A stretch of DNA of 64,000 bases from Ancylonema sp. (taxonomy: Eukaryota): assembly GCA_050230475.1 (NCBI GenBank), contig JBFLGF010000074.1, forward strand, positions 1 through 64,000, given 5' to 3'. Under the pieces are notes generated by a model, which searched no databases, was not told the DNA's origin, and saw only the letters and a list, made by a program, of their open reading frames with translations. Positions 1 to 64,000 of the stretch are shown here, piece by piece. The position numbers were made by a program, and so were the translations under genes. Numbering within the stretch: the stretch's first letter is position 1; the number at the start of each line of letters is the position of its first letter.

Positions 1-239
1 GCTCGAGGAGGCCTGCGGGGGGCTGAACCCTGAGAAACCCTAAACTTCACTCAACCTAGGGTGTATGAATGGTGCACCCTTGGGACGTGGTTTATTGTTT
101 TAGGGTTTTAGGGAACATGGTGGGTACCAGTGTGCCCCATTGGCTATTCATTCACAGCTGAATCCAGGGCCAAGATCGGAAGATGGGGTAAGCAAAGTAA
201 GTATTGAATGTTCAGTTAGTGGGCAAACAACAGAAGAGG

Positions 240-605
240 AATTGTATGTGTACAATATGTTAATACTTCAGATGGTTATGATCCTCGATTACATGTATCC
301 GTAGATACAAGTCTACATATGCATAAATGTATATATATATGAACATCTACGTGTGTGTTTGTATGTATATGATTTTGTATGTTCAGATCATTGTATGTGA
401 AAATGTAGATGTACAAATATGCATTTATACATAAACGTATGCATCCTCATATACATACAATCAATGGTGAGAACTCAGTTACATAAACGCATGTGTACAT
501 GTATGTACCGATGCATGTGTACATGTATGTGTATGTGTATGCATGTGTACATGTATGTGTATGTGTATGTGTATGCATGTGTGTACGATTTACGTGTGTA
601 TGTAT
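240..605. repeat. (TGTA)n/(TG)n low-complexity microsatellite tract
   Basis: Degenerate runs of tgtatg/tgtacatg; source of the spurious ORF 419..775. Confidence 0.85.
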
Positions 606-619
606 TGAGGCATTTAATA

Positions 620-1360
620 TCAGATCTGTGCAGCCGTTTCGAAACCCACATTGATGAAGAGACGTCTTTTTCTGCGGTCCACAGCTGTGACTATGGCGGG
701 CACAAGGGGCACCAAGAACTCAAGGCGCCTCCCCATCATCTTCTCTCCGCTGATCCTCAGCATGTACTCCTCTAGTCTGTTGGAATCCCGAACAGGAATC
801 TGCTCGATTGCTTGCCACTTGTCGGATCCAGATTCACTCCCATGATCCTCACTGGTTTTGGACACTTGACTTGCCTCGTTGTCTTCATTGGAGGAGATGT
901 CAGCATCGTCATCACTGCAGGTGTTTTCGTGATCCTCGATGACGTCATCGTAGTCATCATCATCGGCACTGTCAGACACAGATGCCAGCTGTAGCACCAC
1001 TTCCACGTGCCCCACAAACACTCCAGACGCTTCCACAATGACAGACCAGCCCTCCACTTCGACAGACAGGCGCGCCACGTCATCAGCTGTTAGGAGATCT
1101 GCAGAAAATATTGGAAGGTACCGATTTTTACCGATCGGACTCGAACGGCATTGTAAGCCACGTGTCAGATGTTCCTGGCGTATCCGGTGGCTAATATTTT
1201 GAAAGAAGCCACTTCGCTGCTTGACCGGAAACGATGTTCTTGTCTCGGTCGGCTCAAATGTGATGCACTGACTGACCAATCTTGAGAAAGAGAGAGGCAA
1301 CTTCGTCGGCCAAACATGGAACGACCTGCAATGCGCGGTCACTTCGTAAAAACATATCAT
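620..1360 (-). CDS. RimM-like PRC-barrel protein with probable organellar transit peptide
   Basis: 246-aa ORF. Ser/Arg-rich N-terminus, then VEGWSVIVEASGVFVGHVEVV ... FLVPLVPAIVTAVDRRKRRLFI, resembling the RimM C-terminal PRC barrel, split by an acidic insert. No RimM N-terminal domain seen; start uncertain. Confidence 0.6.
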   Translation of the reverse strand: MICFYEVTAHCRSFHVWPTKLPLSFSRLVSQCITFEPTETRTSFPVKQRSGFFQNISHRIRQEHLTRGLQCRSSPIGKNRYLPIFSADLLTADDVARLSVEVEGWSVIVEASGVFVGHVEVVLQLASVSDSADDDDYDDVIEDHENTCSDDDADISSNEDNEASQVSKTSEDHGSESGSDKWQAIEQIPVRDSNRLEEYMLRISGEKMMGRRLEFLVPLVPAIVTAVDRRKRRLFINVGFETAAQI

Positions 1361-1841
1361 TATGCTCTTCTGTAGAAAAGAAAATTATTCGACAGTGCTT
1401 TCAAAGTCGACAGTGTTCCATAGCATGATTGCGGCTTCGAGACTCGATGAAAATGAATCGCCTCATCGTAGCGATTGTCAGGTGGCATCGCAGTACGCAC
1501 ACGTCTAAGGTGGCCAAGTGGTAGCGCGCGAAAAGAAGCCAAAGGCGAAAGTAGCATAAGCGCCATCCCTCATTTTATCCTCTTAAATACGCCTAAATTA
1601 CCGGTAACCGCCGCGGTGGTGTACTGCAAAATTGTATGGCGCAATCGCAAATTCGTTGCAAAACTGGTCGTCAAGGTCTGGCGCAAGGTTGAATCGCGAA
1701 AATGAGCCAGGACTGACTCCATGCAGCGCCCGCGCCCCACCCCACACTATACACCATACACATCGGAGAGCAGGACACAGGTGCCGTGTAGGAAGACTCA
1801 CTGGCTCAGCGCCGTGATACAGGTGGAGGCACATCGGTAAC

Positions 1842-4800
1842 ATGGCGAGTGCAGTTGTCAGCAGTATGGTTAGCGGGCGGTCCAAAACGGAAGCTGAATT
1901 GCGCCACGACCTGGAAGAGCTCGAGCGCCAACAGCAACAGGCATGGCCCTACTCCCTAACTCCCTAACTCCCTAACGATTTTTTACTCTATGATACTGGT
2001 GCGAGGAATCTTGGATTTCCGTGACGTCAAAGAGCCCCATAGCTCTGCGATGTAGAAGTCACGTTCTCTTGCTTTCACGCCTGTCTATTGGTTGTCAACG
2101 ATCCGGTTATTGGTCATGTGTCCACTTTCCTGTGTGTTGCAGTGGCACGTCACGTGCCCAAATATCTGTCCAACAAGTAAACCGTTGGATCACTTTCTGC
2201 CAGATTGCAGAGCGTTTACGCGATGCTGCACCTACTCGCCGTCGGATGCCACATCGAAACGGCGTACGTGGCGGACCCGGGGCATCAGGAGGGGTAGTGG
2301 GTGGTTGGGGCAGCAGCAACATGCAACGGGGTCCTATGGAACGCAGCTCTGGCCCGGGGCTCCTGGGCTCAGGGTCCAGGTCGTCAGTCCGGAGGGTGAG
2401 GCTTTGCACCTTCCTTGCACCGCATTGCTTGATCAGGAGCATCTGGGAACACTTAGCAAAGGGTGTTGCAGACCGTAGACTCTTGACAGGTCATCACCGA
2501 GGTTTAAGATTTGAGGTACATGTTTCGACATGGCTGTCCGCGCAGGATGAGGTGGCCGAGTTACAGGATCAACCTCCGAAAAAGAAACGCCTCCTCTCCG
2601 CTGTAGTCAAGGTGTGGCAACACGCTCATCTCAACCTCCTATCCACTTTCCATCCATGATCACCACTCGCTCGCTCATCCACTCAATTACTCAATGACAA
2701 TTGCTGCCGCGTTCTCATGGCGGATATCGGGTTCTGGGTTTCGGGTCCGGGGTCCAGCCTGGAGGAGCTGATGTGGATGGGGAGAAGGTGCAAGCAGCGG
2801 TGGAGAGGGAGGAGCCGCTGAGGAGAGGGGCTGGGGACAGGTGGGGAGCAGAGAGGGGTGATGGGAGCAAGGGGAGAGGGGGCGACCCGCAGGACCTGCA
2901 AGTAAGAACGCTTGTTTACGCCACGGGTTTGGGGACCCAATTTTTACAGAGCATGAAATGGCTTCCGACTCTGGTAAGGAGCCTGGTTGTGCCGCATATC
3001 CGTTCATGTTGGATCGATGGAAAAGGTGACGTACGCCTAAATTACCTTGGATGGATGGATGGCTGGATGGCCTCTAGACACAGAGCATATCTGAAACACG
3101 AAGGTGGTTTAGTTTTTTTTTTTTTTTTTTTTTTGGATGTCTTCATAGGGTTTTAGATCGGATGATGATGACGGACTGCATGCAACCAACCGCTCTGCAC
3201 CCACCCATCCCACATGAGGCTCATCAATCATTCTTCTCTTTCTGACGGTTCTCCAGGAGCCCCCCCACCCCCTTCCGCGTGTTCTACCTCCCCCAGCCGA
3301 CCCCACAGAGACCAAACGGAACCGAAGGATGTTTGGGGCGCTGCTAATGGGGACCCTGGCGGTGAGGCTGGGCTGGGCAGCTGGCAGATGGAGGGGAGGT
3401 GGGGGGGGGCAAAAAAGGACAAGTGTCAGAGCGTCTCTCTCAGAACCTTGTTACAAAAGCAATGGAAGGGTAGACCGAAATCAGTGGAATGGATACACAT
3501 GTAATGGATTCCTTATTTATTTATTCATATTGAGCTTCCTCGGGGTCTTACTCTGAGCTGACATGAGCTCGACTCTGGTCCCCGGCATGTACCTCTTCTT
3601 CCCGTCGTGCAGAAATTCAAGGTGGAGGATCTGAAGCAGCTGGGGTCGGAGGCGTACGTGAAGCGGTCAGAGCAGTTGCAGCGGGTTGGGGTTCGAACTC
3701 GTCGTGAGCTCCGTAGGCGGGGTAGGGAGGGAGGAGGGCAGGCGGAATGGGGGATGGGGGGGGAGCGACCTTACCGTCCGCATCCTGTTTCGTCTGAGGG
3801 GCGCTCGATATAACAGGATGTTCGATATAACGGGATGTTCGAGATATCAGGATGTTCAGTATATTATAATGTTCGATATAACGGGATGTTCGATGTAATA
3901 GGATGTGAGCCGGTAGGATGGAGGGGCTGGGTGGCTGCCAGGCTGAGCAGCGCAAACGGGAGGATAGCGAGCGGCTGCGGCAGAATGAACGGCAGAACAC
4001 GGTGGAGAGACAGAAAAAGGATCTGGTGAGAAGAGCCTATGCTGCCAGGTGGCAGTGAGGACTCAGTTCTGCCAGGTGGCAGTGGGGGGGAGTTGGATGA
4101 AGGGATGAGTGGTGGACAGTCCTGGGTGAGGTGCTCTCTTTGAATCCCTAGGGGGGGGGGGGGGTGGGGCGGGTGTGTAGACGTTGCGAGCGCGGTTAGC
4201 GTCCAAGGCAGAGAAAGTGGGACTGGATCTGACGCTGATGAAGTGGACGAAGCAGCATCGACAGGTGTCCGCCTTCTGTTGGTCAGTGGGGGAGGGGGAG
4301 GGGGAGGGGGAGGAAGAGGAGGGTGTTTAGGGTTTTATAATTTAAAAAATGGTATCGACTAATGTATTCTCAGTTGTCAAAGGCTCAGATTTACGACAGG
4401 GATTGGAATTTGAAGCAATTTCGCATCTCCTGTTTCGCAGCACAAAGGCGCACCCCCCAGTGTTGTTCCGCCCAGCCAAGCCATCGGAAGCTACCAAGAA
4501 ACTGCTAGAGGAGCAGAAAGAGGTGACTGTTTTTTTTTCATTCTGAAAGGAGAGTGGGCAGCATTTGGAGTTTCGTAAATCTGAATCCGAATCCGAATCA
4601 TTTCTCCGACGCAGGTGTTCGCCAGGTGGCAAGAGGAGCGTACCGCGGAACTGAATTCGTACTGTGCCACTCTCCAGAACGAGTACCTCGCAACGGTGGA
4701 TTCGGAAATGAAGCGGCTGCAGACGGGAGCGGTGCCAGGAGGCCTCTTCCCCAGACTCCCCAGAGCCCCCATCCCTGTGACAGTGCATGCGGAGGAGGAA

Positions 4801-5203
4801 GAGGAGGGGGTGGGGAGGAGGGTGGGGGTGAAAGGAGGGGAGGGGGAGGAGGACAAGGAGGAGGCGGCGGCCATGGATGAAATGGAGAACGAAGATGAAG
4901 CGAATTTGAATAAGATGGAAGATGAAACGAAAGGATTCATTCCACAGGAAGAGGAGGAGGAGAAGAGGTGGGTCGAGGAGGATTTGGAGGGGGGGGAGGG
5001 GGAGATTATGGAGCTGGAGGGGGGGGGGGGAGGAAGGGGGGGGAAATGGGGAGAAGGGGGATGTTGACCTTCTGGGCGACACTAGGCGAGAAGATGTGGC
5101 AGAGGAGGAAGGTGTTGGGGGCGAGAGTGAGAAACTGGTGGAGGAGAGGGGTGAGGAGGTGGAGATGGATGGGAAGGGGGGGGGGGGAGGAAATGAGACG
5201 TGA
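1842..5203 (+). CDS. PNN: Pinin/SDK/memA-family splicing-associated protein, about 10 exons
   Basis: Exons about 1842-1940, 2204-2395, 2546-2611, ~2758-2900, 3257-3361, 3613-3684, 3942-4026, 4181-4281, 4441-4521 and 4615-end. Spliced product has IAERLRD, KKRLLSAVVK, PLPRVLP, KRNRRMFGALLMGTL, KFKVED..GSEAYVKRSE..RAEQR. Stop at 5067, or 5203 if a G-run is mis-sized. Confidence 0.9.
3806..3906. repeat. Intronic 17-bp tandem repeat, about 5-6 copies (cgatataacgggatgtt)
   Basis: Directly visible within a pinin intron. Confidence 0.85.
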
Positions 5204-7929
5204 AATTAAGGCACAGTTTTTGGGAGGGATGGGGACAGTTTATTTGTTGTGACAAGAGTGTGCTCATTGCAGTGGCATCGGGTTTGTAGCGTGTTAGTTG
5301 GGGCAATGTGTTTCGAAGCGAGATGTGAAACGTTGAATCCTTGCACAAATATGTGGGAGATTGCTGATTGGAAAATGTAGGCTTTGTGTATGGCGGCCCA
5401 TAGTGACTTTGAACTTGTTGCAATACAGGATTATATGTATGGTAGGCCTCGTTGTGTCGAATTCTATAGGTATCATCCACCCTACTAGCAGTACAAATGA
5501 AATGTCACACCTGCATCCAGTAACTTGTAACTCTTGCAAAGAGCTCATGTCTAAATTAGCCATACACAGATATCGATCATATATTCACATCAATATAAAT
5601 AATAAATGAATGGCTCGGTGACGCAGCAAACAAGATGAATGTGGGGTAGGCTGGGCGAGTGAATTTCGTAGAGAAAATAAGGAATGTTTGGCCACTAGGA
5701 CTGTTAGTGTGTGTATTAAGCACTCTTGTTTTTTTGCTCGCACACCGCGTTTGGTCTCGCGTTATTATAAAATACCCAATCTTCGAAAAAAAACCCTAGC
5801 GGATAGTGGTGTACCACCAGGCTTTATGTAGCCTTGCGATCTAGACCGAGATCTGAAATCCATTCCTAGCTGGTATGTGCAACTACGAGCCATGTCCACT
5901 CACCTTCCACACTCCTTCCCACACGTGGTGTAATATGTGAACCCTTTATCCCTTACCCACACAAACACCACAAACCGATGATTGTCTAGTTGACATTAGA
6001 GAATCCGCCTCTTATCTCCCACCCTCCTCATCGTCTTGTATTCGACACATCTGACAAGTTGAACTTGTAGGAGAAAGCTAGACTCTGGTGTGCAACATGC
6101 TGTCTTTGTCGAATGTCACATAATGCTTAATGACCCGTTCTACCCGTTTCTACCCGTTCCAACGTCTACACCTTGCCTCTTGATCTTCCATCGCAGCCAA
6201 TTCCCCCTCATGAGCAGCTCTTACATAGCGACATTTCCTTCTAGTGTAACCTAAGGTAACTCTTCTTCCACCGGGGTCCACAACATACATGCCCGGATCT
6301 GTGTTACTATTCTCTAGGAGCTCTCGCCCATGTATTTGCCCATACTCCTCCTCTAGCGCCTCTCCAAACTCTACCCCTCTTTTACTTCATTTATGAAGGG
6401 TTTGCCCAGCTCCTTCCGACCACCTCACCATATATTTCCCGACGACCACCTACCACCGACCATTTTTTAAGGAATTTTAGAAATGGAAATCCAATTTACC
6501 CCATCAGCATTGTGCGAAACCCCTAACCCCTGGGGTGTGCCAATCCTCAACCCGAATTGGCTAAACCCCAACCCTGACCACATCAAGACCAACAATAAAT
6601 TGGCCGTGCCTTGGGGTTTGCCAAACCACCAACCCTAATGAAAAATGCGACTGATGCGGTTGATACAAAATTATATTTCGTATTTCTATGCATTAAGACG
6701 GCTGTAAAGCAATCTCAAAAGTATGCATAGAGTTACATATATGATCACCCAAGAGTTGCCGAGATAAAATAATGTAATTCATACCAAATTCAGAGCTAGC
6801 ATTTAGTGATTGTATGCGTGTACATGCATACTCCAATCTGCTCCACAATCGTGTCTGGAGCTGTAGAGCGGAATGGAGTATGCAATATAACGAAGGATGT
6901 ACGCTCACTTCTAAACACAAAACGTATGTATTGCAACTGTATGTGTATGCATGGCTGCAAAGCAACCCATAAGTATGAACCATATACACAATTGCTTGTC
7001 ACTTGGCATTCGGTACCACATTGTAAAATACGACTCAATCTAGAAGCCACTGACTGCATCTAATTGGCTGATCTTGGAAGTTTTGTCGATATAAAACAAT
7101 GCGATTGATGGTAAATTCAGAGCTAAGTTGTTGTAAGTGTATGTGTATACATGTCTGCTCAAAATATTTGGCGTCGAACACGGTATTTGTATGTCTATAA
7201 GTAATGGCAGAGGAGGCTGGAATGATCACATAATGTAACATGTCTCATCACTCGGATTGTGCCAATACAAATAAATGCCAAAAATACAATTGGTGCAAAA
7301 TCCAATAAATCAATTTTACATTTATATATATACATACGGCTGGAAAGCACTCTAAAAATTATCAGTATTCGTATCGGTCTCGGTCAATACTACATTCACG
7401 AGTTACATACTGCATTTCTATGTGTATGGATGGCTGCAAAGCATCTTTTTAGCATGCAAAAGATAACACGTCTCGTCACTTGAAATTCGCTGATTTAATC
7501 TGAGTTGAGAAGCTACTTGTTGCATTTGCATGTGTATACATGGCTTTTTCTTGCTATCACATTTTCGTGATCACGTAGGTTTCGAGAAGTGATATCTTGA
7601 TACCCACGATCACTTCACGTCGTTAACCGCTGGTTTTCATCGAAAAGTGATATTGAGGAGTGATCGTCCATAAACCATGCATTTCATAAAAGTGACCAGT
7701 GGTGGACGCCCATCGGGTTAATCGAACCTTGGATCCTGGCTCGGAATGTGAGCAAAGCAAAGCAAAGCACTCTTTTATCTCATTTTTGGGCAACCTCGGG
7801 TCACCGTCTTGTTCAATACCACTTGCTAGCGCAATATCCATGTCTTCCAACAACTTTACACTCTTGCAAGAGATAAATGCGTATTATTGAAAAATGACGT
7901 GAATGCCGTCTCATTACAAGAACTCGCAT

Positions 7930-8240
7930 ATGTAAAAACTACATATCCTAAGACCGACAAATGTGTGAGCCGATCGTGCTAGACAAATCTAGCAACAATA
8001 TGCAACTCCGCAGAAGAAAGTGGAAGTATCAGAGGAAGTGGTGGGGGAGGTGACAAGGCCATTTATTGCTCGAGACGCTTTTGTAAGGCTCCTAAGATAT
8101 TATTAAGGTACGCTTATTACGGTTAAAACCTTCGTATTAATATTTGGTTTGTTGGCATCATTAGTTCACTTGCATAGGACAGTTTTTCGTTGTACTAGGA
8201 TGGGAATCCCGTCGTTCAGTTATAATAAACATGGTTTCTC
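7930..8240. mobile_element. 3' remnants of the CRE-like non-LTR element seen at 58.0-58.9 kb
   Basis: About 7935-8076 is the reverse complement of about 58660-58800 (ctagcaacaatatgcaactccg..gaagaaagtggaa). About 8190-8230 matches 58816-58858 in direct orientation. Confidence 0.75.
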
Positions 8241-9739
8241 TCTTATTACGGTTGTTAAGATCAGCTTAACTGATCATCTAAGCTTATCCGTTAAGCTGAT
8301 AAGCTTAACTTCTCATGTAGGAGTGTAGGACTGTGGCACGGTGCTGGCAGGGTTGCCATCTGTGTCACGCCTGCATCATTCTAGTACCGGTCGGTGAAAG
8401 AAATCAACACTAGTCTCGCAAATTTAATATGTTGGCCACGTCAGCAGCGCCCGACTGCACTTTACAAACGTTAACGCAGAACCTCCCAAACGGGCTTCGA
8501 AGCCCGTTAGTCTCGAACGATCAATTGCCGGCCTCAAAAAGCGGCTGCGTGGGGCAACTTCTGTGCCACTGGCCGTCGCTGCTAGTAAAATCTTGACGGC
8601 TGGCAAGAATTGGAGAAAGAGCGGCTGACGGACAGACGGCGTGTGCGGTGATCACCACGTATTGGCCCACAGTCCCGAGCACGTGTCCACTATCGCTGAG
8701 AATTTGACAGATCGTCTGCCGTCTGTGTTCCATCAAATTCGAGCCGGCACCCGCATGTGATGCGGTCTGGGCTTTCGTGCACATCGGGATTTTCGCCAAT
8801 GCTTTCGTGCCATCAAAATCACCTATTTACTAATCCGGGTTCGTTATCTCCACATCACCTCTTCTCTTCTTGCAACAGCCAGTACCGGCAATTTCTGAAC
8901 ACACCCCTGCTGCACCACTCCATCAGGTTGTTGATGACCAGAAATAGAAATTCATGCCCTACCAGCGAGTCGTGAAGCTCTCCCCAACTCGTTACGTTTG
9001 GTAATTCTTTGTCCGAACACTTCATCGTCTTCATCGCTCTGTTAGTGTTGACATAATATCACCCTCCTGTTTTAGTTGCCTTCTTTAATTCACCTGAGTC
9101 TCCAGTTTTACTTATTGATGTTGATAGATGTGGATGTGTTACACTCCTCAATTCCTCTGATCGGAATAATTCAGTGATTGGTGGAAAACCTAGTGATTGT
9201 GGGTTTTGATGTCTATTTCTAAGGGACAAACATTGAGAGTGCTCGGCTGCGCTGAATCTTACAAACTGTCTTATGCGGTTTCTCATGGTCGTTTGCCACG
9301 ATGATGTTTGCAGGACGAGTGTGCGCCATCATTTGTACTGCATGCCAGTACCTGTGCTCTCTCAAGAGCTCAAGTTTTTCACTCTGGCCGCCTCTTTCTA
9401 CTCGCGTGTGCGCTTTTGCGCACAGGGTTCGCCAGCGCACGTAGTCAAACTCGCTGCCAAGCGTCGGATCTATGAGTGGTGCCACGTTTGGAGAGTGTGC
9501 CGCATGGTTCGAGGAGTCTGTCTAGATTACGGCTAATTGGTCTTCAGAAGGTTTTGAGGAGCAGTCAGACAGACTGTCGACGCAGGAAGGTCCTCACAGG
9601 AATACGATCTGTAGCCTTGGGTTCTCCAGTGTGGCATACAGAGAAGGCTCGAGAGCATTGGTTGCGATCCTTGGACAGATCTGGTGGCGGCGAACCACTG
9701 GTGTTGGTCTCATTTCTCAGTGACGGCCAGCTTCACAAG

Positions 9740-12700
9740 ATGTCTGGGAAATTAAACTTGGCGTCGCTGTTCGGTCGCAAGAGTTCTAAGGTCGCCAAAG
9801 TAAGAATTTGCGCTGAATTTTGCAGTTGCCCATGTTTGCTATATGTTTGCGTACGGAACAACCGCCATTACATTATCCATCTCTTCACAGCAGTTGCTTC
9901 GACAGCAGTCAGGTGATCATCGTGAATTTGCAGCCAGTTTTCAATATGTAACCCTTTGTTTATGTTTGGTTGTCAGGGTGAAACAGTGGCTATTCAGAAG
10001 CAATCCTCGCAAGTCTCCCCGGCTTGTGTTGGAGCAGAGGTGATAGCAGGGTCTGAGCGCAACTCGTATATAATCCAGGCTTCCTCAACAAACATCGCAG
10101 CTGCTCCTGTTGATGAGGCCAGGGTAACTCCAACAGTGGGATCCCCCGGTTTGCCCGGGAGTGCTGAAAAGATGGACGGTTCAAACGGTAGCAGCGCATG
10201 TATCACAGATCATGGCGTTCGTGGGGCCGAGTGGGAGGACCGCTCTTCCCAAGATACTGGAGATGCGAGTGTGGTGGTGGGGGGTATTCATGGCCAGTTG
10301 CTGGATGTCATCGAATCAGATGAGGAGGTCAACAGAGATGACGAAAATGAATCTGAGTTCGGTCAAGGATGTTCGCTGCTGCTACACGACCTCTCTGTTA
10401 AGTCGAAGGAGAATGTGGAGCATGAGCAGGAATTATTCCATTCAGAAGGAGTCAATGACTATGAGGAGAAGACGGGTGTGTATTCTCCTGAGGGCTTCCA
10501 TCACATGGCAGATTCCAGCAGTAATGTGGGGACAAGCGAAGGAGGTGTTGCGTCCGATGTGGGATTCGAGCTAAAAGAGATGGATACAGATTGGGAGCAA
10601 TCTCAAAGTGCCCAGTCAGAGCCGATGCAAGTGCTGAGGCACTGGGATGGCACGTTGTCTGTAGAAGATAAGCAGGTAGACACAATCCAAACAGACGATA
10701 GCGAACTCGGGGAAGGCACAGATGTAAAATCGACAGCAATTGTAGTTGCTAAAGAACCGAGTCCCTCTGTGTTGCCCGGACCATCAAGGCTTCGATGGAT
10801 GAAGGAGGTGCACGTGCACATGCCACTACAGATTTATGTCCCCCAGCATTGGCAGCAGAGACTCATGAAAGTGAGTGCAGGTGGACGTATGGGAGTGGGA
10901 CAGCAGAAAGGAGGTGCAGATTGCAGTGTGGTGGCCTCCGCTGTGGTGGAAGACAAAAGAGGGGAGCAGGATGCAGTCATGAAGGTGACAATAGCCGTAG
11001 AGACGCCGACCGATGCAACGATGGCCAGGGTTCAGGAATGGGTAAACAATCTCTGCGGGGAGGCCAAGTATTTGGCGGAACATGCCTGGGGACCACAACC
11101 TGTTCTGGAAGGGTTTGAGGCGGCGCCGCATGAGGTTGCTGCATGCTGGTCAGAGGACGAGTTCTCTTTGAAAGAAGAGATGTCGAATTTCAAGCACTCT
11201 CCCACCAGGGGGAAGGTGGGAGGAGAGGGGCAAGGGGGGGTACAATCTGATATCAATGGGGCTGAGGAGCTGGCAGCCAATTGTGTGGGGGTTCTGGAAA
11301 GGGGTGCTGTGACGGCTGCCTTTCCAGGCTGGGGTCTGCGAGTAGTTCCTGCTCTCGTTGGCTTTCATCACCTGAAGAGACTCAATCTTTCACAGAATTC
11401 CATCGGTATGTCCATAGACAATCTGCTCTGCCTGCCATCTCCCCATTTGCTGATTTGCTGCTGTGACCCGCCTGTCTATCTACTTCTAAATCCTCCAAAG
11501 TGTGAGAGGAGGTTGTGGCAGATTCAACCCTCTTGTTTCGCATGGTTGCTGGGACAGGGCCATGATGGTTCTCTTCGTGCAGCAGCATCTTGGTTCAGGA
11601 ATCATCTTTCAAGCACCGACAGATTCCTGATTTCTCCCACCTCTCTGTGTCTATCTGCAGTCCGAATCTCTTCTGGTGCGCTCCCAAGCTCTCTGCATCT
11701 TCTGGACCTCTCTCACAACAACATCACAGCCATTGAAGGACTGAAGGATCTCTGTCGCCTCCGTGTGCTCAATCTGAGCCACAACAGGCTCACTCGAATC
11801 GGTCACGGTAAAAACTGCAAACCCCTCCCCAACTCATCGCACCCATACGCACCAATGGACACGACCTTAGCAGCCCATGGTATCTCCACCCCCGTGGAAC
11901 TTCTGACTGGAGTTTTACCACAATTCGTGCGCATCATTATCGTATGGAGGTTCATTCATGCCATCAGGCGTTTTGCCGTCAGGCGTTTTGCCGTCAGGCG
12001 TTTTGCCTGTTCCGTGTCATGATGTAGCCAGTGTGCCGTCGACTTTGTGCCAAAGCTTAGCCCGTGTCTGGTGTTGTTTTCCCGATTCACACAGGCCTGG
12101 CCGGATGTGTGAAGCTGAGGGAGGTGTACCTCTCGGACAACAAGATCAGTGAGGCAGAGGGTCTCCATCGCCTCCTCAAGCTCACTCTGTTGGATCTGGC
12201 CCGGAACAAGCTCTCCAGCACTAAGAGCTTGGGACAGCTGGCAGCAAATTACGGCACACTGCAGGCACTCAATCTGGCCGGCAACCCCGTCCACATCAAC
12301 CTCAGTGAAGATGCATTTCGAAAGTTCATTCTCGGTGAGTTCCTCGCCAGAAGAGGAAAACGTATGTCCTCCTCATATCTAATGCTTGGCAAATAGAAAT
12401 CACTCATGTTTGGATGAAAGGCGGCCATTGATATTTCGATATCGTTCTTTGGCAGGTCTGCTCCCACGACTCTGCTTCCTGAACCAGACTCCGTTGAGGA
12501 GTGGGGCTGTGACCCGCGACATGTCAGCAGACAGCCTGGCAAGAGCTGCCTTGGCCAGCGGAGGGCACCATTCCGCCCTCCGCAGCACTGGCAAGGGGCG
12601 GAGCAGTGGGGGGGGCATAAGGACAAAGACTGGTGTCCCCTCTACCGGCCCTCAGCTCAGTGGGCACCGCACCAGCCTTGGGGGTGGGCGGGCTGGGGGG

Positions 12701-12790
12701 GGGGCAAAGGCCAGTCAGGCTGGAAAAGATACCAAGAGAGGGCGAACTGTGACTGTATCAGAGAGGCTTCATAAAGATTTGTCGCACTAG
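9740..12790 (+). CDS. Leucine-rich-repeat protein of the plant 'outer arm dynein light chain 1-like' (MASP1-like) type
   Basis: Exons about 9740-9799, ~9977-11405, 11661-11807, 12095-12334 and 12456-12790. Long acidic N-terminus with RVQEWVNNL, then SDS22-type LRRs (LKRLNLSQNSI, LHLLDLSHNNITAIEGL, LREVYLSDNKISEAEGLHRLLKLTLLDL, LQALNLAGNP) and a basic tail. Confidence 0.85.
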
Positions 12791-13489
12791 TGGAAGGGGG
12801 GGAGCATGAAGGAAATGTGTGGTCTAGGATCGTGCAATACCTCGGGGGTGAGGAGGGGTGAATAAATGAGGTATGTAGATATGGTGTTGTATTCTTGAGA
12901 GGCCATGAATGCGTGAAGGTGTGACTGGAGGTATTGTCACCAAGACGCTTCGATGAAGGGGCACTTGCCAATTTAGAGTGATCAGAAAGGCTAGAATAAT
13001 GTTTTCATTCGCACATTATCATGTTCCATTTGCAAACCTTAGTTCTCCTGACAACCGAAGTAATTTTATAATTTTTTCATTATTATTTTCGGCCTATCAT
13101 CAGGACAAGTGTGACAACTTTTACATGTACATGACTGTGTCGAGATCCACTGAATTTATTGATTTATATTCTAGGTGAGCACATAGACCACAAATCCGAA
13201 ATAGAATGTCATATGAAGGGGGTATACCAACTTTCAAACTTCCGATGGCAGACCTGGTCAGACCAAAGATATGAAAATACTAGGTCATTTGCTTTGCTAC
13301 CCATTCAATAGACTATGATGTACTACCCCTGTAATCTGCCACTCAGCATATTCTTCATGAATCACCTCTCCCCCCCCTTCCACACACACAGGTCCCCCTA
13401 TGCCTACCACATCGAATCCACGAAATGCAGTAACAAGTGAATAATCTTGTTCAGTTGGCCAAGAATTGTCTCGGTACATTACTTTCTCA

Positions 13490-13850
13490 CCTCAAACATG
13501 GTATCCCAAATATGGTCAGTCAGATATAGATATTGACAAACGCTACTGCTGGCAAGATTGACAAGCACAAGCCCAGGATGGAATGGGGTATAAGCAACTG
13601 GAGGGAATAGATAACGATGAAACAATCGCCCTCACGGTTCGTTTTGAGAGCATTCGGACATTGATTGTTAAGGGGGTAACTCAGAGGTGAAACTTCGACC
13701 GGATGGATGTTTCAACCACATTCCTAAAAGCAGATCTGGAGGAGGAGCCATTCGTGGAGATATCGGAGGGGGTGACACGTGTGGAAGGAGTGGTGTGGAA
13801 ACTCCTCAAATGTATGTACGGTTTGAAACAGTCCCCTCATGGGCATGATT
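13490..13850 (+). mobile_element. Decayed, internally deleted Ty1/Copia relic (RT fragment)
   Basis: aaaca-tggtatc (PBS-like) at about 13494-13505, then GYKQLEGID..TVRFESIR..MDVSTTFLKADLEEE..VWKLLKCMYGLKQSP. Confidence 0.8.
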
Positions 13851-14849
13851 GGTGGTTAAATGTGAATGTTGCCATTCGTGATTGTGAGGGGGATTGTAGT
13901 ATAAGGTAATCAATTATAGCCTTAGAACAAGATTCGCACTGGTGAATAGAATTTTTTATAATGAGATTTGTACTAGCTCCTTATAAAGCGAACGGAAACT
14001 CAAGTTTTAGTAATGTTTGATGTCTTTAAGTTTAATTGACCGTATGCATGCTAGGTTGACTATTGGAATAAGAAGCATCGTTTAAGTCATTCAAACGTAT
14101 AGAAATAAAGAAGTTATACAAATTTCTTATGCATAAAGTTGACAGTTTCAGCAACACATTGCACATTTTGTGCAATTTATAGTTAGCATTGCGTTTGTGA
14201 AACGGTCATTACAAATTATAGTGACGATGGAAGTATTAATTCCAAGCATTGTTCAAGAATGACTAATTCATTCATTGCACATGAGTTCAATGTTATGTAC
14301 TTTCGTGTTTGATTCCATGCGTGAAGTTCAATCGGCATGAGCAAGCAAATATGTATTCGGGGTTGACTCATTTGACATTAAGTTCATGAGTGCCACAACT
14401 CAGTATGGCTGATGGTGCAACATGGGATGCGGATATTTGCATTGCAGACCTCGACCAAGGCAGAGAGTTAGTCACAGGAGTTGGGATAGTAGAGGTGCCA
14501 ATGGGAGTCACCCGGCAGAAGGTGGAGTTCATCCTATCCCGTGGCACGCCTCGCGAACATCGAATGTGATACCAACGGGGTCTGCCATTAGGCCAGATCA
14601 CTCACAACTGGATTTCAGACTCTAAATCTAGTGCAATGCATAGCAGAATATACCATTCACAATTCCCATGTACTAAGACTCAAAATGGCATGGTAACGGT
14701 ATATCGACTACGCGAATTAATTTATTTGTGTCCAATTGTCTTTCCTATGTACTCTGAATCTCATGCAAATTCTCTGAATCTCACAACGAACGCGAACAAT
14801 TGTCTCGTGCACAAAGTGCCGAACCAAACCAATCTGTTTCACTAATTGT

Positions 14850-14995
14850 CACGCGCCCGTCCGAAACGGATGAATATTAACGCGCCCATACGAAACTAAA
14901 TGCGCCCTTGACTAAACCACGCACGCCTGCAGCGAAACTAAGCCGTAATGAAACTAAACACGCCCGTGTCGAAACAACGCGCGCCCTTAAGAACC
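14850..14995. repeat. Degenerate ~21-bp tandem array (cgcgccc....gaaactaaa), possibly a DNA-transposon subterminal repeat
   Basis: About six imperfect copies visible; the transposon origin is inference. Confidence 0.55.
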
Positions 14996-16261
14996 GTACA
15001 ATCAGATTCTAACAACTGACGCTCGCTCGCGCTCGCGCGTCTACTCACTAACAAATTAAACCAAACTTATTCAGATTACAATTATTCCGGTTACCCAAAG
15101 GTTATCCGGAGGTTATCCGAACAGAATGTCGCTGCTTGTAACCGTGGTGGGCACCACATCGTACTGCGCTTTGTTTGGAATGGAATTTATTGCCGCTGTA
15201 GGGGGGTGTTATGATACCTACACTGAGATGTTTAGGTGCAGGCGGGTAGGCCTAGACGGGCTCACTCAGAGTTTCGAAATCTCAGCTCCCTACCACCTCT
15301 CATATCCCCCTCTCATAGCATGCACTTTCTTTGGCGGCCTCATCAGCAACGAAGCGGAGTTGATGGATGTACAAGGCGCAGACAACGACAATGTTCAAAA
15401 AGAGGTGGGCCTGGGCTATCATTTATCCATCCAATTGTTGCGACTGACCCAAGCGTGTGAGCACGAAGAGATGGCCCAGTTGGCGAAGGAGGTGAGGGCT
15501 CGCGACTTGGCACGATGGGGAATTTCCGGGGCTAGGTTGGAATCAGCAACCCAACTTGCCCTTCCAACTTTGACACCTTCATCCGCATGGCTTGGTGCTG
15601 AAGTTTATGGTGCAACCCCTATCAACACTTCTATCTGTCAGATCAGTCCTCAGTCTTTGCGTAACGGTATTCACTTGTTATAGTTTTTTGTTCTAGGAGT
15701 GTTGCGAGCAGCCTTTGCAACGGAACACACCATCCGTTGCTACACCCACGTCCATCGAGATGGCATTAGCCGCCGTATGACATGAGAGGTGCTTCTTCGG
15801 TTGCAGTTGCAGTACCCTGATCCGTTGCAAGACGCTGCAATCCGATCGTTTGACAAACGACTTCCCCAAGCGGTATCATTCATGAGCACCTCTTCCTCAG
15901 TGACTTGGTGGTGCGACACGGACCAATGCATCTCCTAGGCGCTAGCTAGGAGTGCCAAAGCGTCAGCCGTGCCGGATGGCAACAAGGTGCCATAGACCCG
16001 CGCTTTCAATACTTATATGACATGGTGCGCATTGTCAACTACTTCTAGCGGGAGCAAACCTCCCCTCTAGTCTACATTCTAGAGAACACCTACCTCGGCG
16101 AGAAGTGCGCGCCAGCCATCATCAAGGCAAGAGAATTGGTTCAAGTATTCCTCGGAGCACCGATAATAGTGGATGCAGCGGACCTCGGCATAGCATTGCA
16201 TCGTATCCGACTGTTCTGGACCAACTTCATGGATCCAGCAACCCTGCGAGCATCCCTTCCT

Positions 16262-16594
16262 TGTTGAATGCTCTGCTCATTTTACGAGATGGGCAAAAGT
16301 CTATTCTTGTGTCAATTACAGCAAAGACATAGACGCGCAGAATCGATCACGGAGAATGATGAAGTGAGAGCGGCGGCGTACAGAGTGTAAGGATAGACTG
16401 CACTAGAAGTGCGGCTACGAGCACTAAGCTGTCGACCAAAGAGGAGACAGCTTTAGGCGAACGAAGTAAGTCAAATGTGACGCGCGTACAGATAGGGCCG
16501 GGCGGCTCATTTCTGACAGACAAGTACAGTCTAGACTGACGGAAAGTACCGTGTCCGTATCTGCGTGTCACAAGCTAGCATTACGTACTCAACA
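16262..16594 (-). repeat. Copia A 3' LTR
   Basis: Direct repeat of 21164-21498; by eye 8 substitutions and 2 indels. Confidence 0.97.
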
Positions 16595-19500
16595 ACACCC
16601 CCCTAATGCTAGAAAAAAAACTAAGAGTGTACAGAGACGGACACATAGGGAAGGTAAAACTAAGTAAAAACAACGAACTTAGCACCAACCTACCACGAAC
16701 TTAAACCAACTATTTCTTGTTAAAACGAACCACCCCCATGCAGCATGCTTTGTAAGCATATCGGCCCCCATCGGTCCTGAGGTGATTTTCTCGAACACCA
16801 CCTCCTTCTCCCCAGTACCCTGTCCCGGACGAAATGATCGCGCGCCAAGATTTGTTTAGTGCGGGCGTGGTAGACAGGGTTGTTGAGGATGTCCAATGCA
16901 GGTTGGCTGTCCACGCATATCCTCACTGCATAGGCTGCTGGGCTCCCCACCATCTGCTCCTGAAGCTGCCGGAGGAAGCTGGCCTCCGTGGTGGCAGCAC
17001 CGAACTGTAGGTACTCGCTCTCACACAAGCTGAGGCTTGCATTCGGGATGAGCTTGGACTGCCAACTGACAGCAGCTCCCGCGGACAGGAACTCATACCC
17101 CCCCCGGCAGCGACCAGTGTCCGGACAGGTGAGATAGCTGGCATCACAGTACCCCCACAGACGAGTGGACTCCCCCTTTCTGTAAATTAACCCCTCCCCA
17201 CTGGTGCCCTGCAGATAGCGAAGGACGTGCTGGACCCCCTCCCAGTGGGCCCTTCCAGGGTTCCCATTGAAGCGACTGGACGACTGAGGCTGCTCACAGC
17301 AGCTGCGCTGCGATATCATATCATATCCGGGCCGGGCGGGTGCAGACCGCCAGGTACATGAGTGACCCGATCGCACTCCGATAAGGTATGGGGCCCATTT
17401 CGTCTCGTCCACCTCCACCTGGGTTTTGGGCGAATCTGCACCACAGAGTTTGCTGCCGAGGGGAAGGGGGGTGCTAGCAGATCTGGAGCTGTCGACAGGG
17501 TAGCGAGCCAGCACCTCCCCGAGGTACTTCTCCTGCACCAGCTGCAAGTCCCCACCAGGTAATCGCCTGATCTCCATCCCCAGCAAAAACACTGCCTCCC
17601 CTAAATCTTTCATCTTGAACCGACTGTTCAAGAACCCCTTTACCCCTCTTATCTTCTCCATGCAGCGTCCGATGATGAACATGTCGTCTACGAAGAGTCC
17701 CAGCAGCGACCGGTCAGCTCCAGCGAGGACAGCGTAGACGCAGAAGTCTGCTGTACGTCGCACTAACCCGAATTCTGAGAGGGCTCGATCGACATGCAGG
17801 TTCCACATGCGGGAGGACTGCTTGAGTCCGTACAGGGCCTTCCACAGGCGAAGAACCTTCCCTGGCTGCTCCCCCTCGAACATCCCCTCCGGAACCTCAA
17901 GGTACACCTCCTCCTCGAGCTCCGCGTACAGGAAAGCGGTGGTTACTCCATCTGCTGCAGGTGCATCCCCTCGGCTGCAGCAGCAGCGATCATCAGCCTG
18001 ATGGACTCCATGCGCACAGTCGGTGCGTAAGTTTCCCCAAAGTCCACCCCCTCCTGTTGCAAGAAACCCCTCGCCACCACCCTAGCCTTGTATTTTTCAA
18101 CCTCCCCGGACAGACCCCTCTTCCTCTTAAAAACCCACTTGCTCGTGATGACAGGCTTTGTGGAGGGCTGCGGGACGACTGTGAAGACGTTGTTCTCCCG
18201 CAGCGACGCCACCTCTGCAGCGCAGGCACCCCCCCACAGGTTTGCGTCCGGCAGCCTCATTGCGTGCTTGAAAGTTTTGGGGTCTGCAGCGTCGAGCTCC
18301 ACGGCCAGCATGAGCATGTCCTTCATGCGAATGGGGGGAACGCCTCTGTTCTCCCGAAGACTGCGGCGCAGAACCCCCTCAGGTACGACCTCCTCCACAG
18401 CGTCCTCCTCCTCCCCTGCCACGTCGTCAGCAGCTGCGGCAGCGGGCTCCTCCACAGCCTCCACCTCCTCCCCTGGCAGGTCGTCAGCAGCTGCGCCAGT
18501 GATGGAAACGGGCGCAGGGGCAGACTGCACGTCACCATTACCGTTGTCAGGAGAGGTAGGGTCGATAACTTCTGACGCTGTCACAGCAGGGGCTGCAGGA
18601 GGGAGAGCAGAGGGAGGGAACGACAGCAGCTCTTCCTCCTCTGCGTCTGGCACTCTCCACCACCCAGGGCCCACCTCCTCATCGAAATGGGGCGCAGCGA
18701 CGTCGTACACCTTTTTCTTCTCCCAGTCGTAGACGCGGTAAGCCGGGCTGCTGCTGCTGTAGTTGACTAGAACCCCCTTGTACCCACGAGCTCCAAACTT
18801 GCCTTCCCGTGCTGCGTGTTGTTTGTGTAGGGGACAGAACGCCTTGCAGCCCAGCACTCGCAGCTTGGAGAGAAGATCTGGTCTGCGACCAGTCGTCCAC
18901 AGCTCGAACGACGGCGGGGTGGTGCTGGACAGGTGAGACACTGGGGACATGTTGCGTATCATGTTTGCAGCCTGCAGTATCTCTCCCCACAGGAACGACG
19001 GGAGAGCAGCCGCCAGCATGATGGTCCTCGTCTTCTCCTGGACTGTCCTGTTGAAGCGCTCTGCGATGGAGTTTGACTCAGGTGAGTAGGGTGGGGTCGT
19101 CTGGAGTGAAACACCCAGAACTGCCATCTGGTGCTTGAAGTCTGTTGACGTGAACTCCCCCCCGTTGTCTGAACGCAGGTTGAGCAGCCTCTGCTTGCAT
19201 TGAGTCTCCACCAGCGCCTTCCACTCGAAAATTTTTGCAGCTGCGTCGGACTTCCGCTTGATGACGTACACCCACGAGTGCCGCGTAAGACGTCCATCAG
19301 CCCCAGAAAGTAAGATGCCCCCCCTTAGACTGGCAGGTGTGACAGGGCCAGCTAAATCCCATGACCACAAGTTGTAAGGGATGAGATGTGCCATGGTCAA
19401 ATTGAACTGCCCGGGTGAGGGGGACGAAGTGATTTTGGCCAGCTGACAGGAGTCGCAGGGACCTGATCTTGCCTTGTACTTTACTGATGCCTGTGGCCAT

Positions 19501-21163
19501 GTCCTCACGCAGGAGTCGACGCAGCGCCGCTTCCCCACTGTGACCACGACGCCGATGGTGCAGGTCCATGGACAGCGTGGCCACCATCACCTCAGCCGGT
19601 CGAGCAGCTCGCGAGGTAGTCGGCACCGCTTCAGAGGTAGTCGTAGAATAGTCGTGTTGTGGTAGAGCAGCTCGCGAGGTAGGCAGCACCGCTCCAGATG
19701 TAGGCGTCGTGCAGTCGAGGGTGAGTCGGCCCTCTTTGGACCGAGTAAGGAGAGCCACTTGTTCCATGTTGCCGGTGGACGATGGCTTTTGGACGACAGC
19801 CTTGCCAGGGATGAGGTTGACTGTGTAGATCCAGTCGGCAGCAAGCAGTTTTTGCAGTGAAAAAATGTTGAACTGCATTGTCTCGATGAGTAAGAAGATT
19901 GAAAGTGTTAACTGCTGTTTCCCCCCGGCTGAATCCACATGAAGAATAACTGTCCCATGGAATTTGATGTCAATGAAACCCTCGACTTGTTTGATTCTGA
20001 ACTTTTTTGTCATGGGCTCAATGGTGCTGAACATATCCCTGCAATGGCAGATGTGATGGCTTGCTCCAGAATCGCACAGCCAAGTCGTAGATGTAGTGTG
20101 CATATGGCTGGCTGCCAAAATGCTGGCTGAGACATCGATGATCTCAGCCTCACTCGCCAAAGCATGTCCATCTCCACCACTTGTGAAGTCGACAGATGAT
20201 GTGATCTGGCCCCATGGAAAAATGATGCCTCCCCCTCCCCACACGCGTTTCTTTTTCTGGCACATCTTTTCAAGATGCCCAGTCCTCTGACAGAACTTGC
20301 ATCTGGTCCGGGCCAGTCGACAGTCCCTGGCATAGTGGCCTCTATCTCCACAGCAGTAACAGATGCTGCTGCTTGCACCTGGTCTGCCACCCGGTGGACG
20401 CACTGAATCTGCCTGTTTTTGTGCCCACAACACCTCCAACCTCTGAACTGCTGCAGCCTCCACAGCATCAGCAAAAGCTGCAGCTCCATGTGCAGGGGAA
20501 CTGTGCTTCTTCTTGTGCTGCAGATCCTCATCCCTCATGGACTCACACAACTGATCGATGTCTGGCTTGACTTGAGAGTATTGATCGTTGCTCTTAAGTG
20601 CTGAATATCTGTCATTTGGTTCAGAGAGAAGGGCACGCTCGATCTGTTGGGTTGACATAGCCACGTTCTGCTGTAGAGCACGCTCGACCACTGCCTCGAA
20701 CCGAGTGATCGTCTCATCCGCCGATTCAGTCTCATTGTGCTGAAAAGATAGGAAAGCCTTTTGAGCGGCCTCATGCTCCAACTCTGATCTACGAGCAAAC
20801 TTCTGCTGCAGTTTTCGCCACGTGGCAGCGGGGTCATCGATGATGCTGGTGACAGAGTACAGGATGGTGTCGGAGATCGATTCCTGTAAGAGACAGGCAG
20901 CCCTACACGTTGCATTTTCGAAGTCATCGATGGATTGGAGAGCCGCATTGACGAGGGCCTCGTTTCCATTTTCTGATGAGGTGGCCAGTCGAAGTACTGG
21001 CGGCGGTGGGGGACAGAGACGAGTTCCCTTAACGATGTCCCAGACTTTGTTGACCATAAAGACTATTTTCATGCGGCAAGACCAAGCCAAATAATTATCG
21101 GCCTTGAGTGCATAAGACGTTGCTTTAAACCGTGTTCCTTCTGATGGAACAGCTCTGATACCA

Positions 21164-21498
21164 TGTTGAATGCTCATTTTAAGAGATGGGCAAAAGTCTA
21201 TTCTTGTGTCAATTACAGCAAAGACATAGACGCGCAGAATCGATTACGGAGAATGATTAAGTGAGAGCGGCGGCGTACAGAGTGTAAGTCTAGACTGCAC
21301 TAGAAGTGCGGCTACGAGCACTAAGCTGTCGAGCAATGAGGAGACAGCTTTAGGCGAACGAAGTAAGTCCAATGTGACGCGCGGCATTTCTACAGATAGG
21401 GCCGGGCGGCTCATTTCTGACAGACAAGTACAGTCTAGACTGACGGAAAGTACCGTGTCCGTATCTGCGTGTCACAAGCTAGCATTACGTACTCAACA
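21164..21498 (-). repeat. Copia A 5' LTR
   Basis: Abuts the PBS (gctctgatacca on the + strand). Confidence 0.97.
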
Positions 21499-24400
21499 AT
21501 CCTAAACCTTTTCCTCCTTTCTCCCCCTCTAGACACAATCCTCAAGGCCTACCACATTCCCAAGAATCTAGGCCACACTAACCGCCACCCCTTTGCTCCT
21601 CACAACCAACTCGGGTGTGCATGCCTATCGTGGTGTCCTACCTCATGCGAATTCATTCCGGCCCAAAGAGAATGGAGAGCCAAGCGAAGGCGAACTATAA
21701 AGTGCTATTGCGGAGGCGTGGCAGGAGCCGGATGTTAAATCTATCTCTTGCGGATTTCTTTCGCACGAATACTGTTACACACCAGTGCCCATACACTGAA
21801 CATGCACACTTCAATAGAAATGAAGTATCGACTAACATGCATCCGGACTATCGTTTCGACCGGATTAATTATGCCGGAATCGGAACTTAGGCAAATAGAC
21901 AACCTCTTCCTACAATCCCCCTCTTTGTCATTTGACTAATCTAGCCACTTGTCATTCCCATCAACTTCGTCCCAATGTTTAGCACTTTCACCCCTACATG
22001 CTTGGTGAGCTGATCTGCTGCCATCGACAGAGTTCTCACAAACTCCAAACTGAACTCCCCATTTTCCACCTTTTCACGAATAAAGTGGAATCGTATATCG
22101 CACTGTGCTTGCTGCGCTTGTGGAACACCGGATTCTTCCAACTTGATCGACGACTGGTTGTCGACCAGCAGCAATGTCCCACTCTCCCCCGGATTAACCC
22201 CCATCTCCATCTGCAGCATCTTCAAATAAAGCCCCTCCTGCATTGCATGACAGATTGCCATGTATTCTGCCTCCGTGCTACTCAAAGCCACTACCTCCTG
22301 AAATTTTCTCCCCCAGCTAACAGCTGCACCACCACTCATGAAAACATAACCAGACCTCCCCTTCTTAGTTTCTTCCTCACTACCGTAGCTTGCATCACTG
22401 TATCCCCATATTTCAATTTCCTCTCCCGGGGTGTACCCAAGCCCTTCCCCAGCTGTCCCCTTGACATATCGCAACACTCGCTTTGCGGCCTCCCAATGCA
22501 TCATTTGTGGGTTCTGGCTGTATCGACTGAGCGCCGACATAGCCATCGACAAGTCAGGCCTAGTGCAAACCGCCAAATACATCAAACTCTCCACCAGACT
22601 GCGGTACGGAATGTCGACCATCCCGGGGTCCACCCCCTCTGCCACTGGAACCTCCTCTACCCCAAAACTACTTCCGGGTTCGAAAGGAGTCGAGACTGTC
22701 TTGGCAGCAGCCATGCCGTACCTGCTCACCACCTCAGCAGCATACTTTTCCTGCACCATGAAATACCCCCCATCCAGCCTCCTCCTGATTTCGACTCCGA
22801 GCAGAAAATGCGCACTCCCCATGTCCTTCATTTTGAAGTGTTCCTTGAGCCTCTCCTTCACCTCGGTCAGCGACTCCTTGCTGATCCACACGATGAGCAG
22901 GTCATCGACATAAAGCGCCAGAAATATCTTCTCTCCTCCCACCCCGACGACATAAATGCCATGCTCCGTAACAAGTCTCTCGAATCCCATGTCATCGAGG
23001 ACCCTGTCGATAGTCATATTCCACATGCGGGGGGACTGCTTCAAACCGTACATATGCTTTCGCAGCTTCCACACCCGGTTTCCCTCCCCAACCGGTACTA
23101 CCCCCTCTGGGATGTCGACAAAAGTTTCCTCCTCCAACTTCGCGTACAGAATCGCCGTTGCCACATCCATCTGATCCAGCTCCCACCCCATGGAAGCCGC
23201 TAGTGCTACCAGAGCCCGGACACTCTCGAAACGAGCTGTCGGGGCGAAGGTTTCGTCGTAGTCGACGCCCTCCATCTGTCGATAGCCTTTTGCCACAACT
23301 CTGGCCTTGTACTTGTCCAAGTTTCCGCTGGCATCTGTCTTGATGCGAAGTACCCACTTCGTACCAATCACCTTTTTGCCAGCTGGCCTCTCCACCTCCT
23401 CGAAGACTTCATTCTCCCACAAGCTTTGGAGTTCAGCTTCCATAGCTGAAGTCCACTCCTCCACCTTGCCACTCTCCATGGCAGCTGACACCGTCGGCGG
23501 GTTCATGAAGTCTGCGGCCACCTCAAAAATCTCATCGTACCGAGTCGCCGGCACTCCCCGTTACCCCTAGCACTGACTCGAACTCGAGGTGGGGGGCTGT
23601 CGACATCATCGACATCGTCATCATCGACATATGGCAGAAGTGGGGGTAGCTCATCATCACGATGCCACCGCACCGGGAGGGGGAGGGGGTGGGGGAGGGG
23701 GTGGGGGTCCACCCGAAGCGGCTGGGGATCCATCTCCATTCGCAGCCGCAACATCCCCCTGGTAGAGGCACTCCCATCCTCATCATCGGCTAGAAACACC
23801 ACCTGTTCCATCTCCTCCACATTCGCTCCACCCCTCCTCTCCAACCACCAACCCCTCTCCACCGATTCATCGTAGTCTGCCCCCCCTACATTCAGCACCC
23901 TTTTATCTTTCAAGGGGTTCCAAACTCGCACCGAGGGACTGTTTCGGAGTACCCCACCAACACCCCCTCATAACGCACAGCCCCAAGCTTTCCACCCCTG
24001 TCCTCCTGTCGATAGGACAGTACACCTTGCAGCCGAATGATTTCATATGCCACGTTTCTTGCCACCGAGGAGTAACTGACATGCCACTTACTGGTCCCCT
24101 ATTCCGCAAGTAGTTTGCTGCCAAGAACACCTCACCCCAGCAGCCCCCTCCAAGCCCAGCATGCATGAAACATCATCGACCTGGCCCTCTCTTGAAGGGT
24201 CCTATTCATCCTCTCTCTCTGCAACCCCGTCCGTTGCTCTCTCTGCGGTCGTGTCCGAGGTGGGGTAGTTTCATGCTTTACCTTTACCCCCTTTTCAGCT
24301 TCAACCATCCCGACAGGCTATTGCTGCAGAACTCTCTCCCCCACATTGTCTGTTCTGAACTTCACCATTGACTCCCCACACTCTCGTTCTCCACCAGTGA

Positions 24401-25187
24401 TTTCCCCACTCCTTATAAGCCTAGCCTCGAGACATCAGACTTCTGCTTCAGAACAGAAGGATCACCCATGACTTGCGAGAAAAATCATCGAACGAAAAGA
24501 TAACGAGCACCTCCCCAAGACTGCTGTCTCATAGGTCCCGCCAGGTCCGCATGCACCAACTCAAGTTTCTTTGTTGCACGGTACACGTCCTTTGAGGGGT
24601 GTGGCTTGGCAAGCGGCTTCCCCAGCTCACAGCCACGGCATACACCCATCTCCCCAATCACCCCACCTTCAAGTCCACGCACAAGCTCTTCCTTCCCAAG
24701 CCTGAACATTGCCGTCTTCCCCATGTGGCCCAACCTCCGATGCAACAGCTCCATGTCGACAGCTGCCACATGTGCCTCCTCTGCAACCTCCTCCGCGGGA
24801 AGCAACATTGAAGGGAGGGGAGGGATAGGTGGTAGAAGGGTCTTGCCGTTGACGAATGCCCTCCCCTCCGCATCTACTTCCAAGCTCCCCACATACTGGC
24901 CACTCTTGTTGGATCCAATCTTTGCACCTATCTTTTGCTTTTGCTCAACGAGGTAGTCAGCCATCCTCATCTTTTGCAGGCTGAAAAGGTTGACCTTGGC
25001 TAAGGGAATGAACAGAGTGTTGTGCAGATTCAGCACCACAGGAACCCCCTCCTTGCCTGGCACTCCAACTTCACCGTCCCGGTCACATGCACCTCCATCT
25101 CCCCCGACAGCTTGCCTAAGCAGAATTGGATCCTCATGCACCTTGACGTCCCACATTATTAGGCCCAAGTTGCTCACATGCCGAGAG

Positions 25188-28100
25188 TGTTAGGACCACT
25201 CCCTATAGACACTAGTGCTTCTCGAGTGAGTACTCCTATCCCGCACTTGTGTGCTTCTAGACTAGTGTCACATTGTGCTTCTATCGAGTGCTACTAGTTC
25301 TCCCATATAGAATATGTGTGTTTATGCCTTTCTTAGTATAAATACATGTTAGGAGCATCTTAGTCTTTGCTCCTAACAATTCATGTACTTACCTTACATA
25401 TCATAGTGCTTTTCCCCACACTGCACTTGTGTTAAGTATTTGCTCTTCTAAAGCTATGTCGCAATTCACGCGTTGCGCCGTAACACTTTGTTAGGAGATT
25501 TTTTTTTTTCGTGTTGCATTTTTTTTTTTCCGTGTTGCATTCTCTACACATGGACATTGTCTATCATCCGGGAGTTGCCGGAGACATATTTATCTAAACA
25601 AAGTTGTCCATCAGATCCATCATCCGGTCCCGGGAGTTGCCGGAGACGTACTTGTCTACACTTCCTACATTCATTTCTACGTACATCTTCATTCTCATCA
25701 TGGACAACCTTGAAGAACCCGAAATAGAATTGACGGACCGAGAACTCATAATCCAACTTCAAAATTCACAATCCCAATTAATAGATCAATTAAACCGGTT
25801 CGTTTCCCAACCACTTCCTCACGCCCCTCCTCCTCCGCCCCCCCCCCCTTCCCCACTAGTCAGTCCTCTTCCACCTAATCTCACCCTTCCTTCCCCTCCT
25901 TCTTTCTCCGGGCTGGCTAAAGACCTTCCTGAATTCAGAATGAAAATGACTCAATAATTTATCAATGGCAACCCTCATATCTACCTACACTACCCTCTCG
26001 CACACAACTTCTATACGCCTATATGCCGGCCACAGCCTTACTGGCCCGGCTGGCCAGTGGTACCGTGCCCATGTGGACCCCGCCACTCAACTCACTCAGG
26101 AGCTCCCTCCCTCCTATGACCTCGCCCGCCTCCTTCTTCGTCGCGTTGGAGGACTTCTTCGGGGGTGCGGTCACCCTTCAGTCCGTCCCGTGAGAGGGCC
26201 GCCCTGCGGCTCACTCAACAGGATCAGTTTCTGAACTTGGTCCCATTACCCACTACCTCCCCTCCCACCTACGCATTCATGGGGCTCACACAGAGGCACT
26301 CACCTTCCAGGTCACTAGACTGTGCCACTTCCATCTTGTGCTGGGGTTTCCCTGGCTGCAACGCCACAATCCCCGCATCGACTGGTCCAAAGGCGTGCTC
26401 ACGTTCGACTCCCCCCTCTGCACAACAACTTGCCTCCCCTCCCCCCCCTCCCCCTCCCCTCCCTCCCCTCCTTCTTCTGGCCCCCATTCCCCTTCTCTTC
26501 TTGTACCCCCCCCTTTCCTTAATGGCACTACCTCCCCTCCTGCTTCCAACCCCCCTCCCCCACCCCACCCCGACCTTTTCACACAGGTTCCGGCTGCTTA
26601 CCACGACTACCTCGACGTCTTCTCGGAGCAGCAGGCCAACATCCCGCCCCATCGGAAGTACGACCTGCAAATCCCCGCCAACACCAAGCCCTGGGGCCGC
26701 ATCTATAGCATGTCTACGGTGGAGCTGGTGGGGCCATGAAAGCTTACATTAAGGCTTACCTGGCCAACGGTTTCATCCGCCCGTCCCAGTCGCCTGCTGC
26801 CGCTACAGTTATGTTCGTCAAGCGCCCTGATGGCAAGCTGCGCCTCGTCGTGGACTACCCGGGCCTCAACGTTGTCACTGTGAAGAATCGCTTCCCCCTC
26901 CCCCTCATCCCCGAAATGCTGGATCGCCTGCAGCACGCAAAGGTGTTCACAAAAATAGACTTGAGTACCATCAGGTGCGGGTCAAGGAGGGCGATGAGTG
27001 GAAGACAGCATTCAGGTGCAGGGAGGGGCATTTTCGAATACCAGGTGTGCCCCCAGGGGCCGCCCCTGCCATGTTTCAGTTCTTCATGAATGACATGCTA
27101 CGTGACCTCCATGAATACGTGGACATCATCTGCGTGGGCATCCTCGACGATGTCATCGTCTTCTCTGCTACCCCAGCAGAGCACGTGAAGCACGTCCGCA
27201 CCACTCTCGAGGTCCTGCGAAAGCCAAACTCTACGCCAAGATCGAGAAGTGTGAGTTCCATAGGGAGGAGATGACGTTCGTGGGGTGGGGTTCCTGGTCT
27301 CTAAATCAGGCATAGGGACTCGCTAAGGTGGCGGCTATCATGGACTGGCCTACTCCCAAAAACCTAAAGGAGGTTCAGTCCTTCTTGGGGTTTGCTAATT
27401 TCTACAGAAAGTTCATCTTGCACTACAGCTCCCTGACATCCCCCCTCACCTCCCTCACTCGCAAAGGCGTCCGCTTTACCTGGTCCCCAGCAGCAGATGC
27501 AGCGTTCCGCCAGCTCCAGCTCGCCTTCACTTCTGCACCTGTTCTGTAGCAGCACTTTCAACCCGACCTTCCCATCACAGTGGAGGCAGATGCGTCAGAC
27601 TTTGCACTGGGATGCATCCTGTCCCAAACAAACCCCGATGGCCAGCTGCACCCTGTGTGCTACTACTCGCGGAAGTTCAGTCCTGCCGAGCTCAACTACC
27701 CTATCTACGATAAGGAGCTACTCGCGGTCGTCGAGGCGTTCAAACAGTGGGTCTACCTGGACCTGGAGGGAGTACCTGTCAAAGTCTACACGGACCATAA
27801 AAACCTCGAGTACTTCAGCACTGCTCGTACTACGTCGCGGAGGCATGCCCGGTGGGCGGCTACCCTCGCAGCCTACACTTACACCATCGTCTACCGCAAG
27901 GGCGCGGCAACGGCAAGTCCGCCGCGCTGTCCCGGAAGCAGACCACGTTCCCCCTCCCCTCCCCTCCCTCCCCATCCTTCCCCCCTTCCCTGTAGCACCC
28001 ATTCCATCCTCCAGACCTGATCGGCGCTGCCGTCATGGTATCCCCTTCCGATCCGCTCCTCCCCGAGATCGCTGCTGCCCAGGCGGCCGATCCTGCACTG

Positions 28101-29981
28101 GCTACCAAATTCACACACTCCTAGGGGGGCCTGGCGGGGAGTCAAACCCCGCACTGCCAGGAGGCAGCCCACACTTCGTCATGCAGGCGGATCAGTTGGG
28201 GGTATCCTATACCACCAGGGGCGCGGGGCGCATTCTAATTCCCCCTGCAGCAGGCAGCTGCCCTCATTCTCAACATCCTACGCCAATACCATGACTCCCC
28301 CCCCCCCTGGCTGGGCACTACGGTGTGGCGCGGGCGGACGCACAAGCAAGCCTTGGTGGGGCAGTACTTCAAGTGGCAGGGGCTGGCGAGAGCTGTCGAG
28401 GCCTACGTGCGCAGCTGTGATGCGTGCCAGAGAAACAAGCTGGTGCGGCACGCACCCTACGGGCTCCTGAACCCCTTCCTATCCCCGATAAACCTTGGAG
28501 CAGCGTGTCCCTGGACTGGATAACGGACCTGCCACCGAGTCAATATCACGACGCATCGTGGTCGTGGATCGCACCAAACAGGCACATTCCTACCACATCC
28601 ATGCCGGCGCCAGATGTCGCGGCGCTATTCATCCAACATGTGGTCAGGCTTCATGGTGTCCCATCAACCCTCGTGAGCGATCGGGACCCCATCTTCACAT
28701 CGCACTTTTGGGGAAGACTCCTGGAGCTTCTGGGGATCCATGCCAACCGGTCGTCCGCTTTCCATCCCCAGACGGATGGCCAAACGGAGCGGCTGAATTC
28801 CGTACTGGAGCAGTACCTTCGCATGTATTGCGAGTACCAGCAGACCGACTGGGCCAGCCTCTTGCCCATGGCCGAGTTTTCCTACAACAACTCTAAACAC
28901 TCGGCTACAACGATGACCCCGTTCTACGCAAACTACGGGTTCCATCCCCAAATGTCCCTGCTCCCTCCATCCCCCGATCCAACAACCCCAGCCGCGGATT
29001 CGTACGTGCAGCAGCTCCGCGAGGCGCAAGTCACACTTCAACGGGAGCTCCTAAAAGCTAGAAAAGCGATGGAGCTCTCTGCGAATCGGCGTCGCCGGCC
29101 GGCACCGGATTTTGTCCCAGGGCAAAAAGTGTGGCTTCTCCGCCGACACATCTCCACCACGCGTCCTTCATCCAAGTTGGATGTTCGTCGACTTGGGCCA
29201 TTCGTCCTTCTTGGCCCTATTGGGAAATATGCCTACCAGTTGCTGTTGCCGCCGTCCATGCACATCCATCCCGTATTCCATGTCAGCTTGCTCGAGCCAC
29301 ACGTGGCCAACACGTTCCCGGGCCGCGTCGTGGACGTGCCCTTCTAGGTGGATGGGCTTCCTGAGTTCCTGAGTTTGAGGTTAATTCTGTCCTTGATTCC
29401 AAATTTCGGCGCCGCAAGTTATTCTACATCGTCGATTGGGTAGGGTACGATGCATCGGAGCGCACCTAGGAGCCTTTTTCCAACCTGTCTCACGCCACGT
29501 TAGCAGTTCAGTCCTTTCATAACCATTTTCCTTTGAAACCACGTCCGCCATAGCCAACTTTTGTCCCAGATAGTCTTTTCGTAAAATTTTGTCCTTATTT
29601 TCCTAGTTTTTTCTTTCTCCTTTCGTCCCGTAGTCTCCTCTCCTCATTTTAGGGGGGGTACTGTTAGGCTCCCTATAAGACACTAGTGCTTCTCTAGTGA
29701 GTACCTATCCCGCACTTGTGTGCTTCTAGTCTAGTGTCACATTTGCTTCTATCGAGTGCTACTAGTTCTCCCCATTTAGTATATGTGTGTTTATGCCTTT
29801 CTTAGTATAAATACATGTTAGGAGCATCTTAGTCTTTGCTCCTAACAATTCATGTACTTACCTTACCTTACATATAGTAGTGCTTCTTTTCCCCACATTC
29901 CCCTCGTGCACGTGTGTTAAGTAAGTATGTATTTGCTCTTCTAAAGCTATGTCGCAATTCACGACGCGTTGCGCCGTAACA
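25188..29981 (+). mobile_element. Ty3/Gypsy chromovirus (Tcn1/Tf1-like), internally deleted in gag-protease
   Basis: LTRs 25188-25485 and 29662-29981; perfect TSD GAGAG; PPT agggggggtac at 29651-29661. Gag start, LGFPWLQRHNP, RT (ILDD), RNase H (EADASDFALG), integrase (SDRD, QTDGQTE, GPF) and a chromodomain (FEVNSVLDSK..YIVDWVGY..RT*EP) at about 29374-29552. Confidence 0.96.
25488..25497 (+). promoter_or_regulatory. Putative self-priming PBS of the chromovirus
   Basis: ttgttaggag is the exact reverse complement of ctcctaacaa at 25370-25379, which lies 33 nt after TATAAATA (25337). There is no TGG-starting tRNA PBS. Confidence 0.75.
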
Positions 29982-32900
29982 GAGAGGCCCCAGAGTCCCC
30001 CAGCCACTCCACATTATCTGATGCGTCATGAACAGAAGCATTGGACACCACCTCCTCTATCACCAGCCCCTCCGCACCATCCTTGGCTTTCTCCATCTTT
30101 GTACCTTTCGCGAAACTCAGCATTTTGGGTTTGATGGCCGGGCCTGGTGGCTTTGCAGCCCCTCCACTCCCACTCCCACCACTACCACCGGCTGAAGATC
30201 CTCCTTTGTTTCGGCACATGTTTGCGAGATGCCCTTTTGTCTGGCATAAATTACACGTCTTTCCCATCATCGGACACTCCCTGGCGAAGTGTCCTGTCCT
30301 CCCACAACAGTAGCACTTTGATTCAGCCCCACGTGGCTGTCTTTGAGTGGATGCCACCGTTGGCTTCCAACCTGAACCGCTTCCCCCTCCACTTCCGCTA
30401 CCGCCGCCACTTCCACCTCCACTAAATCTCCCCATGTAGTTTGCTTTCTCCACCTCTCTATCATCATGTTCCATCGTTCCTCTCACGCTTTCATAGAGCT
30501 GAAGATCTCAGCAACAGGTGGGAGAGGTGACTGAATGGCGTAGGCGTCCATAAAAGTTCTCCACCTTTCCGCCGGATGTGTCATGAGAACCATCGTACTA
30601 ACCGCGTCGGTAACCAACACCGCTTGTATGATGCACTCATTCAGTAACTCATCGAACCGGAGTTGAGTCTGAACTACTGTATCACCCTCTCTCATCCTGA
30701 CTGAAGCTCATAAAGCGAGCTCTTTCTTGCAGTGGCAGCCTGTCTGTGATGCTGAGACTGCCGCATAATCCATCCGCGACCAACTTGTTCCACTTCTGGG
30801 CCGGAGATAGCATCATGAGAGTTGCCATCACATCGCGAGGCTCCAAAGTCTGAAGAAGAAGGGAATTTGCACGCGCGATTGCCGCGTCAAAGTCCTCAAA
30901 GCGCTTCGTATCATGATCAACCATGCCTTGAGTTACTTCCGTGACACCGGCCACGGCATCTACTCCAGGTGCCGCAGCCCGCGCGGCTACGGCAACGATC
31001 ACAGTCCGCGGTAAGGGAGGCCTGATGGCGGTGCCCATGACATGGCCCCACAATTTCCTCTCCTTCAAGGACTGTTCCATAACAGTCGCCCACACTCTGT
31101 AATTTGTCTCCTTTAGGATTATTCGCGGTCTACTAGTCCCGGAATCATCTCCCGCGCTCTGATACCATATGTTAAATCCATCTCTTGCGGATTTCTTTCG
31201 GCACGAATACTAATTTCACACCAGGTGCCCATACACTGAACATGCACACAGTAGACCAATAGAAATGAAGTATCGACTAACATGCATCCGGACTATCGTT
31301 TCGACCGGATTAATTATGCCGGAATAGGAACTTAGGCAAATAGACAACCTATTCTTACACCGGACGAGGAGGAGAAGGGGCAAATGCTTGGATTTCAATG
31401 TGGTGACAAAGCCACTCCAATTGTAATGGAGGACTAGCGCGTTGTGCGACTTGGTCGTGTTCTAGACGGCAAAAGTATGTGCTGGTTGAGTGCTTTTTTG
31501 CATGCCAGTTAGGCATAGGGACCACACCTCACCTAGACTGATGAAGTGCACCTCTCATCAGGGGGGGAGGGCACACTACACCCGGCGTAAGCCCAAATTC
31601 AATACGGCCCGCAGCTGTAAGAGATGGTGGTTGTAGACGACGCATTGTTTGCTGCTGCCAAGCAACGTGCCGCAGCTCAAGAGGTCATCTCAGCACTACT
31701 CGCAGCGGACGCTGCACCAAAGCCATCTAGCGTCCTCGGAGCTGAGGGCGAGGGGGGGAGTGGTCCCCCTCAGCGTGTCAAAGGGGGGGGTCCATAATTC
31801 AACTTGTGTGCCAGCCTACTAGAGTAAGACCAACTTAGGGTGCTGGCAATGCTGGACCAAATTTTTGACCGCTTTGCATTTTCCCTTACAGATATGGAGC
31901 CATTGGTGGCGAGCCGATAAGGATCGACCTCAACTTAGACAAGCAGATTTTCCATCCGCCGCACAAGCTAGGACAAGTGGGGTGAGACTTCGTGGAGGCC
32001 GAATGCAAGAATCAAGAGGGGATCGGCTTCAACAAGCGCTCCACCTAGTCTATGTATGTATCAGCCACGGTGGTGGTGCGCAAGAAGTTAACTAAGGAAA
32101 TTACACCGACTTTTGTCACTGTGGAGATTACAAGCCCCTCAACTTGGAGGCTATGCTGGACCGCTACCCCTTGCCTTGCATCGAGGACATCTTTAATTTG
32201 CTGGGGGGGGGCAAGATCTTCAACAAGCTAGACTTGCGGAGTGGGTACCATCAAATGCCGCTCTGGCTAGAAGATCGGTGCAAGACATAATTATGGGGAT
32301 CCAATCGAATCTTGTGGGAATGGCTGGTGGTGCCCTTCGGACTCAAGAACACGCTACCCTACTTTTAGCAGAGGATGGACCAAGTGCTGCGGAATCTACC
32401 ATTCTGCCGGTACTACATCGATGACATCATCATCCGGTCCAGTTGTATGTAGGAGCATCTAAAGCACTTAGAGGAGGTCTTCAAGCGTCTACGAGAAGCA
32501 GGCGTGAAGGTGCATCTAGGGAAGTGCTTGTTTGTTGCTGACAACATAGACTTTTTGGGGCACCGCATCTCAACAAACTCCTTGAAGCCGCGACAAGACA
32601 AGTAGGCAGCAGGCAGAGACCTCTCCTCCACTACAGACCTTTCAGCTTGCATGCCGCTCTGGGCCTCTTCTCCTACTATCAAAAGTTTGTTCAACACTTC
32701 ACCTCTATCGCCTTCTCCCTTAACAAGCTGCCGAAGAAGGGCTTCCCATAGGAGTGGGGTGACAAGCAAGAGGCTACCTACCTAGAGCTAAAGGAGGAGC
32801 CGTGCACCGCAACGGTGCTCAAGTTGCGAGACCCCTACAAGCCATTCATCTTGACTATTTATTGGAGCCAAAAGGGGATGGGTGCGGTGGTAAACCGACT

Positions 32901-34755
32901 AGACTCGGAGGGAGTGAAGCACCCTGTTTGCTACGCCTCCCGATCATGCAATGCTGTAGAGCAAAACTATAGCTCCTTCAATGGGTAGTGCGAGGCGGTG
33001 GTGTGGGCTACCAACCATTTTCGTTCAAACTTGTTTGGAAATTCCTTGACGTTGGGTACTGACCACGAGCCCTTGAAGTGGGTTATGACCACTCAAAAGC
33101 TAACGAGGAAGTTGGTGCGGTGGAGCTTGCTGTTGCAAGAGTACGACTTCACTGTGGTGTACTAGGCGGGGACAAATAACGTTAATGCAGATTGTTTGAG
33201 CCGCTACCCCCTCCATTCAAGAGATGGAGCTCCAGTCCTCGATTGGACCAAAGGAGGGATAAGGGCCCCCTCAACCTCTTTTGCCATGATGGCAGGTGCA
33301 ATTGACCCTTTGCATGCCATAGAGGAAGACAAAGAGATTGGGGACGATGTGGAGGTGTTGCGGCTGCTGCAGATGCACAAATACAAGACGCGAAACCGCA
33401 TCTACAGACGTGCCCGCACCTTCTGCTAGATGGGGGACAACTTGTTCAAGCTACTGCTTCGGGGAGTCTTGATGGTGGTACGAAGGCCTGCTTAGAGGAT
33501 GCAAATCGCCCTCGACACGCATCGGGGCATGGGCCACTTCAATGTTCAGCGCGTCCTCGACCGGCTCCAAAAGAACTATTGGTGGAGGGGCATGAGTGAC
33601 ACAGTGATAACAGTCGTCAAGGCCTTCTTGCATTATGCCCCGGTGAAGGCTGAAGGTGTGTGGTGAAGTAATGTTTCGCATGTGTGTGGTACATCAAACG
33701 ATGATCTTCGTTAGAACGATAGTGTGACACGTGTGAGTATGGCACGATGTTAGATAACACGACGTCTATACACATGATCCCTCTCGACCATACCTCAATT
33801 TTAATTGATTCCTGCACGCCTTCTTTTGAAATTTTTGTACTGCCAACTCTGAAATTTTACCACACTAGCAAGTCAGAGATAGTCATGCAAGGCTCGCTAC
33901 ATACTGTCAACGCACTACGCATCAACTATAAAACCCCCATCTCGCCACATGTATGTCACGAATCAAAGATGTGAAGTCATTGAAGTTGCAACTGTGAGCC
34001 TTAGCTCTGGCGCTGAATTGGAGTGTTGGGATCAAGAAGAAAACAGAATGCTAATGGCGAAGATCCGAACAACACTCTCCTTTTTCGATAGTCGTGGTTC
34101 CTACACGACCCGATATTTTGGAGGGCCGTACAAATATGAATAATATCCAAGAGACGTGTAATACGTATAAAAAGACTTGATAACAATTGAGCAATAACCT
34201 AGTTGCAATATCGAATCAACCTAGCAATGCAGTTCTATCTTGCATGCTCTAGATTGTTATATGTAGATGATGTCAATTTGAGTAATTATCTAATCGACAA
34301 TGACCTTAGCTGCGGTGTAACACCTGGACACGCCACCAACTGTAGTTGCGTCAAATGCTCTAAAACGGCCTTACACATTAACAAGAACATGAATTGCTTC
34401 ATGTTCTATAGCCACATACAACTTGGCCTTGGCAAGCAAATACGATATAAGGTCCCTCCGTAACGCCATTATTCACACTCGCAAGAGTATCAATCTACAC
34501 ACATGAGACCTGATCTAGCCTAACAATTTTCAAAACACGTGTGAATGCATGGACGGGTGGATACAACAGGAAATAACCAAATTTATGCGAATTGTGGCTG
34601 AGATTCTTCAACACTAGTTCGGAAGAAAGAAAAAGAAGAAGAAAAGATGTACATCGAAAATATCAATAACTCCAGGTTGGCAGTCGACTCGTGTGACATA
34701 GGTCCAAAACCAGGACCCCCAAATCTCCATTTGTTGTGCTCAATCATGGCTTGTA

Positions 34756-36676
34756 TCAGTCATCTGGCACTTTTTGCTTCCTTGCTCGTTTATGCTCAGA
34801 GGTGCTGAGATTGTTGCCTTCTGGTGTGCGAAAGGGTGCCTGTGAACATTGCAACTATAAAAAAGTGAGCTCCCCAAGCCAAAACTGCTACCCCCAACTT
34901 CTTCTTCTGTTCATCTTACCTTTCTTTTCACTGATCTCTCGGGCCCCAAGATGTGACCGTCATCGGTTCGACGATTCTGCCCCCCACACACATGCCTCTT
35001 AGTTCCCCCTCCCATCCCTCCCATCCCTCCCATCCCTCCCATCCCACCTTTGATACTGTGGAGAGGGTGGAAGAAGGGTCCACCAAATTACTCACTTCGT
35101 TTTCCTTCCACGTAACCTGCGTCAGCCCCCCCCCCCCGGTACAAGGATCAACACCTGGCTGCCACCGTTGCCCCGCTGGTTGGAGAGGGGTGGGGCCCAC
35201 CCGCGCCTCTATTCCTGCCAGGTTCAGAATGTCTTTCTGGAGAGCCATGAACTCGGAGACCACGGCTCGCGTGGGCATGCGCGGTCTGGGGGGGATGTTG
35301 AGGTCCTGCCAGAGTCGCTCCACTATCTTGCCGTGCTTTCCCAGCTGCCCAGCTGCCTGCGTCACGCGCTGCAGCACCCGCAGCCCCCGCAACCCCACCA
35401 GGCTGCCTGCAAACTCACTCGGGGGCGGGCGAGCAGGCGGAGGAGGAGCCGCAGCAGCCCTGGCTTCCCGAATATGGTTGGCCTGGTCGAGCGTCTGCAG
35501 CAGTGGGTGAGATGTGAGGGGGGGCAGAGTGGTGGTAGTGCGGTTTGGTAGCCTGGACCTCACCTCCTGGTCCTCAACCGCCTGTTTGCGGGAGTAGGTC
35601 CAGAGCCTCCCCAACAGGCGCTTCCGCTCGATTTCGTTCACCACGCGGTACGGGTCGCGCAGAATGGGATGCTCCATCTCCTCCTCTGACCGCGTCCCTC
35701 TCTCCAGCAACAGACGACGTGCCACCTGGTAGTAGCGGTCCTTCACCTCCTCCACATTGCGCTCACCCCAGTGGCCACCATCGGCGAAGCGGTCAGCGAT
35801 GACCACAAACCGCTGATCGAACCGTGTGCACAAATCCAACAGATGGTCCGTCTCCTCCAGGCTCCACTTCTGCACCATGCCCCCCCACAACACTTCAAGA
35901 GGTGCCCCAGTCGCAGGCTGTGGAAGCCACCTCACCCCCTCACCCCCTCACCCCCTCACCCCCTCACCCCCTCACCCCCTTACCCCCTTACCGGATGCAG
36001 CAGGTGGCGCTGGTACTCGTCCTCAGTGTACCGCACCACCTGCTGCGATTTGTTGTACTTGGCAAAGGCATAGTCGGGCGGGGGGTCGCTGCCCTCCACG
36101 CAGCGCACCTGCAGCCTTCAGACCTCTCCCCTTAGACACACAAATTCGCCAAGGCCGGGGTGGAAGGGAGAACCCACCCAGTGCTGCAGCTGTAAGCCGT
36201 CAGGCCGCGCCGAGTTCGAAAAAGGCTGCCATCGCCACCTTACCTGCCAATCCTTTTTTCTATATTTACAACTGACGAATGCACTTGGGCTGACGACAGC
36301 CTTCAAACGATACAGTTACGCTCCTTGCGAAAATAATTCCATTCACAATAAACCACAGCCGGGCAATTCATTCCATACATGCAGAAAGTGAGCAAATCAC
36401 CCGCTGCTGTGCTTCTCTTCTCTTATTGGCTGTGCTGATGGTTGCAACGAGCGGCGGCACACCCCCCGTGAGAGCATACACCTGCACGACCATTGTAAAT
36501 AAATAAACACCGCAAGGCCCCAGGACTGCAGAAAATGCCTCGAGTACCTCACGATTGACATTTGCTTGTTTGCGAAGGCTCGTCTCTTTGCAAACCCTGG
36601 ATTTTTTATCTCCACCTCCCGATTTCCCCAACTCGTCCGATTTGAAAATTTTCCGCAAAACCTCGAAGGACGCCAT
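34756..36676 (-). CDS. SWC4: SWR1-complex protein 4 / DMAP1 (SANT domain), multi-exon
   Basis: Spliced motifs NVNRE|VYALTGG, WRWQPFSNSARPDGLQLQHW, DYAFAKYNK...YTEDEY, WSLEETDHLLDLCTRFDQRFVVIADRF, VEEVKDRYY, PRMPTRAV. The 3' exon boundaries are approximate. Confidence 0.93.
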
Positions 36677-37007
36677 TGCAAGCGAGTGCAAGCGAGTGGC
36701 TACAATGGCATGAAGCAATACACGTGAGTGCTGGCAACGAATAATTCAGCTGACCTGAACGCCACGGAACGTCCCTGGAACGTCGAAAAGTCGAAAAGTG
36801 AGTACAACTCAAAGGCTTCTAAAACGTTACAGGCACACATTTACCTTGTGCTTCTGACCCCCTCACAGCCACGACCCGTGATCTTGCTGGGAAGAATATT
36901 TTACCATTACGCCGAAGGCAGAGGCCACTTTGATTCTGTCAGCACACTCTCTTGGCCACGGTCGTAGCTCTCCACTCGTGCAGTCGGACTACATCTGAAA
37001 GTCTTCC

Positions 37008-37172
37008 ATGAAGGTCCGGTCTGCCGTGAAGCGGCTCTGTGACTATTGCCGCGTGGTCCGCCGGAAGGGCATTGTTTACATCATCTGCAGCGTCAGTCCA
37101 AAACACAAGCAACGGCAGGGATTTGCTTCGGCAGCTCCCGTATCCTCCCTGATCAGCCTTCCCAGCCGGTAA
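37008..37172 (+). CDS. rpl36: Nuclear-encoded organellar (probably mitochondrial) ribosomal protein L36 (bL36), 54 aa; absent from the ORF track
   Basis: [38 protein letters not shown] plus a 16-aa tail. Probable 5'-UTR intron at about 36798-36983. Confidence 0.95.
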
Positions 37173-39226
37173 TTTGAAATTCCTTCTTTCAGAAGCCAGC
37201 GAACTGAAGCAAAGCCTTGGCAAACCCGAATTGTAGTATAAATAATAAGAGCGGATTTAACCTGTATCTTTTATTGAAATCCAATTCTGATTTGAACAGC
37301 GCGTAACCTTCTCTATGCATCTTAATTGAAATCAGAACACCTTGCATAGAAGTGCCTTGGAATGTAATTGATGTGCAGATAGCCTGTGACTTACACCCCA
37401 TACCTTTTCGTTGATGAAACTGAACAGACATCCCCCGTCGATCCGTTTTCTATGATCTCTAAACAGCACTCTTTTGGTCTAGGCGAAGGGGAATACGATA
37501 CCATACCTAAAATTTCAAAGAGCCCAACGTTCGTGAAATACTGGCGGATAATTTATCCATATTTGGAAAACCGGTAGAGCTCCGATGTCGTATAGAGGAA
37601 TTCAAGAAAGCTGCACGAAGAAACCAAGCTAAAGCTTGGTTGGCAGGGAATCTGTGGGGGGGGCCTAAGCCAATACCTTACCTTCAACACTCTGGCATCT
37701 GTTCCACTATCTCTCTAAATTATGGGATGAATGGGATTACTTTGCGTGTTCAGACCTACGATGAGATTGCCCCCACCAGCCTTGCCCTCATTTGCGGCTA
37801 GAATCGGCGGCCATCCACCCTATACTGCCTCCACAAGTCCGGTCAAGTCACGTGTTGGCCTTGCCGTCTTGCTTGAACCTCAAGTGAATGGCAAGGGATC
37901 AAGATAAGAGTGAGAGGAACAAATAGGGGAGGAGTTGGAGATGGACAAGGAGGGTGATTGATGTGTAAGAAGTAGGCCAATGATTCAACTCAATATGAGT
38001 CATCGTCAAAGGAAGTTGGGAGCACAGAATCAACACAAATTTTTGTAGGGCTGGCAAAGACGGTTTGATCGTGGAGGGACACGATGGGAGAGAAGGTAGT
38101 TCGGAGGTGTTTGTCATCCCCCTTGATGTCAAAGACAAGGAGTGAAAAATACAGTATGCGGCAAGTGTCAACATCCAGAGGGAATAGACATAAAATATCT
38201 TTGTTTTGAGAGATGGAGTTATTCTCAGTACTCGGAGGAGTGAATCAAGTGCACACATTGTACTTAGCGTATAGCATTGTTATCTAAACTCGTGTTGAAA
38301 TTTCAGATAAACTTGGTCCTCTTAGTTGGAAATGGAAAAAAAATACAAAAAATCTCATGGTGCAAACGGAAAACACCGTGTACTCTTTCGAGTCGAGAAT
38401 GTTGACTATTTGTTTCGATTATTTCGGAGTAGGTGTCACCTCGGATGTGGTGATGCATTTGTCCAGAAATAAATTATAATATAACATGAAGCATGTAACA
38501 TGCGTTGGGCGAATTTCGATCGCAACCGTATAACGGGTATTAGATGGGTATTGGGTATAGCGGGGGATTGAATGAAAAGGGGATACGGTGGCTTCTGCCA
38601 TTACGCTCCGGTGAGGGCGATGAGGCCGGCAGATAAGGCGGATTGCCAGTCTAGGCTCAACGGGTAGAACGTGTCAGCCGTACACGACAACAGTGGGAGC
38701 TACTATTCAGCAATGTGCAAGGGAAGTGGTGCAGAGACACTAGATGCAACAATGTTGCGGCGGGGATTAGGCAGCGTTCTGAGGAGCTGGACATCGTTTT
38801 AAGCATAGCGGTTGAACAAAGATAGAATAGACTTCTAAGTGGCAGCTGCATTGCGATTAGGAGCTCCATTGAGGAGAGCTGCGCTGTAGGAAAACGATGT
38901 CTTTAAAAGGGTACTTCACGGTTTTAGTTGGATCGGACATAAAATAGCTTGTTGTTTTAGGTGTAAGCGGTTCAGACTTGGGAGACGTCTCCAAAAGCGA
39001 CAACAAAGATAATGAGGATGCGGAAGAGGCCTAAGGGGCCTTCCTTGGGTGAGTAGACCGCAGAATAGTATAATAGGCCGACTTGTAGTTCATTGTAACT
39101 TGATTTGTCGGAATTATTACACAAACATTTATTGTTTGCCATTGTATATACATGAATTTGTGTGTCCGGTCACTTCATCAGCATTGTTATGTCATTGTCA
39201 ACGGCCATGCGCATGATCTGAGCACT

Positions 39227-39283
39227 ACACACACACACACACACACACGCACACACACGCACACACGCACACACACACACACA
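39227..39283. repeat. (CA)n microsatellite
   Basis: Directly visible. Confidence 0.9.
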
Positions 39284-39669
39284 ACATTGCTCAGCCCATA
39301 GCCTTGGGATCCAAAAAAGAAAAAATCAAACATGAATAGATTGGGTTAGCGTTTGGGGGGAAATATGGCTAGAGGGTGATGTGAACACATTTCTAGGGTA
39401 TTTCGGGAAATTAGGGTTTCGGATCTGGCGCTTTGGGCAGAATGGGACTTGTGCCTGAGTTTTGCCACACGACTAAATACGGTACGAGACATGCCTGGAT
39501 GTTGCCTTTCACTGCTTCTCTTAAAAGTAGTGACACGGTTGTCGACATGTCTAGGCAAACTTTTTTTTAGGCAGAAATAGAAATGAAGTAGGCGAAGAAC
39601 GTGAAGATTGAGTCACAAGAAGAGTCGAAGCGGAAGAACAAATGCGATTGTTGCAGTCCACTCAGTCTT

Positions 39670-39890
39670 TGACCAGCCCGGGTGAGACCACCCAGCCCGG
39701 GCTGGACATCCCCGATTCGGTTAATGGTTCCCCCTAACCCGGGTTTGCCGTGTTGTGATTCGTGGACCCGGGTCGGTACCCCCCAATCCGGGTTGGACCC
39801 CCCCAAACCCGGGTTTCATGCCCCTTTGGATATGGTCGGAGAAAAGGGTTAGAGGCTGGGAGCGGGGGCTGGATGCGACCCGGGCTGGGG
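39670..39890. mobile_element. Probable MITE or DNA-transposon end rich in CCCGGG palindromes
   Basis: Repeated (a/g)cccggg(t/c) motifs; paired TIRs and a TSD were not found. Confidence 0.4.
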
Positions 39891-40159
39891 GCTGCGCACT
39901 GTGCTGTGTAGGATATAAGAGCTAAGGATTACTATTGAGCCAGCGAAACAAGAGGGTGCCGTTAACAATGACAGTACCGAGTTTGGCGTCTGGCAGCAAA
40001 TTATCGAAGTGTTGGGAACGAACGGGATATGGCGTGCAGTTAAACAAAACTGGCGAGCATATAACATTTTACAGCGCTTGCACATTGCTGCTACGCAAAA
40101 TTTGAATAAAAAAATAGTCTGATGGCTGGAATACGTCTGGTTTGCCTGCTTGATGCGGC

Positions 40160-43100
40160 ATGGTAGAGGGATTTCCGGGTGCTGAGGCGGAACCTAGGTC
40201 GACTGATGACGCGTCTGCTGTACCGCAGTGTCCAATTTGTCTCGATCCGATCAAATGCGAGGCCTTTACCAACACATGCAAGCGTGAGTCGCACGCAGTA
40301 CCGAAATGGCTCTATGTTCCCTACTGCATATTTATGCTGATAGTAGCGCCAGCGCTGTGAATTCAGTTTTTTGTAGCCCGCAGAAAATCCTGCCAGCATG
40401 AAAATGGATTCAGGACAATCATCACCATGACATCACCATGACATCACCATGACATCACCATGACATCCTCACATTATGCCCTCCTGCCGGAAGTCGGTTG
40501 AGCGCTGAAGGGCTCTATTGCCGATGACGCTTTCTTTGTCCGTTGCACAGACTGCTTCGACTTGACCTGCATAGTCAAGTGGGCGGAGCACCTCAACGCT
40601 CATCCAGACGTGCCGAGTGATGATTCTGACGCAGCTACTCACCCTCTCGTAACCTGCCCTCTTTGCAAGGTACACAAAGTTCTTTCAGACGACAGCATTG
40701 TGGTTGCATACCAAGACTGGTCACCTCATAAATGCCGTGACACTCTGCCTCAATCTCTCCAGAAATATTCATTCCTTTCTCTTCTTCTTCCCAGTAATAT
40801 TCTGTAGCAAGACAAACCTTTTTTTTTTCTTCTTCTTCTTTTTTACAGCAATGTGTTGTCACAAGTTCATTTACTCACATGTACTTGTGCACATGGATCA
40901 GTACACTGTCGAAACATTTGTGTGTACGTACCACCACATCTGAAGGATGAGGTCCACCTCACCGACACAATCATCAGTGCCTCCGGTGTGAACAAAGGGA
41001 TGGATAAGTAGGTTCATACCGCTGAACTCACCTACTTCGGGCGCAGACTCCCTTCACTTATGTCGCCTATGACGTCAGCCGCCACTACCATCAGAAGCGC
41101 TACGTCACGCACCCCCCCCCAAACCTCAGGTGCTCACACTTCTGAATCCACAACCCTTATGCAAGCCACCTTTCCTCAAGTCCAAAAAGGGATGCAATAG
41201 CCTATTCATTCACTTCTGTGGCAGGGGTTGTGGGACCCCCAGGCATTTCCAGCTGTCAGCAGGTCATTGGAGGAGGAGGGAGGTGTACTTTCCGTCAGAC
41301 CCACTTTCAGGTCCGACCAGTGCATGAAAAAACGGTTTCCAATATTGACGATGGTCCCGACGTGGACCCTGCCAGGTGTCATGCTATGATTGATCAAGCC
41401 ACACAGTAGAAGACGTGTGATTCTTCTCTTGACACACACACATGTACACATGCATGGGTGTGTCTGTTTGTATACGTATGTAAATCTACGGGTCTCTGCA
41501 CATGTGTATGTATGATTATCTCCATGCTTGCATGAATCCATCTTGAATATTCAAGGATAATAAAAAATTGGACGTCTGTATGTATGTACGTGTATGTATG
41601 TAAAAGCATGTATGTATGTATGCATGACTGTGTGGATGCATAGTTCCACAACCTAAGGGGTGCAGATTTTCGAATCGTATTTGAACAGAAGCTGGTACGT
41701 GGTACCTGTAGAGCTTGGTCCACAATATTGAGAATTCAGTCGGAAATTTGAGGTGCTCCCACAGTCTCGAATGTACAAATGTACATTTGAAATATTGTTG
41801 TACACTTCGCACTCACACACGTACACCTATGTGCACGTGTACAAACACGGACTGTGCGTATTTGTGCGCTCGGGCGTGAGTCGTGATCACATACACTGCA
41901 TGTTACCATGCTTTAATATTGGGTTGCCCATACCAGATGCCAACGGAAGCACGTCTACATGTATATGTCGACGTGATGCAATACAAGAATCCCAAAATGC
42001 ATCCATTCCTTCGAGTTTTTAGATTCTATGCAGAAACCCTAAAAATATGAACCCCACCCCACAGTTATGCACTGGATTCGGAACCGATTTATATCCGGTT
42101 CTGTCCGAAAATTGGGTATGTGAGTGTACAACTATGTATGTAGGTATGGGTATGGACGTGTACCTGAAAATCTGTATGTGTGTATGTATGTATACCTGTG
42201 TGTATGTGTGTATGTGTGTATGTGTGTATGTGTGTATCCGGTTCTGTCCGAAAATTGGGTATGTGAGTGTACAACTATGTATGCCAACGGTAAGCACGGT
42301 ATGGAAAATGTATATGTGAAGCACGTCTACATGTACAGTAAATACTCATTACAGGCACATCTTTGGTACACCGAAAACGTGTGCGTAAAACGTAACATGG
42401 TTGTGTCTGTAACGCATTAATCGCGTTACGGGCATATTTGCCAGGGGCCCTGAATCAGATGTACCTGTAACGAGGGAATCTCAAAATTTTGACCCCAGAG
42501 CTCATGAGAATCGTCTGCCATGTCTTTGGAAAAAAGTTACCATGAAATGTTGTCCTTCGAGTTTTTAGATTCTATGCAGAAACCCTAAAAATATGAACCC
42601 CAACCCACAGTTATGCACTGGATTCGGAACCGATTTATATCCGGTTCTGTCCGAAAATTGGGTATCAAAGGCTTCTGAGATGTGAGTGTACAACTATGTA
42701 TGTAGGTATGGGTATGGACGTGTACCTGAAAATCTGTATGTGTGTATGTATGTATACCTGTGTGTATGTGTGTATGTGTGTATGTGTGTATATTCTGTGT
42801 GTATGTGTGTATGTGTGTATGTATGTATGTATGTATGTGTGTATGTGTGTATGTGTGTATGTGTGTATGTGTGTATGTGTGTATGTGTGCACATATATCT
42901 TCTGGTGCGACTGTGCCATGTGTGCACATCATATCTTCTGGTGCGACTGTGCCAGGCGAAGTCACAGCCAACCAAGCAGCGCCACTTGGCGACATCTCTA
43001 CCACCACCCCTCCTGGTGCGCATCAAAGGGTTTGACGAGGTACAAGTGGGGCAGCTGGTCGGAAGCTGCCAGGTGGCAAGCCCCGATTAAGCCACTGGTT

Positions 43101-44602
43101 GTCTAGAGGAGCCGGTGGGCCTCAGCTGAAGGCGTGGGTGAGGAGGGAACTGCAGGCGGTTCTGGCGGTGGGTTCGGAACGGATACATCGCAAAAACATA
43201 AAATAAAGTAAAGTAAAATAAAAAAAGTGTGGTCCTTGGAGGAGGAATGGGACCTTGCCGCCCACGGTAGTTCTGTGGGAGCTCAACTCTGATTTTTTCG
43301 AAATTGGTGGTCAAAATTGACGTTTGTTACATTTCAGCTGGAGCTGCCAGGATTCGATGTGTGCACTATTCCCGTACTTCGATCTTGGAATCCAGTCTAT
43401 TTGGAGTTGTTTTGAAGGGAGGTTGGCTGCCAGGTTTTGTGATTGAGAGGGAGCAGTCTGGGAGGGGGGTGGTCGGGGATCTCAGGAGGAGGACGTGGAG
43501 CAGGCGGTGGGTCAGGTGATTTCAACATTTGAGTTTGTGGCTGTTGAGTTTGTGGCTGACAGGAAGTGAGACTAATTTCCTGACTCCTGGCTTTCTAGTC
43601 CGATTTTTTGTGGAATCCACCTGTTATGAATTTCGAAGAGTTGCCAAGCTGAGGGCGCGTTTTGCGATGTCATTAAAAGTGGGTGCCCTGTGTTCCTGTC
43701 ATTAAAAGTGGGTGCATTCGATGTGGGAATCATGCATGCAATCCGTACAAACCATCATATGCTGAACTTATAACCCAACGAAATATGTGTGAGAGAAAAA
43801 GCTGATGGTAAATGTGAAAAAAAACCAATGACAAGACGTATCCCAAAAGATCCTGACTCCTGGCTTTCTAGTCCGATTTTTTGTGGAATCCACCTGTTAT
43901 GAATTTCGAAGAGTTGCCAAGCTGAGGGCGCGTTTTGCGATGTCATTAAAAGTGGGTGCATTCGATGTGGGAATCATGCATGCAATCCGTACAAACCATC
44001 ATATGCTGAACTTATAACCCAACGAAATATGTGTGAGAGAAAAAGCTGATGGTAAATGTGAAAAAGACTGAACCAATGACAAGACGTATCCCAAAAGATG
44101 ATTGAAGTAATGTCAAAGTGCGACTTGAGTTAGGTTCTAAAAATAGAGTCGGTTGTTTGGCAGGCGGAAATTCGGTACTAAGAGGCCCAATGGTGAGGAT
44201 CCGGCCAGCTGGCAGCCTGCTATTGCTCAAGCAGTCCACCCCTTTGTCCTCGACCACGAAGACAGGTTCGCATCAGAAATGACGCGGTTCATGGAATCAG
44301 GCGAGGGTGTGGCGGCTTCAGAAGAGTCCCCAGGATTCGGACATGTGGCAGGCTTAGGAGCTGCCACCTCACAAGCTCCTGCTGAGAGTACGGGAAGGGG
44401 AGGGAGGGGTGGGGGTGGTGGTGGGGGCCAGGGAGTCGAAGGGGAGGGCATTGGGGGGGGGATGTGGGGGAGACAATGGATGGCGGACGGTTTTTCTGGA
44501 GGGGATGGGAACAGGGATGGGGATGGGGATGGAGGGGATGGAGGGGATGGAGAGGTGGGGGGCTGGTTTGTTGGGGGTGGTGAGGACACTGATGATTGGT
44601 GA
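40160..44602 (+). CDS. Topors-like RING E3 ubiquitin ligase, multi-exon
   Basis: Exons 40160-40283, 40551-40669, ~41047-41129, ~41225-41310, ~42956-43167, ~43338-43515 and ~44164-44602. RING CPIC..CKHCFDLTC..CPLC, then LKAWVRRELQAVL and AVHPFVLDHEDRFASEMTRFMESG. The middle exons are uncertain. Confidence 0.8.
40420..40466. repeat. 11-bp tandem repeat (catcaccatga) x4
   Basis: Directly visible, intronic. Confidence 0.9.
42007..42890. repeat. Intronic ~230-bp direct duplication (42007-~42235 and 42553-~42790) with (TGTGTATG)n tracts
   Basis: Both copies begin tccttcgagtttttagattctatgcagaaaccc. Confidence 0.85.
43578..44099. repeat. Intronic tandem duplication, period about 273 bp
   Basis: Near-identical copies start tcctgactcctggc at 43578 and 43851. 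Confidence 0.9.
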
Positions 44603-45478
44603 TCTGTTCGGGAGAGAGTGGGGCGTGTCGAGGATCCATTGGATAACAATGACACCTGGCAGCATAGGTGAGGTGATGGGGAGGAAGTGATGTGGCATAG
44701 CCCAACATATGCAAAAATACATGCCTTGAAATAATCAGTGCCTTTGTTTGAGTTTTCCAAAGGAGCGGTTGTTGACACATAAGGCTGTGGCTTTGTGTGG
44801 TGTCACAGGCAGGGCTTCATTATTACTTTTTGGCGTGAAGTTGTTTGGAGAGGAATGTGGCTCTGTTGGCGATAATGGAATGTGTTAAGTACGAGAGAGG
44901 GCAAAACGAGCAATTAGGTGGCTTAATTAATCATCAAGGTCTGTTTGATGGATTGCACGGATTGTCCAGACTGGTTCAGGGCAGAGGCTTTAGACCTAGG
45001 TTTTGTATTCTTCTAAGCTCTTAGACTGGATAATTTAGGGATTTTGCCATATGTGATTATGTGTAAAAATCAAGAGGAAAAAGAAGTGCAGAAGTGAAGT
45101 ATCAATAGCAATCTCAATAAAAGTTATTTGGGAAATGTCAGAAAGAAAGTCTTGTCTCAACTGTGAATTTTGTACCTTTGCATGAAACAGTTTTTGTATG
45201 ACACGTATGAATGCAAATATAAATACAAACACTGAAGCATTGGCTTTAGAAAGCATTGGCTTCGACAACTCGCTTGACATTGCCACTCGTCTAGGGTGCC
45301 GAATTGCAATTCATCCAATAAGATCCCCTAAACTGAGTTTATGGTCCACCTCTCGGTTCTTTTGTCGTTCGTTTCGTTTCAAGCGGCATTCTTTACATTT
45401 CAGTACGTTCAAGTACATTCGAGTACATTCAATTTCATTTAAGTATATTCAATTACATGTCGGACGATAATCAATCGT

Positions 45479-45621
45479 GTGCCTATATGATGATATATTG
45501 TGCCTAAACAAGGGAATGTGCCCAAACGAGGAAATATGCCTAAATCGGTAAATGTGCTCATATAGTGAAATGTGCCTATATGGTGAAATGCGCCTACACG
45601 GTGAAATGTGCGTATACGGTA
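45479..45621. repeat. Degenerate 18-bp tandem array (gtgaaatgtgcctatatg), about 7 copies
   Basis: Directly visible. Confidence 0.8.
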
Positions 45622-47067
45622 GAGGTAGTGAGGTGCGGCATTATCGTTCTTTAGCCATGTTTGGCACATGTGTGGGTTTTCCACAGTGACGGTTTCATGG
45701 ATACGTGTCCTGACGAGCGTAGTTCTCATTATTAGTTTATATTTGCAACTGAAGGCCTTAGTTAGTAATGAACATTATGATTGTTCCGCCGTTCACGGCA
45801 CCCTATTCGCTAGGACATGCCGCCAAACTTGCGGACAGCACGTTACTGAGCAATTGTAGAAACACATCCGTTCCCCATACAATGTGTCGTAAGGTAGTCA
45901 CCCACGTCAAAAGCCTATGTGGCTAGGAGTACACATTACGATAGCGACAAAGTTATGGTAGGTGCATTACGTCCTTCATGTATCCTATACGAGTAATGGC
46001 GGAAGCCAGCCATAAAGTCATACGACAAGAGAAGATCTGTGGCGGACATACATTGTATCTAGCTGAAGTAGCGATGTGCATGACATAGCCATTAAAATAC
46101 TTGGCTAGGAATACGGTAGCAAGCATGTCGGTGTGGCAGCCAGTTTAGCGCCACCGCGAAAAGGTGCTGATCGGATTGAAGCTGAGCGCTACATGTTTTT
46201 GCAACATTTGTACTCAGACCTCAATAGATCTTTGTGCACCTCGGGAACCGCTGCTAAAATGATTACACAAATCCGTGAGTAATTTGTATGTGAGTTCGGC
46301 TGGCTTTCAGCCTATGTGAATTTGACTTTTAAGCATTTTTGATTTGAGTATCGATCGATCGAACATTACACCTTAACACACTTTACAAGCGTCGGGCACT
46401 TTACGTCCAGACCGAAGGCAAAGCCTTGCCATAGGTAGACTAAGAAAAAGCATTTTGACATGTCGTATACACGTGAGATATGTTTGCAATGGTGTATGTT
46501 ATCGCGCACGTGTGTGTGACGGACCACAACTAGGTCAGGACTCCATGTGTGTACATCCATGTTGAGAGAGATATAAGAATTCGCACGGGTGAACACATAT
46601 TACGACAAATTTCGTTGTAAGTGATGAATCGCACGCGAGACTGTGGCACGATGCTAGATGGTACGACATACGTTTCAAGTACATTCAAGTACTTGTTGGT
46701 CCATGTAGGATCGTGTGCGTATATGGTAGTTGCGCCGCCGGTTGCAATCAAGAACCAGTGCAGGAGGTAGTAGCGCAAGTGGTTGCACAATATGGCGGGT
46801 TGCTAATGTAGTAGAGAATGACGTGATTCCCGGCAGACCCGTAGTTGGCGGTCCGAGACGTCGCACGCGCACAGTCGTTAGTACTGCACAGTTGATGTTG
46901 ATGTACAGTATGGACAACAGTCATGATTGCATAAGGTTGCATTTGCATTTGGCATAGGCGTGCGGAATACTTGGACGATAAATATTCGTGCGAGCGCTAG
47001 ACGACAGTTCAGTATTTCGAAAGACTTGGCCGTAGCTGCAGCTAAAACAGTGACCCTAATCGTTTCG

Positions 47068-47529
47068 GAGTGTGCCCCGATGGTATTCAACGTTATCTCT
47101 ACAACTACTGTGCATTGTTATCGCATCTTGGCTGATACATGCATTACATCTCTAATCACGATTTGTACGCGTTACTGGTCGGGTGATTTGGCGGTAGATC
47201 GAGCTTACAGCAGAATGGATATTGTCCGCATTCATCCTAGTTTCGAACTCACGTTCAGGAACTCATGCATTACCTTGCCTTAGGTAAATCTTCCAAGTTT
47301 TTATCCAAGGCAAGGTATTGCTTGAGTTCTGAACGTGAGTGTTCGAAACTTAAATGTGTGCAAATATTATGAACTCCACCGTAAGTTCTACCGATCGAAA
47401 AATCACCCGATTAGTAGCTAGCAGGAATCGAACCAGCGATGTAATGCATGTACCACGCAGGATGCAAACAACGCGATAACAATGCACGGTGAATGCAAGG
47501 AAAGCGCTGAACACCACCGGGGCACACTC
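47068..47529. repeat. Long imperfect inverted repeat (foldback), arms about 220 bp, loop about 11 nt
   Basis: agtttcgaactcacgttcaggaactc..taccttgcctt pairs with aaggcaaggta..gagttctgaacgtgagtgttcgaaact; outer blocks such as gagtgtgcccc/ggggcacactc also pair. Confidence 0.9.
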
Positions 47530-48882
47530 TCATGCGCATGGACTGTAAGCACGCCAACAATGCGCATGGACTACCGTACAGCTAAGCAAACGTCCACTGC
47601 CAGGTGCTCGTGTGTGCTTCCTCGGGTACCGATGAGTCTTCCGGACATTCCGTTGGTCCTAGCGGGTGTTGCTAATGATGACTCTTCTATAACAACAAAT
47701 GACACGCTATATCGCGAAACGATATACACCTTGCTAGGCACATCTACTTGTTCGCGTGTCAAACTGCTTTTTAGGCACATGACCATATATGGTCCGACAG
47801 CTAGTCATAATCATTTTGGTGGAGGAGATGTATACGAGTTGTGTGCTTGCACTCGATGGTGTAGATCCCGGGAGAGATACATGGCATGGGTCTACATGTG
47901 TGCAGAGCATAAATCCACACGTGCATGTTTGCACGTCTTGGATGGCGTTCGTTATTAGGTGTAGTCACATGTGGGGGAAGACAAGTGCCAATATGTTCGT
48001 TAGTGCGGTGGCATCACACGTATGGGAGTGGGCGATGCTAGATGGCACAACATACTTTTCATTGTACATTCAAGAATAAGTAAGCACTCCATTTCGATTG
48101 TGGTTCCCTCCCAATCGATCGAAGGGTTAAAAGAAGCTCAGCAAAATGCCCGCCTCCCCTATTTCGGGAGGCGGTTGATGACCGAACAATATCATGTTCG
48201 ACCAATTCTCATAGTCTTTTGCTTGCATATTGGCTGTGAGGTCGCGGTATTTTGATGTTTTAATCTTTCGGGAAAATCCCTGGCAAAATGCGGTTTAAAT
48301 GCTTGGGACGCAATCTAACGGTTTGTCTGTATGGACCGCTATCCATGGTCCATTTCCAGCTGGTCGGTGCAACTATGGTTCAAGTTTCTATAGACTTGCT
48401 TTTTATGCATTGTTTTATAATTCTTATGTAGTTGTGAAATACGACTGCTCACTTGCAATCTGAACGCATTGTGAACATGTCTTCTCAACATAAAATGTTC
48501 ATGAACCTTGTGAATCTAGATGGCGGGTGTACGATTTGTTTTTGCAAACATTTCCTTTTTTGCAGCAAAAATACAAAATATTGAAACGAAGAGAATATTC
48601 AAAAGATTTTTGGAGAGCAAAGCCTGTTCATTATTTCGGACTACAAGCTATACCGATTCTTTACAAGCTACACCGATTCTTTTGAAGCTAAATGACACTA
48701 GTTAACCATCAATTGCTTTTGTCATTGACCACATTTGCCCATATCCTACGTTAAGAGTGCTAAAATTGTGCTGCATGCATTCATTTCCATATGACATGGA
48801 TGGCAAGGAATATAGATCCTAGACAACAAGTAGCCATACCCACTTAAGGCCCATGCAAGACATTGATAATGTATGGTTTTTT

Positions 48883-49968
48883 TTAGAGATGATAATCCAT
48901 GGCACTGATCTTGCCGTGGTCATGATGGTGAAACAACTTAGTCAACACACCCATCGCAACAAGAACCGATCCTACTAGCAGCTTATCGTACTTCTCAATC
49001 CATTGGAACTTCAATTGGCTGCTACCGTAAAAGGAAATGGCCACAAGCGTGAGCATGACTGCGAGGGTAGATACCAATAGGACGAGGACAGCCATGAACA
49101 TGGCGCCCTTGGAGGAATTTCCGACCGCGAGAAAAACGGGGAGAGTGGTGGCACATGGGGAGAGAGCAGGGACCAAGATGAGGCCAGCCACAGCCATTTT
49201 CTCAACATTGCCTCCATGGCTATGCGCATGGCCATGGCCGTTGTGACCGATCATGAAAAGGACCATGTAGGCAGCGCCGAGGACAACGAGGAGCAAAGAG
49301 GCGATGTTGTTGACAGCCTCTTCCCCGGCAAGGGAGTGAGCCATGGTGATGGCTGTGAAGCCGAGAAGGGAAGTAGAGAGGACGTGGCAGAAGGCTCCCC
49401 CAGCAGCTACAGGAAGAGGAACAAAGAGGATACAAAGAGGAATTTGAAATCCAGCCCGGTAGCGAGGGGTACTGGAATCAGAGGCTACAGCAGCCGCGCG
49501 AGGTGACTGAATTGATTTTCAGAGGAGCTTCAGAGGTGATGTCGAGCAATAAGCTAGATGAGAGGAGACTCATTACTATGAGCACATCACGGCATCTGAA
49601 TGCGAATGCAGGATAAGATATTTGGAGGATCATCATCACGACGTTGTGGTCTGCATACGGGAGAGCTGAAATCTTACGGAATATTCAAATCTGAATGATT
49701 TCACCAAGAGCAGGCCCGTGAACAGTCAACCATCAGCAGCCAAGCCATTTTCGATTTTGTGTTGGGATGCAAGGTCCTCAAAGACGCATTGTTGATACAG
49801 GGATTCGGATCCGGGCGACTCACTGACGAGAAGTGTCTGAGTTATTGTCCACTTCTGCGCCCTCCCTACGACTGAAAACGGGAGCCAGTGGGTAGGGATG
49901 AAGGAGTGGAGAATGGAGACCGTAGCTATGCCCCCGAATGTGGACAGCTCAGCTGCGTCCACCGCCAT
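48883..49968 (-). CDS. Conserved plant His-rich multi-pass membrane protein (Ni/Co-transporter/DsbD_2-like), 2 exons
   Basis: Exons 49824-49968 and 48883-49406. LHSFIPTHWLPFSVVGRAQKW, GHGHAHSH loop, LVPALSPCATTLPVF, His-rich C-terminus. Metal transport is inference. Confidence 0.85.
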
Positions 49969-51019
49969 TGCTAGGTACTGACGGGGAAGCAGTGGTAGCG
50001 GAATTCGCAATTACAAATCTGTCTGACGTCAGATCTGCTTATCAACTCTGAAAGCTGACGCAGTTGTCAGGAGGCGTCTGAATTCTTTTAGTGTTGAAGG
50101 ATACCAAATATGTCAACGATAGAGTGGGAGCGTTTGTGTGATGACGTGCACCTGAAAAAATAATTTCAAGGCACTTTTTTTATCCGCACGAGGTGCGGCT
50201 CATGACGTCTGACGTTAGCATATTAACCCCATCATACCCGTACGAATTGACCGTGATTAAAACCCGACAATATTAACCTATTTTCGTCAAGCTTTTACTC
50301 CCATGTCAGGTGTTTCGTTGAATATCCTATACAGCGACAGGAGTGCCACGTATACCGGTATTACTACACTGAAGTGCTGAACGCTGCAGGCTTGAACGGC
50401 TGACCTGGCAGTCGATGCTTCATTGTATTTTTCCACGTGGAGCCCCATCGTCGTTGTTAGCCCCATGGCAGCCATGGCCAGGTGCCCTGCCGTCAGTCAG
50501 CCCCTGCGACCTGCTCTGACGGGTATGTAGCCTCCGTTGACTTCGCCTCCAGGCCGCATTCGCCGAGTGGGCCCCCTTCCAGAAAGGGAATGCCAGAATC
50601 GGCATCTATAACTTTCCCCGTCATTTGATCGACCAGAACCACCTCTGAAATGGTCACGGATCACTCTTCTACACGTCTCTGTCGCATTTTGGCCGAAATG
50701 CTCACACCCATCCTGTGTGCCTGCCACACTCAGTATCACATGAGTCATCAAGAAAGAACCATGGTAGATTATTGAATCTTGGGATCTTCTGCCTGCGTGC
50801 CTGCCTGCAGGCGTGCCTGCCTGCGCATGGTCTAAAATGATGCACGTGTATTTCCTTCGCCAAAATTGCCGGAACCACATGCTCAAGGGGAGCGAAGCTC
50901 TGGAATTGTTTTTGGAAAGAGAAAGCATGAATTTTGCCAACAAGCATGCGATTTCTTATTAGTTATTTGACACTGTATGAAATTGCTGGGCACGCAGAGT
51001 ATCCTCGGCAGCGCATTGT

Positions 51020-52244
51020 GATGTGTTCAGGAGCCTCATCAAGTCATTGGAGTAAGAGTCTCCATGGTCAGGATGTGCCACGCCTCGGATTGTCCAGATT
51101 GCGCAGACATTCATCGAGCATCAGACGAGTGACAGCTCAAGTAAGGAGATGCTAATGACACGCTCCAGCCCTGTGTCCAATCATCAACATGGTTCTGAAA
51201 TATTTGCCTGAACAGCTCATTTTTCTCAAAAGGCAGGTTTTCAACATACTTTCGTTTCTCAAACATCTCCACCTCCTGTTGCCAGGTGTCAAAATCTCAG
51301 GCTTTCGAGGGCAAGGTCATTCCAGAGCCTGACTTCCGCATCGCAGCCGTCCTGCTGGGTGAGCCAATGGGTGCCCGGCCCAACCACCGACCATCCCGAG
51401 CAACAGGGACCGCACCTTAACCACACAAAATCAAATCTCACCACACACCCACAGCCTCAGCTTCATATGTACCAGATTTGCCAAGCATTAGGCAGACCTT
51501 CACTTGCTATTCTCATATCCCCATTCTTTCCCCCGACCACAGTGTGCGGAGAAGTAGGGCAGCAAGAGGGCAGGATTCTGGTCGAAACGACTCCAGACCG
51601 TACAATCGATCTCTCTTTCATGTTTTATGGAAGAGCAATTATTATTTCCTGTTCCGTGTGTGGGGTATGCAGGCACAGCGGGGCTCCTTGTGCTTGCTGA
51701 TCAGAAGCTTCTGGCAGCTCCCATTGGATTGCTGGGAGGTCTGCTGCTGGTCCAGGTGAGCCTTCATTCGAACCTCCCTAGTTTCCATGCCAATTTGCAT
51801 ATGGCAGCATTTAGTACCCATCTCACCGAGCTGGTCTGTCCGAGTTGAGAGACGGATTGATTGCGGCTGGGGAGAACGTGTTTGTGGGCGGGGAGAATAG
51901 GTGGAAGTAAGTTTTTGAAGTGTCGGTATGGTTGTGAAGTGAGTGGTAGCTTGGGCAAACTCAGGCGTTGATCTCAAATACATGGACTGTAGACAAAACA
52001 ACAATGAATGCTGGAGCAACAATGAATCATGGCCAAGGCATTTGTGCATGCTACATCTGTCAGCAATGAGTGGTTAGGCATCCCACTGAAATCACGTCCG
52101 TACTCCACATTCACAAATTGGGAGTTCTGGTGGCCCGGATTTCCCGTGCTCGTGTACCCCAAGTTCACTTCTCCGGTCATTGCTGACGGCAAGAAGTTAT
52201 ACGATGCCATGGTGGAGCGATGTGGGAGCAGCGGGCCTCCTTGA
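51020..52244 (+). pseudogene. DUF3119-family plastid membrane protein gene with apparent deletions (pseudogene or local misassembly)
   Basis: Exons give RRVTAQ|..VIPEPDFRIAAVLL|G..LLAAPIGLLGGLLLVQ|..GENVFVGGENRWK|YSTFTNWEFWWPGFPVLVY..PVIADGKKLYDAMVERCG. The expected RVRFVFD and FKETQT segments and two splice acceptors are absent. Confidence 0.75.
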
Positions 52245-52292
52245 CAATGGAGCATGTGTGCGCGTGTGCGCCTGTGCGAATTGAAAGTAGGG

Positions 52293-53025
52293 AAGTACAC
52301 AAATTGTGGCCAGGCAACTCTTAGGGGACCTCGTCAGATGTGCAGTGAATACAGGGAAGATCCCTCTCCATTCAGGTGTAGAATTGATGCAGGCGGGTCT
52401 TGTAGCTGTGGGCGTGGACCTGGAGACAGTCCATATAGTGGCGGACTCATATCCGGACTTACAAACAAGAGGAGATGACGAATTTGCGATTGGTGTAGAT
52501 GACATACACACGGCTGTGGTGCGGGCCACAAACCTGAAGACGATCGAAGACACAGAAGTGGAGGATGAGGGTGCATGGTCGAAGGATGAATACGCCGCCA
52601 AGTACCGCCTGCTTGCTCAATTAAAGGCAGATGATGTAATTGAAAGTACACAAATTGTGGCCAGGCAACTCTTAGGGGACCTCGTCAGATGTGCAGTGAA
52701 TACAGGGAAGATCCCTCTCCATTCAGGTGTAGAATTGATGCAGGCGGGTCTTGTAGCTGTGGGCGTGGACCTGGAGACAGTCCATATAGTGGCGGACTCA
52801 TATCCGGACTTACAAACAAGAGGAGATGACGAATTTGCGATTGGTGTAGATGACATACACACGGCTGTGGTGCGGGCCACAAACCTGAAGACTGTTCTCG
52901 GAGGGGCCCAGGTGTTGGCTGTGCTGCTCGGCCAGTCTATCCATCCTGATGCTGCGATAGAGGCAGAAAGCAAGGGTGTCCACGTCATCCTGAGGAATCA
53001 GAATGACGCTTCCGCAGTGTTCTAG
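52293..53025 (+). CDS. Intronless ORF fragment with an internal ~249-bp direct repeat; C-terminus resembles a bacterial PD-(D/E)XK-like domain
   Basis: Repeat copies at 52293-52541 and 52644-52892 (offset 351 nt, in frame). No clear ATG start. Family resemblance is from memory only. Confidence 0.45.
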
Positions 53026-56000
53026 ATAACCCTGACTCAGAACTGCAGTTAGGCCATTTTCGGGTGGTCAACCTTCTTAGTTACAACAGACCACCAGCAA
53101 GCAACGCATAGCATCAAAAGGGTGAGAGTCTATTGCAGCAATGGCAGCTGGGTGGTGCTGCAGAAATGTGATACTATGTACAATAATACGAATTGTGTAT
53201 ACCATGGGTTTTGGTGTGGGATTTCGTTAGGTCGTTAGATGTGTGATGTTAAACTGTAAGTGTTGTATGGGTTGATGCGTTTCTGTACTTGAGCGGAAGT
53301 GAATGTTTGTGACAGCTAGAGCATTTCAAAAAAAATGAGCGCCTCCGCAATTGCATGTACTCTAAACGTTTGACTCCAAATCAGATACACGTGCAGTCTC
53401 AGATAACGCACTTAGCGTATTCACATGTGGACAGAGTTGTAGCGAAGTGTGAAATGCATGCCATCTGAACATGCATGTGTCGCAAGAGTCAGGTGCACGT
53501 TGATCTGTGTTGAATCCACATCCATAATCCATAATCCACAATCATATCGCTGCTATTTGAATGTCATCACATACACCAGGCAATCAGTCTGAATCAGTAG
53601 TGTATAACATTGCCTACCATCTACCCCACCTGCAGCGCAACATCCAATGAATGTCAGGAGAAAGAATATAATACATTGAGTATTTGAAGGATTGAATTCT
53701 CATTGTATCACATTGTATGTATGTTTTGTACTACATATTATCTGTTTATACAAATAATTGATGGATATTAGGTACATGATGCCATACCTTATGTGTACGT
53801 CTGTGCCACTGAGTCACTGCCATCGGCAACTTAATTCCAGTCTGGAGGAGTTGAAAGTGAATTTGTATCATAGCGGTATGCGTATGCAGTTTACGATGAA
53901 AACGCCTTATCTCATGAAGCACTTGAAGCGAAAGTTTTTTCGGAGGCTCCATATCAACAGGAAACCTCTTGGTAATAGCAAATGCTGAAATTATCAATAT
54001 GCTTGCCGTCATTCTTAGGCAACACAAAATGTGTAATCTGGAATGCGCAGCTGTACCTAAAATTCTTCATCACTGAACACTTCTTATACAATAGGTGCAT
54101 CATTTACAGTTGGTATGATTCTGTCACAGGACGAGGACAAACCTTCTTTCCAGGGACCAAGTTATGCCAAGAATTGAAAGAATCTATGATTCTCCTTTGA
54201 CAGCTGACCACTTAACACACAGGGGCAACCTGTCAAAAGTTCCACCAGCTCTGCACCCAAAGCAGCAGTGTGGTGTTCTATGAGGAGTTGTTGTGGTTAA
54301 CAAATAGCTTACATTTTCATGAGAGATGAAGAACACATTGGTCTTCTTTCTGCGTGGGCGTTGAAGACATTAAAGTTTTATAGCAAAGATTGATCATTAA
54401 ATTACCATCCGTGTGGTGTTTGCAGTCATGTTTGAAAAGCTGGAGCTCTGTCCCCCACTGCTCATTGAAAGCGCGAGCAGCGCCAGGCCCCTGACTGTGC
54501 AAGCAAGGACCGATTCGCCAGCAGTTTCTACTAGGAAGGCTGGGTAGCATTCGTTCCTGAACAAATCCTGAGAAACACATACAAGTGGCAGCACTCTCCC
54601 ATGAGGCAGCTGAGATCCATTCACATCACATATGATATGGATTTTTTTCGGTCACACTAGTCTCAATACGTCCTGTCTTGGAAGCTGAATCGAAACGTTG
54701 AGCACCTGCTGAAAATCAGAACGCTCTAACTTTCAATGACTGTGTTGAGAGCGAGAACGGAGGTTCGTAATCATTATCTAACATGGTGTGAGCTGGGCTG
54801 CGATTGACTGCTACGTTTCGACAAAACCTGCTTCAGCATGCCTCCGTGCGATGCTGTATGCGCTCAGGAGCTCCAGTGCGACAAAAAATAATTTGAGAGC
54901 TGAGGGCAGGATGCGAGAATGCTTTTCGATGTGCCGGTAGACGAAATGACATGCTTGGGGGCATGAATATAAAAGTTCATTGTTGTTATCCAAAGATTTA
55001 TTGCGGTGCTGACCTGGCACAGGCTGGCCTGAGATGACTCTGATCGCAACGCCCTGATTCTCAGGGGACAAGGGCCGGAAGTCAAATAGTATGCACTGCG
55101 ACATGGAGCAGGACCTTAAAAGTGGTGAGTCAAGAACAGGGTACACTGTGGACGCTGTAGTGGGCGACGCATATTGTGAGAACGGCGGTGAGGAAAACGA
55201 TTCTGCTGTTTAGTTGCAAAGAGCATGCAAAGCAGCAGGAGTGCAAATGACGGAGGGGTTAATCGCTGTGCAGTGACCAAAACAATACCTGCCCTGATGT
55301 GGTTTTGATGATCGTCATCGAATGTCGGAAGAGAGATGGAAGGAGTCGTGTCCCTGCTGCGGCAATCCAGCGAGGGGGGCCTGCGGGTACGTTGAGATCA
55401 ATTGTCGCCACGTACACCTCATCTGACGCTGCGTCAGTATCATCTGTTGTCAGAAGGCTTTTGCAGATACAAGATGAAAACGCCCCCTGTCCACGTAAGG
55501 CAGCGGGGCAGACGTGGGCTTGCAGCTCGTCTTTCTTTTGCAAATGGCTTTGATAACGCTGGTGATGTTTAGCTGGCGGGTTGACATTTCGCCTGAAAAT
55601 GAACCTGTCTGTAATAAGCAGTTTCTGAGGAGTGAAGAAGGCAGGAATGGATGTCAGCTCAGTTCTCAGAGAGGCCCGCGCTAATGTGGATTCCCAGCCG
55701 CACAATGAAAGCATGTCTGCCTTCTTTTTCGATAAAGCCTAACCACGTAACCGTTACCGCTTTGAAGTCAGATAATGATCGCAAAGGCTGGGGACCTCTT
55801 CTCCAAATTGTTGAATGAAACTTTAAGGTTATGTAGACTCTTTGGAACCAATATATCATGTTCGAAATTCAAATTTGAGTTCCACATCATTGTCAAGGAA
55901 ACAGTTTCCTTTTAACTCGTGCAAAAACATGCGTTTCTGACATAGCAAGTGAATGGACACTCGAGCACAAACTGATCAGAGTGATGGATGGAATGTTGCA

Positions 56001-57029
56001 TATGAAAAATTATGTACGCAAATCATGCACATCCTGAGAGATTGTCTCACACCATATCAGAAACAGATTGGTGTTGTCGCATTTGCAGTGACACGCCTCC
56101 GCAGATGTAGACATCGCAAGTAATTTCCAGAAAACATCCCAATATTCTTTCCGAGGGACAATATCTGGAACTAATTCCTGAGGCGAGGCTCAATGTGCAG
56201 CTACAAAACTCAAAAGGCAGAGCGAGAATTCCAAGGAACATTAGTGAAACTCATGCAGGAAACAGCCAGCTTCCACACCCGCCCTCTCACTAACATATCA
56301 AAGATGACTTTACATTTACTCACACTACTCTCGAGTATCGTATCGTGATGACAAATACACAAATTCACACCAACGAGTGACCACCTCTCTAATGTCCTCA
56401 CACTACCTACTTCTCGCAACAATCTGCTCTTGCCTAACACACGTAGCCATTCTTGATGCGTATCATTCAGCTGAGCCAGCCCAGTCTCAGCTGGTGTCAG
56501 CGGCAGCACAGGTCGTCCAGAGCCGATCACCCACCTGCAAAATCCAGCAGAAAGAATCAGGTGTGAGACCTACTGGATATGATACTTACTTACTTGATGT
56601 AGCATGCATGCCAACGCACCTAGGCACAACCTGGGGTCTTTCGAGAAAGGTCAGACCCTGATTGGTTTAAAAATCAACGGAAGAGTTGTGAGTTGTACAC
56701 CAGCCACGACAACCTCAACCTGGCGAGCATGAGATAACAAACCTGGATCAATCATCGATCCCTTGCCTTTGACTGCCCTTCTAACATAGCCCCACTGATG
56801 AGGATACGCATGCGAACGAAAAGAGCATCTGTGACTGCCAAGCTGCTGCTCTGCTCATGGTTTTGGTGGCAGTTATCAGGTCTGACTCCAACTTGTTTCA
56901 TTGTAAGAATTCTCGGCACACTTCTGAGCAGATGGACACACAAGACTTCATCTGCTCGCCATAGCTCAGCAACACAACAGTGTCACATTCAGAGTAACCA
57001 GAGTTTTCAGAGGCGTACCATCCTGGCCG

Positions 57030-57706
57030 TTATGCACCGACTATGATATTGTTGATGGGAATGAAGATGAGCTTCACAAAGAACCCAATGAAGCCCATGA
57101 CGATGAAGCCGCAGGCAGTCCTGAATGCCACCTTCGTGAACTCTGCAACAGGTAAGAAAGATTATAAGCGGAAGGAGCTAGAATGGGCAGGTTTGGTGCA
57201 ATTCACCATGATACAGTGTCCATAGTGCAGTGTTGCGCCCAAAAAATCAGCCTCTAAACATTTGTACAACAATTCACTATCTGTAGCATCAAGATTCAAA
57301 ATGATTCCCGGTACGAGGCCATCTGTACCGATTGATTCTAGAGTTACCTATATACAGACCTGCCCACGTGTTTGAAGAAGAAAGTAACTTTCCAACCGTG
57401 CCATATCCTGTGTACCCTTGGTAAAATGAAATGCATTCTACATGGTATATCTTACACTGTGCCGCAGGTCTTGCTCGACAGCATTGATATTGCAAAATTA
57501 AAACATATGTGAGCTGGAGAAGCTTCCCGGACTACATGTTTTCCTGGCTACGAGATGCGGAGCCGTGCATGTAAGGCATAGCACACCCAGCATCGAAGAA
57601 GGAAAAGTGCACCTTTGCGGTCTGGCTTCTGACACCTCTTGACCAGTCGGATGCTATCCTTTGCAAAATTTTGAATCGGTCGGACTACGTAATCTACCGC
57701 CTCCAT
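57030..57706 (-). CDS. SEC61G: Protein transport protein Sec61 subunit gamma, 68 aa, 2 coding exons
   Basis: Exons 57613-57706 and 57030-57142: [68 protein letters not shown]. Confidence 0.97.
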
Positions 57707-58042
57707 CCAGCTAGCACGTCGCTTTCTCCTCGAAGGCGTCTCCAACGGGAAATCAAGACAAGAACTTTGTCTGCGTCCTTTACAAGCAGAGCAATCAATG
57801 AGCAGTCGCAGAAGCTATCAGGCTTGGGGGTCACTTCAAAGCCAGTGATAGAGAGTCGTATGTCTCCTGTGTGAACTCCAAGGGCACAACTGTTTTTCTT
57901 TGTCGGTCCTCCTTCGCATTGAGGTTTTTGGCATTTTGCCAACTGGTTAATATTACAGTACGGGGGGGCAAGGTTGGGCAGGGAAACTGTAACGAAGGGG
58001 GCCTTAATTTGCCCCTGCGTAACCTGAAGTTATGAAGTTTTT

Positions 58043-58860
58043 CTCCGTCTTCGTCTTGGCCTTCCACATCCCTGTCTTGCGACGTATGCGGCGTGTTCAT
58101 GTGGCCACCCGTTGGATCCGCTGGAGACCCACCTTCTGTGCTGCGCCCGCGGGTGCGAGCGCACTTCATCGCATGATTTTGTGCGCGATGCAGTTTACCA
58201 CACCATTCGGGAGCCGCGCCAGCATGCGCATCGGGAGCGCACTGGCTTCCTTCCTTCATCGGCTCCTTGGGGGCGCGGAGGGCGTGTGGACATTGTGATT
58301 TCGGATGCTGCGGTGGGACACACTTCGATCGACATTGTTGTTGCAGACCCTACCCGTCGTGATTTGGTGGAGCGCTGTGCTAGGCAGGATCTTGTCGCTG
58401 CTATAGATGCGGAGCGAAGGAAGGAAACCCACTACCGGGATCGCGTAGCAGAGACGAATTTTTTGCCCTTTGCTCTTGAGACGTACGGTGCATTGTCTGA
58501 TAGGTCGGATCGATTTTTGGTCGAGTGTACAACTTTAGCATCTAGAGAGTATGCAGGATCAGGGCCCTCTATTAGCTTCTTGTGCACTTGGTTCCGTCAG
58601 AGAGTGTAGATTGCATTGCAACGATCGCTAGCACATGCCACACATGCTAGAACCCTATGTCTAGAGCAATCCATGACCTTGTTACCTCCCCCACCACCGC
58701 GCGCGCATTCCACTTTCTTCTTCGGAGTTGCATATTGTTGCTAGTTTTGTCTAGTAAGATCGGCTCACATATTTGTCGATTTTTTAGGATATGTAGTGTC
58801 TTTAGAGGCACATTCTTGTTATGAGATGGGGTTCCCGTCGTTTTCCAATAATACACACTT
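58043..58860 (+). mobile_element. 5'-truncated CRE-like non-LTR retrotransposon (zinc knuckle, restriction-like endonuclease, 3' UTR)
   Basis: LRLRLGLP, CSCGHPLDPLETHLLCC..HDFVRD, GRVDIV..IDIVVADP, ERRKETHY, FLPFALETYG. The 3' region is shared with 7.9-8.2 kb. Confidence 0.85.
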
Positions 58861-58886
58861 TCCACTATGTGTTAGCCCCATGCACG

Positions 58887-59039
58887 CAAGTTTGGCAGGA
58901 CACGCGTGTCCGATACGAGACGCGTCTCTGCACGATACGATACGAGTCGTATCGGAAACTAGATATTGGGCAAAAATCCCCGATACGCCGCAACGTATCG
59001 GAAACGCATCGGATACGATATGCGTGTCGTGCAAATTTG
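58887..59039. mobile_element. MITE-like element with imperfect TIRs and internal CGATAC/GTATCG repeats
   Basis: Left end caagtttggcaggacacgc versus reverse complement of the right end caaatttgcacgacacgc; no TSD recognised. Confidence 0.6.
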
Positions 59040-59346
59040 GTCTAGAATGCTATCGAGGGCTACTTTTTCTCAATTCCACTGTTGCTCAATTCTTTGGTCC
59101 AACTGAACCTGAAACTGAAGTTTCGTTTTGTCCGTTTGCGTGTCGGTACATGTCATCTCGGAGGGCGTTAGCACGTCGCATATTGTCGCCTCCTTGTAAC
59201 ATCTACTGACCTCATTCACTTGACAGATTACGCCATATGTTGTGGAAGAATGTGAGTGTAACCATAGGGTTGATGGAAGGAGTTAGCAGAATTGGATCAC
59301 TGCATCTAGAACGGACAAGTTTACATTCATAACATCTGAAATCGCA

Positions 59347-61413
59347 ATGATTTCCGGGAAGGCAGGCATAAAGTACGGGCTCCAGCTGAACGCAAAGTCG
59401 AATTTGCCCAAGCAAGCAAGGAAGGCGCCTGCTCCCCTTGCTCCCTCAATATTTGATGACGATGAGATCGAAGATATAGAAGCTGAGATTGCTCGTCAAG
59501 CTAGTAAACAAAGGTCTAAGAAGGAGGTGAGTTCAGGTTCTTTCGCCCTGTTCGGGCGAGGACAAGTAATTGCAACGCAGCCGTTGATTTCGTAGATATT
59601 TCGTATGTATATATATACTGCTTTGTGCACTTTGATAGTTGACAAGAGTGCAGAGGTCGTGTCAGTTGTACATGCCACGTCACCATGCATGGCAGTTCGA
59701 TGGTAATTCATCACAGAGTCCTGGGCTGACTAGCCCACTCTACAGTGCACAGACCATGCTATCATAGTTAGGAAATAACATCCAGTACAACTTTGATTAT
59801 GGACGAATTTTAGAAGATGTCACATGACCTCTGATCTCACAAATTGGATAAACTTATGCATTATTTCCCCTTGGAATTCCAGGTCTGAATAACGTTTTGA
59901 CTCTTGGCATTCAATATACAGTTATGAAAGGTGCTATATTTCCTATCTCTAAATATATTAGAATTTACACTTTGAAATACATCACATCAAAATTTCTCAA
60001 ATATCATGCATTTACCCGAATCGGTGCTGCTGCAGGTAGAGATGCAGCATGCAGAAGCCTTGACGCAAGATGCGCTGGTCTTCGACTATGATAGCCACTT
60101 CGACGAAATGAAAGCGGCTAAGAAAGGTGCAGCAGAGAAGGCAACAGTGCAGCGTGAGGTACATGGTCACCAAAACTGTCGTCCACAAGTCCGCCATTGT
60201 TCTTGAGCCTGAGTCTTCTCCACATGCTGCCAGCTAAACTGCGCTAACTCAGCATTTTCATTGTCTATGAACTGGCATCGTTAGCTACTTTCATGTGCTT
60301 TACCGACCTGGCATCATCGCCTCCCCGCCCCTGGAAGTACATTTATTCTGAGGAGAAGAAAAAAAGGACGATGAAAAAAAAAAAAAAAAAAGCTGGCTTA
60401 GGATCACCTGACCTCATGTCACTGTTTCTTCTCTCGGTGCAGTCCAAGTACATTGGCAGGCTAGTGGCCAAAGCCAAGGAGAGAGAGAAGGAGCAAGACA
60501 TTTTGTACGAGCGCAAGTTGTCTAAGGAGAGGCAGAAAGAGGACCATCTCTACGGAGACAAGGATAAATTTGTGACCCGTGCTTACAAGGAGAAGCTGGC
60601 TGAGGAAGCCAAGTGGCTGGCAGAGGAGAAGCGACAGGACGCACAGGAGGAGGCTAATGATGTGAGAATTGCAATTCTGCGCTTCGTTACACATCCTTAC
60701 AAGGACACACTTGCATGAGAAAATGTATACATATGTTCGTGGAAATAGTGTCTTTGTCGCTCATGGCTTACAAAGAGAGGGTCTGAAGTATCTTTCGTTC
60801 GTTTGTTCGTTGTTGTCTTTATTTGTTATTCAAATATTCGAATTTGCGTTGTATTTAGTAGACGGTATATAGAGAAGGCAGACTCTGATGTTGCCTAAGA
60901 ACAAGGATGACATCATCACCATCATCATGATTGCAATCTGATCGCAAATCCGGTCCTTTTTTTTTGCAGGTCACAAAGAAGGCGGACATTACCGACTTCT
61001 ATAAGAATTTGTGGAAGCAACAAAACATGTCGGAGCAAGAAAGTGGGACCCCAGCTGGACCTAAAAAATCGTTAGATGAAGCAATGGATGTACCCATGCG
61101 TAGTGTGAAAGAGGACGCTATGTTGGATGGGGGTTCGAATGACCCTCCCAAAAAAGAGAGCAATGAAAACTACGTTTCAGATTTGAATGAGCGAAAGCAA
61201 GGCGGAGAAGCTGAGAGGGAGGCTACAATTAGCTCGCCACCTTTGACGGGTGGAATAGATGTGTCCACGCTTGAGGGAAGATCCAGTGCGCAAGAGGTGA
61301 AGCAAGAAGAACAAGTAGACGTGGTTATAGAAAAAAAACCACTCATAGATCCTGTTGCTGCTGCCAAGGAGAGATACCTTGCCCGAAAGAAGCAAAAGAC
61401 TAGTGGAAGTTAG
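59347..61413 (+). CDS. NSRP1: Nuclear speckle splicing regulatory protein 1 / CCDC55 (DUF2040), 4 exons
   Basis: Exons 59347-59526, 60036-60158, 60443-60661 and 60970-61413. KYGL, ALTQDALVFDYD, SKYI..ERKLSKER..YGDKDKFVTRAYK, AAKERYLARK. Confidence 0.93.
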
Positions 61414-62749
61414 CTTTGTGGATTGGACCACAATAGTGTATATATGGCTTGATGTGCCCGTGCGGTCTCTTAGCACATGCGCAATAGCATGGTTCTTGGA
61501 GGCTTTCAAGGGCAGCGATGATTTGGTGACACAAAAGGAGTATGATCAAACACATTTCACAATCATGCGCGGTGTGGGCAAGAGATGACATTGTTGAACA
61601 GGCGTTAGAGAGGCCAAAACGAGTGCCTAGTGCCAGCCAAAGAGCACCCATGGCTATACATCGTTACTTGTGCATGTACGGCTTAAAACTAAGATTGTCG
61701 AGGATTTCGACAACAATAGGTCAGATTTGGTATGACAGCCATCAACAGTACTCTACATTTCAGTGCTTTCGACTACCTATGCCATGCTTTCACTTTGAGT
61801 TAGAATTTGTAATCTATCTTATGATATAAGAACAAGTGACAAGGATGAACACGTACATGAACAATTGATTTGTAGCCTAGAGCTTCCGAGGTATCACTTT
61901 GCTCATTGTTGAACCTTCATCAACATTCATCTTCAAGTCCCGTTCGTGTAAGGTACGCAAATTGATGTCATGATGGCATTGCGAAGTTGTGTTGGGCAAA
62001 TTGGTTTTGGCAAGAAGGCGGCCAAGGAGAAGGTTGCCGACGCACTCTATAAGACTTATCACAACTCAAGTCTTTTCGCACTAGACACTTCCTTGAAGGC
62101 ACATGGGGTGTAAAACCAATGTTAGTGATGTAGAATTCATTGATAACATGTGCAAGGTATGCTTGCAACATGTGTTTGTATTGCCGTTTCCATGTCATTG
62201 TTCTCAATTGGTTAAAACGAATTACAACGCTTTTTTATGGCGACTTTATACATCACAGGGTGAAGGGAGGTTGACGTAGATATCGTAATAAGGAAGGCTA
62301 TTGGCCACATCTATGAGTGACACATCATGAGGAGGAGGAGGAGAAGAGGATGCCCTAAATATACAAATAGTTGATAGCTCTTACAAACAAACCCATCATA
62401 TGAGTGCACAAGTAGCGTGCACTGCTGTGTTTTGCACTACTATGTTTTGTACTGATGACATTTTACCATTGAAAAGGCTAGATATTGGTGCATGCCTACC
62501 CTATTACAATGTAAGAGTACTCAAACGTTAGTAGGATATGGAATACAAGGTACACTTCTCAAGCTACCTCTAATTCACTCAATGTCGTGCTAGAATTACG
62601 CCAATGATGAGTTTTTCGGACATTGGTTTCACACAATCTACATTCATGTCGAGCTTCAATTTATGTTTCTGATTTATTCTAGAAATGGTTGTGTAAAGAA
62701 ACAGCAATATACATGAGAAAAAAGTCAACAAAACCTTCACATCCATGTC

Positions 62750-64000
62750 TCATACCACAGAGTAGGAATAATATAAAATAAATGTACCCGTTGTTCACTT
62801 TGATTTGCTCTTTTTCTGTTTATCCTTTGGAGGATAAGGTCGATAGCCATGTCCATATATCGCAATGAGCAGCGCTTCCGCTCGCCCTAAAATTAAAGTG
62901 TACGAGAGGAAAGGAAAAAGAACGAGGAAGACTTAGTGTGGCCCATCACCACCAAGCGATTGAGTCATGGAGCGGAATAACAATAAAAAAGATAGCAAAA
63001 CATCGGTGCCTATATGCCCCCACGACTTGGCTGCACGATCATCAAGCCCTGACTTATCATCACTAGAACAACGAATTCATTTAAGAGCACTCGCGGGAAT
63101 GGAGAGGAAGGTTGTATGGAAATGGGGGGGGTGGGGGAAGCAAATCAATGATAACGGATCCATTGCCTCACCGTCATCTTTTGCTCTTTTTAATTTATCT
63201 TCCAAGGACGGGAACAAGGTCGTCGCCATATTCCGACTCGCAATCTTTGCAACAAACGACCCGGAAAACCAGAAAATTAATTGCCCCTCCACTTGATCCA
63301 TACTATTTCACACGATGGTGATCGAAATGCTACTGCAAATCAATTGCAAATCTCATGACTCATCCGGTTGATGTGCGAACAACCCCAAAAACTCGAAAAC
63401 ACAAAATCGGAGTTTGGGACACCCACAGAGCTTCACCTTTCCTTCTTTGCCACCTGGTAGCTTGAGCCCCCTCTTCCATTGCTGCGGCACAACAGAGACC
63501 ACACTCAGCCCCATGGCTGTCAGAGTGCCCACCCACAATCCATGGCCGAACCCCGATGAGTACGCACCCTGCACACAAGGGCCGGGAGGGGGCCTGGGAG
63601 GCTGGGGAGGCTGGGGAGGTTGACTTGGCGCTGATCTATGATTTTATGTTTTACTCATCCGCATACTCGACTGGATTTCGGGAGGCAATTGCGAAAGAAA
63701 GGAGATTGGGACATGTGAAAGAGGTTGTTGTGTGTCGAACCATTCCCCCGTTTCCCGGGAGAGGGCCGTGCTGCTCCAGGTAGATGGGTAGACCTGAGAG
63801 TGTAAGAAAAGAGAGTTTTATTAGATGAGAGGGGTCTGAGGGAGAGAAAGAAGGAGGTGGGTGGGGGGGGGGGAGGTACATCTGTTTGGTAGGGAGGGTG
63901 TACCAGGGGGGAGGTTGAGGTCTTTGATAGAGTCAGCCATCCTGTGTGGATCGTGGCGACGACGAAGGGTGGCATTTATTCTCACCACAGTGAAGGGCAT
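62750..64000 (-). CDS. MOC1: Plastid Holliday junction resolvase MOC1 (RuvC-like), 3' part; the 5' end lies outside the window
   Basis: Exons 63904-64000, 63741-63793, 63437-63568, 63172-63244 and 62750-62886. IYLEQ..P.P..G, GFGHGLWVGTL, VVPQQWK, LFPSL..LKRAKDDGRAEALLIA. Confidence 0.92.

What the first reader, a model, noticed from the sequence alone, without database searches (positions are those of the whole stretch)
15666..31518. A Gypsy retrotransposon carrying its own DNMT3-like cytosine methyltransferase, hidden by stops and two nested insertions
Seen: removing Copia A (16262-21498) and Copia B (21733-31359) joins three pieces that translate to C5-MTase motifs I, IV, VI, VIII, IX and X in canonical order. 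They lie between a Gypsy protease tail and RT/RNase H/integrase on the same strand. HRIRLFWTN and RVVRLGR resemble DNMT3 (HRARYFWGN, RQKLLGR). Motif IV reads (W)ECQ rather than the usual PCQ/PCN, keeping the Cys, and motif VI is ENT rather than ENV. The ORF track does not show the domain. Known: retrotransposon-borne DNMTs were reported in dinoflagellates and in the charophyte Klebsormidium (de Mendoza et al. 2018), so the class is not new. Inference: this may be a separate family or host, in which the element methylated its own cDNA or insertion site.
Basis: partly seen in the sequence, partly recalled or inferred. Interest (0 to 1): 0.9.

Follow-up and report, generated by a model that had tools for sequence, protein, structure and literature searches.

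The report
Retrotransposon with Gag-linked DNA methyltransferase
This is a dead, repeatedly interrupted copy of a jumping gene whose intact relatives carry a DNMT3-like DNA-methylating enzyme at the end of their capsid-protease protein instead of fused to reverse transcriptase, so they likely pack many copies of the enzyme into their particles and would methylate their own new DNA copies.

Summary
A C5-methyltransferase domain (PF00145, above cut-off) lies in three pieces between a Gypsy protease and RT/RNase H/integrase. There are four insertions, not two: a solo LTR, two Copia elements and a Gypsy nested in the second Copia. This copy is dead: it has 23 premature stops, 7 frameshifts, a destroyed SAM-binding motif I, and both ends are missing. 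Open-frame relatives exist at 55-72% identity. A model of one matches DNMT3A at Z 27. DNMT and RT trees agree, so this is element cargo, not a host-gene remnant. WECQ/ENT are family traits. The class is known (KnitGypsy-Dnmt3), and relatives occur in Closterium, Mesostigma, Scenedesmus and Haematococcus. What differs from the published element is the layout. In the window's subfamily, 8 of 8 relatives that reach motif X stop at the same codon as the window, where DNMT3's own domain ends. ORF1 is therefore Gag-protease-DNMT, and RT-RNase H-integrase-PHD is a second ORF, in the same frame in the window. The enzyme would likely be made at Gag level and loaded into particles. Catalytic activity, target and the route of Pol expression are untested. 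New variant of a known kind; interest 0.52.

The parts
14432..14566 (+). Middle of the aspartic protease of the DNMT element; 5' break of the fragment (catalytic motif and gag missing)
   Evidence: tblastn/blastx to P0183 642-682 and P0191 420-455, 50-64% identity
14567..15123 (.).
   Evidence: Perfect 5-bp target-site duplication; a diverged sister contig joins 14567 to 15135 in 4 of 4 runs laid
15124..15659 (+). End of the protease and protease-DNMT linker
   Evidence: Aligns to P0183 691 onward and P0191 462 onward at about 50%
15660..16261 (+). DNMT3-like domain, motifs I-VIII; 4 stops, 1 frameshift near 15888, 9-nt deletion in motif I
   Evidence: PF00145 E=2.8e-5; 60-72% identity to open-frame relatives; stops listed
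16262..21498 (-). Copia A, full length, LTR divergence K2P 0.025
   Evidence: gag, integrase and RVT_2 hits; LTRs and target-site duplication
21499..21732 (+). DNMT target-recognition region; 1 stop, 3 frame changes
   Evidence: Aligns to P0187 685-760
21733..31359 (-). Copia B, LTR divergence K2P 0.045
   Evidence: RVT_2, gag_pre-integrs and copia gag hits; perfect target-site duplication
25188..29981 (+).
   Evidence: RVT_1 and SH3_Tf2-1; LTRs and 5-bp duplication
31360..31518 (+). DNMT motifs IX-X; 2 premature stops, then the family-conserved ORF1 stop at 31516-31518
   Evidence: 54-64% identity to relatives; 8 of 8 close relatives that reach motif X end at this position
31519..31623 (+). 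105-nt spacer between ORF1 stop and conserved pol Met, same reading frame
   Evidence: Frame positions; in-frame similarity to the P0204 N-terminus p=0.001, to P0213 p=0.14; hairpin not significant, z=-0.88
31624..33651 (+). ORF2 remnant: pre-RT linker, RT, RNase H, integrase zinc finger; 3 frameshifts; 3' break before the integrase core and PHD
   Evidence: RVT_1, RT_RNaseH and Integrase_H2C2; 47-73% identity to P0200, P0201, P0204 and P0207

Best explanation
The window holds a dead fragment of a Ty3/Gypsy family whose intact relatives encode Gag-protease-DNMT3-like enzyme as one ORF and RT-RNase H-integrase-PHD as a second, so the enzyme is likely made at Gag level, likely packed into the particle, and would methylate the element's own new cDNA. 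Shown: the domain order, the shared stop, the fold and catalytic residues in relatives, the decay of this copy and the four later insertions. Inferred: (a) ORF1 is the major product, so the DNMT outnumbers RT and integrase; (b) the protease releases the DNMT, whose C-terminus needs no cleavage because the stop falls where DNMT3's own domain ends; (c) it methylates cDNA cytosines before or at integration, probably CG as the DIRS-borne DNMT3s do, so the new copy arrives pre-marked; (d) the PHD finger on integrase reads chromatin at the target. How Pol is expressed is open. My odds are initiation at the conserved AUG about 0.4, readthrough of the in-frame UAG about 0.35, and Ogre-like splicing about 0.25.
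For: Seven ORF1 relatives carry protease + DNMT, five of them with a gag zinc knuckle. 8 of 8 core-clade proteins that reach motif X end at the window's stop, representing about six independent lineages. Seven complete pol relatives with a comparable N-terminus (P0200, P0201, P0203-P0207) run RT-RNase H-integrase-PHD with no DNMT. P0187 (ORF1) and the P0204 cluster (ORF2) list the same longest contig, 7714 bp, which is suggestive only. The model of P0187 aligns residues 474-810 of 811 to DNMT3A 630-908, Z 27.4, rmsd 2.7 over 275. A family profile ranks DNMT3A (5e-20) above DRM-type (2e-13), M.HhaI (4e-12) and DNMT2 (3e-5). Among 189 relatives: catalytic Cys 161/165, motif VI Glu 170/173, motif VIII Arg 161/167 and 153/166. 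DNMT identity among ORF1 relatives is 71%, against protease 61% and gag 47%, consistent with selection on the enzyme. In both DNMT and RT trees the window sits in the split group, sister to the fused P0211/P0212. A Met lies 22 residues before a conserved block in 8 of 9 pol-only proteins and 0 of 2 fused ones. SymbioDIRS-Dnmt3 methylates CG de novo in yeast (PMC5890265).
Against: No DNA of an intact relative was obtained, so ORF1-ORF2 adjacency and frame are seen only in this decayed copy, and no LTRs were seen for the family. Protein ends and starts come from gene callers; 5 of the 8 conserved Mets are caller-chosen starts. KnitGypsy-Dnmt3 gave no methylation in yeast, which the authors call inconclusive. 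Glu in place of Pro before the catalytic Cys has no tested effect. No significant hairpin follows the stop. Stop-ended proteins also occur beside the fused P0211/P0212, so whether split or fused came first is unresolved.
Confidence: 0.58

Rival explanations
1. Same element and layout, but the DNMT acts outside the particle: on integrated copies or host chromatin, damping the element's own activity or altering host methylation.
For: A Gag-level product is abundant, and a free DNMT3-like C-terminus allows action in trans. de Mendoza et al. raise self-limitation and effects on the host methylome. The element pieces are mildly CpG-poor (o/e 0.61-0.77), like the nested elements.
Against: Fusion to Gag and protease points to packaging (established LTR-element biology). 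The CpG depletion is no stronger than in elements lacking a DNMT (0.63-0.76), so it says nothing specific.
Confidence: 0.2
2. The domain is kept as a non-catalytic or weak DNA-binding module, for example shielding cDNA or competing with host DNMTs.
For: Non-canonical WECQ motif IV in 110 of 167 relatives; no activity of the Klebsormidium enzyme in yeast; earlier scan notes report dead DNMT folds in other Gypsy elements (unchecked).
Against: All catalytic residues tested are kept in 92-98% of relatives, and the first two motif I positions in 83-97%. Both WECQ and WPCQ occur within the same architecture groups.
Confidence: 0.14
3. The shared stop is not a regulated signal: the Gag-protease-DNMT proteins come from non-autonomous or inactivated copies, and active elements are the fused type.
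For: Fused single-ORF relatives exist (P0211, P0212, P0219, Closterium P0081/P0082/P0165); no intact DNA was seen.
Against: The stop is at one position across lineages only 52-65% identical. Their pol partners are open for about 1,050 aa with RT 86% conserved.
Confidence: 0.06
4. Chance juxtaposition of a host DNMT3 remnant and an unrelated Gypsy pol.
For: None found; the DNMT piece is low-copy in the source runs.
Against: No introns; protease directly upstream; single-ORF relatives join all domains; DNMT and RT trees agree.
Confidence: 0.02

Closest known systems
KnitGypsy-Dnmt3 of Klebsormidium nitens (de Mendoza et al. 2018, PMC5890265; abstract, passages, section 3 parts 3-5 and peer-review passages read; figures and main supplement not available)
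   Same: Gypsy LTR element, intronless DNMT3-like domain with canonical motif order, streptophyte clade (inferred for the window), conserved catalytic residues.
   Different: There the DNMT shares an ORF with RT and RNase H, and the authors' cis-methylation argument rests on that. Here it ends a Gag-protease ORF at a conserved stop. Its domain order, motif IV and DIRS-like repeat structure could not be compared.
SymbioDIRS-Dnmt3 of Symbiodinium (same paper)
   Same: DNMT3-like cargo in a retroelement; the only such enzymes shown to be active (de novo CG).
   Different: DIRS/tyrosine-recombinase class, dinoflagellate host, DNMT in Pol.
EpiLTRs of Cymbomonas and Euglena (bioRxiv 10.64898/2026.05.21.726589; passages read)
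   Same: LTR elements with a C5 DNMT and a chromatin-reader domain.
   Different: DNMT4-related, at the 3' end of pol, with Dam and a chromodomain; stated to be distinct from Gypsy-DNMT3.
Ogre/Bianca two-ORF elements (PMC6317226, passages) and Tj1/Tosmo in-frame-stop elements (bioRxiv 2022.12.06.519325, passages)
   Same: Gag(-protease) ORF separated from RT-RH-IN to set product ratios; Ogre splices the spacer, Tj1 reads through.
   Different: No DNMT. In Tj1 the stop precedes the protease. Ogre's spacer averages 274 bp against 105 nt here.

Membership tests
C5 cytosine methyltransferase (PF00145) | Profile hit above the curated cut-off | tested here: met
   24.1 bits against 22 on window 15872-16261
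C5 cytosine methyltransferase (PF00145) | Catalytic Cys (IV), Glu (VI), Arg-x-Arg (VIII) and SAM-binding motif I in intact relatives | tested here: met
   161/165, 170/173, 161/167 and 153/166; motif I Phe 129/155, Gly 152/156
C5 cytosine methyltransferase (PF00145) | Intact, translatable enzyme in this copy | tested here: not met
   7 stops, 4 frame changes, motif I deletion and two insertions within the domain
C5 cytosine methyltransferase (PF00145) | Pro before the catalytic Cys | tested here: not met
   Glu in the window and in 110/167 relatives, Pro in 43/167
C5 cytosine methyltransferase (PF00145) | Methyl transfer to cytosine | not testable with these tools
   Needs an assay
DNMT3 family | Closest solved relatives by profile and fold are DNMT3; motifs not permuted as in DRM | tested here: met
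   DNMT3A Z 27.4, M.HhaI Z 23.2; collinear end to end
DNMT3 family | Nested among host DNMT3 genes in a tree | not tested
Ty3/Gypsy | Order protease-RT-RNase H-integrase with RVT_1 | tested here: met
Ty3/Gypsy | Flanking LTRs, PBS/PPT, target-site duplication | tested here: inconclusive
   Fragment cut at both ends; no intact DNA obtained
KnitGypsy-Dnmt3 (strict) | DNMT in the same ORF as RT and RNase H | tested here: not met
   Conserved stop after motif X in the window and in 8 of 8 close relatives; met by sister proteins P0211/P0212
KnitGypsy-Dnmt3 (strict) | Groups with Klebsormidium DNMT/RT sequences | not tested
   No protein named Klebsormidium among the 21 looked up or the named hits; most hits are unnamed
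KnitGypsy-Dnmt3 (strict) | Purifying selection on the DNMT | tested here: inconclusive
   Protein identity DNMT 71% > protease 61% > gag 47%; no DNA for Ka/Ks

The most novel reading that the evidence does not exclude
A Gypsy lineage that makes an active DNMT3-like enzyme with a non-canonical WECQ active site as part of its Gag-protease protein. It uses a stop at the enzyme's natural end to load each particle with methyltransferase in large excess over RT, so the cDNA is methylated before integration. It is one branch of a DNMT3-Gypsy radiation spanning chlorophytes and streptophytes, with at least two positions of the domain.
Probability: 0.35. Interest if true: 0.75.

Novelty: new variant of a known kind. 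Interest (0 to 1): 0.52.

Why it matters
Why transposons carry the enzyme class that silences them has been open since 2018, when the one Gypsy-borne enzyme tested was inactive in yeast. This family supplies many natural open-frame enzymes to assay. It also offers a natural comparison of split and fused sister elements. A Gag-linked DNMT makes a sharp prediction, that the enzyme is abundant in particles and cDNA is methylated before integration, which differs from the published model of one DNMT tethered to each RT. The hits also extend Gypsy-DNMT3 from Klebsormidium to Closterium, Mesostigma, Scenedesmus and Haematococcus, so DNMT counts in green-algal genomes may include many element-borne copies. 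The window's own copy is only a fossil.

Tried and rejected
No whole genome is held, so no search for intact copies in the host. Scans of JGI metagenome and viral contigs with the close-family alignment found no relative (0 of 207 and 0 of 76 pattern matches). An RT-based scan gave 79 generic Gypsy loci, none with a DNMT. No RNA holder listed. A readthrough hairpin after the stop is not significant (z=-0.88). In-frame similarity of the spacer held for P0204 but not P0213, and frame +2 gave p=0.03 against P0204. CpG depletion does not separate the DNMT element from its neighbours. Only 11 of 19 classifiable stops face Trp/Gln/Arg, so no clear deamination signature. No Rfam match. 'Split is derived from fused' looked clean but weakened when short stop-ended proteins were added. 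P0131 was mislabelled protease-DNMT by my rule and belongs to the other architecture. The host was not identified, and the Atlas did not hold the host protein. The Atlas match for a relative, a mostly streptophyte PF00145 cluster at 0.95, tied with a viral cluster, so it does not place the family. Gao et al. 2003 and Steinbauerova et al. 2008 were not held. Paper searches that found no description of a Gag-protease-DNMT ORF or of Gypsy-DNMT3 outside Klebsormidium/'streptophytes'; subscription journals, FigShare files and the main supplement of PMC5890265 were not visible and may bear on novelty, domain order and motif IV.
Full report
Observation. Self-comparison and target-site analysis confirm Copia A at 16262-21498 and Copia B at 21733-31359. 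The piece before Copia A, read with X at stops, hits PF00145 above its cut-off (E=2.8e-5), and the piece after Copia B hits RVT_1, RNase H and the integrase zinc finger. Open-frame relatives align collinearly over all junctions. Two more insertions exist: a solo LTR at 14567-15123 in the protease, and a Gypsy at 25188-29981 inside Copia B. Contigs from three runs reproduce the broken DNMT and pol pieces with 0-3 other letters and cross two insertion junctions. A contig about 86% alike joins across the solo LTR in 4 of 4 runs, so a sister copy without that insertion exists. Contigs on the DNMT piece have depth 10-13 in X1 against about 4,400 on Copia A; depth is not copy number, but the piece is clearly low-copy.

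State of this copy. It is a fossil. One search lists 21 stops within aligned segments and adds two more besides the family stop, giving 23 premature stops, 7 of them in the DNMT. There are 7 frame changes: six seen as frame switches and one at the Copia A junction, inferred from frame arithmetic. Motif I has a stop and a 9-nt deletion of its glycines. The fragment runs from about 14430, after the protease catalytic motif, to about 33651, in the integrase. Its end branch is 0.29 in the RT tree against 0.05-0.10 for relatives, while the inserted elements have LTR divergences of only 0.025-0.045. It therefore likely died well before they landed.

The family. A search of 1.84 billion representatives with relative P0002 gave 819 clusters at E<=0.001; I examined the best 150 plus later hits. 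Of 189 DNMT-bearing proteins, which include some near-duplicate cluster members, 80 place the domain between RNase H and integrase (named examples Scenedesmus and Haematococcus), 25 place it after the protease or before RT (Closterium, Mesostigma; one of the 25 mislabelled), and 84 are too short to call. In a tree of 69 rows (44 of 79 RNase H-type rows kept), the protease-type domains form one side of a well-supported branch (SH-aLRT 99). Catalytic residues are kept at 92-98%, and WECQ is the commonest motif IV. A profile ranks DNMT3A first. An AlphaFold model of P0187 (mean pLDDT 76.6, 87-98 per ten-residue block over the DNMT) matches DNMT3A at Z 27.4 end to end. The window's DNMT and RT fall in matching positions in their trees, next to the single-ORF proteins P0211/P0212. 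That excludes a host-gene remnant.

What differs from the published element. The closest relatives come as two proteins: Gag-zinc knuckle-protease-DNMT, about 1,200 aa when complete, and RT-RNase H-integrase-PHD, about 1,050 aa. All 8 core-clade proteins that reach motif X end at the codon where the window has TAG 31516-31518; a ninth ORF1 relative, P0195, ends before motif IX and was not counted. Three of the 8 form one sub-clade, so about six lineages at 52-65% identity share the stop. It falls where DNMT3A's domain ends (model 810 of 811 against DNMT3A 908). In the window, pol continues in the same frame, with an ATG 105 nt later. That Met is shared by 8 of 9 pol-only proteins and by neither fused protein, though 5 of the 8 are gene-caller starts. 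[quoted passage not shown] Whether split or fused is older is unresolved, because short stop-ended proteins (P0008, P0087, P0035), which may be contig ends, lie beside the fused pair.

Mechanism. From established LTR-element biology, the ORF before such a stop is the abundant structural product; in-frame stops set the Gag:Pol ratio in Tj1-type elements, and Ogre splices a spacer between Gag-protease and RT. I infer that the DNMT is made at Gag level, enters the particle with Gag, is released by the protease and methylates the cDNA, most likely at CG by analogy with SymbioDIRS-Dnmt3. PHD fingers are known on algal Gypsy elements and are proposed to guide insertion. Pol expression could start at the conserved AUG (LINE-1 ORF2 reinitiation is an analogy I recall, not from a call), read through the UAG (the spacer resembles P0204 in frame, p=0.001, but not P0213, p=0.14, and there is no significant hairpin), or use splicing. 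None of this was tested on DNA of an intact copy or on RNA.

Host. Not determined. The stretch is held by 'organism A' and by glacier metagenomes of two further studies. The DNMT clade's named members are streptophyte algae, and flanking genes are eukaryotic (LRR, NSRP1, DAMP1 SANT). A glacier streptophyte alga or a moss is my inference.

Novelty. The class is published (PMC5890265) and cited as streptophyte Gypsy-DNMT3 in 2025-2026 (passages). Earlier notes of this scan report protease-DNMT-RT elements in mosses (unchecked). I found no description of the split Gag-protease-DNMT layout, or of the chlorophyte RNase H-DNMT-integrase form, in the searches, or in scan notes. Figure 4c and the main supplement of the 2018 paper could not be seen and may show domain order and motif IV. 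Verdict: real, a new variant of a known kind, interest 0.52.

Noticed in passing
LTR pairs 16262-16595/21164-21498, 21733-21914/31170-31359, 25188-25485/29662-29981: LTR differences are mostly transversions (transitions:transversions 1:7, 4:4, 1:7), unusual for a methylated plant-type genome; small numbers, and assembly error is not excluded.
   Followed up: no
P0120 cluster (18 members, unnamed ENA contigs): A third arrangement, RT-RNase H-DNMT-PHD-integrase with a PPCQ motif and an RT far from both main groups; possibly an independent DNMT capture.
   Followed up: partly
P0053/P0164 (Scenedesmus), P0192/P0193 (Haematococcus): Named chlorophyte Gypsy polyproteins with a DNMT3-like domain between RNase H and integrase plus PHD; the papers read place Gypsy-DNMT3 only in streptophytes.
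   Followed up: partly
window 52293-52541 and 52644-52892: Perfect 249-bp direct repeat inside a 244-aa open frame with no useful Pfam hit; a recent duplication or an assembly artefact.
   Followed up: no
window 14567-15123: The solo LTR belongs to a very high-depth family and is CpG-rich (o/e 1.54), unlike all neighbouring elements.
   Followed up: no
window 13502-13900: Decayed Copia RT fragment (RVT_2, E=1.5e-15) just upstream of the DNMT element's 5' break.
   Followed up: no
window 9926-12390 (+), 34931-35947 (-), 48886-49518 (-), 60248-61410 (+): Host gene pieces: LRR protein, DAMP1-type SANT, a His-rich membrane protein without a Pfam hit, and NSRP1.
   Followed up: no
window 42000-44100; 7875-8076 and 58659-58860: Simple-sequence and tandem duplications (87-91% alike) and an 80% alike inverted dispersed repeat.
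   Followed up: no
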